Position numbers and translations under genes: made by a program. Below the pieces are notes generated by a model, which saw nothing but the letters and a program-made list of their open reading frames with translations, did no database searches and was not told the DNA's origin. Positions 1 through 64,000 of a stretch of 64,000 nt of DNA are shown here, one piece after another (positions within the stretch are counted from its first letter, which is position 1; the number at the start of each line of letters is the position of its first letter). Origin of the DNA: Squalus acanthias (lineage: Eukaryota); the NCBI GenBank assembly GCA_030390025.1, contig CM059432.1, positions 30,878,001-30,942,000 of the forward strand, in the 5' to 3' direction.

Positions 1-310
1 GTAACATTTTCTACTTTCAATTTGGGATGTTACCCAATTTCAATGAGCTTTGAAAGATATCAGCGAGGGGATTTGTAATCTGCTCCGCCAATTGCACCAG
101 CATTATTGGATGAACTATATCAGAGTCTGGATCCTTGTTAAACTTCAGCTTCCTAAACCTTTCTATTATCCATCCCTTTGTGATGTTAAGTCTGTTCTCT
201 GTGTTATACCCTTCTTCCAAAATGAATCCCACTGCTCTGCTCTTGTGAAGGAAATAACCATATTCCAAGAAATATATCATCCTATAGACAGATTTGATAA
301 TATTAAAACA
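1..310 (-). mobile_element. Old CR1-group LINE fragment (region just upstream of the RT core)
   Basis: ORF 17..316 reads DPDSDIVHPIMLVQLAEQITNPLADIFQSSLKLGNIPN, homologous to GPDEMYPRLLCEAREEIAGALTQIFRTSLATGEVPE of the CR1 at 60123. Confidence 0.65.
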
Positions 311-1520
311 TGACAAACTGGGGTTAAAAATCTAAAAGCCTCAACGACACAAGCCGTAAAACAGAAATACAGGCTTCTGAGATAAAGATCAGTTGTTAAC
401 AAAGTTGTAAACATCACAAGCTTTGAAATGGGAAATGTTTGTAAATACAAAGACATGGCCCTATTGAAACATTGGAACCAACACAATGGAATGACCCAAG
501 TAAAGTATCAAAATCTAACACGTCGAACAGGTGCACAGAACATTAAAAAAAACAAGTGCCTTTGAAAAAATGACATCAAGTAAAAGAAATACCTGCCGTA
601 AAATAGTTTTATGTTAAACTTAGAAACAGGAGACATGATTCTTAATACAACCAATTGAAGTAAATAAGAACTTCAGGGAACACCCTAGATGAAGTGTTTA
701 CAAGTTATAAAAGGTACAAATAGGAAGGCTTTGAAAATATAATATCAATAGATGACACCAAGCAATTACATTGTGTTTGTATTGAAAATGGAATAGTTAG
801 GAGACACGACGTCTGACTTACAAGCAGTTAAGTGATATTAAGAATTCAATAGAAAGACTTCCTAAGAATAGCATCAAATAGATAAATCGATAATAACCAT
901 TTTATGATAGTTTTTGAAACACCTAAAGGTAAAGACAGAATTTTAAAGAGTTGGCAGCTGAAATGACAGTAAGAATAGAAAACAATTCAATAGAGTATCA
1001 CGAGAGACAATTAGCTTACATCAGCAGAATACTTCAAAGAATAAACCACTAAAAAAAGTATAAAAATAAGAGCTTTTTAGATGAAAAGTCAGAAGTCGCT
1101 GGAAGGGCAAGCGTTTCTCAACTTCACAGGCACGCTCTGTAAGTTTATAACTCTGAGTCTCGGGTAATCAAGGTATTTGATTTTGGTGGATATTCTGGAT
1201 TAAGAATTAAGTAGAAGTGTGGAAATGTAACAAAGTTAAGATTTGAGAATAAGGATCTCTGATAAGAAATGTAAGCTATTTGTATTTTGAACGGTTAAAG
1301 TTGCGATTGCCATAACAGCTGTTAACTAAATGTCGATTCTTTAATAAATCTATATATTTTTAGAATTATCTCACAGAGTATTTCTGTATAAACTCGCGAA
1401 CTCAATTTCTGTATACTCAAAGGAGTTGCAGAATTCTGGGAGGTATTCTGGACCCTCATAATATCCGGAAGGTTACAGTCTAGTTAAACTTATTAAAAGT
1501 GCTATCCGGAGGACGGTAAC
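310..1520 (+). mobile_element. Possible solo LTR or unclassified AT-rich repeat
   Basis: A-rich non-coding block with TATAAAA (~1059), AATAAA (~1343) and TTACA/TAACA ends (~1477, ~1521), each preceded by TATCCGGA. No TSD or PBS established. Confidence 0.25.
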
Positions 1521-1719
1521 ATCTTCTCGCCGTTCCTTTCCTTAGGGAGAGGTAGTCTGACCTTTAGACCCAATTAAGCGTCTTATAGAATTAGGCTATC
1601 TTTAACTTTAGTTGAAGGTGAACGTCTGGGGAATACGCCTGATCTGGGGTAGCCCAAAAAGGGCTAGGACTTGTAATTATCCCTTCACTCTTTCCCTGTA
1701 GTCTTATACTTTGTCTAAT

Positions 1720-1975
1720 TGGAGCTCATTCACGTGAAAGCCTGGACAGTGAGTCTCAGAAGGCCATCACAGCTGAGCCAATCTTATCTTCACTTAACGT
1801 CCATATACAGATTTCCAGCACGGGCCACTGTAAGCGGACAGGAGTGAGAAGCCTGATCGATTCTCCCTTCTATATCATAAAGATGCTGTGGTGCAACTGT
1901 ATCACCCTCCAGTCGAGATTAGATGACTCAGCACAAAAAGAGAACTGAACCCTGGACCTTTCTGGTCTTCACCTC
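1720..1975 (-). mobile_element. Decayed SINE, same family as 48030-48435
   Basis: Co-linear similarity (CACAGCTGAGCC..TC.T.TC.TCAC, TTTCCAG, GCACA..GAACC) to the 48030-48435 copy. Confidence 0.4.
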
Positions 1976-2492
1976 TGATGTATCGTAACTGCAGAAACTT
2001 TTATAGGGGTCAACAGCCCAGGTTCCCGGCAGGTGGTGTAAATGTTGATTCGTAGCACCCAGGATTATCAGGGTCATTTATTTTTGATATCTGGGAATGG
2101 ACAAGTTAAATGCAAAATATTACTTTAAATTAAATTCTGAGATAGAGAAAAGGGGACATGTTCAAACGGGTAAAAAGGTCAGTTTAAGATTTTCTGACTA
2201 TTAATTTAAATGGTTGGAAAATCATGCACAGAATGGACTGGACTTCCAGATATAGATTGGAGGCAAAAACCCTGCAATCGATTAAGAAACAATTATATGC
2301 AGCAATGGATCTTTCTGGATGGATGATTTAAGATGGGATGAGTGGCCTTCCTCATCTCTAAGTATCTTGTGATTTTATGGTATCAGAGATCTTCAGTGTT
2401 CATCTGGTTAAATACACACTGTAACAGAATTGAATCACACTATCTATGAAGCACCCGATTTGATTTAATATTACAATTTCAGCCTGGAGTTA

Positions 2493-2630
2493 GGGGTAAT
2501 TTTCCATCTTCAGAGCTCTGAGAGCTGACCGCCCGCCTATTGTAAATTGAAAATCAGGTGAGTTTTACAAGGTGTGCGCAATCCGGTCTGTCAGATTACC
2601 TCCCGATCAGTGAAGAAGAAAATTTACCCC
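2493..2630. mobile_element. Short PIF/Harbinger (Tourist-like) MITE
   Basis: TIRs GGGGTAATTTT / AAATTTACCCC; exact TTA target-site duplication at 2490-2492 and 2631-2633. Confidence 0.85.
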
Positions 2631-3110
2631 TTATTTGGCAATTTGAGTGCCTTGGACTCTGCAAAAATCAATAGAAAATTGCTGGATATTGACTGACCCC
2701 ACTTGTGGCCCCTCCCTCTCAGCACAGTCCATCGGACATGTGGCACATAGGACGGGAGAAGGCTTCAGCTTCACATCGGCTACAGTATAACTGCAAGCTA
2801 CGAAGAATGAAGTGTAATCTGTATTTCAATGTTAGCAGAAAGCCAACGAGTGTGTAGAGCTCCATTTTCCCAGGCCAGAGAGTGGTGCGGAGCCAGTAGT
2901 ATTGCTCAGAATTGTTGACCTTCTAACTAGGTACCAGTTTCACACTGGCACTGTTTTATATAGTAACACCCTCAATCTGTAGGTAGCGATGGAACAGCAG
3001 ACTCACAGCCCAATGCATCTGTACCAGTTTTCCTTATTTTTTTTTCCACATCCAGTGAAGTGACAAAAACAGAAGTTCGCTGCCATGTTAGGAAAAATGG
3101 GAGTGATTAA

Positions 3111-3670
3111 ACATAAGAACATAAGAAATAGGAGCAGGAGTAGGCCATTTGGCCTCTCGAGCCTGCTCCGCCATTCAATAAGATCATGGCTGATCATCAA
3201 CCTCAACTCCACTTTCCTGCATTATCTCCATATCCCTTGATTCCCTTAACATCCAAAAATCTATCAGTCTCTGTCTTGAATATACTCAACAACTGAGCCT
3301 CCACAGCCCTCTGGGGTAGAGAATTCCAAAGATTCACAACCCTTTGAGTGAAGAAATTTCTCGTCATCTCAGTCCTGAATGGCCAACCCCTTATTCTGAG
3401 ACCGTGAGCCCTGGTTCTAGACTCCGCAGCCAAGGGAAACATCCTCCCTGCATCTACCCTGTCAAGTTCTGTAAGAATTTTGTATGTTTCAATGAGATCA
3501 CCTCTCATTCTTCTAAACTCTAGAGAATATGTGCCCAGTCTACTCAATCTCTCCTTACAGGACAATCCCCCCATCCCAGGAATCAGTCTGGTGAACCTTC
3601 GTTGCACTCCCTCTATGGCAAGTATATCCTTCCTTAGGTAAGGAGACCACAACTGTACACAATACTCCAA
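3111..3670 (-). mobile_element. CR1 LINE #1, 3' piece (end of ORF2 plus tail)
   Basis: LEYCVQLWSPYLRKD...NFFTQRVVNLWNSLP in ORF 3203..3724; ACATAAGA tandem tail at 3111; ends abruptly at the A1 TIR. Confidence 0.95.
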
Positions 3671-4028
3671 GGGGTAGAAATTAGGTCGCGCCCCATTTGA
3701 AGCGCAAATATCGTCCGGACGCAAATATTAGCGCCTGGCGCTAATTATCGGCACTGACAGGAAACTTCACTTTTACCGCCCCGGGAGGTGAGTGGAGCGC
3801 TAAAGTAGGCGCTGCACACCTCGCTTAAGGCGCAAAGGCCAAGGAGTGAGGCGCTAACTCAGCGCACGAGCGCAGCGCAGCTGCTGCCAGTTAGCGAGGG
3901 AACACAGACACAATGGCGCCAGACACTTCTTAAAGCGGGGGGGGGCCACTTGCTCCCCAGCCACACCCTGCTCATTGCAGCCTTGAATCTCAGCCTGGAG
4001 AGACCTGTAATCCATTTTGCTGCCAAGC

Positions 4029-5906
4029 ATGGAGAGGGTGAGAGAACGCGCTCATCGCTTCACCGAGCGGGCCTTGGATGCTCTGGTTGACGCAGTGGAG
4101 CGCAGACGATGCATGCTGTTCCCGGAGAGTGGCAGGAGGCCTTTGCCACGCGAGTTCAGAAGAGTGTGGAGGGAGGTGGCTCAGAGCGTCTCCTCCAGGA
4201 GCATGGTGCCCAGGACCCAAGTTCAATGCCGCAAAAAGTTCAACGACCTCACTCGGGTCGTCAGGGTGAGTGGCTTTTTCTCAATACCTCTCCATCCCTC
4301 CATCTCAACCTCACTCTATGGCCAGATGGTCTTAAAACCCCAATGCACAACACTCATCCAACACCTATGGCCCTTTCATCAAACACACACACACATTCCA
4401 CACTTTGCATACAGTAAGGGCTATTCACCTATGGGAGGCACATCAGGCAAGACCATGGCTGCATACAGTAAGGGCTATTCACCTATGGGAGGCACATCAG
4501 GCAAGACCATGGCTGCATACAGTAAGGGCTATTCACCTATGGGAGGCACATCAGGCAAGACCATGGCTGTATATTTACTCAGATGCTGTCCTTTTTCTTG
4601 CAGGCTAAGCTGGCTCATAATCGGAGACAGCAGCAACGGACGGGTGGAGGGCGGCTTCAGCTGCAACCCCTCAGCGATCTGGAGGAGCGCGTCCACAGGA
4701 TTGTGGCAAGCCGGGTGATCGGTCCCGTCGCCACTGGAGACGCCGACCCCGTTGTGGACAGCAATGGTAAGGTCATCACCTTTTTGTCCTCTGTCCTTCC
4801 ACTTGTCCCTCACAATACCAGCCTTTGACACTTTCAATCCAACTTGCTAACTCGCTGCACTTATTCCTCCCTTACTGCCACCCTGTCCTCACGCTAAAGC
4901 CACTCTTGTACCTCCCTGCTTTCAGATGGTGATTCACCAGCTGAGGAGACGGGCCCTGAAGCTGCCACTGGGAGTGATGCTGCAGCTGAGGAGGAAGAGG
5001 AAGCCGGAGCATCAGTGCCACCCTCTCCCGAGGAAGCCCATGCCCACACTGGGAACACGCCTTCCCCGGAGGGGAGCAGGGGGGAAGGGGCTGATGATGG
5101 TGAAGCTCCAGGACCCAGCGGGCTGCAGCAACGCCATGGGGGGGGGTAGGGAAGAACAGGGGCCTTCTCCCCAGAGGGAGAGTATGCCAGACACTCCTAC
5201 TGCAATGGACGCAGAGGAGGAGCGGCTGATTGCAGAAATGAACACCCAGGCGGTGGGCATGCACACTGAGCTCATGGGTGCAGTGGGAAGGGTGCCCGAT
5301 TGCATTGAGTCACTGGCAAGGAGTGTGGAGCACTTCGCTGTAGCACAGGCGGATGCCACACTAACGCTTAGTGCTGCAATTCAGTCAATGGCTGCCGTGA
5401 TCCCACCTCTGACTGCTCTCATACAGACTCAGATGGAGGCCACGCGAGCACAGACTGCTGCCAACCTCGATGGTTCGTGCACATGTCCCCGGGGCTGTCA
5501 CCGCGCCGCAGCAGGCCAGCAATCTGTTCTCCGGCAAATTGCTCCGGATGCTGAAGTGCTGCCCCGTGGGAGTGCCAGTGTGTCGGGCGAGCAGGGAGTT
5601 GCTGGCCTCTCTCACGATGACAGCATTCCTGCTGCCAACACTGTCACTTCTCCACTGCACTCGCCACCGCCTGTAGGACAGACTGCTGCCGCCCATGCAG
5701 AGTTGGTGCAGTCTGCAGCCGGGCCCTCCAGGCCCAGAAGTGGTCGAGGCCGTCCTTCAGGGGCATCTGCAGTGTCAGGGTCTGACGAGCAGCAGCCTTC
5801 CACCAGCCTTGCTGCAGCCACTGAGGTCCCATTACGGAGGAGCAGTAGGGTTAGAAGGGGGGAAGTGCGCAAGGGAAGGAGATCACCCTCGAAGGGCAAA
5901 AAGTAG
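4029..5906 (+). pseudogene. Harbinger Myb/SANT-like DNA-binding gene, 3 exons (4029-4265, 4604-4766, 4926-5906), with an apparent +1 frameshift in a G run near 5140
   Basis: MERVRERAHRFTERALDALV..VWREVA..QCRKKFNDL..AKLAHNRRQQQRTGGG. GT-AG sites conserved in A2 and B. CAT+G9+TAG gives a stop here, whereas A2 has G8 and stays in frame; could be a homopolymer error. Confidence 0.85.
4406..4567 (+). repeat. 54-bp minisatellite x3 in intron 1 of the Myb-like gene
   Basis: TGCATACAGTAAGGGCTATTCACCTATGGGAGGCACATCAGGCAAGACCATGGC x3; also x3 in A2 (16059-16220) and two diverged units in B (~9401-9510). Confidence 0.95.
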
Positions 5907-6200
5907 GAGGTGTGCCAAAATGCTGGTCATTTTTTTATTAAAGGCCGAGGTTCATGGTCCAACTTTTGTTTAGTGTTTTGGACATTATCTCCAGGTTGTG
6001 AGAACCAGTTATGTTATTGACTGTTTTTTTGTGTTTATTTCTATGAGTTTGTCATGAGGAATTGACACACACAGAGTTTGTAAAATAAATAAGTTTCTGT
6101 ATTCAAAATATACATGGCTGGTGGTTGGAATTATTGGTGCCTTGGCCGGCTTAGGGGTTGCGTGCTGGGTTGATTAGTGTTTGTAGCAATGGCAGGGGCC

Positions 6201-7361
6201 CTAGAAGCGGCTTGCTATTAGTCGTTGACGGACGGCCCTTGCAGTTTGACCATTGTGGGCCGCCCTCCTGCCTTGGTGCTGCTGATGATCATCGTCCTCG
6301 TCCTGTTCCTCCTCTTCCTCCTCCTCCTCTGGTGGTGCTACAAGGCCTGGTGGCATTGGCTGGGTCCTGAGGATTGCCATGTTGTGCAACATGCAGCACA
6401 CGACTACGAAGTTCGAAACTTGCTCAGGCGAGTACTGCAGGGCTCCTCCGGAATGGTCCAGACAGCGGAACCGTTGTTTCAGCATGCCGATTGTGCGCTC
6501 AATAATGTTCCTGGTTGCTTGATGGCTTTCATTGTACCGCAGCTCAGCAGGGGTGTTTGGCGTACGGAGCGGTGTCATCAGCCAGGTGCTCAATGCGTAC
6601 CCCTTGTCCCCCAGAAGCCAACCAACTGGCTGATGCGGTGCCTCGAAAACTTCTGCCACAGTAGTCTGGCGCAGGATGAAAGCATCGTGGCAGCTGCCCG
6701 GATAGTGGGCATTGACAGCGAGTATCACCTGTCTGTGGTCACAGACCAACTGCACATTCAAGGAATGGAACCCCTTTCTGTTCCTGAATTCCTCTGCATT
6801 CTCTCGCGGAGCACGCAAAGCCACATGCGTGCAGTCAATGGCGCCCTGCACCATGGGGAAGCCCGCTACCCTCGCAAAGCCCAGAGCACGGTCACGCTGC
6901 TTGTCTGGGGTCATAGGGAAAGAGATGAAGTCTCGTCTCCTTCTGAAGAGGGCATTGGTGACCTGCCGGATGCAGCGATGCACCGCAAACTGGGAGATAT
7001 TGGCGAGGTCCCCAACAGCAGCTTGGAATGAGCCAGTGGCGTAGAAGTTCAAAGCCACTGTGACCTTCACTGCCACCGACAGAGACGTCCTGGACCTCAG
7101 CTGAGGCTGCAGATCTGGCTGCAGCAGGTGGCAGAGCTCAGTAACCACCTCCTTGCTGAATCGCAGTCTTCGCAAACACAGCTCCTCGGACATATGGATG
7201 TAGGAGAGCTGTTCACGATATACCCTGGGAGGGTAAGCTCTCCTGTACATGCGCCTGATGGCCCTCCTCCGTCTGGCCATCATTGCCACTCTCTGTCTGC
7301 GTCTCAGTATCCTCCGATTCAGCTGGAGCAGGACGACGCCCCCAATCATTGCAGCCCCCAT
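6201..7361 (-). CDS. PIF/Harbinger DDE transposase (HARBI1-like), 386 aa, intronless
   Basis: Uninterrupted ORF with GAIDCTH, RKGFHSLNVQLVCD, PGSCHDAFIL, LLGDKGY, RNIIERTIG-LKQRFRCL, CCMLHN motifs and an acidic tail. Confidence 0.97.
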   Translation of the reverse strand: MGAAMIGGVVLLQLNRRILRRRQRVAMMARRRRAIRRMYRRAYPPRVYREQLSYIHMSEELCLRRLRFSKEVVTELCHLLQPDLQPQLRSRTSLSVAVKVTVALNFYATGSFQAAVGDLANISQFAVHRCIRQVTNALFRRRRDFISFPMTPDKQRDRALGFARVAGFPMVQGAIDCTHVALRAPRENAEEFRNRKGFHSLNVQLVCDHRQVILAVNAHYPGSCHDAFILRQTTVAEVFEAPHQPVGWLLGDKGYALSTWLMTPLRTPNTPAELRYNESHQATRNIIERTIGMLKQRFRCLDHSGGALQYSPEQVSNFVVVCCMLHNMAILRTQPMPPGLVAPPEEEEEEEEQDEDDDHQQHQGRRAAHNGQTARAVRQRLIASRF

Positions 7362-7873
7362 ATTCTCTTTGCCAGAAAAGTAATGAGGTACAGCAACTAA
7401 AGTAGCAACAAAGTTAGGATGAACTAGGCAAAACTACCTCACAAAGCGTTGAGTCAATGTAGAAGTCTCTCTCTCTCTCTCTCCGAATCTCTCTCTCTCT
7501 CTCAGAACGAGTGGTGCATAAATGTCGACCACAGAAAAAGACAGGAAGAGGCCCCCTTTAAATAGCGCCCCCCCCAGCCCCACACCGATTGATAACGTTC
7601 CAGTCTTCCGGTCGTTGGAAGCGCCAGGCGGTAAGGCAGGGGGCGCCACTCAATTTCCGCTCCGGGGCGCCCCAAGGGCGTTGCACCATGGAATGACGTC
7701 ACAATCTGCGCGCGCAGGTGGTCGCAGCGGTAAGTTTTAGCGCCGCCGCACAATCTCAAGTTAAGTTCTCGAGCGGCGCAAACAGCGCTGCGCCCGGGCG
7801 TTAGCGGCTTAACGCCCCATTAGCGCCCTCTTAAGGCGCTAACGGGAGGCGCAACCAAGTGAATTTTTACCCC

Positions 7874-8661
7874 TAAATATTTAAGGATATTTGACTTTTA
7901 GAAGAGACAGCCAGAATGGGAAAGGAGGAGGGGTAGCCCTGATAATAAAGGAGGGAATAAAGACAGTAGAAAGAAAAGATCTTGGCTCGGAAAAACAAAA
8001 TGTAGAATCAGTTTGGGTGGAGCTAAGAAACAACAAGGGGCAGAAAACACTAGTGGGAGTAATCTATAGGCCCCTTAACAGTGGTTGTAGTGTCGGGCAG
8101 AGTATAAATCAGGAAATTAGAGATGCATGTAACAAGGGTAATACAGTAATCATGTGGGGACTTTAGCTTTCATATAGACTGGGCAAACCAAATTTGCAGA
8201 AATAGTGCAGCAGAAGAGTTCATGGAATGCATTCAAGATAGTTTTCTAAATCAGTATGTCAAGGGACCTAAGAGGGAATTGGTTATTTTAGATCTAGTAC
8301 TGTGCAATGAGACAGGGTTAATTAATAACCTTGTAGTAAAGGAGCCTCTGGGGAGCAGTGATCATAATATGATAGAATATTATGTTGAGTTTGAGAGTGA
8401 TTTAGTTAAGTCTGAAACTAGGGTCCTAAACCTGAACAAAACAAATTACGTAGGTATGAGAGACAAGTTGGCTAAGGTGGGTTTGGAAACTAGATTAAAA
8501 GATATGACAGTAGAAAAGCAATGCCAAACATTTAAAGAAATAATTCATAATTCGCAACAAATATACATTCCCTTAAGGAATAAAAACACCACGGGAAAAA
8601 TGGTCCAACCATGGCTAACAAGAGAAATTAAAGATAGTATTAGATTAAAGGAAGAGGCTCA
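7874..8661 (+). mobile_element. CR1 LINE #1, middle piece 1 (endonuclease region), inverted relative to the outer pieces
   Basis: GYLTFRRDSQNGKGGGVALIIK, VGVIYRP, ILDLVL, LGSSDHNMI. Confidence 0.93.
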
Positions 8662-9022
8662 GGAGGAGAAATTCGGTATTGTCCCGTTTGGGGTGCAATT
8701 ATCGGCTGGGCGCAAAGTTTAGCGCCTGGCGCTAATTATCGCCTCTGACTGCAAACTTGGCCTCTATCACCCCTGGAGGTGATTTGAGCGCTAACTCGGG
8801 CGCTACACACCTGTCTTAAGGCGCTAACGCCAAGGCACAAGGCGCTACCTCACAGCGCTGGCGAAGCTCAGGTGATGTCAATTCGCTATGGAACACAGAC
8901 AGACTGGCGCCAGCCAGTTCTTAAAGGGGAGGGTCGATCTTGCTCTCCATCCACACCCTGCTCACTGCAGCCTTGAATCTCGGCCTGGACAGACCTGTAC
9001 ATCAATTCTGCTGGAACCAACA

Positions 9023-10855
9023 ATGGAGAGGCCCAGAGAAAGAGCTCAGCGCTTCAACGACCAGGCCTTGGTGGCTCTGGTTGGCACTGTGGAGCGGCGA
9101 AGGGCAGTACTCTACCCACAGAGTGGCAGGAGGCCATTGCCACGCAAATACAGAAGAGTCTGGAGGGTGGTGGCTCAGCACGACTCCTCCAGGAGCCTGG
9201 TACCCAGGACCCACACCCAATGTCGGAAGAAGTTCAATGACCTCAGTCGGGTGGTGAGGGTGAGTGGCTGCTTTTCAATACCTCTACATCCCTCCATCTC
9301 AACTTCACTCTGTGCCCAGAGGGTTTAAAAACTCCAAATGCCCAACACTCATCCAAGACCTATGGCAATCTCATAAAACACACTCGCGCATTCCACACCT
9401 TGCATACATTAAGGGCTATTCAACTATGGGAGGCACATCAGGCAAGCACATGGCTGCATACAATTAGGGCTATTCAACTATGGAAGGCACATCAGGCAAG
9501 CACATGGCTGCACATTCACTCAGACGCCATCCTTTTTTTGCAGGCCAAGCTGTCTCATAACAAGCGCCAGCAGCAACGCATGGGAGGAGGACCGGCTGAC
9601 CTACACACCCTCAGCGATTTGGAGGCGGCGTGCACAGGATCGTTGCCAGCCAGGTGATAGGTGCCGTGGCCGCTGGAGAGGTCGACCCCCTTGGGGACAG
9701 CAGTGGTATGTTCATCAGCTTTCTCTCCTCTCTCATTCCACTTGCCCCTCACAACACCAGCCTTTTACACTTTCAATCCAACTTACTAAATGTCTCCAGT
9801 CCTTCCTCCCTTACTGCCCCCCTGTCCTGACGCTAAAGCCACTCTTGTACCTCTCTGCTTTCAGATAGTGAACCACCAGCTGACGAGCCTGTCCCTCAAC
9901 TAACCAGTGGCAGTGACGCCCCAGGTGAGGAGGAGGAGGAAGAGGAAGCCGGAGCCTCACCGCCTGCGTCTCCCGAGGGAGCCCATGCCCACACTGGGAC
10001 CATGCCTTCCATGGAGGGGAGCGGGTGGAAGGGTCTGATGAGGATGAAGCTCCGGGACCCAGTGGGCTGCAGCAACGCCATGGGGGTAGGGAAGCTCGGG
10101 GGCCATCTCCCCGGAGGGAGAGTAGGCAAGCGAGTCCTGCTGCACTGGACGCAGAGGAGGAGTGCGTCATCGCGGAAATGAATAGCCAGGCCTTGAGCAT
10201 GCACACTGAGCTCATGGGTGCAATGGCAAGAGTGCCTGAAAGCATTGATGCACTGGCAAGGAGTGTGGAGCACTCTGCTGCAGCACAGGCTAATGCAACG
10301 CAACAGCTTAGTGCTGCAATTCAGTCACTGGCTGCTGCCTTCCAGTCTCAGACTGCTCTCATGCAGTCTCAGATTGATGTCAAGCAAGCACTGACTGCTG
10401 CCATCGTCGCTGGGTCGACCACATTGCCCCGGGGCTCTCACGGTGCTGCAGCAGGCCAGCAATCTGTGCTCGAGCAGATTGCTCCGGATGCTGAGGTACT
10501 GCCCTGTGGGAGTGCCAGTGTGTTGGTCGAGCAGGAAGCTGCTGTCCTCTCTCAGGATGACAGCATTCCAGCTCCCACCACTGGCACTTCCCCATTGCAC
10601 TTGCCACCGCCTGCAACACAGCCAGCCCAGACTGCTGTCGCCCATGCAGAGTTGGTGCAGTCTGCAGCCGGGGCCTCCAAGCCCAGAGCTGGTCGAGGGC
10701 GTCCTTCAAGGGTATCTGTAGTCTCTGCATCTGACATTCAGCAGCCTTCCACCAGCCTTGCTGCAGCCACTGGGGTCCCATTACGGAGGAGCAGTAAGGT
10801 GGGAAGGGGGGAACTGCACAGGGGATGGAGATCACCATCGAAGGGCAAACAGTAG
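9023..10855 (+). pseudogene. Myb/SANT-like gene of element B, 3 exons, frameshift in exon 2
   Basis: MERPRERAQRFNDQALVALV..QCRKKFNDL; donor after 9259, acceptor before 9544; 1-bp loss near 9628; ORF 10025..10855 matches exon 3 of A. Confidence 0.9.
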
Positions 10856-11152
10856 GAGGTCTAAATAAATGGTGGGAATGTTTGTAGTAAAGGTCGAGGT
10901 TCGTGTGATTACATTTGTTTACTGTTTTGTTGTTTATCTCCAGCTTGTGAGAACAAGTTCCGTTAATTCATGATTTATTGTGTTTGTTTCAATTTGTTTG
11001 TCCTGAATAAATGACACACACAGAGTTTGTTAAAGAAAAAAGTTGTATTCTAAATTTATATTTTTGGCCTTTGGAATCATTCCAGCTTTGGCCGGCAATA
11101 GCGGGTGCGGGTTGCTTTCCATGATGTTGTTCTCCATACCAGAAGCCATCTT

Positions 11153-12293
11153 ACATAAGAACATAAGAAATAGGAGCAGGAGTAGGCCATTCGGCCCTTC
11201 GAGCCTGCTCCGCCATTCAATGAGATCATGGCTGATCTTCTGCCTCAATTCCATTCACCGGCCCTATCGCCATATTCCTTGATGCCCTTACTAGTCAGAA
11301 ATCTATCGACTTCTGTTTTGAATATACCCAATGACTGAGCCTCCACAGCCCTCTGGGGTAGAGAATTCCAAAGATTCACCACCCTCTGTGTGAAGAAATT
11401 TCTTCTCATCTCAGTCCTGAATGGCCTACCCTTTATCCTGAGGCTGTGACCCCTGGTTCTAGACTCCCCAGCCAAGGGAAACATTCTCCCAGCATCCACC
11501 TTATCAAGCCCTGTAATAATTTTGTATGCTTCAATGAGATCCCCTCTCATTCTTCTGAATTCAAGAGAATACAGGCCTAGTTTACTCAATCTCTTCTTAT
11601 ATGACAGTCCCGCCATTCCAGGAATCAATCTCGTGAACCTTCATTGCACTCCCTCTATGGCAAGTATATCCTTCCTTAGGTAAGGAGACCAAAATTGTAC
11701 ACAGTACTCCAGGTGTAGTCTCACCAAGGCCCTATATAATTGGAGTAAGACTTCTTTACTCCTGTACTCAAATCCTCTTGTAATGAAGGCCAGCATACCA
11801 TTTGCCTTCCTAATGGCTTGCTGCACCTGCACATTCACTTTCAGTGACTCATGTACAAGAACACCCAGGTCTCTTTGAGCATCTGCATTCCCCAATCTTT
11901 CACCATTTAGGAAATACTCTGCCTTTCTGTTTTTTCTACCAACGTGGATAACTTCACATTTATCCACATTATATTCCATCTGCCATGTTCTCGCCCACTC
12001 ACTGAGCCTGTCGAGATCCCCTTGAAGCCTCTTCGCATCAGCTTCGCAACTGACACTTTTACAATCCTTTTTTATATTTTTCGCTAGATTGTGCTCATAT
12101 TCCATTTTCCTTTTCTTTATCAATTTCTTGGTCCTCCTTTGCTGCTTTCTAAAAAGATCCCAATCCTCAGGCTGACTGCTTTTTCTGGCAACTTTATAAG
12201 CTTCCTCCTTTGACTGAATACTAGCTTTAATTTCTTTTGTTAGACATGGTTGGATCACTTTTCCTTTTGGGTTTTTATGTCCTAGAGGAATAA
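11153..12293 (-). mobile_element. 5'-truncated, internally deleted CR1 inserted between the two genes of element B
   Basis: ACATAAGA tail at 11153; ORFs 11245..11628 and 11641..12258; KDCKS is fused to VSCEADAKRL at ~12053, so the RT core is missing. Confidence 0.92.
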
Positions 12294-12310
12294 ATGTTCT
12301 GAGTAGGGGC

Positions 12311-13466
12311 CTAGAAGTGGCTTGTTATCAGCCATTGACGGACGGCCCTTGCAGTGGCAACAATGTGCGCCTCCCTCCCACATTGGTGCTGCTGCTGATC
12401 ATCCTCCTCATCCTCCTCCTCCTCTTCCTCCTCCTCTTTCTCAGGTGGTGCACCAATCCCTGGTGGCATTGGCTGGGTCCTCAAGATTGCCAGGTTGTGA
12501 AGCATGCAGCACACAACTATGAAGAGGGAGACTCGCTCAGGCGAGTACTGCAGGGCTCCTCCTGAGTGGTCCAGAGAGCGGAACTGTTGCTTGAGCACGC
12601 CGATCGTCTGCTCAATGATGTTCCTGGTGGCGATATGGCTCTCATTATGCCGCAGCTCGGCAGGGGTGTTGGGGTTACGGAGGGTGTCATCAGCCAGGTG
12701 CAGAGACCCTTGTCCACGAGGAGCCATCCACTTGGAGCATGCGGTGCCTGGAAAAGGTCTGGCACACCAGTCTGGCGCAGGATGAAAGCATCGTGGCTGC
12801 TGCCAGGATAGCGGGCATTGACGGCGAGTATGAGCTGTCTGTGGTCACAGACCAACTGCACATTTAAGGAGTGGTAGCCCTTGCGGTTTCGGAATACCTC
12901 TGCATTTTCATGCGGTGCCCTCAATGCCACATGTGTTCAGTCAATGGCACCCTGCACCATAGGGAAGCCCGCTATCCTAGCAAAGCCACATGCGCGTTCA
13001 TGCTGTTTAGCCCGGGTCATGGGGAAAGAGATGTACTGGCGTCTCCTTTTATACGGGGCATTTGTCACCTCCCGGATACAACAATGGACAGCGAACTGGA
13101 AGATATTGGTGATCTCCCCAGTAGATGATTTAAAGGAGCCGCTGGCATAAAAATTCAGAGCCACTGTCACCTTCACTGCCACCGACAGAGACATCCTGGT
13201 CCTCAGTTGAGGCTGCAGATCTGGTTGCAGCAGGTGGCAGAGCTCAGTGTCCACCTCCTTGCTGAAGCGCAGCCTGCGCAAACACTGCTCCTCAGACAAA
13301 TGAATGTAGGAAAATTGCTCCCAGAATACCCTGGGAGAGTAAGGTCTCCTGTGCAGAGGCCTGTTCACCCTCCTCCCTCTGGCCATGTTTGCCACTCTCT
13401 CTCTGTGTCTCTGCTGCCTCCGATTCTGCAGGTACAGGACGACGCCCGAATCAGTGCAGCCCCCAT
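12311..13466 (-). pseudogene. Harbinger transposase of element B (stop and frameshifts)
   Basis: Split across ORFs 12937..13488, 12517..12930 and 12311..12727; stop directly after GAID. Confidence 0.93.
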
Positions 13467-13955
13467 AGTCTCTTCTAAATTGATGCAAGGAAGGTCAAAT
13501 CAAACTGAACATGCTAAGCGCTGCTCAGTACCCAAAGCTCCTTCACAAAGCGTTGAATCTCTCCAGAAGTCTCTCTCTCCCTCTCAGAATGCGTGGTGCA
13601 AAAATGTCGCCGACAAAAAAAGGCAGGAAGCGGCCGCCTTTAAATAATACTCCCCCAACCCCTTCCCGACTGCAAAACGCTCCCTTCTACCTGTCGTTGT
13701 TAGCGGCAGGCGGAAAGGCAGGGGGCACCACTCAATATCCGGTCCGGGGCACTACCGGGGTGTTGCACGCTCAACTGACATCACGATCTGCGGGTGCAGA
13801 AGATTGTGGCGGTAGTGTTTAGCGCCGCCGCAAAATGTCTGGTCAATTTCGCGAGCGGCGCAAACATCACCGAGCCCGGGAGCAAGTTGCTTTGCGCCCC
13901 ATTAGTGCCCTCTTAAGGCACTAACGGGAGGCGCTAATCAACCGAATGTTTCCCC

Positions 13956-15324
13956 TTATAATTTTGCCAAAAGAGTAGTAAACTTCAGGATTGGGAGGAT
14001 TTTAGAATTCAGCAAAGGAGGACCAAGAAATTGATAAAGAAAGGGAAAATAGAATATGAAAGTAAACTAGCGAGAGACATAAAAACAGACTGTAAAAGCT
14101 TATATTGGTATGTAAAATGGAAAAGATTAGCAAAAGTAAACATGGGTCCCTTACAGGCTGAGACAGGAGAAATTATAATGGGGAATAAGGAAATCGCAGA
14201 GAAATTAAATAAATACTTTGTGTCTGTCTTCACGGAAGAAGACACAAAAAACCTCCTGGAAATAGTGGAGAACCAAGGGTCTAGCGAGAATGAGGAACTG
14301 AAAGAATTAGTATTAGTAAAAAAAAGTACTGGAGAAATTAATGGGACTGAAAGCCAATAAATCCCCTGGCCCTGATGGGCTACATCCTAGGGTTATAAAA
14401 GAGGTGGCTATATAGATCGTGGAAGCATTGGTTATCATCTTCCAAAATTCCATAGAGTCTAGAACGGTTCCTGTGGAATGGAAGGCAGCAAATGTAACCC
14501 CACTATTTAAGAAAGGAGGGAGAGAGAAAACGGGGAACTACAGACCAGTTAGCCTGACATCAATAGTAGGGAAAATGCTAGAATCTATTATTAAGGATGT
14601 GATAACAGGGCACTTAGAAAATAATAATAGGATTGGGCAGAGTCAGCACGGATTTATGAAAGGGAAATCATGTTTGACGAATTTGTTAGAGTTTTTTGAG
14701 TTTGCAACTAGCAGAATAGATAAGGGGGAACCAGTGGATGTGGTGTATTTGGATTTTCAGAAGGCATTCGATAAGGTGCCACACAAGAGCTTATTGAACA
14801 AAATTAGAGCTCATGGGATTGGGGGTAATATACTAGCATGGATTGAGGATTGGTTAACGGACAGAAAACAGAGAGTAGGAATAAACGGGTCATATTCTGT
14901 TTGGCAGGCTGTAACGAGTGGAGTACCGCAAGGATCAGTGTTTGGGCATCAGCTATTCACAATCTATATCAATGATTTGGATGAGGGGACCAAATGTAAC
15001 ATATCCAAGTTTGCTGATGATACAAAGCTAGGTGGGAATGTAAGTTGTGAGGAGGATGCAAAGAGGCTTCAAGGGGATATAGACAGGCTAAGTGAGTGGT
15101 CAAGTACATGGCAAATGGAATATAATGTGGAGAAATGCGAAGTTATCCACTTTTGTAGGAAAAATAGTAAAGCAGAATATTTTTTAAATGGTGAGAGATT
15201 GGGAAATGTTGGTCTTCAGAGGAACCTGGGTGTCTTTGTACATGAATCACTGAAAGTTAACATGCAGGTACAGCAAGCAATTAGGAAAGCAAATGGCATG
15301 TTGGCCTTTATTACAAGAGTAAAG
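13956..15324 (+). mobile_element. CR1 LINE #1, middle piece 2 (reverse transcriptase)
   Basis: ORF 14419..15411 with NYRPVSLTS, QHGFMKGKSCLTNL, YLDFQKAFDKVPH, SGVPQGS, KFADDTK; stops at the A2 TIR. Confidence 0.96.
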
Positions 15325-15681
15325 GGGGTAGAAATTAGGTCGCGCCCCATTTGGGGCGCAAATATCGTCCGGACGCAAATATTAGCGCCTGGCGCTAATT
15401 ATCGGCACTGACAGGAAACTTCACTTTTACCGCCCCGGGAGGTGAGTGGAGCGCTAAAGTAGGCGCTGCACACCTCTTTTAAGGCGCAAAGGCCAAGGAG
15501 TGAGGCGCTAACTCAGCGCACGAGCGCAACGCAGCTGCTGCCAGTTAGCGAGGGAACACAGACACAATGGCGCCGGACACTTCTTAAAGCGGGGGGGGCC
15601 ACTTGCTCCCCAGCCACACCCTGCTCATTGCAGCCTTGAATCTCAGCCTGGAGAGACCTGTAATCCATTTTGCTGCCAAGC

Positions 15682-17558
15682 ATGGAGAGGGTGAGAGAAC
15701 GCGCTCATCGCTTCACCGAGCGGGCCTTGGATGCTCTGGTTGACGCAGTGGAGCGCAGACGATGCATGCTGTTCCCGGAGAGTGGCAGGAGGCCTTTGCC
15801 ACGCGAGTTCAGAAGAGTGTGGAGGGAGGTGGCTCAGAGCGTCTCCTCCAGGAGCATGGTGCCCAGGACCCATGTTCAATGCCGCAAAAAGTTCAACGAC
15901 CTCACTCGGGTCGTCAGGGTGAGTGGCTTTTTCTCAATACCTCTCCATCCCTCCATCTCAACCTCACTCTATGGCCAGAGGGTCTTAAAACCCCAATGCA
16001 CAACACTCATCCAACACCTATGGCACTTTCATCAAACACACACACACATTCCACACTTTGCATACAGTAAGGGCTATTCATCTATGGGAGGCACATCAGG
16101 CAAGACCATGGCTGCATACAGTAAGGGCTATTCACCTATGGGAGGCACATCAGGCAAGACCATGGCTGCATACAGTAAGGGCTATTCACCTATGGGAGGC
16201 ACATCAGGCAAGACCATGGCTGTATATTTACTCAGATGCTGTCCTTTTTCTTGCAGGCTAAGCTGGCTCATAATCGGAGACAGCAGCAATGGACGGGTGG
16301 AGGGCGGCTTCAGCTGCAACCCCTCAGCGATCTGGAGGAGCGCGTCCACAGGATTGTGGCAAGCCGGGTGATCGGTCCCGTCGCCACTGGAGACGCCGAC
16401 CCCGTTGTGGACAGCAATGGTAAGGTCATCACCTTTTTGTCCTCTGTCCTTCCACTTGTCCCTCACAATACCAGCCTTTGACACTTTCAATCCAACTTGC
16501 TAACTCGCTGCACTTATTCCTCCCTTACTGCCACCCTGTCCTCACGCTAAAGCCACTCTTGTACCTCCCTGCTTTCAGATGGTGATTCACCAGCTGAGGA
16601 GACGGGCCCTGAAGCTGCCACTGGGAGTGATGCTGCAGCTGAGGAGGAAGAGGAAGCCGGAGCATCAGTGCCACCCTCTCCCGAGGAAGCCCATGCCCAC
16701 ACTGGGAACACGCCTTCCCCGGAGGGGAGCAGGGGGGAAGGGGCTGATGATGGTGAAGCTCCAGGACCCAGCGGGCTGCAGCAACGCCATGGGGGGGGTA
16801 GGGAAGAACGGGGGCCTTCTCCCCAGAGGGAGAGTATGCCAGACACTCCTACTGCAATGGACGCAGAGGAGGAGCGGCTGATTGCAGAAATGAACACCCA
16901 GGCGGTGGGCATGCACACTGAGCTCATGGGTGCAGTGGGAAGGGTGCCCGATTGCATTGAGTCACTGGCAAGGAGTGTGGAGCACTTCGCTGTAGCACAG
17001 GCGGATGCCACACTAACGCTTAGTGCTGCAATTCAGTCAATGGCTGCCGTGATCCCACCTCTGACTGCTCTCATACAGACTCAGATGGAGGCCACGCGAG
17101 CACAGACTGCTGCCAACCTCGATGGTTCGTGCACATGTCCCCGGGGCTGTCACCGCGCCGCAGCAGGCCAGCAATCTGTTCTCCGGCAAATTGCTCCGGA
17201 TGCTGAAGTGCTGCCCCGTGGGAGTGCCAGTGTGTCGGGCGAGCAGGGAGTTGCTGGCCTCTCTCACGATGACAGCATTCCTGCTGCCAACACTGTCACT
17301 TCTCCACTGCACTCGCCACCGCCTGTAGGACAGACTGCTGCCGCCCATGCAGAGTTGGTGCAGTCTGCAGCCGGGCCCTCCAGGCCCAGAAGTGGTCGAG
17401 GCCGTCCTTCAGGGGCATCTGCAGTGTCAGGGTCTGACGAGCAGCAGCCTTCCACCAGCCTTGCTGCAGCCACTGAGGTCCCATTATGGAGGAGCAGTAG
17501 GGTTAGAAGGGGGGAAGTGCGCAAGGGAAGGAGATCACCCTCGAAGGGCAAAAAGTAG
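15682..17558 (+). CDS. Harbinger Myb/SANT-like DNA-binding protein, predicted 459 aa, exons 15682-15918, 16257-16419, 16579-17558
   Basis: 237+163+980 = 1380 nt open frame; donors GTGAGT and GTAAGG, acceptors TTGCAG and TTTCAG; N-terminal Myb/SANT-like domain, acidic linker, helical region, basic tail. Confidence 0.9.
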
Positions 17559-17852
17559 GAGGTGTGCCAAAATGCTGGTCATTTTTTTATTAAAGGCCGA
17601 GGTTCATGGTCCAACTTTTGTTTAGTGTTTTGGACATTATCTCCAGGTTGTGAGAACCAGTTATGTTATTGACTGTTTTTTTGTGTTTATTTCTATGAGT
17701 TTGTCATGAGGAATTGACACACACAGAGTTTGTAAAATAAATAAGTTTCTGTATTCAAAATATACATGGCTGGTGGTTGGAATTATTGGTGCCTTGGCCG
17801 GCTTAGGGGTTGCGTGCTGGTTTGATTAGTGTTTGTAGCAATGGCAGGGGCC

Positions 17853-19013
17853 CTAGAAGCGGCTTGCTATTAGTCGTTGACGGACGACCCTTGCAGTTTG
17901 ACCATTGTGGGCCGCCCTCCTGCCTTGGTGCTGCTGATGATCATCGTCCTCGTCCTGTTCCTCCTCTTCCTCCTCCTCCTCTGGTGGTGCTACAAGGCCT
18001 GGTGGCATTGGCTGGGTCCTGAGGATTGCCATGTTGTGCAACATGCAGCACACGACTACGAAGTTCGAAACTTGCTCAGGCGAGTACTGCAGGGCTCCTC
18101 CGGAATGGTCCAGACAGCGGAACCGTTGTTTCAGCACGCCGATTGTGCGCTCAATAATGTTCCTGGTTGCTTGATGGCTTTCATTGTACCGCAGCTCAGC
18201 AGGGGTGTTTGGCGTACGGAGCGGTGTCATCAGCCAGGTGCTCAATGCGTACCCCTTGTCCCCCAGAAGCCAACCAACTGGCTGATGCGGTGCCTCGAAA
18301 ACTTCTGCCACAGTAGTCTGGCGCAGGATGAAAGCATCGTGGCAGCTGCCCGGATAGTGGGCATTGACAGCGAGTATCACCTGTCTGTGGTCACAGACCA
18401 ACTGCACATTCAAGGAATGGAACCCCTTTCTGTTCCTGAATTCCTCTGCATTCTCTCGCGGAGCACGCAAAGCCACATGCGTGCAGTCAATGGCGCCCTG
18501 CACCATGGGGAAGCCCGCTACCCTCGCAAAGCCCAGAGCACGGTCACGCTGCTTGTCTGGGGTCATAGGGAAAGAGATGAAGTCTCGTCTCCTTCTGAAG
18601 AGGGCATTGGTGACCTGCCGGATGCAGCGATGCACCGCAAACTGGGAGATATTGGCGAGGTCCCCAACAGCAGCTTGGAATGAGCCAGTGGCGTAGAAGT
18701 TCAAAGCCACTGTGACCTTCACTGCCACCGACAGAGACGTCCTGGACCTCAGCTGAGGCTGCAGATCTGGCTGCAGCAGGTGGCAGAGCTCAGTGACCAC
18801 CTCCTTGCTGAATCGCAGCCTTCGCAAACACAGCTCCTCGGACATATGGATGTAGGAGAGCTGTTCACGATATACCCTGGGAGGGTAAGCTCTCCTGTAC
18901 ATGCGCCTGATGGCCCTCCTCCGTCTGGCCATCATTGCCACTCTCTGTCTGCGTCTCAGTATCCTCCGATTCAGCTGGAGCAGGACGACGCCCCCAATCA
19001 TTGCAGCCCCCAT
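17853..19013 (-). CDS. PIF/Harbinger DDE transposase, 386 aa
   Basis: Intact ORF with all catalytic motifs; differs from the A1 protein at two residues (M/V, A/V). Confidence 0.97.
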   Translation of the reverse strand: MGAAMIGGVVLLQLNRRILRRRQRVAMMARRRRAIRRMYRRAYPPRVYREQLSYIHMSEELCLRRLRFSKEVVTELCHLLQPDLQPQLRSRTSLSVAVKVTVALNFYATGSFQAAVGDLANISQFAVHRCIRQVTNALFRRRRDFISFPMTPDKQRDRALGFARVAGFPMVQGAIDCTHVALRAPRENAEEFRNRKGFHSLNVQLVCDHRQVILAVNAHYPGSCHDAFILRQTTVAEVFEAPHQPVGWLLGDKGYALSTWLMTPLRTPNTPAELRYNESHQATRNIIERTIGVLKQRFRCLDHSGGALQYSPEQVSNFVVVCCMLHNMAILRTQPMPPGLVAPPEEEEEEEEQDEDDDHQQHQGRRAAHNGQTARVVRQRLIASRF

Positions 19014-19523
19014 ATTCTCTTTGCCAGAAAAGTAATGAGGTACAGCAACTAAAGTAGCAACAAAGTTAGGATGAACTAGGCAAAACTACCTCACAAAGCG
19101 TTGAGTCAATGTAGAAGTCTCTCTCTCTCTCTCTCCGAATCTCTCTCTCTCTCAGAACGAGTGGTGCATAAATGTCGACCACAGAAAAAGACAGGAAGAG
19201 GCCCCCTTTAAATAGCGCCCCCCCCAGCCCCACACCGATTGATAACGTTCCAGTCTTCCGGTCGTTGGAAGCGCCAGGCGGTAAGGCAGGGGGCGCCACT
19301 CAATTTCCGCTCCGGGGCGCCCCAAGGGCGTTGCACCATGGAATGACGTCACAATCTGCGCGCGCAGGTGGTCGCAGCGGTAAGTTTTAGCGCCGCCGCA
19401 CAATCTCAAGTTAAGTTCTCGAGCGGCGCAAACAGCGCTGCGCCCGGGCGTTAGCGGCTTAACGCCCCATTAGCGCCCTCTTAAGGCGCTAACGGGAGGC
19501 GCAACCAAGTGAATTTTTACCCC

Positions 19524-19625
19524 TCAGTTCTTAACCTTGGTCACTCTGCAACCACATCTCTGCAATGGCTATTAAATCAAACCCATTTATTGCTATCTGC
19601 GCTATTAATTCATCTATTTTGTTTT
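19524..19625 (-). mobile_element. CR1 LINE #1, 5' piece (start of endonuclease)
   Basis: Reverse complement translates NKIDELIAQIAINGFDLIAIAEMWLQSDQG*EL and continues directly into 7874 (+). Confidence 0.88.
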
Positions 19626-19847
19626 CTTTCTCGTGTGGTTATTCAAGCATCAGGGTTCCACTTGATTAATCAGTATCTTCATTACATTGGCCCGATAGAA
19701 AATGTTAGCCCATCATGAAGACACTCCCAGCAATTACTGCCAGACTTCAGTGTCTGCAGCCAGAGATGTTCTCTGGCACTCTGCTGGTCTTACATTCCCA
19801 ATAATTTCAATACTTGAATATCCACCAAGCTAAGCAATCACTTTTAA

Positions 19848-20027
19848 AGGGTAGTTTTCCAACTTTCTCAACAGAGAACCTCGCCCGCTGAGACCGTGTG
19901 TCACTGGCTGCATGATTTTCCGACTATTAATTTAAATTGTGGGAAAATCATGCACAGCGTGCACCTGAAAGTGTGCTCTCAGTGGGTGAGGTTTCCCACC
20001 GATATTGCAAAGCCAGAAGATGACCCC
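19848..20027. mobile_element. Palindromic Harbinger-type MITE
   Basis: Ends GGGTAGTTTTC / GAAGATGACCCC; internal arms TGCATGATTTTCC / GGAAAATCATGCA; a related core fragment lies at ~2188-2232. Confidence 0.65.
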
Positions 20028-20145
20028 TTTACTGCATTCAATAGTATTGGTATTGGAGGTTTGCCAGGCAAAAAAAAAAGGGACACAGGAGCATTGATTG
20101 TTAGCAGGCCTAGTCTCTCCAAGTCAAACAGTTTACAAGCTTAGA

Positions 20146-20480
20146 TGGTGCAGTAGGTTAGCTCACTGCCCCTTTCACCTCAGTGTATTGGGGCTGAATC
20201 CAGCCCAGAATGAAGGGATGAATGCAAGGGTTTTACATGAAATGAGTTTGAGCAGCAATTAAAGCAAATTAGCTTTCGACATGAACTCACTAAACTGGCA
20301 TCAACTGGCTCAAAAGTGACACGTCATTTAGCAAGGTCATAAGGGTGGCTGGTGTATTTCGCAACAAATTGGCAATGGTACTACAGAGACAACTTCTTTG
20401 AAGTTGTGGTTAAGGCACATTTTTGGAATAGAGTAAAAAGAACTTTGATCTATAATTGTCTGCGCTATACCTTGACCAGT
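20146..20480 (+). mobile_element. LF-SINE-like tRNA-derived SINE, decayed
   Basis: Ordered motifs CCTTTCACCTC, GAATCCAGCCCAG, TGAAATGAGTT, AACTGGCA, GGTTAAGGCACATT, GCTATACCT match the LF-SINE consensus as recalled. Confidence 0.55.
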
Positions 20481-20919
20481 AATGTAGGAAACGAGAATCT
20501 GCTTAAACAGGCAGGTGAATGTAACAGAGTTAACAACTCATTCATTTCCACTCCCTCAGTACTGCACTGAAGTACCAGCCTAGATCATGTGCTCAAGTCC
20601 CTGGTGTGGGGCTTAAATCAATGATCTTTTTGACTCAGAGACAAGAGTGATCCCACTGTACCAAGCTGAGATCTTTGTCACTAATGGTGGAATTAAGGGA
20701 GGCGGGGAGATGTACAAAAGGACAGAGTTTGCAAACCAAACTGTGGAGGAGGCAGCAGACATAAATAGTGATACATTCCACTCGTTGAACTCCCATCCCA
20801 ATAAAGTGTTTTGCCTTTCATCACGTCTGCATACAGTTGTGATGGCCATGGTATAAAGGGGAGGGGGAGGGGGAGTAGAATTCATATCCTAGACACAGCG
20901 AAAAGGAGCACAACAAGGC

Positions 20920-21330
20920 TGACCCCAATATAAAAGAGATGAGTTATGAGGAATGATGTAATAACCTAGAGCTCTTTAGCCTCATAAAGAGATATCTCAA
21001 AGGGCACTTTATAGAGGTATATAAGCTACTTAATGGAATAGGGACAGTAAACTTGGATCAATGCTTTCAGATACACCACGGCAACAGGGCAAGAGGGATC
21101 AGGGTTATGAAAAACAAATTTAGGATAGAGATCAGGAAGTATTTCATTATATAGAGGGTCATCAATAGCCAGACTAGCTGCCAAGAAGTGTGGCTGAGGT
21201 CAGGCCACTGGACTATTTAAGAAATATCTGGAGCTGTAATGGGGAGCATATTGCACTGGTATACTGGAAAGATGAGATCAAATGGTCCAAAGGACCTTTG
21301 TCATCTGAACCAATCCTGTGATCTTGTGAA
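20920..21330 (+). mobile_element. Decayed CR1 3' end
   Basis: AGTTATGAGGAA..CTCTTTAGCCT..TTTATAGAGGTATATAAG..TATTTCATTATATAGAGGGTC, co-linear with other CR1 3' ends in the window. Confidence 0.65.
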
Positions 21331-21359
21331 GTTGCCATGTGCTAACTTCCCAAAAAAAG

Positions 21360-22520
21360 AAAAAAAAGACTTAACTTTACAATGTTTCTCAGAAATGTTC
21401 CAAAAGATTTCATATACAATTAATTATTTTGAAGTACAGTAACAGTTGCTATGTAGGTGAATATGGCAGCTATTTTGCTCACAGCAAGAATTTGCAAACA
21501 TCAATGTGATGGATGAGCAGTTAATCAATCCTGGGCGGTGCTGGTTGAGTGAAGAATATTGACCAGGAGCCCCATAGAACTCTCTGCTCTTTTTGAGTAG
21601 TGCCATAAAATCTTCAGCATCCACCTGAACAGGAAGATGGAACTTCGGTTTAATCTCTTATCTGAAGGACGACACCTCAAAGAATGTAGTATTGGCCCGA
21701 AAATTAGACCTAATACGCGAGAGTACACACTGTGTACTCTCGCGTTTTAGGTCTCCAATTGCCGGTTTCCAGCATGCACTGCGCATGCGCGGGAAACCGG
21801 CACTTCGTGAATTCAAAAGGGGGCGGTTCCTAGGTGAACCGCGTGCGCGCTACAGGCTGCGCGCATGCAGTGCACTTAGTGCTTTGAACGCGCAGGTAAG
21901 CATGGAAGATTTTACACATAAAGAAAGGAGGCGTAAGACCCTCTTTTAACAAGGTAAGTAGTTAATTAAGTATTATTTTAAATTTTTTTCAACAGGTTTA
22001 TCTTTTTTAGAGACTTTAAAGAAAGGTAAGTTTATTTTATAACTTTTAAAAAGATTTTAAACTTTTTCAAAAATTTAATTTTTTGTTTAAAGTGGTTAAT
22101 TTATTTAACTATATTTATTTTATTAATGTGATGGCTTTTTTAAAATTTAATTGAGGTTTAGCTGTTCTTTTGGGGGGGTATATTATTCATAGCTTTGACA
22201 GGTCTTCCTGTCAAAACTATGAATGAAAGATGGTGTGCTGCCATTGGCTCTAACTGAATCACGTGATCCCAGAGCTCGCACGAACTAACTCCGTCTCTGG
22301 GTCACGCAAGCACTGCACAGCTGCAGCCTTGAAACTAAAGTTCGTGTGGGCCCGGAGGAAAAAGGAAGGCGTGGAGTGAGATATCGCGGGGAAACCTTAC
22401 CCCCGCGTCAACACTCAGTCTTTCATTTCTGGGCCATTGTCTCAGTACTGCACTCGAGCATCATCCTTGGTTAGGTGTTCAAGTCCTGGAGAGGAACTCG
22501 AACCCACAGCCTTCTAACCC
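21360..22520 (-). mobile_element. Deu-domain (SacSINE1-like) SINE interrupted by a MITE
   Basis: Reverse complement matches the 42686-43148 copy on both sides of 21694-22435. Confidence 0.8.
21694..22435. mobile_element. Harbinger-type MITE, family H copy 1
   Basis: TIRs GGCCCGAAAAT / ATTTCTGGGCC; exact ATT duplication; homologous end to end to 62475-63218. Confidence 0.92.
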
Positions 22521-22947
22521 ACATAAGTTATTCAATTGAGAAACCAACTAGCAAATGATATTCCAATATCAATGGATGAGACAGCCTTGAGGCTAACTGT
22601 TCAACTGCCACACAGAATGAATTGGACCGAATGTAAATGTTTCTCAATTATAACTGGACTGTTACCCACCATAGACATCATTCCCCACCCCACTGTAGCA
22701 CTACTTTTATCATATCCTGTTGAGTATTTAATTTCTTGGGACTCTTCTCATTGGAGGGAAGACTGAGGGGGGTTATATTTCAGGTATCCAAATTAATAAG
22801 GCTCAGGAATGTAGAAGATCAGTGAGCGATATTTTGATTGTTATGGAAGAACAAAGCAAGGGAACATAAGTTTAAACTGGAAGGATAGATTCAATCGAGA
22901 TATAAGAAAGCATCATTTCACTGAGAAAGCAGTTGGTTTTTGGAATA

Positions 22948-23371
22948 ACTCAGTGATAGCACTCTCACCTTTAAATCAGAAGGTTGTGATGTCAAGCTAT
23001 ACTCTTCAATTTGAGCACATTATCTAGGCTGGCACTTCACTGCACTGATGAGAGAGTGATGCATAGTCAGACATGCTGTCTTTCAGATGAGATATTAAAC
23101 AGAGTCCCTGTTTGCCTGGTCAAGTAAAAGATCCCATGAAGAAGAGTAGGGAGTTCTGCCGGTGTCCTGGGCAACATTTATCCCTGAACCAACAACACTA
23201 AAACAGATTATCTGGTCATTATCTCATTACTATTTGTGGGAACTTGCTGTGCGCAAATTGGCTGCCTTGATTCCTTCATCACAACAGTGCCTGCATTTCA
23301 AAAGTACTTAATTGGCTGGCTATCACTTTGGGTCGCCCTGAGGTCATGAAAGGTGCTGTATAAATGCAGGT
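22948..23371 (+). mobile_element. Deu-domain SINE with its tail split by an RTE insertion
   Basis: tRNA-like head CTCAGTGATAGCACTCTCACC, core GATGAGATATTAAAC..GTAAAAGATCCCATG; tail resumes at 24650. Confidence 0.88.
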
Positions 23372-24649
23372 GAGGGATTATGGAGTGTCCTCCTCAAATT
23401 CGGCTGCCCTCAAAAGTATGTCACCATCCTCCACAACAACATGCAAGCTGTGATCCTGACCAACGGATCCACCACAGACCCAATTCACGTACGGACCGGG
23501 GTCAAGCAAGGCTGTGTCATCGCACCAACGCTCTTCTCGATCTTCCTGGCTGCAATGCTCCATCTCACCCTCAGTAAGCTCCCTGCTGGAGTGGAGCTAA
23601 TCTACAGAACAAACGGGAAACTGTTCAACCTCCATCGCCTCCAGTCCAGATCCAAGGTAATCTCATCCTCTGTTATCAAATTACTGCGCACACTCTGAGG
23701 TCGAACTTCTAACAATCATCAACACCTTCACTGAAGCATATGAGAGCATGGGCCTTACACTAAACATCCGTAAGACAAAGGTCCTCTACCAACCTGCCCC
23801 CGCCACACAGTACTGTTCCCCGATTATCAAAATCCATGACGAGGCCTTGGACAACGGGGACCACTTTCCATACCTCGGGAGCCTACTGTCAACAAGGGCA
23901 GATGTCGACAACGAAGTCCAACACCGCCTTCAGTGTGCCAGTGCAGCCTTCGGTCGCCTGAAGAAGAGTGTTTGAAGACCAGGACGTCAAACCCAGCACC
24001 AAGCTCATGGTCTACAGAGCAGTAGTGATACCCGCCCTCCTGTATGCTTCAGAGACATGGACCATGTACAGCAGGCACCTCAAAGCATTGAAGATGTACC
24101 ACCAACGCTGCCTCCACAAGATTCTGCAAATCCATTGGCAGGATAGGTGTACCAACATCAGTGTTCTCGCTCAGGCCAACATCCCCAGCATCGAAGCTTT
24201 GACCACGCTCGATCAGCTCCGATGGACGGGTCACATTGTCCGCATGCCCGATGCGAGACTCCCAAAACAAGCGCGTTACCCGGAGCTCTGGCACGGCAAG
24301 AGAGCCCCAGGTGGGCAGAGGAAATGCTTCAAGGACACCCTCAAAGCCTCCTTGAAAAAGTGCAACATCCCCACCGACACATGGGAATCCCTGGCCCAAG
24401 ACCGCACAAAGTGGAGGAGAAGCATCCGGGAAGGCGCCGAACACCTCGAGTCTCTTCACCGGGAGCAAGTGGAAGCCAAGCGCAAGGAGCGCACGTCAAC
24501 CCAAGCACCCCACCCACCCGCCCCTTCAACCACCGTCTGCTCCACCTGTGACAGAGACTGTAGATCCCGCATTGCACTCATCAGTCACCTGAGAACTCAT
24601 TTTTAGTGTGGAAGCAAGTCATCCTCCGTTCCGAGGGACTGCCTAAGAG
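23372..24649 (+). mobile_element. 5'-truncated RTE-clade (BovB-like) LINE
   Basis: TGVKQGCVIAPTLFSIF, FPYLGS, QLRWTGHIVRM, terminal CSTCDRDC..SH zinc finger; 12-bp TSD ATAAATGCAGGT / ATAAATGCAAGT. Confidence 0.93.
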
Positions 24650-25569
24650 ATAAATGCAAGTTCTTTCTTTCTGTATATGCTTTCACCAGTATTGAAAATT
24701 CTGCTGTGGTCCTGCTCTGCCGTATAAACAGGGTGAAGGCAGAGCAAAAATATTGCAGGATCACTTCATCAAAATCTGTATGTGTAGTTGTGCTCAAAGC
24801 TACGGTATTATTCAACTTTGCAAAGCACTGAGTCAGGAGACCTTGAAATTTGAATAAACCATTTACAAAATCCATCCCACTGCAACAACGAATGTATTGA
24901 CCTCAGAACCTTTCTTTTAACATGACAAACAGTCAGAATGATAAACTCTTTCAATATCCCAATAGGGGTATTTAATCAATGCCTGTCCCTATTGTTCACT
25001 GCAGATTCACTCAGGGCTACAGAACTAAGAGATGTTGACAACGTATGACAATGTTTTCAGTAGGTCCTGTTTAACAAAAAGAGGGGGAGGAGAAGTCCAA
25101 AGGTTTAGCTCAGAGAAATGTATATTTGTAATTTTTATTTGAATCTCTATTTTTCTTCTCTTTTTTCCTGTCTCTCTGGCTTTGTGTGTCTCTCATTTAC
25201 AAATTCATCTTTTCCAAGCCCTCTGTCTTTCAGATGAGACCTTAAATTGAGACTCTGGCTGCCTTAATAATTATAAAACCTTTGATAGCTTTAATAATTG
25301 TACAACCTTTGTATAGCCTTTAATACCATTATGCCTGATACATGACAGGGTATGTGTTCAGGTAGAACAGCAATGGATAGCAATGTGGATTCGGTAGTAC
25401 TATATAATGGTTATAGTAATACACTAGCAACCTAGATGTCATGAATTCAAAATGTATCCTGGTAAATTGTAAAACTGACTTCAATAAATCTTCTAATTTA
25501 TGGGTATCACCAGGAAAATAATGACCATGACCAGTTATGCAAACACCTCCGCTATCTTCTCAAAAAAAG

Positions 25570-25712
25570 CTTTTTGTTAAACAAGGTATTAAGGGATATG
25601 GGCCAAAGGTGGGTATATGGAGTTAGGTCACAGATCAACCATGGTTTCATTGAATGATGGAACAAGCTCAAGGGGCTGAATGGTCTTCTCCTGTTCCTAT
25701 GTTCCTATGTTC
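25570..25712 (+). mobile_element. CR1 3' tail
   Basis: GGTATTAAGGGATATGGG..TTGAATGATGGAACAAGCTC..TTCCTATG tandem tail. Confidence 0.8.
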
Positions 25713-25781
25713 AAAATAAGAAGGATGGGTATTAAGTGCAAATGTCATTCACATGCTGAGAGTTTAAGACAAAAACACTAT

Positions 25782-26397
25782 GGCCGGAATTTTATGCTGG
25801 CTGACTGTCAGGCGGGTAGACCTGGGGAGCAGAGAAGATGAAGGCCAGAATCGTCGGAGGGGGTCGGGGCCAGGATCATCCGAGGGGGTCGGGGCCAGGG
25901 ATCATTGGAGGGGAGGGGAGGAAGGCCGGATGTTAGGTCAGAGATCGGGGGAGTTGGAGATCGGTCCGAGGGCGGGGGGGGGGGGATCGGAGGCCGAGGG
26001 GGGGATCAGAGGCCAAGGGGAAGAGATCGGGGTGAGGTCAGAAGAGTTGTGGGGGGGAGGGGGTTCGATCACGGGGGGTTGGCGAGGCAGGAACGCTGCA
26101 AAGCCACTTACCAGCTGGATCCAGCAGTCCTCGCCTTCCTTTAGCTGCCATGGCCTGGGAAACCTGGCCACCGACAGTTAATTTTAAAATAGAGCTTCAA
26201 AATGAGGCATGCAGCCTCACTATAATATTTAAAGTGCCAACCATCCTCCTATGACCGGGTTGGCCGCCCGCCCGCCCCCCACCCCATCCCGCCTCCGTTA
26301 AAACTGGAAGTGGGTGGGTTGGAGGCGGGTTGGGGACGGGATTCCGATTTTTAACACTTTAACCTCCCACCCGACCACAACCTACCCATTTTTTGGG
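25782..26397 (-). mobile_element. Harbinger-type MITE, truncated, G-rich interior; same family as 48716-49316 in opposite orientation
   Basis: End GGCCGGAATTTT; CCTCCGTTAAA and ATAATATTTAAAGT are reverse complements of motifs in 48716-49316. Confidence 0.7.
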
Positions 26398-26417
26398 AAC
26401 AGTAGGTTGAAGTAGGG

Positions 26418-27684
26418 CAGTGGTTCTCAAACTTTTTTGGTTGAAGGACCCCTTCTCAAATGGATTAGTAATCACGAACCCCCCATCTAAATTATAATAC
26501 TATATAATACTCATAATATGAAAGTGCTGCCTGTAAAGAGTGTTTTAATAATGCTTTTAAGAAAACGGGTATTTACTTACAGATATGAGTGAGATGGGTA
26601 TGCCTACTTCCCAGTGCAGAGTCTGTCTATCCTTGGTGTGATGTTTGACAATGGCAATTTTGAAAACCTCTGTTAGATTCCCCACACTTAATCTTCTCAG
26701 TTCCAGTAAAAATATCCTAATATTTTACGCCTTTCTTCATAACTAGAATCATGCGAGTTAATCTTAGCTACAGCATTCCTATAGCTCTAATATATTTCTT
26801 ATAATGGGGCGCCCAGAACTGCACGCAATCCTCAACTCAGATTGGGTTGTGTACAGGGTGGCACTGGGATAAGAAAGGAGAAAATGAGAGCTGCAAATAA
26901 GGATAACCAAGCAGCAAAATACAGAAACAGCAGAGAAAAACGAGAAACACAGAAACAAGAGAGATTTAAAAAGCACAAACTCTGCGAGGACACCTATTTT
27001 ACAAGTGACATTTAGTAAAATTAATAAACCTCCAAAACTGTATTTTTTTTCAAAACGGTACTGGCTTCACAAATTCTGGAGTGTGCTTATTCGCTTTGAT
27101 TTCACAATAAATGTTTGCATCACTGCTGAAAGGAGATGGTGACTAACAGGTGCCTTTGGAAGTGATGTGTGATCATTGTTATATTGCACCTTTCAATGAA
27201 CTTGTGAGGTTTCAGAGATCGTTATTTCTCACCTTTCCCTTCACAGGAGTCAGGGATTTTCATACTGAGTGTTCAGATCAGATTACCAATGACATGAGGT
27301 AGTTTGACATGACACATCTGAAGCAACCTGAGCACGTAGTTTGCTCTTGTCCAGTATCTGCTATCAGCAAACCATTCCCAAGTGCCTAATATACATTTGC
27401 GCAGACCCACCTTGTTTAAAGTGCAGGTCAGGACTTTTAAGTACTTAGATCCTCGGGATTAGTGCATGACCGGGAATGGGAGAAACCTTTGGTTAACATT
27501 GGTTGCAGGAGTCTGTGACCTGCCACAGGAGATCCAAGATGCCAATCCTCCAGATCAGCCCTATTAAAAATTGCCGTTTGGATAAATCCCCTGCTTGGTA
27601 AGCACTTTCACATTATTTCGAGGACCCCCTGGAAAGGCTCTACGGACACCCAGAGGTCCACCGACCCCAGTTTGAGAACCACTG
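26418..27684 (-). mobile_element. Non-autonomous hAT (Charlie-like) transposon
   Basis: 15-bp TIR CAGTGGTTCTCAAAC / GTTTGAGAACCACTG; 8-bp TSD AAGTAGGG / AAGTGGGG; minus-strand remnant LSNITPRIDRLCTGK*AYPSH at ~26590-26655 resembles a Charlie transposase C-terminus. Confidence 0.9.
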
Positions 27685-27887
27685 AAGTGGGGAACAAAGG
27701 GAACCTTCACAGACACATTTTGACTATGGATTTTGAGGTTGAAAACATGCTGTGCGATGCTAGCAACTAATGTGTTTTTACAAAATTCCTCCGACTGCAA
27801 TTTTAACTGAGGTGTCTAATCCCAGTTAAAACAAATAGCTTGACGCCTTTAATAAAATAGCAGACCGTAATATCAACCCATGTGCCA

Positions 27888-28470
27888 ACAACAACAACTT
27901 GTATTTATATAGCGCCTTTAACGTAGTAAAACATCCAAAGGCGCTTCACAGGAGTATTATCAGACAAAACTTGACACCGAGCCAAATAAGGAGATATTAG
28001 GGCAGAAGCTTGGTCAAAGAGGTAGGTTTTAAACAGCGTCATAAAGGAGGAAAGAGAGGTAGCGAGGCGGAGATGCTTAGGGAGGGAATTCCAGAGCTTA
28101 GGGCCATGGCAGCTGAAGGGACGGCCGCCAATAGTGAAGCGATTAAAATCGGGAAGGCTGAAGGGGCAAGAATTGGAGGAGCGCAGATATCTCAGAGGGT
28201 TATAGGGCTGGAGGAGATTACAGAGTTAGGGAAGGGTGTGGCCATGGAGAGATTTGAAAACAAGGATGAGAATTTTAAAATCGATGCGTTGCTTAACCAG
28301 GAACCAATGTAGGTCAGCAACCACAGGGGTGATGGGTGAATGGGACTTGGAGCATGCTAGGACATGGGCAGCAGAGTTATGGATGACCAATAGTTTATGG
28401 AGGGTAGAAAATGGGAGGCCGGCCAGGAGTTGTTGGAATAGTCAAGTCTAGAGGCAACGAAGGCATGGAT
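27888..28470 (-). mobile_element. L2-type LINE 3' end
   Basis: (AAC)n tail, TTGTATTTATATAGCGCCTTTA, AAGCTTGGTCAAAGAGGTAGGTTTT; second copy at 44450-44630 (+). Confidence 0.8.
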
Positions 28471-28639
28471 GACGGTCAACACATTGTTACTGATATTGCA
28501 CAGTGCACTTTCAGTGGACTCGACTCCTATGTACTAATTATCTTACCCTGTACAGCAATCAGTATTGGAATGATGAGGGAGTGGATTTCCTGAGTGTGCC
28601 TACTGTTGTAATTGGAGGATATATAATGGCCCATACTGA

Positions 28640-29091
28640 AGAAAGAACTTGAATTTAAATAGTGCTTTTCACAACCTCAGGACATCCCAAAGTGTTCCAC
28701 AGTACTTTTGAAGTGTAGTCACTGTTGCAATGTAGGAATCGCTGCAGCCAATTTGCGCACAGCAAGGTCCCAAAAATAACAATGAGATAATGACCAGATA
28801 ATCTGTTTTAGTGATGCAAGTTGAGGGATAAATGTTGGCCAGGACACCAGAGAGAACTCCCCTCCTCTTCTTCAAAATAGTTCCAATAGTGCTTTTACAT
28901 CCACCTGAGAGAGCAGACGAGGCCTCGGTTTAACATCTCATCCAAAAGATGGCACCTTTGAGTGTAGCACTCCCTTAGCACTGCACTGGAATGTCAGCCT
29001 AGATTGTGCGTTCAAATCTCTGGACTGGGACTTGAACCCATAACCTTCTGACTCAGCAACGAGAGTGCTACCACTAAGCCAAGGCTGACAC
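28640..29091 (-). mobile_element. Near-full-length Deu-domain (SacSINE1-like) SINE
   Basis: Reverse complement of 42686-43148, including the tRNA head with A and B boxes. Confidence 0.9.
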
Positions 29092-30414
29092 ATACTAGTT
29101 CAGTTCATGGCCCAATGTGCATTTTCATTGGCTAAAAACAAACATGTATTAAATCACATGCTAAGGACGACCTTAACAAAAATGCACATTAAATTTTATC
29201 TTGAAGCCACTCAATTGCACCGGACTGAAAGAATTACAATAGAGGAAATTGTGTTACTAGTACAACATACATCCACACATTTCCCCTACCAGGATCAGAT
29301 CAGCAAGAGGTTGGCCAGAAGTGACTGGAATATTGACAGATGTGATCCATCAATTGATTAATCCCAGTTGTTAGAATGAGCTCACTGTGTAAAACCCCAT
29401 GCACCATCGTTAAAGCAATGAAAACAACAGCAAGGGCTCTGGAAAGACTTATGCCCTTTGTACAGGAGCTGAATTTCAATAGAGTTGTGCAAGGACCAGC
29501 AGGATGGAGCAGCTGGTTCGTGCTCCAGTCTGGTGTACCATGGAGCACTGCGACCCGTAACCCCAGATTTCAATACTGCAAATATCAATGCTCCCATTTA
29601 TGTAGCTCTTTATCACACTCACACAGCTTCATACAATTAAATGTCTTTTAAACGCACTTATTGTTGCTACCTAGGCAAATGTGACAGTTATTCTGCAGCA
29701 GCAAACAGCAATGAGATGAATGACCAGTATGTTGGCCAGGACACTAGGAGATCTTCATGCTTTTCCTTCAATAGTATCTACCCTGTGCAGACAAATCTGT
29801 CCACAATAGTAGGTGGAACTTTCAACGTAGACAGGAGTGTAAAACAAGCGAGATCGGATTGGCTGCCCCGTTATACAACCCACGCGATTTTCCTTTCCAT
29901 TGATTTCAGTCGGGCAGAGTGTATAACAGGTGGCCATTCTAATATCGCTTGTTTTGAGGGGTATTGATTTTTTGGAATTGGCCATATGGACTGCAATTTC
30001 TTTTCCAGTCTATACTTTTCAAAGTTCCTGTAGGCACCTGGAATATGGGAAATGCTCCCTAATGCTGTTGTTGCACTCCAGAATCACAAGATCGTCAGAT
30101 AGTCATAGATCAGGAAAACCATTTGTTGCATCCTGGCGCATTCATCCAGAAGAAACGTTTGGTCCCTCCCATCATTGAATCCAACTGCTCCTTAAATGAT
30201 TCCAGGGTTTTTATCTCTATTAGCATTTCTGGTCCTCCATTCCAATAATACAAACAAAATCTGCTGCGCACATGTTTTGGCTTCCTGTGTCCATAGAATG
30301 CTTAGTGGTAAATGCACTGCCAATTGAAGTCAATGGAAAGGAAAATTGGGTGGGATGTATAGCAGGGTGCCTGATCTAATATTGGCCATTTAATGCCCCC
30401 ACCTAAGTTGATAA

Positions 30415-30848
30415 ATCAGCCAGAAATGATTTAAAGCTTTTTTTAAATCTCCAACAATAAATAAAATCTGAAGGATTGAGACTCCACACTTGTTAAAGAT
30501 AATTTTCAGTGCCATAGAGATTGTTTGGCAGTAATTAAGACTTAACACGCTGTTAAAAATTTATGTTAACTGGAATGGACAAGCCCTAATTTTTTCTGGT
30601 GGGTTTAGTGTATATATATCACGTAAGTACAGCAACTTCACACCGTTCCATGTATTTCAATGGTGAGTCTCTCAGTGAGATATCGTTATTCCACAGCTTT
30701 TGGAGGAGCAGGGCATCTCGGGCAGCATCTTCCTGATTTACACACTTACCTACACATGTGCAGTCGCTGGAAGCTGCTGTTCGATTTATACGTTAATAAT
30801 GGTGAGCACTGTTAGCCTCAACATTATTTCTACTGCAAAATCGGGCCC
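30415..30848. mobile_element. Decayed non-autonomous DNA element with a Harbinger-type right end
   Basis: Ends GCAAAATCGGGCCC, similar to the GCAAAATCGAGCCC end of element D; left end unclear. Confidence 0.4.
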
Positions 30849-31502
30849 ATTAGTGTAGGCTTAACTCAGTTGGAAGCACTTCTGCCTTTGGGCTAGAAGG
30901 TCGACTCATGCTCCAGGGCCTTCGCCCATAATCTAGACTGAGACTCCAGTTCAATACTGATAAAATGTCTCATCATCAAAGATGTCATTCTTTGGAGGAG
31001 ACGATAAACCAAGATCCTGTTTTTAGAATCATAGAATCATAGAATGGTTACAGCACACAAGATGGTCAATTGGCCCGTCGAGCTCGTGCCAGCTCTCTGC
31101 AAGAGCACTTCAGCTAGTCCCACTCCTCGCCCTTTCCCCATAGCCCTGCAATTTTTTTTCCTTCAGGTTCTTATCCATTTTGAAAGCCATGATTGAATCT
31201 GCCTCCACCACCCTTTCAGGCAGTGCATTCCAGATCCTAACCATTCGCTGCGTAAAAATGTTTTTCCTCATGTCGTCTTTGGTTCTTCTGCCAATCACCT
31301 TAAATCTGTCCTCTGGTTCTCGACCCTTCTGCCAATTGGGAACAGTTTCTCTCTATCTACTCTGTCTAGACACCTCATGATTTTGAACACCTCTATCAAA
31401 ACTCCTCTCAACCTTCTCTGCTCTAAGGAGAACAACCCCAGCTTCTCCAGTTTATCCACGTAACTGAAGTCCCTCAACCCTGGAATCATTCTTGTAAATT
31501 CT

Positions 31503-32241
31503 CCAACAAGCGAGCATCTAACCACCGCCCCTTGACATTCAACAGCATTACCATTGTTGAATCCCCCACCATCAATATCCTGGGGGTCACCATTGACCAG
31601 AAACTTAGCTGGACCAGCCACATAGATACTGTGGCAACAAGAGCAGGTCAGAGGCTGGGTATTCTGCGGCGAGTTTCTCACCTCCTGACTCCCCAAAGCC
31701 TTTCCACCAAGGCACAAGTCAGGAGTGCGATGGAATACTCTCCACTTTCCTGGATGAGTGCAGCTCCAACAACACTCAAAAAGCTTGACACCATCCAAGA
31801 CAAAGCAGCCCGCTTGATTGGCACCCCATCCACCACCTTAAACATTCACTCCCTCCACCACCGGCGTACCGTGGCTGCAGTATGTACCATCTACAAGATG
31901 CACTGCAGCAACTTGCCAAGGCTTCTTCGACAGCACCTCCCAAACCTGCGACCTCTTCCACCTAGAATGACAAGGGCAGCAGGCGCAAGTGGGAACACCA
32001 CCACCTCCAAGTTCTCCTCCAAGTCACACATCATCCTGACTTGGAAGTATATCGCCATTCATTCATCGTCACTAGATCAAAATCCTGGTATTTCCTTCGT
32101 AACAGCACTCTGTGAACACCACACAGACTGCAGCGGTTCAAGAAGGCAGCTCACCACCACCTTCTCAAGGGCAACTAGGGATGGGCAATAAATGCTGGCC
32201 TTGCCATCAACGCCCACATCCCATGAACGAATAAAAAAAAA
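31503..32241 (+). mobile_element. Second non-LTR retrotransposon family (poly(A)-tailed, CR1/L2 group), 3' piece
   Basis: NILGVTIDQKLSWTSHI, SAAPTTLKKLDTIQDKAARLIG; AATAAA and poly(A); flanked by ATTCTTGTAA duplication. Confidence 0.9.
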
Positions 32242-32401
32242 TTCTTGTAATTCTTCTCTGCACCCTCTCTAAAGCCTTCACATCCTTTCTAAAGTACAGT
32301 GCCCAAAATTGGACACAATACTCCAGCTGAAGTCGGACCAGTGTTTTATAAAGGCTCATCATAACTTCCTTGCTTTTGTACTCTATGCCTCTACTTATAA
32401 A

Positions 32402-33587
32402 TGTGAGAAGTCGCACAACATCAGGTTATAGTCCAACAGCTTTATTTGAAATCACAAGCTTTCGGAGCGCTGCTCCTTCGTCAGGTGAAGTGAAGAGATG
32501 CATTTCGGCACAGCATATATAGTCAGAGAACACTGCCAAATGATTACAGTTAATCTTTCTAACTGCCCTTTATCTCGGCAGAGAGATAATCACGGCAATC
32601 AAAGGTGTGGATGGTGTCCAAACAGGTCAGTCAGGAAACCATTACATCAAAGACAATGAGGTGGGGTCACAAGGGATCAAATGTGACAGATGCTGGGGTC
32701 TGTCGGGAAAACAAAAAACTTTTTTTGCTGGAAATCACAGCAGGTCCGGCCACATCTGTGTAGAGAGAACAAGCCAATGACGACTCGAGTCTGGATGACT
32801 CTACGTCAGGTGGGGTTACATGTAGCGTGACATGAACCCAAGATCCCGGTTGAGGCCATCCTCATGGGTGCGGAACTTGGCTATCAGTTTCTGCTCGCCG
32901 ATTTTGCGTTGTGTGTCTCGAAGGCCGCCTTGGAGAACGCTTACCTGAAGATCGGAGGCTGAATGTCCTTGACTGCTGAAGTGTTCCCCGACTGGGAGGG
33001 AACACTCCTGCCTGGCGATTGTTGTGCGGTGTCCGTTCATACGTTGTCGCAGTGTCTGCATGGTCTCGCCGATGTACCATGCTCCGGGGCATCCTTTCCT
33101 GCAACATATGAGGTAGACAATGTTGGCCGAGTCACATGAGTATGTACCATGTACCTGGTGGGTGGTGTCCTCACGTGGGATGATGGTATCTGTGTTGATG
33201 ATCTGGCATGTCTTGCAGAGGTTGCCGTGGCAGGGTTGTGTGGTGTCGTGGTCGCTGTTCTCCTGAAAGCTGGGTAATTTGCTGCGAACGATGGTCTGTT
33301 TGAGGTTAGGCGGCTGTTTGAAGGTGAGTAGTTGGGGCGTGGGGATGGCCTTAGTGAGGTGTTCGTCGTCATCGATGACATGTTGAAGGCTGCGAAGAAC
33401 ATGGCGTAGTTTCTCCGCTCCGGGGAAGTACAGGGTACTCTGTTGGTTGTGTCCCGTGTTTGTCTTCTGAGGAGGTCTATGCGATTTTTCGCTGTGGCCC
33501 GTCGGAACTGTCGATCGACGAGTCGAGCGTCATATCCCGTTCTTACGAGGATTCTTAAATTTGTCCACCCGAGTCCAACACTGGCAT
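32402..33587 (-). mobile_element. Penelope-like element, 3' part (GIY-YIG endonuclease and pLTR)
   Basis: YIGETMQTLRQRMNGHR..PVGEHF..EQKLIAKFRTHEDGLN; flanked by CTCTACTTATAAA / CTCTACTGATAAA. Confidence 0.92.
32452..32492 (-). ncRNA. Minimal hammerhead ribozyme motif in the Penelope pLTR
   Basis: Minus strand UCAC-CUGACGA-A-GGAGC agc GCUCC-GAAA-GCUU-GUGA: core boxes, stem II, palindromic AAGCUU stem III, stem I UCAC/GUGA. Confidence 0.75.
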
Positions 33588-36484
33588 CTCTACTGATAAA
33601 GCCCAGGATCCCGTAAGCTTTTTTAATCTCTATCTCAACCTGCCCTGCCACCTTCAACGATTTGTGCACATACAGCCCTCAGATCTCTCTGTTCATGCAC
33701 CCCCTTTAGAATTGTACCCTTTAGTTTATATTGCCTCTCCTCGTTCTTCCTACCAAAATGTATCACTTCGCACCTTTCTGCCTTAAATTTCATCTGCCAC
33801 GTGTCCGCCCATTCCACCAGCCTGTCTATGTCTTCTTGAAGTCTATCACTATCCTCCTCATTGTTCACTATACTTCCAAGTTTTCTGTCATCTGCAAATT
33901 TTGAAATTGTTCCCTGTACACCCAAGTCTAAGTCATTAATATATATATCAAGAAAAGCAGTGGTCCTAGTACTGACCCCTGGGAACTGTGTACCTTCCCC
34001 CAGTCCGAAAAATAACCGTTCATCACTACTCTCTCTTTCCTGTCATTTAGCCAATTTCGTATCCAGCTGCCACTCTCCCTTTTATTCCATGGGCTTCAAC
34101 TTTGCTGGCAAGCCTATTATGTGGCACTTTGTCGAACGCCTTTTGGAAGTCCACATACACCACGTCAACCGCATTGCTCGCATCAACCCTTTGTTACCTC
34201 ATCAAAAAACTCGATCAAGTTGATTAAACACGATTTGCCTTTAAAAAATCCGTGCAGGCTTTCCTTAATTGATCCACACTTGTCCAAATGATTGTTAATT
34301 TTGTCCCTGATTATTGTTTCTAAAAGCTTCCCCACTACCGAGGTTAAACTGACTGGCCTGTAGTTGCTAGGTTTATCTTTACACCGTTTCTTGAACAAGG
34401 GTGTAACATTTGCAATTCTCCAGTTCTCTGGCACCACCCCCGTTTCTAAGGAGGATTGGAAAATTATGGCCCGTACCTCTGCGATTTCTTCCTTCACTTC
34501 CCTTAGCATCCAAGGATGCATCCCATCTGGAACTGGTGACATATCTACTTTAAATATAGCCAACCTTTCTAGTACCTCCTCTTTATCAATTTTTATCCCA
34601 TCCAGTATCTCCTCTACCTCTCCTTCACTATGTCTATGGCAGCATCTTCTTCCTTACAGATGCAAAGTACTCATTTAGCACCTCAGCCATACCCTCTTCC
34701 TCCATGCATAGGTCTCCTTTCTGATCCCTAATCAGCCCCACCCCTCCTCTTACTACCGTTTACTATTTATATGACTTTTGGATTCCCTCTTATGTTATCT
34801 GCCATTCTATTCTCATACTCTCTCTTTGCCCCTCTTATTTCCTTTTTCACTTCCCCTCTGAACTTTCTATATTCAGCCTGGTTCTCACTTGTATTCTCAA
34901 CCTGATATTTGTCACACGCCCCCTTTGTCTGCTTCATCTTACTCTCTATCTCTTCCGTCATCCAGGGAGCTCTGACTTTAGTTGCCCTACCTTTCCCACT
35001 CGTGGGAATGTACCTTGACTGTACCTGAATCATCTCCTTTTTAAAGGCAGCCCATTGTTCGATTACAGTTTTGCCTGCCAATCTTTGATTTCAATTTACC
35101 TGGGCCAGATCGTTCTCAACCCACTGAAATTGGCCTTCCTCCAATTAAGTATTTTACTCTAGATTGCTCCCTGTCCTTTTCCATAGCTAATCTAAACCGT
35201 ACGATACTATGATCACTGTTCCCTAAATGTTCCGCTACTGACACTTGCTCCACTTGATCCACCTCATTCTCCAGAACCAGATCCAGCAATGCCTCCTTCC
35301 TCATTGGGCCGGAAACGTACTGATCAAGAAAGTTCTCCTGAACACACTTCAGAAATTCTTCACCCTCTCTGCCCTTTACACTATTACAATCCCAATCTAT
35401 ATTAGGATAGTTGAAGTCCCCCATTATCACTACTCTACAGTTCTTGCAATTTCCCCCCAAATTTGCTCCTCTATATCCTTCCCATTAGTTGGTGGCCTAT
35501 AGAATACACCTAGTAGTGTAATGGCACCTCTATTGTTTCTTAATTCTAAATTAATAGATTCGGTCCTTGACCCCTCCAGGATATCCTCTCTCTCCGCACT
35601 GCAATATTCTCCTTCATCAAAACTGCCACCCCACCTCCTTTCTTTCCTTCCCTATCTTTCCTGAACACTTATATCCAGGAATATTTAGTACCCAATCTTG
35701 CCCTTTTTTGAGCCACGTCTCCGTTATAGCCACATCATATTTCCATGTGGCTATTTGCGCCTGCAGCCCACCAACCTTATTTACTCTGCTTCGTGCGTTT
35801 ACACACATGCACTGTAAACCTATCTTAGACCTTTTTTTATTCTCTCTTAGTCTGACCCCACCTAATACCATGCTATTTCTTACTCTAGTGCTATCTGTCT
35901 CTCCCAATCCTTTGTGCACCTTGTGTCTCCTTTCTAATGCTACATTCTGGTGCCCATCCCCCTGCCAAATTAGTTTAAACCCTCCCCAACAGCACGAGCA
36001 AACCCCCCCCCCTCACCACGATGACATTGGTCCCAGCTATGTTGAGGTGCAACCCGTCCGGCCTGTACGGACTTGGGTCTGACTGTACTCCCCAGAAGAA
36101 CCATCGCCCTCACCAGTATTCAGTACTGAATACTGGTTAGAGAGTGAGATGCACTCAGGGGACTCCTGCACTACCTGCCTGGTCCTCCTTGTCTGTCTGA
36201 CGGTCACCCATTCCCTCTCTGCCTGCACACTCTTATGCTGCGGGGTGACCACCTCCAGAAACGTGCTATCCACATAGCTCAGAGCCTCATAGATGCACCA
36301 CAGTGACGCCAGCTGCTGCTCAAGCTCCGAAAACATTTGGTCCTTTGAGCCTGCTCCGCCATTCAATAAGATCATGGCTGATCTTCTACCTCAACTCCAC
36401 TTTCCTGCACTATCCCCATATCCCTTGATTCCCTTAATATCCAAAAATCTATCGATCTCTGTCTTGAATATACTCAACGACTGA

Positions 36485-37226
36485 GGGCTGGATTTTGAAT
36501 GACCCATGGAGTCGGGTTTGGAGGCGTGTGGGGGGTTAAATTTGCGGGGTCGGGGGCCCCGACCCCTTCCCGACTCCATCCCGCCTCCACGCAATTTTGA
36601 CAAAATCAGTTGCGGGGTTTCCGACTCCGTCCCGCCTCCAAAAGGCGGGAGAGGCCATTAAAGCCCTTAACAAGCTTTAAATTGGCTCTGTAATGCAATT
36701 TTGAAATGTTTTAGCTAGTTTAACCCTTTTCTGACGTGAAGCACACCTGGTGTGAAACACTCCAGTGAAACCTGGCGGGAGCACAAGTGGATAGCTGACT
36801 ATCGGCTGCAAGTCCACTATTACAACAGAGATGTGATGAAGGTAGTAGTGTGAAAGTCGCGTCTGATGCTGCTGCATTGAATGTGTTCAGAGACTGCATG
36901 GCATTTGGTGTGAGAGGACTCTCTCTCTCTCTCTCTCTCCCTCCCTCTCTCTCTCTCTCTCTCTCTCTGTCCTCCCCCCACATCTTGCATCGAGGTCCAC
37001 TCACATCAAAGGCAAGCCTCAGTCTAGACAGTCAGCAATGATGACATCATCAGAGGCGACTTTCAGACTGAAACCACTAATTGGTTCATGGGTTCCCACA
37101 TGCTAGAACTCAATTGCCCAATTAAGTGAAAATTGCATCATTCATCCACATTAATCTGGAGTCGGGGGGGCAACACGAAATGCGGATGACACGACCCCAA
37201 CCCGACCCCAAGACAAAATCCAGCCC
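36485..37226. mobile_element. Harbinger MITE (GGGCTGGATTTT ends)
   Basis: TIR GGGCTGGATTTTG / CAAAATCCAGCCC; exact TGA duplication; right part similar to 46365-46561 of element D. Confidence 0.93.
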
Positions 37227-37391
37227 TGAGTCTCCACAGCCCTCTGGGGTAGAGAATTCCAAAGATTCACCACCCTCTGAGTGAATAAATTTCTCTTCAT
37301 TTCAGTCTTAAATGGCTGACCCCTTATTCTGAGACTGTGACCCCTGGTTCCAGACTCCCCAGCCAGGGGACACATCCTCCCTGCATCTACC

Positions 37392-39255
37392 TTTTTTTTC
37401 ATTCGTTCATGGGATGTTGGCGCCGCTGGCAAGGCCAGCATTTATTGCCCATTCCTAGTTGCCCTTGAGAAAGTGGTGGTGAGCCGCCTTCTTAAACCGC
37501 TGCAGTCCATGTGGTGAAGGTACTCCCACAGTGCTGTTAGGTAGGGAGTTCCAAGATTTTGACCCAGTGACAATGAAGGATCGGCGATATACTTCCAAGT
37601 CAGGATGGTGTGTGACTTGGAGGGGAACTTGGAGGTGGTGGTGTTCCCATGCGTCTGCTGCCCTTGTCCTTCTAGGTGGTAGAGGTCGCAGGTTTGGGAG
37701 GTGCTGCTGAAGATGCCTTGGCGAGTTGCTGCAGTGCATCTTGTAGATGGTACACACTGCAGCCACGGTACGCCGGTGGTGGAGGAAGTGAATCTTTAAG
37801 GTGGTAGATGGGGTGCCAATCAAGCAGGCTGCTTTGTCTTCGATAGTGTCGAGCTTCTTGAGTGTTGTTGGTGCTGCACTCATCCAGGAGAATATTCCAT
37901 CACACTCCTGACTTATGCCTTGTAGATGGTGGAAAGGCTGTGGGTGGAAAGGCTTTGGGGAGTCAGGAGATGAGACGCTCGCCGCAGAATACCCAGCCTC
38001 TGACCTGCTCTTGTTGCCACAGTATTTCTGTGGCTGGTCCAGTTAAATTTCTGGTCAATGGTGACCCCCCAGGATATTTATGGTGGGGGATTCGGTGAAG
38101 GTAATGCCGTTGAATGTCAAGGGGCAGTGTTTAGACGCTCGATTGTTGGAGATAATCATTGCCTGGCACTTGTGTGGCACGAATCCTACCTGCCACTTAT
38201 CAGTCCAAGCCTTAATGTCGTCCAGGTCTTGCTGCATGCAGGCATGGACTGCTTCATTATCTGAGGAGTTGCGAATGTAACTGAACACTGCAGTCATCAG
38301 CGAACATCCCCACTTCTGACCTTATGATGGAGGAAGGTCATTGATGAAGCAGCTGAAGATGGTTGGGCCTAGGACACTGCCCTGAGGACCTCTTGCAGCG
38401 ATGTCCTGGGGCTGTGATGATTGACCTCCAATCACCATAACATTCTTCCTTCATGCTATGCACGACTCCAGTCAGTGGAGAGTTTTCCCCCCTGATTCCC
38501 ATTGACTTCAGTTTTACTAGGGCTCCTTGATGCCACACTCGGTCAAGTGCTGCCTTGATGTCAAGGGCAGTCACTCTCACCTCACCTCTGGAATTCAGCT
38601 CTTTTGTCCATGTTTGGACCAAGGCTGTAATGTGGTCTGGAGCCAAGTAGTCCTGGCGGAACCCAAACTGGGCATCAGTGAGCAGGTTATTGGTGAGTAA
38701 GTGCTGCTTGATAGCACTGTCGACGACACCTTCCATCAATTTGCTGATGATTGAGAGTAGACTGATGGGGCAGGTAGTTGGCCGGATTGGATTTGTCCTG
38801 CTTTTTGTGGACAGGACATACCTGGGCAGTTTTCCACATTGTCGGATAGGTGCCAGTGTTATAGCTGTACTGGAGCAGCTTGGCTAGAGGCGCGGCTAGT
38901 TCTGGAACACAAGTCTTCAGCACGATAGCCGGGATGTTGTCGGGGCCCACAGCCTTTGCTGTATCCAGTGCGCTCAACCGTTTCTTGATATCACGTGGAG
39001 TGAATCGAATTGGCTGAAGACTGGCTTCTGTGGTGTTACGGAGCTCAGGAGGAGGCCGATATAGATCATCCACTCAGCACTTCTGACTGAAGATGGTTGC
39101 AAATACTTCAGCTTTGTCTTTTGCACTCACGTGCTGGGGTCCACCATCATTGAGGATGGGGATATTCATGGAACCTCCTCCTCCCGTTAGTTGTTTAATG
39201 GTCCACCACCATTCACAACTGGATGTGACGGGACTCCAGAGCTTTGATCTGATCC
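37392..39255 (-). mobile_element. Second-family LINE, RT plus 3' end
   Basis: Poly(T) at 37392; QFGFRQ, ALDIKAALDRVWH, GPDNIP, SAAPTTLKKLDT. Confidence 0.92.
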
Positions 39256-40386
39256 ATGTCAAGCCCTGTAAGAATTCTGTATGTTTCAATGAGATCACCT
39301 CTCATTCTTCTAAACTCTAGAGAATATAGGCCTAGTCTACTCAATCTCTCCACATAGGACAATTCCCCCCATCCCAGGAATCAGTCTGTTGAACCTTTGT
39401 TGTAATCCCTCTATGGCAAGTATATCCTTCCTTAGGAGACCAAAACTGTGTACTATACTCCCAGGTGTGGTCTCACCAGGACCCTATATAATTGCAGGAA
39501 GACGTCTTTACTCTTAGACTCAAATCCTGTCTATATCCCCTTGAAGCCTCCTTGCATCATCCTCACAACTTACATTCCCACCCAGCTTTCTATCATCAAC
39601 AAACTTGGATATATTACATTTGGTCCTCTCATCCAAAATCATTGATGTAGATTGTGAATAGCTGAGGTCCAAGCACTGATCCTTGCGGTACTCCACTAGT
39701 TACAGCCTGCCAACCCGAAAATGACCCGTTTAATCCTACTCTCTGTTTTCTGTCCGTTAGTCAATCCTCGATCCATGCTAGTATATTACCCCCAGTCCCA
39801 TGAGACCTAATTTTGTTTAATAACCTCTTGTGTGGCACCTTATCGAATGCCTTCTGAAAATCCAAATACACCACATCCACTGGTTCCCCTTTTTCTATTC
39901 TGCTAGTTACAACCTCAAAAAACTCTAACAGATTTGTCAAACACGAAATCCGTGTTGACTCTGCCCAATAATATAATTATTTTCTAAGTGCCCTGTTACA
40001 TTATCCTTAATAATAGATTCTAGCATTTTCCCTACTACTGATGTCAGGCTAACTGGTCTGTAGTTCTCCGCTTTCTCTCTGCCTCCTTTCTTAAATAGTG
40101 AGGTTACATTTGCTACCTTCCAATCCGCGGGAACCGTTCTAGAATTAATGGAATTTTGGAAGGTGATAACCAATGCATCCACTATCTCTTTTGCCACCTC
40201 TTTCAAAACCCTAGAATGTAGACCATCAAGTCTAAGGGATTTATTAGCTTTCAGTCCCATTAATTTCTCCAGTACTATTTTTTTACTAATAATAATTTCT
40301 TTCAGTTCCTCATTCTCGCTAGGCCTTTGGTTTTCCACTATTTCCAGGAAGTTTTTTGCGTCTTCTTCCATGAAGACAGACACAAA

Positions 40387-41138
40387 GGGCTGGATTTTGT
40401 CAATGGGAAGCTTTTGGAGGTGGGACTGCTGCTTGCCGGCTTTCAATCCCGCCTCCATCAGCTTCTGGCCAACCAGCGGGATTTTCCCCTGATTGACCTT
40501 GTTAAGCCCGCCCAGCGGGCTCAGCAGGCCAATTAGGGGGAAGTCAGTGACAGAGCACGTCAACGTATGACGTGCCATCTGTCAAGATTTTTTGAAAGAA
40601 GCAATGTCAGCATTTGACAGCTCTGTGAAGCTGTCAAACACTGACATTCTGTGTAGTTTGATGAGCCCTTGTGTTCAGGACTCATCAAACCTTTCAACTT
40701 TGCAGAAATCACCTGGCTGTTGGTTCGGAGGATCCAACAGCCAGTCTGTGAAATCTACAGTGGAGATGTCGGGACTCCGGCTCCACAGCGGCTGAAGGCT
40801 GTAGGCAGAAACAAAGGTAAGTGAACATTTTTTAACACTTTACACTCACCTTACATACTTACCACTCCACACTTGCACCCATCACTCACCTCTACATTGC
40901 ACTTTCGGACCCCTCCGACCCCCGCAGACCTCCTAATCATCTCCTACACCCTGACGGGGTTCCCCGAGGTCGGGAAGCCTGCACTTCGGATGGAAAAATG
41001 GTGCTAATCCTATTTTCTGCCTGTTAACTACCTGTTAGGCGGGTTGGGGGCAGGCTTGCCACCCGCCCCCAAATTCTGCAACTTTATCGGCAGTCCCGCC
41101 TCCATACCCGCTTCCTCGGGACTGACAAAATCCAGCCC
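40387..41138. mobile_element. Harbinger MITE (GGGCTGGATTTT ends)
   Basis: 16-bp TIR GGGCTGGATTTTGTCA / TGACAAAATCCAGCCC; exact AAA duplication. Confidence 0.94.
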
Positions 41139-42685
41139 AAAGTATTTGTTTAATTTCTCTTCATTTCCTTATTCCCCATTATAATTTCTCCTGTCTCAGC
41201 CTGTAAGGGACCCACATTTATGTTTGCTAATCTTTCCCTTTTTACATACCTATAGAAGCTTTTACAATCCGTTTTTATGTCTCTCGCTAGTTTACTCTCA
41301 TATTCTATTTTCCCTTTCTTTATTAATTTCTTGGTCCTCCTTTGCTGAATTCTAAAATCTTTCCAATCCTCAGACTTACTATTCTTTTTGGCAACATTAT
41401 AAGCCTCTTCCTTTGATCTAATACTATATTTAACTTCTCTTGTTAGCCAAATATTATTTCAACAGCAATCCCTTTGACCTGGAACCACACAACGTTATCT
41501 TGTGTGCTAGTTAATTTTCTCATTACGTGTTACACAGGAAAAGTACGTTTACAGCAGCTCAGCTGACAGAAATTGTGATGGAAGATGGAGCCAATCTGGG
41601 ATTGTGTAATTTTATGGATGCATTATTTTTAAAACAGTTTCAATCTAAATTGGCAGAGATTTGTTTGCTCATGCAGTTGGCTTTTTCTGTGGTTCATGTA
41701 TAACTGACCCCACATGTTTGAGGTTATTTGGTTCAATGTAACCACTGTCACTACTAAATTGATTCAATGCCCTTTTGTTGTGTGTCAGCCTTGACTCAGT
41801 GGTAGCACTCTCGCCTCTGAGTCAGAAGGTAGTGAGTTTAAGTAATTGTATGTACCTGGTCTGGTTTGTAATATTTTTGTATCCTAAATAGGTTTTAGTG
41901 CACAAATTAGCGCAATTAGACGTGGGCCTTCTCGTCTTCTTCAGGTCCATTCATGGGAAGCACTGCAAGAACGTTGAAAGAAAAAACGGCATATTAAAAT
42001 TCTGAACCAATAAAAGCTTGAAGCCTTTTCTTCAAAAATGATGCTTAATAAATGAGCGGCCAATAGGATGGTTGAAGTGGAAAATGAAAAAATGCCACAC
42101 AGGTGCAGCCATTGGTTCTCTATTTAGACTGGGGTTGACGTTCATTGTTGGGGCAAAGTAGGAAGAGTTTTATTTAGTATCTAACTCTGCTATACTGGAT
42201 CTGGGAGTGCTTGATGTTGATATTGAGTGCGCAAAATGGGACCATGCTCCATTTCTCAGCATTTACATCCCTTGCCTTGGTAAGCACAATATTCACCAAA
42301 AAAAGTCAGAAAAAGAATCATGTTGCATATTTCTTGTTGTTACATTGTTAGTTGACATTATATTGTTTTGAGAGATCAATTTACCATTGGCAGTAAACTG
42401 CCCTGAAAAAAGAAACAGATTGGTGTACAGTGTGTTAGCTTGCCTCAGTTGGTAACACTCTCACCCCTCAATCAGAAATTTGTGAGTTCAGAACTTGAGG
42501 ATGTATGGATAAATTCATTAGTCCCACAGTCCCAATGGAGAAATGTGCTCAAAGGAAGCACTGGCAAAAGATATGGCTCCAGCACAGTAGTGCTGAGTTT
42601 CCAACACATTCCCTTTGAGTGCAGCTCCCTGCTGGGAGTATGGGATCAGTGATTTGCCCTATAATCTAAGCTGACCTAATCATAG

Positions 42686-43148
42686 GTATCAGCAGTGGCT
42701 CAGTGGTAGCACTCTCACCTCTGAGTCAGAAGGCTGTCAGTTCAAGTCCCACTCCAGAGACTTGAGCCCAAAATCTGGGCTGACACTCCAATGTACTGAG
42801 GGAATGCTGCACTGTCAGAGGTACCGCCTTTCAGATGAGATGTTAAACCGAGGCCCTATCTGCCCTCTCAGGTGGACGTAAAAGATCCCATGGCAATGTT
42901 TCAAAGAAGAGGGGAGTTATTCCTGATATTCTGATCAATATTTAACCCTCAACCAACATCACTAAAAAAACAGAATTCCTAGACATTATCACAGTGCTGT
43001 TTGTGGGAGCTTGCTGTGTGCAAATTGGCTGCTGTGTTTCCTACATTACAACAGTGATTACACTTCAAAAGTACTTCATTGGCTGTAAAGCATTTTGGGA
43101 TATCCTGAGGTCGTGAAAGGTGTTATATAAATGCAAGTCTTTCTTTCT
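42686..43148 (+). mobile_element. Full-length Deu-domain (SacSINE1-like) tRNA SINE nested in an older copy (~42432-43460)
   Basis: A box TGGCTCAGTGG, B box GTTCAAGTCC, Deu core GATGAGATGTTAAACCGAGGCCC..GTAAAAGATCCCATGGC, tail TATAAATGCAAGTCTTTCTTT. Confidence 0.92.
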
Positions 43149-44449
43149 GACATTCCAGTTCAGTACTGAGGGAATGCAGCATTGTCGGCGTACTGCCTTT
43201 TGGATGAGATGTTAAAGCTGCCCAGGTAGATGTTCAGGATCCCACATTGTTATCTGAGGAACAGCAGAGAAATCTTGCAGTGTCCTGGACAATATTCCAC
43301 CCTCAATAAATACCACCAAAAATAGATTCACTGGCAATTCGTGACATTGTTGACTCTAATACATGATTGATGCATGTCGGCTGCCATATTTGTCCACATA
43401 ACAGCAATCACTGCATACAATGAATTGATAAGCCACTGTATAAATGCAAGTATTCCTTTCTTAAGCAATAGTTGGGCTAAAACTGTGGCTAATTGTCCCA
43501 AAATACTCTCAACATCCTCAGGCAAAATAACTGTGCCAGTTATCGTTGGCACATCAGCTGGTCTGTTGTTTGTTCAACTGACTCCACAAAACTTCCATTA
43601 TTGAACTTGAGAACTTGCAACACGAGCCTCTTAAAACATGGGAACTGACAAAAGAAACTATTAAAAGCCTTATCAATAAAACATGTGTACAGACTGGAGA
43701 GTAGAACAGGCACGGCACTAATTAAGTTAAATAACTAAGTTCATTAAAATTAAATGGATGGAGAGGATGAGGAAGACTTGGTTAAGGAGCTGCATGCTCT
43801 GCTTTGCCCAACTAATTCTCGTTAGAAACTGCCACCTACTCAGACAATGAATAATTCAAAACTGCCTGGTACTATTTCAAGTTTCAAGCAATGCAAACAC
43901 AAGTAATGAAAGGGTAGTGAAGACTATCCTGGTTCTGTTAACTGGAAGGGGTCCAGCCTGCCTGAGTCCTTACTTCAGTCTTTTTTAACACTAGATTATA
44001 CTGAATTGTTACTGGTCTACATGTCTATCTACATTGGGGTACTGCCACTAGCGTACTCAAGCACATCTGTGAATGCAATAATGGAGTACAGAAGTGCTAG
44101 TGCTGTATTTCTGTACAGATGGTATAATGGGTTTTTACCACCATAGTTGAAGATGGGGATGTTTATGGAGGTTCCTTTTCCTGCTCGTTACTTGATGGTC
44201 CACCCATCATTCTTGGCAGAAAATGACAGAGCTATATAACATAGTTCTGATCCGTATAAAATCTAATACTTTCTGTATTCAGCTCGCAGGCAATCAGGTC
44301 TATTAGCTTCACTAGATTGATGCTTCATTCTAAGGTATTCCTGGTGTTGTTTCTGGCACATCCTTCCACACGCCCTATTAAACCAGGGTTGATTTCCTGG
44401 CTTTTTGGTGAGGAAGAAGTGAGCAATGGCAGCAGTGCCACACTACTCT

Positions 44450-44630
44450 AGTCTCTCCTCCTTTAAGACTCTCCTAAAAACCTACCTCTTTGACGAAGCT
44501 TTTGGCTATCTGCCCTAATATCTTCTTATGTGGCTCGGTGTCAAATCTTGTTTGATATTGTTCCTTCAAAGTGCCTTGGGACGTTTTACTACATTAAAGG
44601 CGCTATAAATACAAGTTGTTGTTATTGTTA
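44450..44630 (+). mobile_element. L2-type LINE 3' end
   Basis: Reverse complement of 27888-28060; TTG-repeat tail. Confidence 0.8.
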
Positions 44631-44734
44631 CGAGGAGAAATGACACAAACTAGGGTTGTATTCCCTGGAATTTAGAAGGTTAAGGGTGATTTGATCGAAG
44701 TTTTCAAGATATTATGGGGAACAGATAGGGTACT

Positions 44735-46561
44735 CCAGAGGACTTCCATGAAGGTCTGGTTTCTATGCTCAATAGCTGACCATCGCTCCTCAAGAGATGT
44801 CATTCTATTCTGAACAATGACCATGTTTTCAAGACCCTGGCGACTAAGCTCCTCCATGGCCGTAGCCATCCTCTCCTCTACCGTAGCCATCCTCTCCTCT
44901 ACGGTAGCCAGCCTTACCATGGAGTTAGCCATCCTTTCCATGGAGGTTGCCATCCTTTCCGTGGTGATGTGTTCATGCGCCAATGCCTCCACAAAGGCTC
45001 TGCTCATGTTCGCGATGGACTCCTCCATTCGCTCCACACTCACAGCGACCCTGGAGACAAAACCTGCCAGAGACTCCTGCACCTGTTCCTGGAGTTCCAG
45101 CACTGCTCTCCTGGATGGACCCGGAGGCAGAGGGTCGATATGCAGCTGATCCTCCAATGAGGACACTCCACTGCTGTCCCTGTCTCCACCATCTGCTGAT
45201 GCTCACTTGTGAGCTGTGATACACCAGGTGCCAACACTACTCTATCTCGCGAAGGTCCCACCGAGGTGTGAGTGTCTGCGCTGGTGCTGGGTGCGCTGAA
45301 TTCTGCTGACGCTGCGCCCTCAGAGGTTGCAGCTTCCTCTGAGGAGTCTGGAATCTCAGGCTCTTCTCCTGGACAGTGGGGACGGGGGCTTTCGATAGTC
45401 CTGTGGGGGAGTAAAGGAAAGAGTTAGAGATGTGAGGTCAAGGTTACATGCACATTGAATAGTGCAGATGATCATAAGTCAATCTGTGAGAGCATCAGAT
45501 TCATTATCAGTGACTCATGCAATGTCAATGAGAGAGATGCCAAACTATTCTGTCACCAGCTTGCTGTGATGCGCCCGTCTGTCCGTCCCCCACTTGGGAA
45601 TCCTCCTCGATCCCGGCGATTTCCAGGGCCGCCTTCTCCCAGGCGGTGAGCTGGGCTACTGAGGGTGGCCCTCCTCCTGTCACAGCTCTTTCCCTCTTAT
45701 TGTGGGCTCTCTTTTCCTGCAATGAGGGACACAAGTGGAGTTTGAGTGAGAATGAAGGAGTGAGTGTAGAGAATGCATAGCATAGATGCCTAGAAGGAGA
45801 CAAAGGGCCCTCCCTGTGTGTTGTAAGTTGTTGTTGTTGTTGTCACATCACAGTGATAGGGAGTGTGAGGACTACATGGTCAAATAGTTAAGTGAATATG
45901 ACCATAAAGAGAGAGGCAATAGGTAAGGGTGCAGGGATGTAAGTCTCAAGTGGGATGTGGAGGAAGAGGTTAGCAAAGCAGAGTGCTGGTGAGGAGAGGC
46001 GATGGGGATCAGATTGAAGGAGATGGGAAAGTCATACTCACTTTTCCTGTGCGGAGAAGGTCATGAAACTACTTCCTGCATTGCAGCCAGGTTCTGCGCC
46101 TCATCGATATGGAGTTGACCTCCTGGTCCACGTGCAGCCACACAGCTTTAGTCTGCTGGGGTACCTTTTTTCTCACTGAGGAAGGGAAGAGCACCTCCTT
46201 ATTCGATCTTGCTCCCTCCACTAGAGCTTGGAGGGAGGGCTCATAGAAGCGTGGAGTACACTTTTGCCTGCTGGTGGACATAGTCGATCAATGAATTCCT
46301 TACTACAATCACCATAAAGTTTGCAGTCTCCAGAAGAAGCAAGACTGCTTGCAGGCCTTAAATCCAGCAGCATTGATGACGTCATCGGAGGCGACTTTCT
46401 GTATGAAAAGACTCATTGGGCCAGGGGTTCCCACATGCTGGAAATCAATTGCCCCATTAGGGGAAAATCGCACTTTTTCCCCACTTCATTTCAGAGTCGG
46501 GGTCCTGACACGATTTCCACCTGACACGCCCCAGCCCGCCCACACTGGCAAAATCGAGCCC
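44735..46561 (-). mobile_element. Truncated Harbinger element D (Myb-like pseudogene only)
   Basis: End AAAATCGAGCCC at 46561; exon 1 MSTSRQKCTPRF..WLQCRK*FHDL, exon 2 EKRAHNKRERAVTGGGPP, exon 3 with heptad repeats. Confidence 0.88.
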
Positions 46562-48029
46562 TTTGTCTTCACAAGAACTGTGCAGTGGTCACTCCTACCA
46601 ATACCTTTGTGGACAGATGTGTATACAAGAGGTAGGTTGTTGAGGATGAGGTCAAGTAGGTTATTCCCTGAATACCTGATGCAAGTCCAGTCTGACAGCT
46701 AAATCTTTCAGAATTCAGTCAGTTTGGTCAGTGCTGGTACCGCCGAGCCACCTTTGGTGATAGACATTGAGACTGACAAACTGGACTCCTGCCCAGAACA
46801 GGCACGGTCAGCAGAGCGTCTGCTCCGCCTGCCATTTCATGCCAACCTGAGGCCCGAACCAAATTGGGGTTTGGGCTTCATTGAAGTGCCACCGGCGAGC
46901 TGTGGGCACCAAATGGGCATCCTGCTGCAGCTTGCCGGTTATGGGAGTACAGGAAATTGGCTGGCTTTTACGCTGTGACGGCAGGCAGGTCAGATTTGTG
47001 TGGGGTGGGGGGAACAATCCTGAGGGGGGCCTCAAATGTGGCAGCTGCGGGCTGGTGTATTTTTGTGGGCCCTGGAAATATGACAGGTCTCCCTATCTGT
47101 CACAACCTGTTCAGGAACAAACAGAAGAAGTGGAATACAGCTCCATAAAATTAAACAAAGTTCTCATCTCCACTATTCTACCATGGCCTAGCCCGCTCCA
47201 CCTCCCCAGTGTAGCAGCAGAGGATCAGCACGTTTCATGAAAGAATACACATCATAACTTATTATTTTATCTTTCCATGAAATACAATCGACAAAAAATA
47301 TATATCCCGATATCGTTAGAAGTCTTTGGGCTTGGCCACATAATATGGTCCCTTCATCCAATCAACTGATCACATAGCACTAGGCATCACTGTCAAGAAT
47401 ATCAGTAGTTTCTGCCAGAAGTTTACCCCAAGATAAACTCTAAACAACACCAAGTTTCCCATTCATAGCTTGTGCAGACTCCTTTCAGATCAACGTATTT
47501 CCTGAGTAACCACGAGCAATGACACAGAGATCCACTGTATATATCTACAGCTTCTTTCACTACACTGGGAAACAATCATGCCTGATTAAAAAACCTGCCT
47601 TACCATTAACCAGGTCTTAATTAGTTGGCTTCAACCAGGAATCCTTCTGAAAAAAATAGGACAGAAGGGATCAATTTTCATACCATTAACATTCATGCTC
47701 TTTTCATTCATGATCTTCTCATTCTTCCAGTTTGTTAAACCACACTGGTCTTCTCAGTGGATTAATCAGCAAGCCTGCTTTAAACATTTAAATGTGTTTA
47801 AACATTCAAAGTCCTCTGTAGTTGGTGCAATGTATTAAATGTTAATTGAAAATAAACACTTCAGTAAACAGACCAGGAATGGTCCAGTGGCATCAATTGG
47901 CAGGACTTTGTGTTTTAATAAAAGAAAGCATTGTTACTGAACTCACAAGCAGGGCCAAAAGGCATCCACGAAAGTGGGGCATTCTATTCACGAGTACCTG
48001 CACGTCACAGAAAATGATAATTTTCTCTT

Positions 48030-48435
48030 CTTTTTTCTCCTGTGGGTGTTGACTCCTATTGAGAGACAGCTCCCTCCTACTGACAGTGACAGCCCTCCAG
48101 TTGCTAGGCTAAATGGACACATTTCACATATGATCCTACAGTGAGCGTCAGCTAGTGACTCAGCTGTTGGGACGGGGAGAGGATTGGCTTCACAGTCGAA
48201 CCTGATCCTGTCCTCACCCAATGCCCAGTAACACGTCCTTTCCAGTGTAAATCTCTGAGCAGTGGTCAGGATGCAGTAGGCCTCGCTGATCTATATGACC
48301 CTTTCCCATTCTCCACCCAGGAGCACTGAGGCCTGTAACTTGACCAAGACTTGGCTGAGATCTGCACAGACCATGGTTCAAACCAGGCATCTGTCGTTAC
48401 CATATGTGTTGCATTTACTCACTGAACCACTGGGG
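48030..48435 (-). mobile_element. Decayed tRNA-headed SINE, family of 1720-1975
   Basis: Minus-strand head GTGGTTCAGTGAGTAAATGCA..GGTTTGAACC; body similar to 1720-1975. Confidence 0.5.
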
Positions 48436-48715
48436 AGCTTCTGGTTATTTCCATTATCTCTCCAGAACCTTTGAAGCCTCCACTCGACAGCAGACTTGCC
48501 ACATTCAATAATGCTGGTTGGTGCCAACAGCACTAAACAGCCCCTAATGTGTTGCTAGCTCAGTCAGGGGTAAATAGCTGGTGCAACAAATGAACACGTC
48601 ACACTGATGCAGTAGGTAGCCCTCTTCAGCTGAGACAATTTGTGGGATGGAGTGTAGGGAGCTTCTGAAGCTAGCCGATACTGTATCTGATCTGGGAACA
48701 TTAGACAGTACACTA

Positions 48716-49316
48716 GGGGGGGAATTTTAACCCAAAAAAAGGTGAATTCTGACCCCAACCCACCTACAACCCACCCACCTCCGGGTTTAACGGAGGCAGG
48801 ATGGCAGCATGTGGAGCCAACCCGCTCCCAGGAGGCGGGTTGGTACTTTAAATATTATAATAAGGCTGGAAGCCTCTGATTTAACCTTCTGTGCAGGTTT
48901 AACTGTGGCCGGCCGGGGATCCCAGGCCTCGGGATTCCCAGCAGCTGCAGTGAGGCGAGCACAGCCTCGGGGAGCAATCCTTGTGGGCCGTGAGGAGCAG
49001 GAGGGCTTCACCCTGGCGCCCAAGCTCCCCCACCATCAGCCCCTCACCCCATACAAACTGTGCCCCCCCACTCCTCCCCGGGATCAGATCCCCCCCACCC
49101 CGCGGTCGGGGCTTGCACCTACCTGTGGTTGCAGCCACTTGTCCAGTGTTTCCCGCCTGACTGGAAGCCAGATTGTCAATCAGGCTGAATTCCGGGCGGG
49201 GAACATGTCCATGACATCACACGCACGCTGTGGAGTTAAAATCTCCGGACATCCAGGTTTCCCGTGCTCTACTGGACCCCCCTGCTCCCGGCAGGTCAAA
49301 AACTTAAAATTCCGGC
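48716..49316. mobile_element. Harbinger-type MITE
   Basis: Ends GGGGGAATTTTAA / TTAAAATTCCGGC; related to 25782-26397; TSD not exact. Confidence 0.7.
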
Positions 49317-49472
49317 ATGAAATGGTGAAACTATCCCATTCCTGAGCTTTATTTTTTTCCTTGCCTCAATGAACACGAAAATGTGTAATAGCTTAAAAGA
49401 CTGCCATAGTCATGAATGGAAACCATCAAGATATTGCTATTAAACCTTAAGTGATGGAGTCTAGACATAGAA

Positions 49473-49870
49473 GCATTAGCTTGGCTCAGTTGATATTCTT
49501 CTTGCAGCTGGGCCTGAGTATTATCCTACACCAGTGGTTTGAGGCCTTAATTCATGCTGACATTCCAAAGGAGCACCAAGGGAGTACTGTACTATTGGAG
49601 GTACCGTCCTTTAAATTAGATGCTAATCTTAGGTCCTGTTCTGACATTAAAAATTCCATGGTATCATTCGAAGAGGAACAGAGAGTTTCCTAAATAATAG
49701 TCCTTCCAAAGTCCACCTAAAACAAATTAACTGTTCATTCTTCTCATTGTTGTTTGTAAGATGTTGCTGCCATAGAATGACTACTGTGTTTGCTTACATA
49801 ACATTACTGCAAAAGTAATCCATTATGTGACGTGCTTTGAGATATTTTGTCATGACAAGGTGCTAAATAA
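49473..49870 (+). mobile_element. Decayed Deu-domain SINE
   Basis: TTGGCTCAGTTG head; co-linear with 42686-43148. Confidence 0.7.
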
Positions 49871-50258
49871 GGAACATCAGAATTGCTCGATGCAAAAACA
49901 CCAAGGCCCATCTGGTTCGCCTTCTACCATCCTGGTAGTCGCATGATACAATGATAATGGTGTTGTTGACTAATTATAGCAATCAATCTCTACCAATTAA
50001 TCCACAACAGACCCAGAAATGACACGAGGAGAGCCCCGGTGGTGAGCTTTGGGAACCATATGTCCAAAGTTACCTGTTCCGCCCAAGCATGCTACACTTA
50101 ACACATGTCATATCTCAAATTACTCGTGCTGGATACCAATATGTTATTTTCTAAAAGAAATCTACCTAATTTGCATCTGAATGTATCAATACTAACTGCT
50201 TCCGCCATCTCCCGAGGAAACCTGTTCCATAGATTGACCACTCACTCACTGAAATATT

Positions 50259-50446
50259 GGGTTTTATTTTAATCTAACTCGCTGGGCGGGAAATCTGCGG
50301 GATCGGGTGGAACGCTAGTTTTACACCCCAGCCAATATTATTCTCCATCGACTTCAATGGAGAGTAAAATCGGGCAGGGTGTGAAACCAGCGTTGCACCC
50401 GATCCCATCAGCTTTCTGATGGGCAGGTTAGGTTAAAATTGCCCCC
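50259..50446. mobile_element. Fold-back (fully palindromic) MITE
   Basis: Arms GGGATCGGGTG..TTTTACACCC / GGGTGTGAAA..CACCCGATCCC around CTCCATCGACTTCAATGGAG. Confidence 0.8.
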
Positions 50447-50964
50447 AGTTGTTTCCACAAAGTCCATGTATTATTATATTATCCATATATATTACTAATT
50501 TCTTCCATGAGACAATTAAGATTGGGACATACTCAGTTCTTGATCACCAGCAGCCTTAACTCTGTTAAAAAATATGACTACCTATAGTCTAGGATGGCAT
50601 AGCCAAAAGTTGCAAGACACCAACTCAATGGGTAACAAAAGCAGAGCATACCAACACTACCACCATTCCCCAGAATCAGTCCCCAGGACCATCTACAAGC
50701 TATTTTGTAAAGCTTGTTTGATAGCTGTGCCCCGTACACTGCATCTTATGTTCTGTCTTTGCATATAATGAGTGTCAACATGTTGCAACAGATGGAATGA
50801 ATGGTTGAGGCTGGGATACTGGACTCATTTAAGAAACAGATGCTATAATGGGAGGACGGTTGATATTCTGGAAGGATGAGACCAACTGGGTGGAAGAGAC
50901 TTCTTCATCCAAACTTAACTTTGTTACTTTAGGTGAGGTATGTTTCATGTTCCAGGGAAGGTCA

Positions 50965-51140
50965 TAAACTATTCAAAGCTGAGTTCGATAGATTTTTGGA
51001 CTCTAGGGGGATCAAGGGATAAGGGGATTGGGCGAGAAAGTGGAGTTGAGGTCGAAGATCAGCAATGATCTTATTGAATGGTGGAGCAGGCTCGAGGGGC
51101 TCTGTGGCCTACTCCTGCTCCTAATTTTTATGTCCTTATG
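50965..51140 (+). mobile_element. CR1 3' tail
   Basis: ATTCAAAGCTGAGTTCGATAGATTTTTGGA..GGAGCAGGCTCGAGGGGC..CCTACTCCTGCTCCT. Confidence 0.8.
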
Positions 51141-51757
51141 TAAGTCAAAAAATAATTCTTGTGCCCTGTTCTACAAGGAACGTAAGAAAAATCAAGGCTG
51201 ACAAAAGGAAAATTGGCCCTTCGAGGCTTGTCCCTCTAGTATCTTATACTCACAGTCTAACATCCCTCAGCTCCATAGCACCCAATTTTCATGCCGTTTT
51301 GTGACGGAAATGGTGTCCGCACCATACGCATACACTTCTGGTACATGCCGCGCCAGATGCCATCTTGGTGAGGGAGGTAGGGCGGGCGTTAGGAGCGTAT
51401 GCCAGAAGTAGGTTGAGAGGGCAGATCGTGACGTCACTCAGTGTGCAACGCTGATTTGACACCAGCGCTGCCATTTTTCATCCTCAATGCTGGAGCTAAC
51501 ACCCTGTCTTAACCTCGCACAGCTGAACATGCGTTCAGAAGCAGCAAGGACCCCTCCCCAGTGATATTTAAAGGAATCAGCAACCATTCTCAGGTTAGTT
51601 GCTCATTAATTTCTACGGGCTCTGTGTAAGTTTGTGGAACTGTTTGGAGCTTTCCAGAGTTCTTTAAAGTTGGTGAGGTGACAGGGAGTGGTGCTGCAAG
51701 TGGAGAAGGCCTTGGTTCTGACATCAAGGGTTCTGGTCAGACCACTTGCTCACAGTC

Positions 51758-52390
51758 ATGGATGCTCTAGGTGTCATCCCCCCTTGGCCTGCAGCATGAC
51801 AGTGAGATAGAGCAGAGACAGCAAAGAAGAGGACAAGCTGCTCGCAGAGGGAGGAGGAGGAGGGGAGCAGGCGACATCTGTAACATCTCTAATTTGCCGT
51901 CCACTACTGCATAAGAGAGGTGACAGATGCTCTTTATGCCAGGAGAGAGGAGTTCTCTCTGACCAGAGAGAAGCAGGCGGAGTGTGCATGTGGCTTTGCC
52001 AGGATAGTGGGCTTCCCCATAGTGCAGGGTGTCATCAACTGTACGCATGACTGTGAGCAAGTGGTCTGACCAGAACCCTTGATGTCAGAACCAAGGCCTT
52101 CTCCACTTGCAGCATCACTCCCTGTCAGCTCACCAACTTTAAAGAACTCTGGAAAGCTCCAAACAGTTCCACAAACTTACATCTAAATCCTGAGATGTAC
52201 CGCAACCGCAAAGGTTACCACTTGTTGAATATGCAGTTGGTGTGAGGGTACAGCTCTTGCCACAAAGCATATGGTGACCAGCTGAGGAGGAGGAGGAAGA
52301 AGTGGAAGAGGAAGAAGCGGAAGGGAGAAGGCAACCCAGACAGCCCCTTTCTGCCCGAGCTGTCCGTGATCTGCCTATGGCACCAGTGAA
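51758..52390 (+). pseudogene. Harbinger transposase remnant with large deletions and an inverted insertion
   Basis: GFARIVGFPIVQGVINCTH, NPEMYRNRKGYH, LNMQLV, acidic tail. Confidence 0.85.
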
Positions 52391-52558
52391 CTCGACCCCA
52401 ATTCCCCATTCAGCAATAGTCCCACACCTTACCTTCCCTCTGTTATTGACCATGACAGCATCCTCTTGGCCACAATGCTGAAATAAAAGCCACCACAAAA
52501 GAAATATGCCAATCCAACTTTATACATCACTCCATCCAATATTACATAACAAAATCAA

Positions 52559-54410
52559 CTAATCACCCTTGTGCATTACATTAGTGCCTGTCTTCCGTGT
52601 GCCTTTGCCTGTCGAAGTGCTACCCAAGTGGCTGCAGCATGGCTGGTGGAAGGCTGCTGACTTCAGTGGAGGAGCCTGCAGATGGCCTTGCAGGATGACC
52701 TCGAGCATCTCTGTGCCTAGAAGGCCCGGCTGTGGACTGCACCACCTCGGCATGGGCAGCAGTAGTCTGGATGGCTGACAGGCCACAGCAAAGGCGGAGT
52801 GGCAATGGTGGGAGGACGAATGCTGTCATCCTGAGAGAGGACTGCAGGTCTGTGCTTCACGGAGCCACTACCACTCCCCCGGAGCGGCACCTCAGCAATC
52901 CTAGTAATCTGTTGGAGGACAGACTGCTGGACTGCTGTGACACCCTGCAAGCCCTTTTCCACACTGGTAAACCCAGCCATGATGGCAGCAGTCTGAACCT
53001 GCATGAGGGCAGTCTGAACTTGCATGACAGAGGTCTGAGCTTCCACTGCAGCACTCAGTCGTTGGGTGGCTTCTGCTTGTGCTGCAATGGAAGCTAAAAA
53101 ACCAGCCATCAGATGTTGCATCATGGTTGGGTCCAAAAGTGCGCTAATAGAGTTCCCCATCACTTCCATGCTGGAAATCATGGGCTCCAAGCTCTGCATA
53201 AATCGCTGTACAAGGTTGGGGCCAGACTCGTTCATGCTCCTTGACATTTCTGGCAGGTCTGCCAATGCACCAAGCATTTCACTGTGCATACCCATCAGCA
53301 TTCTTCTGTAGGCTGCCCCTTCGAAGTCCTCATCTGAGTCCTCTGCAGCAGAACTCATGTGCGACCTCGCCCTCCGGGAAGTTGGCACCTGCGCTACCCT
53401 TTCCCCCTGCCCTGGCTGCAGGCCACTCATGTCAGGTGTCTCACCACATGCCGATCCCACCTCTAACCTCTCCTCTAAACTACGCAGAGTGTCAGTATCT
53501 GAGCTGGTGGCTGCGAGTGTGAAAAGGAGTGACGGTGCTGTGTCTTCATCATCAGTGCTTTGGTGCTCATCTATTTCGTGCTCCTCCACCAGTGCCTAAC
53601 TAGGTGTCAGTTCTTGGCTATCAGAAAGGAGAAAGGCACAAGGCTAAGGTTGTGGTGAGGGGAGGCGGGGGGGTGGGGGGAAGCAAGAGGTGCATGTTTA
53701 CACCAATTGCAGCTTGTAAATCAGAAGAGATTGTGGGATGGGGGAAGTGGGATATGGGAAGGAGGATTCCGCATGAGGATACCAGCATCTTGTATTCTTT
53801 CAGCCCGCCGCTGACCACAGGCTCACCAATAGCCCTCCCAATAATGGCCAGAACCATCTCCTCCATTGGGCATCAGGTTATGAAGGTGTGCCTGTCCCCT
53901 GCCGGTTAGGCCCTGCTGGCGTCAGTTGTGAGCCAGCTTGTCCTGCAAGAGAAGGAGAAGTGTGTCAGTGAGTGTGGTGCAATGTGTTTGGGTGATATGT
54001 CTGTCATGGTTGAATAGCTGACAGTGTGTGCATGCTGTGAGTGGGAGTGTGTGTGAGAGTGAGGTGAAGCTAGGAATGTGAGGTATGAATCATGTTTGGT
54101 AGAGATTGTTCGTTGGTGAGTGATGGGGGTGTGGTGCATTGAGCAGTGTGTGAGGCTAGTGGTGCAGATGCTGGGATATGGCATTTGAAGATTAATCCAC
54201 TGACCTTGACCACTCATGTGAGGTTGTTAATCTTCTTACTGCACTGCGTCCAGGTCCTCGGGCTATACTGCTGGCATTCACCACAACGGCTATCTGCTCC
54301 CACTGGATTTTATGTATTTGCCTGGAGGACTTCCTGTGGAAACAGGACCTTCTGCACCAAGGCCTCCAGTGCTGCATCTGGAGCACGCTCTTTCCCCTGT
54401 TGTAACATCA
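52559..54410 (-). pseudogene. Myb/SANT-like gene of element C
   Basis: ORF 52717..53589 (MHSEMLGALA..AVLSQDDSI..) matches exon 3 of A; exon 1 and 2 remnants at ~54205-54410 and ~53780-53943. Confidence 0.85.
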
Positions 54411-55926
54411 TGGTTTTTTTTTTCTCCTCTCACTCTCTTCCCCAGCCACTTGAATGAGCTGCTGCAGGCAGAATGCACCTCCCCTTTAAGAGGTGCAGAC
54501 TGCCTTTAAGAAGTGCAGTCTAGCTTTAATTGGCACTACCCTCGCAAGAACTTGGGCCCCCTGCGGAGCGTTCAGCCACTCAGCAGCGCGTTCAGCGTTG
54601 GGCTGAACAGCACAATCATGCTAATCAGCAGGCAGCACAAAGTTAGCATGCTATCTGCAATACTTTGAATGGGCACGGGTTGATCGGGCATCCCGGTCGG
54701 TCCCCGCACCCGTTTTCGGGGGCAGAAGAATTTTTAGCCCATTGTGTTCTGAGCATCCCAAAAGCCTTCCTAATATATGTGCCAAATTATTCCCCTTTGC
54801 GTGAATAAGTTTCATCTGATATCTAACTTAAATTAATTTTCACTTAATTATATTTATGACGACTGTTCTACCGATCCTGCCCTATTTTAAATAAACACTC
54901 TGGATTTACATTATCTCACCACTTAATATTTTATGTAACTCAATGGGGGCCTGAAACACAATCTACTCATCTCGCCGTGCACAATTTCAATTATCTGTAA
55001 AATACTGCAGTAAGATAACTTCTGAAAATACCGCAGAGAAAAATTGAGACAGAAAAGAAAATGAGGCAGATCAGCAGACAAGCAAATAATGTGAAACATG
55101 CTTGCAAATTCTTCCAGCAATCAAAGTTACAAAGTACCTTTTGAAAATGAATTCAACTTGAAATATCACTTCGCAAGTATTCCAGAATGAACCTCAACCT
55201 CTGTTCCCCAGCAAACTCAAAAATCTCCATCCAGTCTACAGGACACCTGTTCCTTTCCCTAAATACAAAAAGTTCTGATAGAAATGTTTTTAGGATTTGA
55301 ACTGATCATCGCAAGGAGCTGAGAAAAACAAGAAATAATTTTATCTGTTTTCTTACCCACACTCTGGCAGATTACATAGAATTACATAGAATTTACAGTA
55401 CAGAAACAGGCCAACTGGTCTTTTATATTGCACATGAGATTCCTTATACCCTGCCTCCATTCCTCTATTCCCTTCTCCCTCATGTATGCATCAAGCCTCC
55501 CCTTCAATGCATCAATGCTTCAATCAATCCATCTGGCGGCGAGTTCCACATTTTCACTACTCTGTGTAAAGAAATTCCTCCTAAATATCTCTTTAACGTG
55601 ACAGGAATGTACAGGTAAATTTCTCAGACACGTCAATACAAGTCTGCCACTTGTACAGATTTCCTTCCACACTGCCATGTCCAGTGAAAAACCCTTCCCC
55701 TGTATTACCCAGTATCTTTCAAGTTTTACCTCTCACCCTTTGATCACCAACAGCTACTCAAAGACCAGAAATAACTTTATTACCATAACTATTAAGAATG
55801 AAAGACTTGCATTTGTAAAGTATATTAATACATCTCTCAGAAACCTCTCAAAACCATTCACATAAGTGCAGTGTGACTATTGTTATGTGGGAAAACACAT
55901 AGCAATCCCGACAATGATATGCATAG

Positions 55927-56470
55927 TTAGTTCTGATGAAAGGTCATCGACCTGAAGCATTGAGGGAAATGTTCCGGGGGGTCAGCGGGCGCGATCGGTG
56001 GTGGGTCAGGTGGGAAAATGTTTTTTTTTACATTGGAAAGGAAGAGGACCTCCTTGCGTGCTGTGACTCCCTCCATAAGCATATGGGAGAGCCTGGGTGC
56101 AGCCGTGTACCTCTGTGCAGTGCTTGTCAGTGTTTGCAGCAACTCAATGCTGTAGAGCACTGACAGCACAAATGTCAAAATCAATTTGCGCATGGTCCCT
56201 TTAAGGAAACCGTCTGATGACGCGTCATCAAATGACGTCATCAGACCCGCTTCCTTCAATTGGCCGGCAAATGCGCTGGGCGGGCTTAACAAGCCCAATT
56301 AGGGGAAAATAATTTTGGACAGCAGGATGGAGCCAGCAGCAAGGCCAAGACCCGTCATCGGCATCGCCCGCCACAGACCCTGCCAAGGTTGGTAAAATCC
56401 AGCCCGTTAACTCTGTTTCTCTCTCCACAGATGCTGCCTGACCTGCTGAGTATTTCCAGCATTTTCAGGT
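55927..56470 (+). mobile_element. Penelope pLTR fragment with a hammerhead-like motif, split by a MITE
   Basis: AGTT-CTGATGA-A-AGGTC atc GACCT-GAAG-C|GTT-AACT rejoins across 55962-56405, followed by CCACAGATGCTGCCTGACCTGCTGAG. Confidence 0.7.
55962..56405 (-). mobile_element. Harbinger deletion derivative retaining the start of a Myb-like gene
   Basis: Right end AAAATCCAGCCC; flanks ATT / GTT; minus-strand AAPRLS..LMEGVTARKEVLF. Confidence 0.8.
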
Positions 56471-57200
56471 TTTTTAAATTCATTTGCGGGATGTGGGCGT
56501 TGCTGGCAAGGCCAGCATTTATTGCCCATCCCTACGTGCCCTTGAAAAGATGGTGGTGAGCTGCCTTCTGGAACCGTTGCAGTCCATGTGGTGAAGGCAC
56601 TTCCACAGTGCTGTTAGGGAGGGAGTTCCAGGATTTTGACCCAGCAACAATGAAGGAATGGCAATATGTTTCCAAGTCAATATGATGTGTGACTTGGAGG
56701 GGAACTTGGAGCTGCTAGTGTTCCCATGCATCGGTTGCCTTTGTCCTTCTAGGTGAAAGAGGTCGTGGGTTTGGGAGGTGCTGTCGAAGAAGCCTTGGTG
56801 AGTTGCTTCAGTGCATCTTGTAGATGGTACACACTGCAGACACGATGCGCCGGTGGTGGAGGGAGTGAATGTTTAAGGTGGTGGATGGGGGTGCCAATCA
56901 AACGGGCTGATTTGTCCTGGATGGTGTCGAGTGTCTTGAGTGTTGTTGGAGCTGCGCTCAGTCAGGCAAGTGGAGAGTATTACATCACACTCCTGACTTG
57001 TGCCTTGTAGATGGTGGAAAGGCCATTAACCATGAGGTTACAGATTGTGGTGGAATACAATTCAGCTGCTGATGGCCCACAGCCCCTCATGGATGCCCAG
57101 TTTTGAGCTGCTAGATCAGTTCTGAATCTATCCCATTTAGCACGGTGGTAGTGCCACACAACACGATGACGAGTGTCCTCAGTGTGAAGGACAAGGTACT
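56470..57200 (-). mobile_element. Second-family LINE, internally deleted
   Basis: 3' end matches 37392; RVVWHYHRAKWDRFRTDL is fused to LSTIYKAQVRSVM. Confidence 0.85.
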
Positions 57201-57949
57201 GGTGAGTGACCAGCATTCATGGAATTATAACTCAGGATAGGAAGGGAGAAAACTGGGAAACAAAGTATCCTATCCCTGTGAGCTCTGCAGTGTACATTAA
57301 AAAATAGCCTGGGGTGACTTCAAGGTTGATAGCTATAAACTAGGCACATTTTTCTTTATTGTCCTGTAATGATTCCCAGGTATCCATTATTCTCTGGCCA
57401 GGGCAGGCAAGGTAACACTTTGCTCTCTGGGGTTAATTTTTACTGTGGGCAATAGTGTAAAATGGGCAATTGGGAGAGATATATAAAGGGTAGCCAATCT
57501 GAAATTGTCTGTTTTACATGATCACCAAAAGTCAAATTTATCCCTTCTCTCTCTCTTTTCTTCCTTTGTTACCCGAGGCACCAGTACACTCTTCACCTTC
57601 TAAAAATAAGAGCTGTACAGCTAGTCTTTCACAATGTTTGTGGGTTAAAACGAACACTAGCTTCACAAAATTTTTGCTGGAGAAACTTGCACACAGCAAT
57701 GCCCGTGAGAGGCGGGATACCAGAGGAAGCATCCCCTGCAACAAGGAGCTCACCCATCAGTCTGACTCTCCTCTGTTCTTAGAGGAGGATCATTACTATT
57801 GACCAGAACATTGGGAGTGCAATGATTCAGGCCACTGGCCTCCAAGTCCAACTTTTCAATCCACACTTGTGTAGAATGAGGATCTGAGCCAGAATCCTCG
57901 CCCGCGTGTGATACATCATTCTGTTGAGAGTAACTAGAACGTACATGAT

Positions 57950-58815
57950 GGGCTGGATTTTACCTGCCGAGACGTGTTGGGAGCGGGACTGCTGCCTCTG
58001 GGTTCTAGTCCCGCCCCCAGCGATGTTAGATGCACAGATGCTATTTTCCCCTGATTGGCCTTGTTAAGCCCGCCCTGCGGGCTTGCTGGCCAATTAAGGG
58101 AAAGCCGGTGTCAGATGACGTCAGTTGATGACGCTTCATCTGCCGGTTTACTTAAAGGGACATGTACCATTTATTTTTGACAGATGATTTGTCAGTGTTT
58201 GACAGCATTGAGGTGCTGTCAAACACTGACAATCACTGTACAAAGGTGAGCTCTTGCACCCATGCTCTCCAATGACTCTCTCCTTAGGATAAAACAGATG
58301 GCAGCTGCAGGTGAGGTTACAGAAGCGATCTGTCACTTCTCCCAATGAGGTGAGGCCACACAAACACTTCAATGCTTGTCACCTACAGAAAAATCTAAAC
58401 ACATTAAAAATGACTTTCCCAACATCTCCTTACCTCTGATACTCACCAGTGTCCCATTGGATCCTTCACACCAGTTCTGCAGCTGCCATCTATACACAAA
58501 CATTACAACAGACCCACAGCACGCCTCACTTACCCTGGCGGGGTTGCCCGACGTCGGGAAGCCTGCAGCAGAAGTCTCAAAATGGGAAAAAGCCTCTTAA
58601 CTGCCTGTTAACTACCTGTTAACAGGCAGTTAAGTGGCTATAATCCTCTTCCCGCTGCTGGGAGTCAGGTCCCTGTGTAAATCGGGGACCCGACTCCCGG
58701 GAAGATTGTTTGGAGGCGGGTTGGGAGCGGGTTCGGGACCCGCTCCCATTCTTTTTGATTTTGCCAGCAGTCCCACCTCCAAACCCGCCTCCTCAGGGCT
58801 GGTAAAATCCAGCCC
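57950..58815. mobile_element. Harbinger MITE (GGGCTGGATTTT ends), related to 40387-41138
   Basis: TIR GGGCTGGATTTTACC / GGTAAAATCCAGCCC; shared internal blocks; flanking triplets GAT / ATT do not match. Confidence 0.88.
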
Positions 58816-60040
58816 ATTATGTTTGTTCCAGAGGCCGTGTACAGTTTCATTACTTGATGGGCTCTACTCAGCCCATCTAACGTCCTGAGGAAAGGTTCAC
58901 CAAACCTGTGGCCTAGAAGTATATTGGGAAAAACTCCTGAACACAAATCTAAGTTTACAGAGTCCCACGTAGTAAAAATGGAATTTGACTTGTTCACTCT
59001 CTTTAATTCAGTGGTTGCTATGGTCATGTTCAGTACTGCCAAACCTCATGAGCAATTGTGGGATTTGCAAATTTTAAAAAAAATGTTCACGGCACACATG
59101 GGAAATTTAAACATGTAGAGCGATGTTTTAATTTCCCATATGAATTATGGGTATTAAAAAACTTATAAAAATTACATGACTGTTGATTGAATCGGAAGTA
59201 TTACCAACACTGCACGTCCCTTGGTTCTCCTCTCCTGGTTTTTGCATGAAACATACCTCTCTGTCCACTTCATTCATTTCCTTCCTTACTTTAATAACCT
59301 TGTAGTCTTTGCCCCACTACCAATTCATTTAGTTCTTTTGCTACTGTTCGACTTCAAGATCACCCTCATCTTCAAATCGCTCAATGGCCTCACGCCATGG
59401 AAAGCAAGAACTTTCACTCCTACAGTGCCTTATCACATCCCTGATAAATGTCCCAAAGAGTTTCATGTGTGATTAATTAGTACGGTCGCTGTTGTTATAC
59501 AACTGAAATTTGACTACTTTAGTGAAATTCTCTGCCCATAAATCTCGGCTCACATCCTGTATTCCTGTAACTCTGGATTACTGTTCTTTCCCCATACGGC
59601 CCACTGCACATTGCCTGCACCCTCCATTTCATCATCAGAGGCTGGTGTTTCAGGCGCTACCCCCACCCCCTTGTAATTCTGTTGTTTTACGTAGGATGAC
59701 ACAGGATATACAGCACAGAAACAGGCCATTTGGCCCAACCAGACTATGCCAGCATTTATGTTCCAATCGAGCCTCCTCCCGTCTTTCCTCCTCTAAATCT
59801 ATCAGCATAACCCTCTATTCCCTTCTCCCTCATATGCTTATCTAGCCTCCCCTTAAATGCATCTATACTATTTGCCTCAACTACTCCCTGTGGTAGCGAG
59901 TTCCATATTCTCGCCAGCCTCTGGGTAAAGAAGCTTCTTCTGAATTCATATTGGATTTCTTGGTGACAATCTATATTGATGGCCTCTAGTTATAATCTTC
60001 AACACAAGGGCAAGCACTCTCTCTGTATCTACTCTATCAG

Positions 60041-61945
60041 GGGGGTACTTAAAAAATAAATTAGGAGAGCGAAGAGGGGGCATGAAAAAACACTGGCGGG
60101 CAAAATAAAGGAAAATCCCAAGGTGTTTTATAAGTATATTAAGGGCAAGAGGATAACCAGGGAAAGAGTAGGGCCCATTAGGGACCAAAGTGGCAATCTG
60201 TGTGTAGAGCCGGAAGATGTAGGTGAGGTTTTAAATGAATATTTTGCATCTGTGTTCACTATGGAGAAGGACGATGTAGGCATAGAAATCAGGCAGGGGG
60301 ATTGTGATATACTTGAACAAATTAGCATTGAGAGGGAGGAGGTACTAGCGGTTTTAGTGGGCTTAAAAGTGGATAAATCCCCAGGCCCAGACGAGATGTA
60401 TCCCAGGCTGCTGTGTGAGGCAAGGGAGGAGATTGCAGGGGCTCTGACACAAATTTTCAGAACCTCTCTGGCCACAGGGGAGGTGCCAGAGGACTGGAGA
60501 ACAGCTAACGTAGTACCATTATTCAAGAAGGGTAGTAGGGATAAACCAGGGAATTACAGGCCAGTGAGCCTAACATCAGTGGTAGGGAAATTATTGGAAA
60601 AAATTCTGAGGGACAGAATTAGTCTCCACTTGGAGAGGCAAGGATTAATCAAGGATAGTCAGCATGGCTTTGTCAGGGGTAGATTATGTCTAACCAATTT
60701 AATTGAATTTTTCGAGGGGGTGACTAGGTGTGTTGGTGAGGGTAGTGCAGTTGATGTAGTCTACATGGACTTCAGTAAGGCTTTTGACAAAGTCCCACAT
60801 GGGAGACTGGTCAAGAAGGTAAGCGCCCATGGGATCCAGGGCAATTTGGCACATTGGATCCAAAATTGGCTTAGTGGCAGGAGGCAGAGGGTGATGGTCG
60901 AAGGTTGCTTTTGTGACTGGAAGCCTGTGTCCAGTGGTGTACCGCAGGGATCGGTGCTGGGTCCTTTGCTGTTTGTAGTGTACATTAATGATTTAGATAT
61001 GAATGTAGGAGGTATGATCAGTAAGTTCGCAGATGACACGAAAATTGGTGGAGTGGTAAATAGCGAGGAGGGAAGCCTCAGGCTACAGGACGATATAGAC
61101 GGGTTGGTCAGATGGGCAGAACAGTGACAAATGGAATTTAACCCTGAAAAGTGTGAGGTGATGCATTTTGGGAGGACTAACAAGGCAAGGGAATACACAA
61201 TGAATGGTAGGACCCTCGGAAGGACAGAGGATCAGAGGGACCTTGGTGTGCATGTACATAGATCCCTGAAGGCAGCAGGACAGGTAGATAAGGTGGTTAA
61301 AAAGGCATATGGGATACTTGCCTTCATTAGCCGAGGCATAGAATATAAGAGCAGGGAGGTTATGATGGAGCTGTACAAAATGCTAGTTAGGCCACAGCTG
61401 GAATACTGTGTGTAGTTCTGGTCACCACACCATAGGAGGGATGTGATTGCATTGGAGAGGGTGCAGAGGAGATTCACCAGGATGTTACCTGGGCTGGAGC
61501 GCTTCAGCTATGAAGAGAGACTGGACAGGCTGGGATTGTTTTCCTTAGAGCAGAGAAGGCTGAGGGGGACCTGATTGAGGTGTACAAAATTATGAGGGGC
61601 ATAGATAGGATAGATAGAAAGGAACTATTCCCCTTAGTAGAGGGGTCAGTAACCAGGGGGCATAGTTTCAAGGTAAGGGACAGGAGGTTTAGAGGGGATT
61701 TGAGGAAAATCTTTTTCACCCAGAGGGTGGTTGGCATCTGGAACTCACTGCCTGAAAGGGTGGTAGAGGCAGGAACCCTCACAACATTCAAAAACCATTT
61801 AGATGAGCACTTGAAACACCATAGCATACAAGGCTACGGACCAAGTGCTGGAAAATGGGATTAAAATAGACAGGGCTTGATGGCCAGCGCAGACACGATG
61901 GGCCGAAGGCCTCTTTCTGTGCTGTATAACTCTATGACTATGACT
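60041..61945 (+). mobile_element. Relatively young 5'-truncated CR1 (RT plus tail)
   Basis: 334-aa ORF 60123..61127 with the full RT motif set; few stops downstream; CTATGA-repeat tail. Confidence 0.95.
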
Positions 61946-62474
61946 AAAAGAGACCCAGCCTGTTCATCCTTTCCTGATATGTATTCCCTCGCATTTCTGG
62001 TATCATCCTTGTAAATCTTCTCTGTAACCTCTCCAATGCCTCTATATGCTTTTTATAATATGGCGACCAGAATTGTATGCAGTACTCTACGTGTGGTCTA
62101 ACCAAGGTTCAATACAGGTTTAGCATACCTTCCCTGCTTTTCAATTCTATACCTCTAGAACTAAACCCTAGTGCTTGGTTTGCTTTTTTTATGGCCTTGC
62201 TAATCTGTGTCACAACATTTAGTGATTTGTGTAATTGTACTCTGAGATCCCTTTGTTCCTCTACCCCACCTAGACTCGCACCCTCCAAGTAATAAGTGAC
62301 CTCCGTAATCTTCCTACTAAAATGTAATACCTCACATTTATCTGTGTTGAAATTCATTTGCCAATTATATGCCCATTCTGCTAGTTTATTAATGTCCTCC
62401 TGTAACTTGTTGCAGTCCTCCTCAGTATTGACTATCCCTCCCAATTTGGTGTCATCCGCAAATTTAGAAATTGT

Positions 62475-63218
62475 GGGCCGAAAATTGATCCCGGGACGCG
62501 AGAGTACGCACTGCATACTCTCGCGTATTCCCACTCCAATTGCCGGTTTTCTGCATGCCCTGCGCATGCGCTGAAAACCGGCAATTGCTCTTCCGAAAAG
62601 GGGGCGGGGCCGGAGTGCATCGCGTGCGCGCTACAGGCTGCGCGCACGCTGTGCACTTCATGCTTTGGACACGCAGGTAAGTACTGAAGATTTTGGAAAT
62701 GTAAAAAGGAGGAGTAAGACCCGCTTTTAAGAAGGTAAGTAGTGAATTAAGTATTTTTTTGAATTTTTTTTTACAGGTATATCTTTTTTATAGACTTTAA
62801 AGACAGGTAAGTTTATTTTTATAACTTTTTAAAAGATTTTAAATTTTTTCAAAAATTTAATTTTTTATTTAAAATGGTTAATTTAATTAACTATACTTAT
62901 TTTATTAATGTGATGGGTTTTTTTTTAAATTTAATTGAGGTTTAGCTGTTATTTTGGGGGGGTGTAAGATTCATAAGTCTCTCAGCCATGCTGTGAGACT
63001 TATGAATGGAAGATGGTGTGCTGCCATTGGCTCTAACTGAGTCACGTGATCCCACAGCTCGCACGAATTAACTACGCCGCTGGGATACGCAAGCCCAGCA
63101 CAGCTGATGTCTGGAACATCAATTTCGTGCGAGCTGGATCAGAAAAAGCATAAGCGAGGTGAGACATCGCGGGAAAGGCTTACCCCCGCGGGAACAGAGC
63201 GAGATCAATTTCTGGGCC
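62475..63218. mobile_element. Harbinger-type MITE, family H copy 2
   Basis: TIRs GGGCCGAAAATTGATC / GATCAATTTCTGGGCC; exact TGT duplication. Confidence 0.93.
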
Positions 63219-63419
63219 TGTGTTTTTGATTCCTAAGCCTAAATCGTTAATGTAAATTGTGAGCAGCAATGGTCCCAGCACTGATCCTTGTGGAACACCA
63301 CTACCCACTTTCTGCCACTGTTAATAGTGACCCTTTACTCCTACTCTCTGCTTTCTATCCTGAAGCCAGCCAGTAATCCATTCTGCTACTTGTCCCTGAC
63401 TCCGCATTCTCTGACCTTG

Positions 63420-64000
63420 TTCATCAGGCCCAACCATCTTCAGATGCTTCAACAATGATCTTCCCTCCAACATAAGGTCCGAAATGGGAATGTTCGCAGA
63501 TGACTGCACAGTGTTCAGTGCCATTCGCAACTCCTCAGATATGAAGCAGTCCATGCCCGCATGCAACAAGACCTGGATGACATTCAGGCTTGGGCTGAAA
63601 AGTGTCAGGTAACATTCGTGCCACAGAAGTGCCAGGCAATGACTATCTCTAACAAGCGAGAGTCTAACCACCGCCCCTTGACATTCAACGGCATTACCAT
63701 CGCCAAATCCCCCACCATCAACATCCTGGGGGTCACCATTGACCAGAAACTTAACTGGACCAGCCACATAAATACTGTGGCAACAAGAGCAGGTCAGAGG
63801 CTACGTATTCTGCAGTGAGTGTCTCACCTCCTGACTCCCCAAAGCCTTTCCACCATCTACAAGGCACAAGTAAGGAGTGTGATGGAATACTTTCCACTTG
63901 CCTGGATGAGTGCAGCTCCAACAACACTCAAGAAGCTTGACACCATCCAAGACAAAGCAGCCCGCTTGATTGGCACCCCATCTACCACCTTAAACATTCA
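63420..64000 (+). mobile_element. Second-family LINE, RT C-terminal part, runs off the window
   Basis: MFADDCTV, QQDLDDIQAWA, NILGVTIDQKLNWTSHI. Confidence 0.9.

Follow-up and report, generated by a model that had tools for sequence, protein, structure and literature searches.

A 7.45-kb inversion between directly repeated Harbinger transposons in a CR1 element of Squalus acanthias, and its possible origin by same-end transposition

Introduction

How did part of a single LINE come to be turned round between two transposons that point in the same direction? Transposon-made inversions are usually identified by either of two signs: inverted copies at their flanks, or a left and a right end lying together on the new target. 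The locus described here, at 3111..19625 of the window (the 64,000-nucleotide stretch of Squalus acanthias DNA that was analysed), fits neither rule. A preliminary description had read it as the product of a reaction like that of Tn10, in which two like ends of neighbouring Harbinger copies attack one target. The analysis confirms that, as assembled, one CR1 LINE is split into pieces and that a 7.45-kb part of it is flipped between the same-direction Harbinger copies A1 and A2; the question is which ends were paired when this happened.

Architecture of the locus

The order of the elements is 3' CR1 piece (-), A1, inverted middle, A2 and 5' CR1 piece (-). The 3' piece (3111..3670, minus strand), assigned by CR1 comparison, holds the end of the RT frame and the tail, and carries at its inner edge the target triplet of site a (3668-3670; CAA, family form CAG). 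A1 follows at 3671..7873 (+), with its left end on site a and its right end on a TAA site shared with A2. The first copy of the 3-bp duplication common to both right ends, TAA at 7874..7876 (+), opens the inverted middle of the host CR1 (7874..15324, +), which extends from endonuclease to RT and measures 7,451 bp with nested elements counted in. Nested within it is an older Harbinger, B (8662..13955, +; triplets TCA/TTA), which is ~79% identical to A and is interrupted by CR1 pieces at ~11137-12305. The middle closes with the half-site of site b (15315..15324, +; terminal AAG), placed by CR1 comparison and target-site counts. A2 occupies 15325..19523 (+), its left end on site b and its right end on the shared site, where the second copy of the duplication reads TCA (19524..19526, +); read along the CR1 this is TGA, which differs from TAA by one base. 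These bases also begin the 5' piece (19524..19625, -; CR1 comparison), which comprises ~100 bp from the start of the endonuclease region.

A1 and A2 are PIF/Harbinger transposons, with a DDE transposase, a Myb/SANT gene, short terminal inverted repeats and a 3-bp target duplication. In a domain search of A2 only, the transposase frame (17853..19085, -; 410 aa stop to stop) matches DDE_Tnp_4 (E 2.5e-39) and Plant_tran, and the second gene (first exon 15682..15918, +) has a Myb/SANT domain (Myb_DNA-bind_5, E 1.3e-09); the open reading frame of A1 that corresponds to the DDE_Tnp_4 frame, also of 410 aa stop to stop, lies at 6201..7433 (-). The GGGG...CCCC termini are intact in both copies, and the target duplication is perfect in 23 of the 29 other full-length copies of the family. 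The left and right ends share 10 of their first 11 bases and are clearly different inward of these. The two copies are direct repeats with 99.5% identity (18 substitutions) and are mutually nearest or joint-nearest among the 31 copies compared; from A1, A2 is closer than the unlinked copy L002 by one change only, and for A2 the two tie. One change is common to A1 and A2 and missing from the other 29.

The four joints

The joints were judged by comparison with 19 close CR1 copies at each site. On these copies the reverse complement of 19524.. adjoins 7874.. with an overlap of 3 bp (TGA/TAA), which bears out the earlier proposal that the right flanks of A1 and A2 are one original site; the family triplet there is TAA, and the TGA copy at 19524-19526 is the altered one. 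The left flanks, said to lie about 41 bp apart, do so exactly: positions 15324 and 3670 are separated by 41 bp on CR1, and the intervening DNA is missing from the locus. The TAA/TGA mismatch was considered as a discriminator between routes and was dropped, one-base mismatches in the target duplication being frequent in ordinary copies (8 of 64 hot-spot copies; 2 of 29 full-length ones).

At 15319/15320, 5 bp before the left end of A2 and between two AAGAG repeats, the locus has lost 16 bp. This deletion, which the preliminary description did not mention, is private, being present in none of the 19 close CR1 copies, and the same-end route does not account for it.

The four pieces tile one intact CR1 copy, overlapping by the triplet only, and at one other locus (L190) all four are collinear in a single CR1; of loci L232-L238, L232 is without family ends and the others were extra BLAST targets in this search. 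The pieces diverge from their subfamily majority by 3.3-5.4%, compared with 9.7% for an unrelated CR1 at 11153 and 3.6% for a second control at 39526; these values support a single subfamily but are no proof of one CR1 copy. It could be argued that the pieces come from different CR1 copies joined via the A repeats, or that inverted copies recombined. Hot-spot sites and an abundant CR1 subfamily raise the odds of matching breakpoints, and a neighbouring CR1 is equally close to the subfamily majority (3.6%). However, the tiling itself speaks against such an origin, as does the presence here of both halves of a TAA site that is seldom occupied, its anchor giving 4 matches across the genome. Moreover, inverted copies stay inverted after recombining, with their triplets exchanged, whereas A1 and A2 point the same way, and four events remain the minimum for a route with recombination allowed (see below). 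We consider coincidence or recombination to be the least credible of the explanations, and extremely improbable.

A further candidate is an assembly error at the 4.2-kb repeat. Near-identical copies of the family run into thousands (8,649 matches to the exact left end and 2,971 to the exact right end), and the four joints are known from the assembly, read contigs being swamped by repeats. Of the nine sequencing runs listed, five, from two samples, contain 0.92-0.94 of the words of the right flank, and four contain 0.24-0.25, a share too low to count as evidence. When four of the nine runs were compared with 7874-21000, more than 80,000 short contigs per run stacked on repeats, and locus-specific contigs were found from 19596 on. 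Nevertheless, a mis-join at a repeat swaps left and right flank partners and cannot put two left ends on one break and two right ends on the other; the alternative pairing would, judging from the sequence, make the middle a circle, and each of the four joints has its proper triplet and falls on a true target site. A misassembly is therefore very unlikely.

Target sites in the CR1 family

All four joints fall on recurrent Harbinger targets of the CR1 family, and the finding that this holds for each of the three sites (a, b and the TAA site, d|e) is new relative to the preliminary description. Among 100 listed Harbinger-type ends, out of 202 within 100 bp of the CR1 anchor, 62 are at site b and 11 at site a, exactly 44 bp beyond it; young family-A ends occur in elements at both. 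By a strict test the far flanks are normal at 54 of 62 loci and at 10 of 13, and these are therefore true insertion sites. The TAA site is occupied in four of seven matches, this locus being one of the four. In a target profile built from 46 independent sites and applied to 1841 CR1 positions, b ranks 2nd and a 28th, and d|e scores like the 5th-ranked position. The hot spots can be ascribed to a preference for a palindromic target of ~15 bp round the 3-bp duplication, like that of Harbinger3_DR (as cited in PMC3016246); the triplet of the present family differs in being looser, mostly N-A/T-N.

These counts bear on our own first idea, that the left joint of A2 was a repair joint. It has been dropped as largely refuted because the joint is site b, which takes 62 of the 100 listed insertions. 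In its fuller form this explanation supposes direct insertions at a and the TAA site whose inner ends, one right and one left, were cut, after which host repair rejoined the intervening segment backwards with 44 bp trimmed from one side. Only a normal left/right pair is needed, mPing cuts are proposed to leave 3-nt overhangs of which mismatched ones are repaired less precisely (PMC4561436), and the private microhomology deletion beside the A2 left end resembles a repair scar. Set against this, the trimmed end coincides, to the nucleotide, with the region's strongest insertion site, an outcome seldom expected of random trimming, and the route still takes at least four events when such joints are allowed. 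Such an origin is highly improbable.

Close pairs as possible precursors

Tail-to-tail (right-right) pairs of the family, the arrangement from which a same-end reaction would start, are found 25 times within 120 bp, and include a full-length pair (L212) with 99.3% identity and an 11-bp spacer. Direct pairs number 57 (gap 120 bp) and head-to-head pairs 20 (150 bp), with no depletion of any orientation. Since the tail-to-tail arrangement has survived intact in at least 25 cases, the same-end reaction is not efficient.

An exact pattern search for a CR1 occupied at a and b together gave no match, nor did one for a short element bounded by right ends on both sides (gaps of up to 500 bp). Inspection by eye of 28-bp flanks revealed no movement through same-type ends in 20 of the 25 tail-to-tail and 19 of the 20 head-to-head pairs. 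The flank pattern of this locus was seen in none of 10 direct pairs, picked among the matches that headed the listing for one contig. Likewise, no second rearranged pair was seen in ~10 kb either side of five mismatched-triplet copies, or in 78 hot-spot loci with partners within about 6 kb, eight of which could not be sorted or had other deletions or insertions.

Routes to the observed arrangement

The inversion probably arose from two tail-to-tail Harbingers that used their right ends as one pair. A first copy would enter at site a or b, and a second, probably a local hop of the first, would enter the other site 44 bp off in the opposite orientation, leaving the right ends facing each other across 47 bp (the 41 bp and two triplets). 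The transposase would then cut both right ends, with loss of the spacer, and at the TAA site, 7.45 kb past the left end of the second copy, the cut ends would join one strand each, so that this copy and the CR1 middle would be turned round. In a variant, traced by hand, the two right ends would belong to sister chromatids; this would spare the looping of 47 bp and give the same product.

Routes were enumerated in a toy model in which all events are weighted equally. Three events suffice with same-end pairing, and four are needed under each of four other rule sets. The same-end (Tn10-type) route is thus the shortest enumerated, and several four-event left/right routes reach the identical product.

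These latter routes use ordinary left/right pairs only, as in the alternative transposition of Ac/Ds, at the price of one more step. For example, direct copies at a and the TAA site could be followed by a reversed-ends insertion into b and by loss of the 44-bp remnant in a sister-chromatid event; starting instead with direct copies at a and b, a reversed-ends inversion to the TAA site could occur, with A2 then re-inserted flipped in place; or there could be two sister-chromatid events, both on the TAA site. All three turn up in the enumeration as four-event routes to the same product. Each reaction has been described for Ac/Ds (PMC3239180, PMC3470690), rice deletions involve linked mPing ends (PMC7584900), and close direct pairs are as frequent as inverted ones (57 against 25 + 20; gaps of 120, 120 and 150 bp). 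However, the extra event is required each time and must end on one exact triplet. None of 62 b-site loci has lost the 44 bp that separate b from a, which would be the comparable event; a reverse-complement triplet pair, the possible mark of an in-place flip, is present in one of 29 full-length and none of 64 hot-spot copies; and no joint here has a changed or hybrid target half-site. An Ac/Ds-type reaction would in a single step supply the new target with a left and a right end, whereas the duplicated site here has two right ends. We therefore regard the left/right routes as rather unlikely.

In favour of same-end pairing of the right ends, the explanation originally offered, are the target sites, the precursor pairs elsewhere, the count of three events against four, the close kinship of A1 and A2 and the agreement of the left and right ends over their terminal bases; the geometry and reasoning of the preliminary description are upheld. 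The identical product of the four-event routes, and the searches that returned neither a precursor at a and b, nor a second product, nor a right-right element, weigh against it, as do the difference between the ends further inward, the narrow margin of that kinship over L002, the persistence of the tail-to-tail pairs and the 16-bp deletion. The case is a single event at one assembled locus, and the same-end route is inferred from it as likely, not as proven.

Comparison with known systems

The arrangement matches the product of Tn10 deletion-inversion as defined in PMC2723962. In both, the centre is deleted, the adjacent segment and one element are inverted, direct repeats are left, and two facing ends join one target. 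Here, direct repeats enclose the inverted segment, both right ends lie on one duplicated target (TAA/TGA), and the outer left ends keep their insertion flanks on recurrent targets, with the 41 bp between them lost. The differences from Tn10 are that the Harbinger is a eukaryotic two-protein element, that the pair is no fixed composite but came together by chance at neighbouring hot spots, that the spacer is 47 bp instead of a gene-bearing centre, and that the rearrangement is deduced from one locus and not from a reaction followed directly.

The reversed-ends, sister-chromatid and single-chromatid reactions of Ac/Ds (PMC3239180, PMC3470690) are similar in that the ends of linked elements cooperate to give inversions and deletions, the segment between the elements is lost and the new target is duplicated. 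However, the cases described there all pair a 5' and a 3' end, one each on the target, which here carries two right ends. Rice mPing, a member of the same superfamily, has tightly linked burst copies at the breakpoints of deletions and of a 120-kb inversion (PMC7584900, PMC5724284); that inversion, by contrast, is ascribed to template switching with two elements at each end, and the available description contains no same-end target duplication. Searches of titles and abstract openings in the open-access literature revealed no Harbinger for which such a same-end inversion had been reported.

Implications

If same-end pairing is correct, eukaryotic Harbingers would be capable of Tn10-type rearrangements, and Harbinger-based tools might rearrange DNA between closely spaced inserts. 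Since the transposase frames of A1 and A2 are both open, the question of end pairing is accessible to ordinary end-swap substrates. More tentatively, the transposase of this vertebrate Harbinger might pair any two ends, right-right included, with the thousands of copies crowded at neighbouring hot spots acting as Tn10-like composites that invert chromosome segments; this would be a route to inversion that is overlooked by searches for inverted flanking repeats.

The Harbinger elements and their family

A1 (3671-7873) and A2 (15325-19523) are direct repeats of one another in the self-comparison of the window, with 99.5% identity over an element size of 4.2 kb. Both are PIF/Harbinger elements; A2 has genes for a DDE_Tnp_4 transposase and for a Myb/SANT protein, and the transposase frame is open in A1 and in A2. 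Their family, A, is large and young: exact matches to its ends in the 3.7-Gb genome number 8,649 (left) and 2,971 (right), and a perfect 3-bp duplication flanks 23 of 29 further full-length copies. Intron 1 of the Myb gene contains three tandem 54-bp units (4406-4573 in A1, 16059-16226 in A2), of which the older Harbinger B has two. Three full-length copies elsewhere (L008, L018 and L020) have fully or largely mismatched triplets; the left flank of L018 is mirrored by its right flank and L008 has a flank repeat of 7 bp, possible scars of aborted excision.

The host CR1

The host CR1 LINE is split into pieces at 3111-3670 (minus strand), 7874-15324 (plus strand, with B nested at 8662-13955) and 19524-19625 (minus strand). 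At another locus, L190, one CR1 contains all four pieces in order. All host pieces lie 3.3-5.4% from the majority of the same subfamily, while the comparison CR1s at 11153 and 39526 are 9.7% and 3.6% from it. This divergence supports a common subfamily for the pieces; it is their exact tiling that argues for origin from a single copy. At about 14220 the host is ~870 bp shorter than the close copies L052, L060 and L190; the same ~870 bp is not missing relative to L053, L058, L061 and L065, so a CR1 variant with this internal deletion has spread in its own right. A further CR1 3' end (36334-39468 and 39526-41449) is split by several insertions and adjoins an opposite-strand CR1 piece.

The four joints

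On alignment to close CR1 copies, the right-end flanks of A1 and A2 are two halves of one site (denoted d|e), overlapping by 3 bp. The family triplet TAA is intact at 7874-7876; its counterpart at 19524-19526 has become TGA, or TCA as read on the plus strand. In the same alignment the left-end flanks (site a for A1, site b for A2) are 41 bp apart, and the intervening DNA is absent. At 5 bp ahead of the left end of A2, 16 bp have been lost between a pair of AAGAG repeats, a deletion seen in none of 19 close copies. The preliminary description of the rearrangement is borne out, and in the assembled sequence the rearrangement is real and clean. An assembly artefact is unlikely: mis-joining through the repeat would not bring the two left ends to one break and the two right ends to the second, and every joint falls on a true target.

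Target sites

A genome-wide pattern search for Harbinger-type ends no more than 100 bp from a CR1 anchor gave 202 matches. Among the 100 listed, 62 are exactly at b (1 bp tolerance) and 11 at a, 44 bp further along; a third site has 12. These counts include sister subfamilies also picked up by the end pattern; young family-A ends are present at both a and b. The flank test took in the 62 b loci and 13 a loci (the 11, plus two with upstream deletions), and under strict conditions the far flanks were normal at 54 and 10 of these, respectively. The triplets match in 53 of 64 hot-spot loci and differ by one mismatch in eight, so the TAA/TGA mismatch is ordinary. The right-end site accounts for 4 of 7 matches, the window's own counted. 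When 1841 positions were ranked by a target profile built from 46 independent sites, b came 2nd and a 28th, and d|e scored like the 5th. Given the hot-spot usage, the normal far flanks and this profile, all four joints resemble products of strand transfer. A reading of the A2-left joint as a repair product, arising from an ordinary left/right cut and backward re-joining, was overturned by the pattern search. An internally deleted 893-bp form of family A is very common and sits at the same hot spots.

Tail-to-tail pairs

Close pairs (within 120-150 bp), mostly at neighbouring hot spots, are right-right in 25 cases, left-left in 20 and direct in 57, and make a tail-to-tail precursor plausible in general. 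At L212 a full-length tail-to-tail pair with 99.3% identity is separated by 11 bp. Between A1 and A2 there are 18 differences; each is the other's nearest or joint-nearest relative in a set of 31 copies, and one change is private to the two, a relatedness that is only a weak fit to a local hop. An exact-pattern search found no CR1 with a and b both occupied.

The left and right ends are alike in 10 of their 11 first bases, have short GC-rich motifs in common and diverge further in. A search with a gap of up to 500 bp found no short element with two right ends; no pair had visibly moved through same-type ends among 39 inverted pairs examined, nor was there a second product of the window's kind among 10 direct pairs. 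These negatives, and the persistence of many tail-to-tail pairs, speak against right-right pairing. A spacer of 47 bp leaves little room for looping, a difficulty that would be avoided if the two right ends came from sister chromatids.

In five close inverted pairs (L217, at about 4898-4910, L218, L199, L207 and L211) the 3-11 bp spacer stands in reverse complement to the outer flanks, the outcome to be expected of arm recombination or of assembly ambiguity; the L217 pair is full-length and head-to-head, its arms 99.7% identical. The tail-to-tail pair at L071 (621-2525) is a fold-back inverted duplication, with reverse-complementary outer flanks and spacer halves. The direct family copies at L084 and L085, separated by 8.2 kb, have an identical 55-bp left flank (L084 316-370, L085 251-305), which is foreign at L084, and the right end of the L085 copy is on a different target; this pair is possibly another two-end rearrangement.

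Routes to the product

The product agrees point for point with Tn10 deletion-inversion as set out in PMC2723962. Plant alternative transposition, as PMC3239180 and PMC3470690 describe it, pairs 5' with 3' ends, and linked copies of mPing are found at deletions and at an inversion credited there to template switching (PMC7584900, PMC5724284). Searches of the open-access literature found no report of a same-end Harbinger inversion.

Routes from an intact CR1 were enumerated with insertion, excision and recombination permitted, along with two-end reactions involving either one chromatid or two, in a toy model with at most three inserted elements and every event weighted equally. With same-end pairing allowed, the product is reached in three events, always by way of tail-to-tail copies occupying a and b. 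Left/right pairing alone requires four, and still four after adding fresh-joint targets, triplet-adjacent targets or swapped re-joining. The main rival, ordinary multi-step alternative transposition with left/right pairing only, is rather unlikely: the extra step has to finish on one exact triplet, the closest analogue of it that can be measured, loss of the 44 bp between b and a, is found at none of 62 loci, and 1 of 93 copies has a reverse-complement triplet pair. We estimate the penalty on the four-event routes together at perhaps a few percent, so that pairing of two right ends would win unless it occurs at less than a few percent of the normal rate. Same-end transposition, with the two right ends of tail-to-tail Harbingers acting as one pair, is probably what caused the rearrangement.

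What the first reader, a model, noticed from the sequence alone, without database searches (positions are those of the whole stretch)
15325..19523. Candidate active autonomous two-component Harbinger
Seen: both TIRs, an intact 386-aa transposase and an open 3-exon, 459-aa Myb-like gene; a sister copy differs at only about 20 positions. Known: Harbinger transposition needs both proteins, and zebrafish Harbinger3_DR had to be reconstructed from a consensus. Caveat: A2 has R-to-W in the RTGGG motif (CGG to TGG near 16290) where A1 keeps R, so an A1/A2 consensus may be the true functional sequence.
Basis: partly seen in the sequence, partly recalled or inferred. Interest (0 to 1): 0.7.

Follow-up and report, generated by a model that had tools for sequence, protein, structure and literature searches.

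The report
Intact shark Harbinger flanking an inversion
This is a complete two-gene cut-and-paste jumping gene, one of thousands in a genome that is likely a shark's or ray's; it is probably an ageing passenger rather than a currently jumping copy, but together with its neighbouring twin it likely flipped the 7.5 kb of DNA between them.

Summary
Observation confirmed. A2 (15325-19523) has 12-bp TIRs, a 386-aa DDE transposase and a 3-exon 459-aa Myb gene; its twin A1 differs by 18 substitutions and 3 indels. 'Active' is not shown. The family is huge (6,672 exact transposase-motif matches) and intron 2 is spliced in 4 of 4 RNA-like runs, but the contigs carry family alleles, not A2's. Of 52 copies compared, none pairs with another closer than 10 differences, bar one likely segmental duplicate; about 0.2% private change would be over a million generations at a measured shark mutation rate. 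No consensus is needed: 18 other copies among 39 have both frames open with the arginine, and that residue is variable in homologues. A1's Myb gene is frameshifted. The 3-bp target duplication is nearly any AT-rich triplet inside a palindromic target, fitting none of the published TWA, CWG, TNA or ANT rules. And A1 and A2 lack their own duplications because the 7.45 kb between them is inverted inside one CR1, with both right ends on one duplicated target, a structure like a Tn10 deletion-inversion. The scan noted this family elsewhere in this genome, and this inversion, before.

The parts
15325..19523 (+). Element A2, full-length two-gene Harbinger, both frames open
15325..15336 (+). Left TIR, 12 bp
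19512..19523 (-). Right TIR, 12 bp, one mismatch to the left TIR
15337..15600 (.). Left subterminal region with repeated GGCGC/GCGCC motifs, predicted Myb-protein binding sites (inferred)
   Evidence: 11 GGCGC in 550 bp of the two ends against 2 in 3,649 bp of the interior
19250..19511 (.). Right subterminal region with the same motifs (binding inferred)
15682..15918 (+). Myb gene exon 1 (Myb/SANT domain)
   Evidence: Pfam PF13873
15919..16256 (+). Intron 1 (predicted), holding a 54-bp tandem repeat with 1-7 copies among family members
   Evidence: GT in 39 of 39 and AG in 38 of 39 copies; spacing matches 11 of 11 motif-matched homologues; spliced joint not listed in RNA-like runs
16257..16419 (+). 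Myb gene exon 2 with the TGGG motif; R91W at 16290
16420..16578 (+). Intron 2, spliced form seen for the family
   Evidence: GT..AG joint skipping 159 nt in 4 of 4 RNA-like runs from 2 studies; read through unspliced in DNA contigs of X8 and X9
16579..17558 (+). Myb gene exon 3; G run at 16791-16798 is the commonest frameshift site in the family
17853..19013 (-). Transposase gene, 386 aa; acidic residues D176, D226, D252 and E288 present; one change from the family majority (A376V)
3671..7873 (+). Sister element A1; transposase open, Myb gene frameshifted as assembled
7874..15324 (+). Segment inverted relative to its flanks: the middle part of one CR1 LINE, with an older Harbinger (B) nested in it
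7874..7876 (+). First copy of the 3-bp target duplication (TAA), against A1's right end
   Evidence: an independent clean TAA/TAA insertion at the same CR1 position in L090
19524..19526 (-). Second copy of the duplication (reads TGA on the minus strand, one mismatch), against A2's right end
19524..19623 (-). 5' remainder of the broken CR1
   Evidence: abuts 7874 in 13 of 14 related CR1 loci
3111..3670 (-). 3' remainder of the broken CR1; begins 41 bp downstream of where the inverted segment ends
8662..13955 (+). Older decayed relative B (transposase about 70-73% identical to A2), TSD TCA/TTA, itself holding CR1 insertions

Best explanation
A2 is a full-length two-gene Harbinger DNA transposon with both reading frames open, from the youngest subfamily seen of a very large, likely shark family, and it is probably an ageing passenger of a past wave rather than the source of present-day jumping. 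How it would move (inferred from Harbinger3_DR): the spliced Myb protein binds repeated subterminal motifs and brings in the DDE transposase, which cuts at the 12-bp TIRs and pastes the element into a loose palindromic target (about ARASWC-NNN-GWSTYT), duplicating the middle three bases (target and duplication shown from copies). At this locus two copies likely inserted about 41 bp apart in one CR1 with their right ends facing; the transposase then likely paired the two right ends, dropped the spacer and joined them to a target about 7.5 kb away, inverting the DNA between. The structure is shown; the order of events is inferred.
For: Anatomy. Family size: 8,781 exact left-end 24-mers and 6,672 exact transposase 25-mers. 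Perfect 3-bp duplications in 52 of 73 full copies, confirmed by paralogous empty sites. Purifying selection between subfamilies: transposase core dN/dS 0.12, Myb codons 1-133 0.19, A against G5 majorities. Neutral decay after insertion: Myb private changes omega 1.07 in 50 copies. Age: median 7 private changes per about 3,950 bp; closest pair 10 differences apart except a likely segmental duplicate; no identical twin among 40 scored hits for the youngest-looking copy L089. Inversion: 13 of 14 related CR1 loci join the reverse complement of 19526-19623 directly to 7874 with an exact 3-bp overlap, and the 8 loci printed show 15324 and 3670 lie 41 bp apart. L090 shows this CR1 position is a real target. 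A1 and A2 share an allele found in 3 of 52 copies. The structure matches the description of Tn10 deletion-inversions (PMC2723962, passages).
Against: Private transposase changes are still short of replacements (omega 0.54, p 0.047, after leaving out two mosaic copies; 0.46 with all 52), so some 'private' changes were inherited from unsampled active sub-lineages and the ages are overestimates. Only 52 of thousands of copies were compared, 39 of them chosen by similarity to A2, and each DNA search scored only 40 candidates. Flank differences between this assembly and two other samples (1 and 3 in 705 bp) are of the same size as the copies' private change, so insertions can be young enough to be polymorphic. 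The site-2 duplication has one mismatch, though 12 of 73 copies show one-mismatch duplications. A1 is not A2's closest copy (16 differences against 14 for three others). The mutation rate comes from another shark species.
Confidence: 0.68

Rival explanations
1. A2 itself is a currently active autonomous source copy.
For: Both frames and all four splice sites are intact; the transposase is one C-terminal change from the family majority; R91 is not conserved in homologues; unchecked scan notes report empty sites for other copies in this genome.
Against: A2's alleles at 15478, 16290, 17487 and 17887 are absent from, or at most about 0.4% of, RNA-like contig depth (contigs drop rare variants and those animals may lack A2); no daughter copies carry its private changes among 52; the nearest copies differ at 13-14 sites.
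Confidence: 0.12
2. The whole family is extinct; open frames simply reflect slow shark mutation.
For: No identical pair except likely segmental duplicates; about 0.2% private change is 1.3-15 million generations over the published rate interval (PMC10587355 passages); only 19 of 39 and 4 of 13 full-length copies keep both frames.
Against: A continuous ladder of subfamilies under purifying selection; spliced transcripts in two organisms; hundreds of copies with both frames open by extrapolation; sampling is under 1% of the family.
Confidence: 0.2
3. The rearranged flanks arose by ordinary recombination between several independent insertions at preferred sites in different CR1 copies, not by like-end transposition.
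For: The CR1 position is a repeat target (L090); CR1 copies are dense; the duplication has one mismatch; 9 of 73 copies have unrelated flanks and many copies are mosaics.
Against: It needs about four insertions and two deletions that happen to rebuild one complete CR1 with an exact 3-bp overlap at one joint and only 41 bp lost at the other. One recombination between inverted copies leaves them inverted, not in direct repeat.
Confidence: 0.2
4. The inversion is an assembly artefact caused by two near-identical 4.2-kb repeats.
For: The repeats are 99.5% identical; junction-spanning reads were not seen (in one search the unique-flank contigs stop at 19596).
Against: Each of the four junctions is a base-precise element end at a plausible target half-site; swapping repeat copies cannot create two right ends on one target.
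Confidence: 0.05

Closest known systems
Harbinger3_DR of zebrafish (= NuwaI-2_DRer; Han et al. 2015, PMC4482050, section 4 and supplements read; Sinzelle et al. 2008 not held, seen only as cited in PMC3016246 and PMC9392472)
   Same: About 4.2 kb, 12-bp TIR, DDE_Tnp_4 plus Myb_DNA-bind_5, palindromic 15-bp target with similar outer arms (AAACACCWGGTCTTT), same 23-residue spacer in the DDE core; about 28 of 56 residues identical in the first core block (counted by eye against Fig. S3 text).
   Different: Duplication is any mostly AT-rich triplet (CWG 0 of 52); Myb protein 459 against 221 aa; thousands of copies against 293; native copies with both frames open exist, whereas Harbinger3_DR was reconstructed.
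NuwaII group (Han et al. 2015)
   Same: C before and G after the duplicated triplet (43 and 39 of 52); core block about 29 of 56 identical to NuwaII-4_XTro (by eye).
   Different: TNA in only 8 of 52.
Harbinger-Snek of sea kraits (PMC8437027, part 1 of 4 read)
   Same: Native, massively amplified two-gene vertebrate Harbinger with non-autonomous derivatives.
   Different: Snek arrived by horizontal transfer and covers 8-12% of the genome; here a ladder of subfamilies and shark/ray best hits point to long vertical residence, and at most about 0.75% of the genome if all 6,672 motif matches were full-length (inference).
Tn10 deletion-inversion (PMC2723962, passages)
   Same: Spacer between two inverted elements lost, one element plus adjacent DNA inverted, elements end up as direct repeats.
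   Different: Bacterial composite transposon; here two whole eukaryotic elements with unlike left and right subterminal regions, and the event is inferred from sequence only.
Shark and ray proteins annotated 'putative nuclease HARBI1'
   Same: Best hits, up to 66% identical, mostly cartilaginous fish.
   Different: No hit above 66% among the 120 listed; several aligned hits lack the acidic residue at E288 that A2 keeps. A2 is a mobile element, not the domesticated HARBI1 gene.

Membership tests
Harbinger superfamily, broad sense | DDE_Tnp_4 transposase | tested here: met
Harbinger superfamily, broad sense | Second gene with a Myb/SANT domain | tested here: met
Harbinger superfamily, broad sense | Short TIRs | tested here: met
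   12 bp, one mismatch
Harbinger superfamily, broad sense | 3-bp target-site duplication | tested here: met
   Family: 52 of 73 perfect, paralogous empty sites agree. A2 itself has none of its own because of the inversion.
PIF/Harbinger group (Han et al. 2015) | TWA duplication | tested here: not met
   7 of 52
NuwaI group (includes Harbinger3_DR) | CWG duplication | tested here: not met
   0 of 52
NuwaII group | C|TNA|G target | tested here: not met
   flanking C 43 and G 39 of 52, but TNA only 8 of 52
Pangu group | ANT duplication and no Myb domain | tested here: not met
   ANT 5 of 52; Myb domain present
Nuwa clade by transposase phylogeny | DDE domain groups with NuwaI/NuwaII | tested here: inconclusive
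   Only compared by eye with Fig. S3 text; no tree with reference sequences was built
Currently active autonomous element | Both frames and splice sites intact | tested here: met
Currently active autonomous element | Identical or near-identical daughter copies at unrelated sites | tested here: not met
   none among 52 copies or among 40 scored hits for L089; small sample
Currently active autonomous element | Copy-specific spliced transcripts | tested here: inconclusive
   family-level intron 2 splicing only; A2 alleles not seen in contigs
Currently active autonomous element | Insertion polymorphism at this locus | tested here: inconclusive
   DNA contigs break in the CR1 flank at 19596
Currently active autonomous element | Excision and integration in cells | not testable with these tools
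   needs an assay
Tn10-type deletion-inversion (structure) | Direct-repeat elements, inverted middle segment, spacer lost, target duplication against two like ends | tested here: met
   the duplication has one mismatch

The most novel reading that the evidence does not exclude
Sharks carry a still-working native Harbinger with hundreds of intact two-gene copies, whose transposase reads a palindromic 15-bp target without caring about the duplicated triplet and can pair two right ends to invert chromosome segments, Tn10-style. It would be a ready-made, unreconstructed vertebrate Harbinger tool and a source of structural change in a slow-mutating lineage.
Probability: 0.3. Interest if true: 0.75.

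Novelty: new variant of a known kind. Interest (0 to 1): 0.48.

Why it matters
The vertebrate Harbinger shown to jump in cells was reconstructed (PMC3016246, passages), and a fish survey found none in elephant shark and asked for other cartilaginous fish to be checked (PMC9179366, passages). This genome offers many native copies with both genes open, so an assay needs no reconstruction. The relaxed triplet breaks the duplication-based grouping of the superfamily. The inversion gives a precise, testable claim that a Harbinger transposase can use two like ends. The case also warns that 99.5% identity between copies need not mean present activity in sharks.

Tried and rejected
No run on record as RNA was listed; four runs guessed to be RNA were used. 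The intron 1 joint was not listed in those four runs and three contigs read across its donor unspliced; contigs show presence, not absence, so this is not taken as evidence of retention. Polymorphism at this locus: contigs of X1 and X2 cover the unique flank but stop at 19596; X8 and X9 do not cover it. Looking for an empty allele on an unplaced contig: the one flank tried (L014) found only itself and 80% repeats. No solved-structure relative of the transposase (0 hits at E 0.01). A word-based search for Myb homologues found none at E 1e-12; the HMMER search found 74. A1-Q-A2 as a composite transposon: rejected, neither outer nor inner triplets match. The two closest pairs (L078/L079, 3 differences; L098/L099, 2) share flanks and lie about 32 kb apart, so they were read as a segmental duplication. 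Other copies with unmatched duplications gave no clear second inversion in 350-bp flanks against the fetched loci. L001 and L007 lacked a left end in the fetched stretch and were dropped (39 of 41 kept); 4 of 20 G5 loci and 2 of 15 long unbiased loci were incomplete and dropped. Literature: searches listed no paper whose title or abstract start describes this shark family or a Harbinger-made inversion; Repbase and Dfam could not be searched. The bioRxiv paper on C. inopinata Harbingers was seen as abstract and outline only. No fold or complex prediction was run.
Full report
What is there. A2 spans 15325-19523 and ends in a 12-bp inverted repeat with one mismatch. It encodes a 386-aa transposase on the minus strand (19013-17853; Pfam DDE_Tnp_4, E 2.5e-39) and a three-exon 459-aa protein on the plus strand whose first exon is a Myb/SANT domain. 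A1 (3671-7873) differs by 18 substitutions and 3 indels. One indel lengthens a G run in exon 3 and frameshifts A1's Myb gene as assembled. The best protein hits are shark and ray entries named 'putative nuclease HARBI1', at most 66% identical, so the host is likely a cartilaginous fish.

The gene model. Intron 2 (16420-16578) is skipped at GT..AG in all 4 RNA-like runs laid, from 2 studies and 2 organism labels. The runs are only guessed to be RNA and the short sides are 19-29 letters. As a control, DNA contigs of X8 and X9 read through the intron and the joint is not among the 15 DNA joints shown (6 not shown). The intron 1 joint was not listed, but joining exons 1 and 2 gives the same 17-residue spacing as all 11 homologues in which the motif could be matched (11 of 74), and one homologue aligns over residues 11-456. 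The residue before TGGG in those 11 is V (4), G (3), R (2), E or L, and a distant element in the window has V, so R91W is a weak caveat, though W was not seen in homologues. The RNA-like contigs carry family alleles, not A2's, at 15478, 16290, 17487 and 17887.

The family. The genome holds 8,781 exact matches to the left-end 24-mer, 6,672 to a transposase 25-mer and 2,688 to a motif of an older sister group, G5. Matching by eye, 15 of the first 54 left ends belong to long elements; the 5 others fetched were all 893-895-bp non-autonomous derivatives. Of 39 copies chosen by similarity to A2's transposase, 38 have an open transposase and 19 have both frames open; 37 have a codon other than TGG at 16290 (36 CGG, 1 CAG). 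Of 13 complete copies picked without that bias, 4 have both frames open, which extrapolates roughly to several hundred. G5 copies are about 5% from A and about 1.5% from each other, with still older groups beyond. Between the A and G5 majorities dN/dS is 0.12 in the transposase core and 0.19 in the first 133 Myb codons: a long-lived working lineage. Many copies are mosaics of subfamilies.

Is it active? Among 52 A copies the median is 7 private changes in about 3,950 bp, and the closest pair differs at 10 sites apart from one pair with shared flanks. The copy with the fewest private changes had no identical twin among 40 scored of 1,148 candidates. At the epaulette shark rate of 7e-10 per generation (interval 1.4-14.1e-10; PMC10587355, passages) the A1-A2 distance is about 3 million generations per copy (1.5-15 million). 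That is probably an overestimate: 27% of private changes are CpG transitions (91 of 337) and private transposase changes are short of replacements (omega 0.54, p 0.047, two mosaics left out). Private Myb changes are neutral (omega 1.07). The unique flank differs from two other samples at 1 and 3 of 705 sites, the same order as the copies' private change. So the wave is about as old as ordinary alleles: empty sites in other samples, which unchecked scan notes report for other copies, are compatible with this and do not by themselves show jumping today. I could not test polymorphism at this locus.

Target site. Of 73 complete copies, 52 have a perfect 3-bp duplication, 12 one mismatch and 9 unrelated triplets; paralogous empty sites confirm three bases. 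The triplets are TWA 7, CWG 0, TNA 8, ANT 5 and all-AT 38 of 52, with C before (43) and G after (39). The wider target from 30 sites is palindromic, about ARASWC-NNN-GWSTYT, resembling the outer arms of the Harbinger3_DR target (PMC3016246, passages). The element therefore meets the broad Harbinger definition but none of the triplet-defined groups of Han et al. (PMC4482050, section 4 and supplements). Its core looks closest to the Nuwa clade by eye only.

The locus. Neither A1 nor A2 has its own duplication. In 13 of 14 related CR1 loci the reverse complement of 19526-19623 runs straight into 7874, overlapping by exactly three bases that read TAA in all 13 (window: TAA and TGA); in the 8 loci printed, the CR1 positions at 15324 and 3670 are 41 bp apart. 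So 7874-15324 is the inverted middle of one CR1, both right ends sit on one duplicated target, and both left ends sit on separate target half-sites. An independent copy, L090, is inserted cleanly at the same CR1 position. The simplest history is two insertions tail to tail, then transposition using the two right ends, the structure described for Tn10 deletion-inversions (PMC2723962, passages). I recorded the inversion reading; an earlier scan note (e1-8041045) has the same reading and the Tn10 label. Against it: one mismatch in the duplication, a repeat target that makes multi-step recombination less unlikely, and no junction-spanning reads seen.

Comparison and verdict. Natural large vertebrate Harbinger expansions are known (Harbinger-Snek, PMC8437027, part 1 of 4), and Harbinger-type elements are the commonest DNA transposons in the grey reef shark annotation (PMC12498223, one passage), although they were not detected in elephant shark (PMC9179366, passages). 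The two-protein mechanism is taken from citations of Sinzelle et al. 2008 (PMC9392472, passages; primary paper not held). The relaxed target triplet and the like-end inversion are what lift it above an ordinary family member. Interest 0.48.

Noticed in passing
window 15919-16371: Intron 1 reads open in frame with exon 1 (229-aa product if retained), and RNA-like contigs cross its donor unspliced while intron 2 is spliced; possible regulated intron retention, or just pre-mRNA. Element B's intron is not open.
   Followed up: partly
window 16791-16798: A G run in Myb exon 3 varies from 5 to 12 bases among copies and is the commonest frameshift; the older G5 group has 5. Slippage or assembly error not separated.
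   Followed up: partly
L102-L106: An 893-895-bp non-autonomous family shares the left 24-mer and right end of A2; all 5 short copies fetched were of this kind.
   Followed up: partly
window 2492-2630: A 139-bp MITE-like element with GGGGTAA ends and a TTA duplication.
   Followed up: no
window 44672-46251 and 52717-54390: Two more distant Myb-like Harbinger genes (46% and 32% to A2 exon 1), without a transposase nearby except a fragment.
   Followed up: no
window 51625-52181: 155-bp inverted arms (93%) around 247 bp that include a Harbinger transposase fragment (51893-52048).
   Followed up: no
L095, L096, L097 (G000 C1, 18.91-18.94 Mb): Three A copies within 25 kb; L095 and L096 share the same left flank but have different right flanks and sequences, a possible transposon-made duplication.
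   Followed up: no
L087, L088, L097, L100: A sub-lineage with a tandem duplication of about 90 bp in Myb exon 3 (A2 16724-16814); none of the four passed the open-frame test for Myb.
   Followed up: no
runs X8, X9 laid on window 16300-20300: Two other organism labels hold contigs about 99% identical to A2 at far lower depth; close relatives or transfer could not be told apart.
   Followed up: no
L084 flanks against window 1210-1297: Both flanks of L084 match this stretch in opposite orientations; could be a palindromic repeat or a second rearrangement.
   Followed up: no
window 32816-33529 and 23342-24606: A Penelope-like GIY-YIG fragment and an RTE-like LINE fragment among many CR1/L2 pieces (labels from recall, not from a call).
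   Followed up: no
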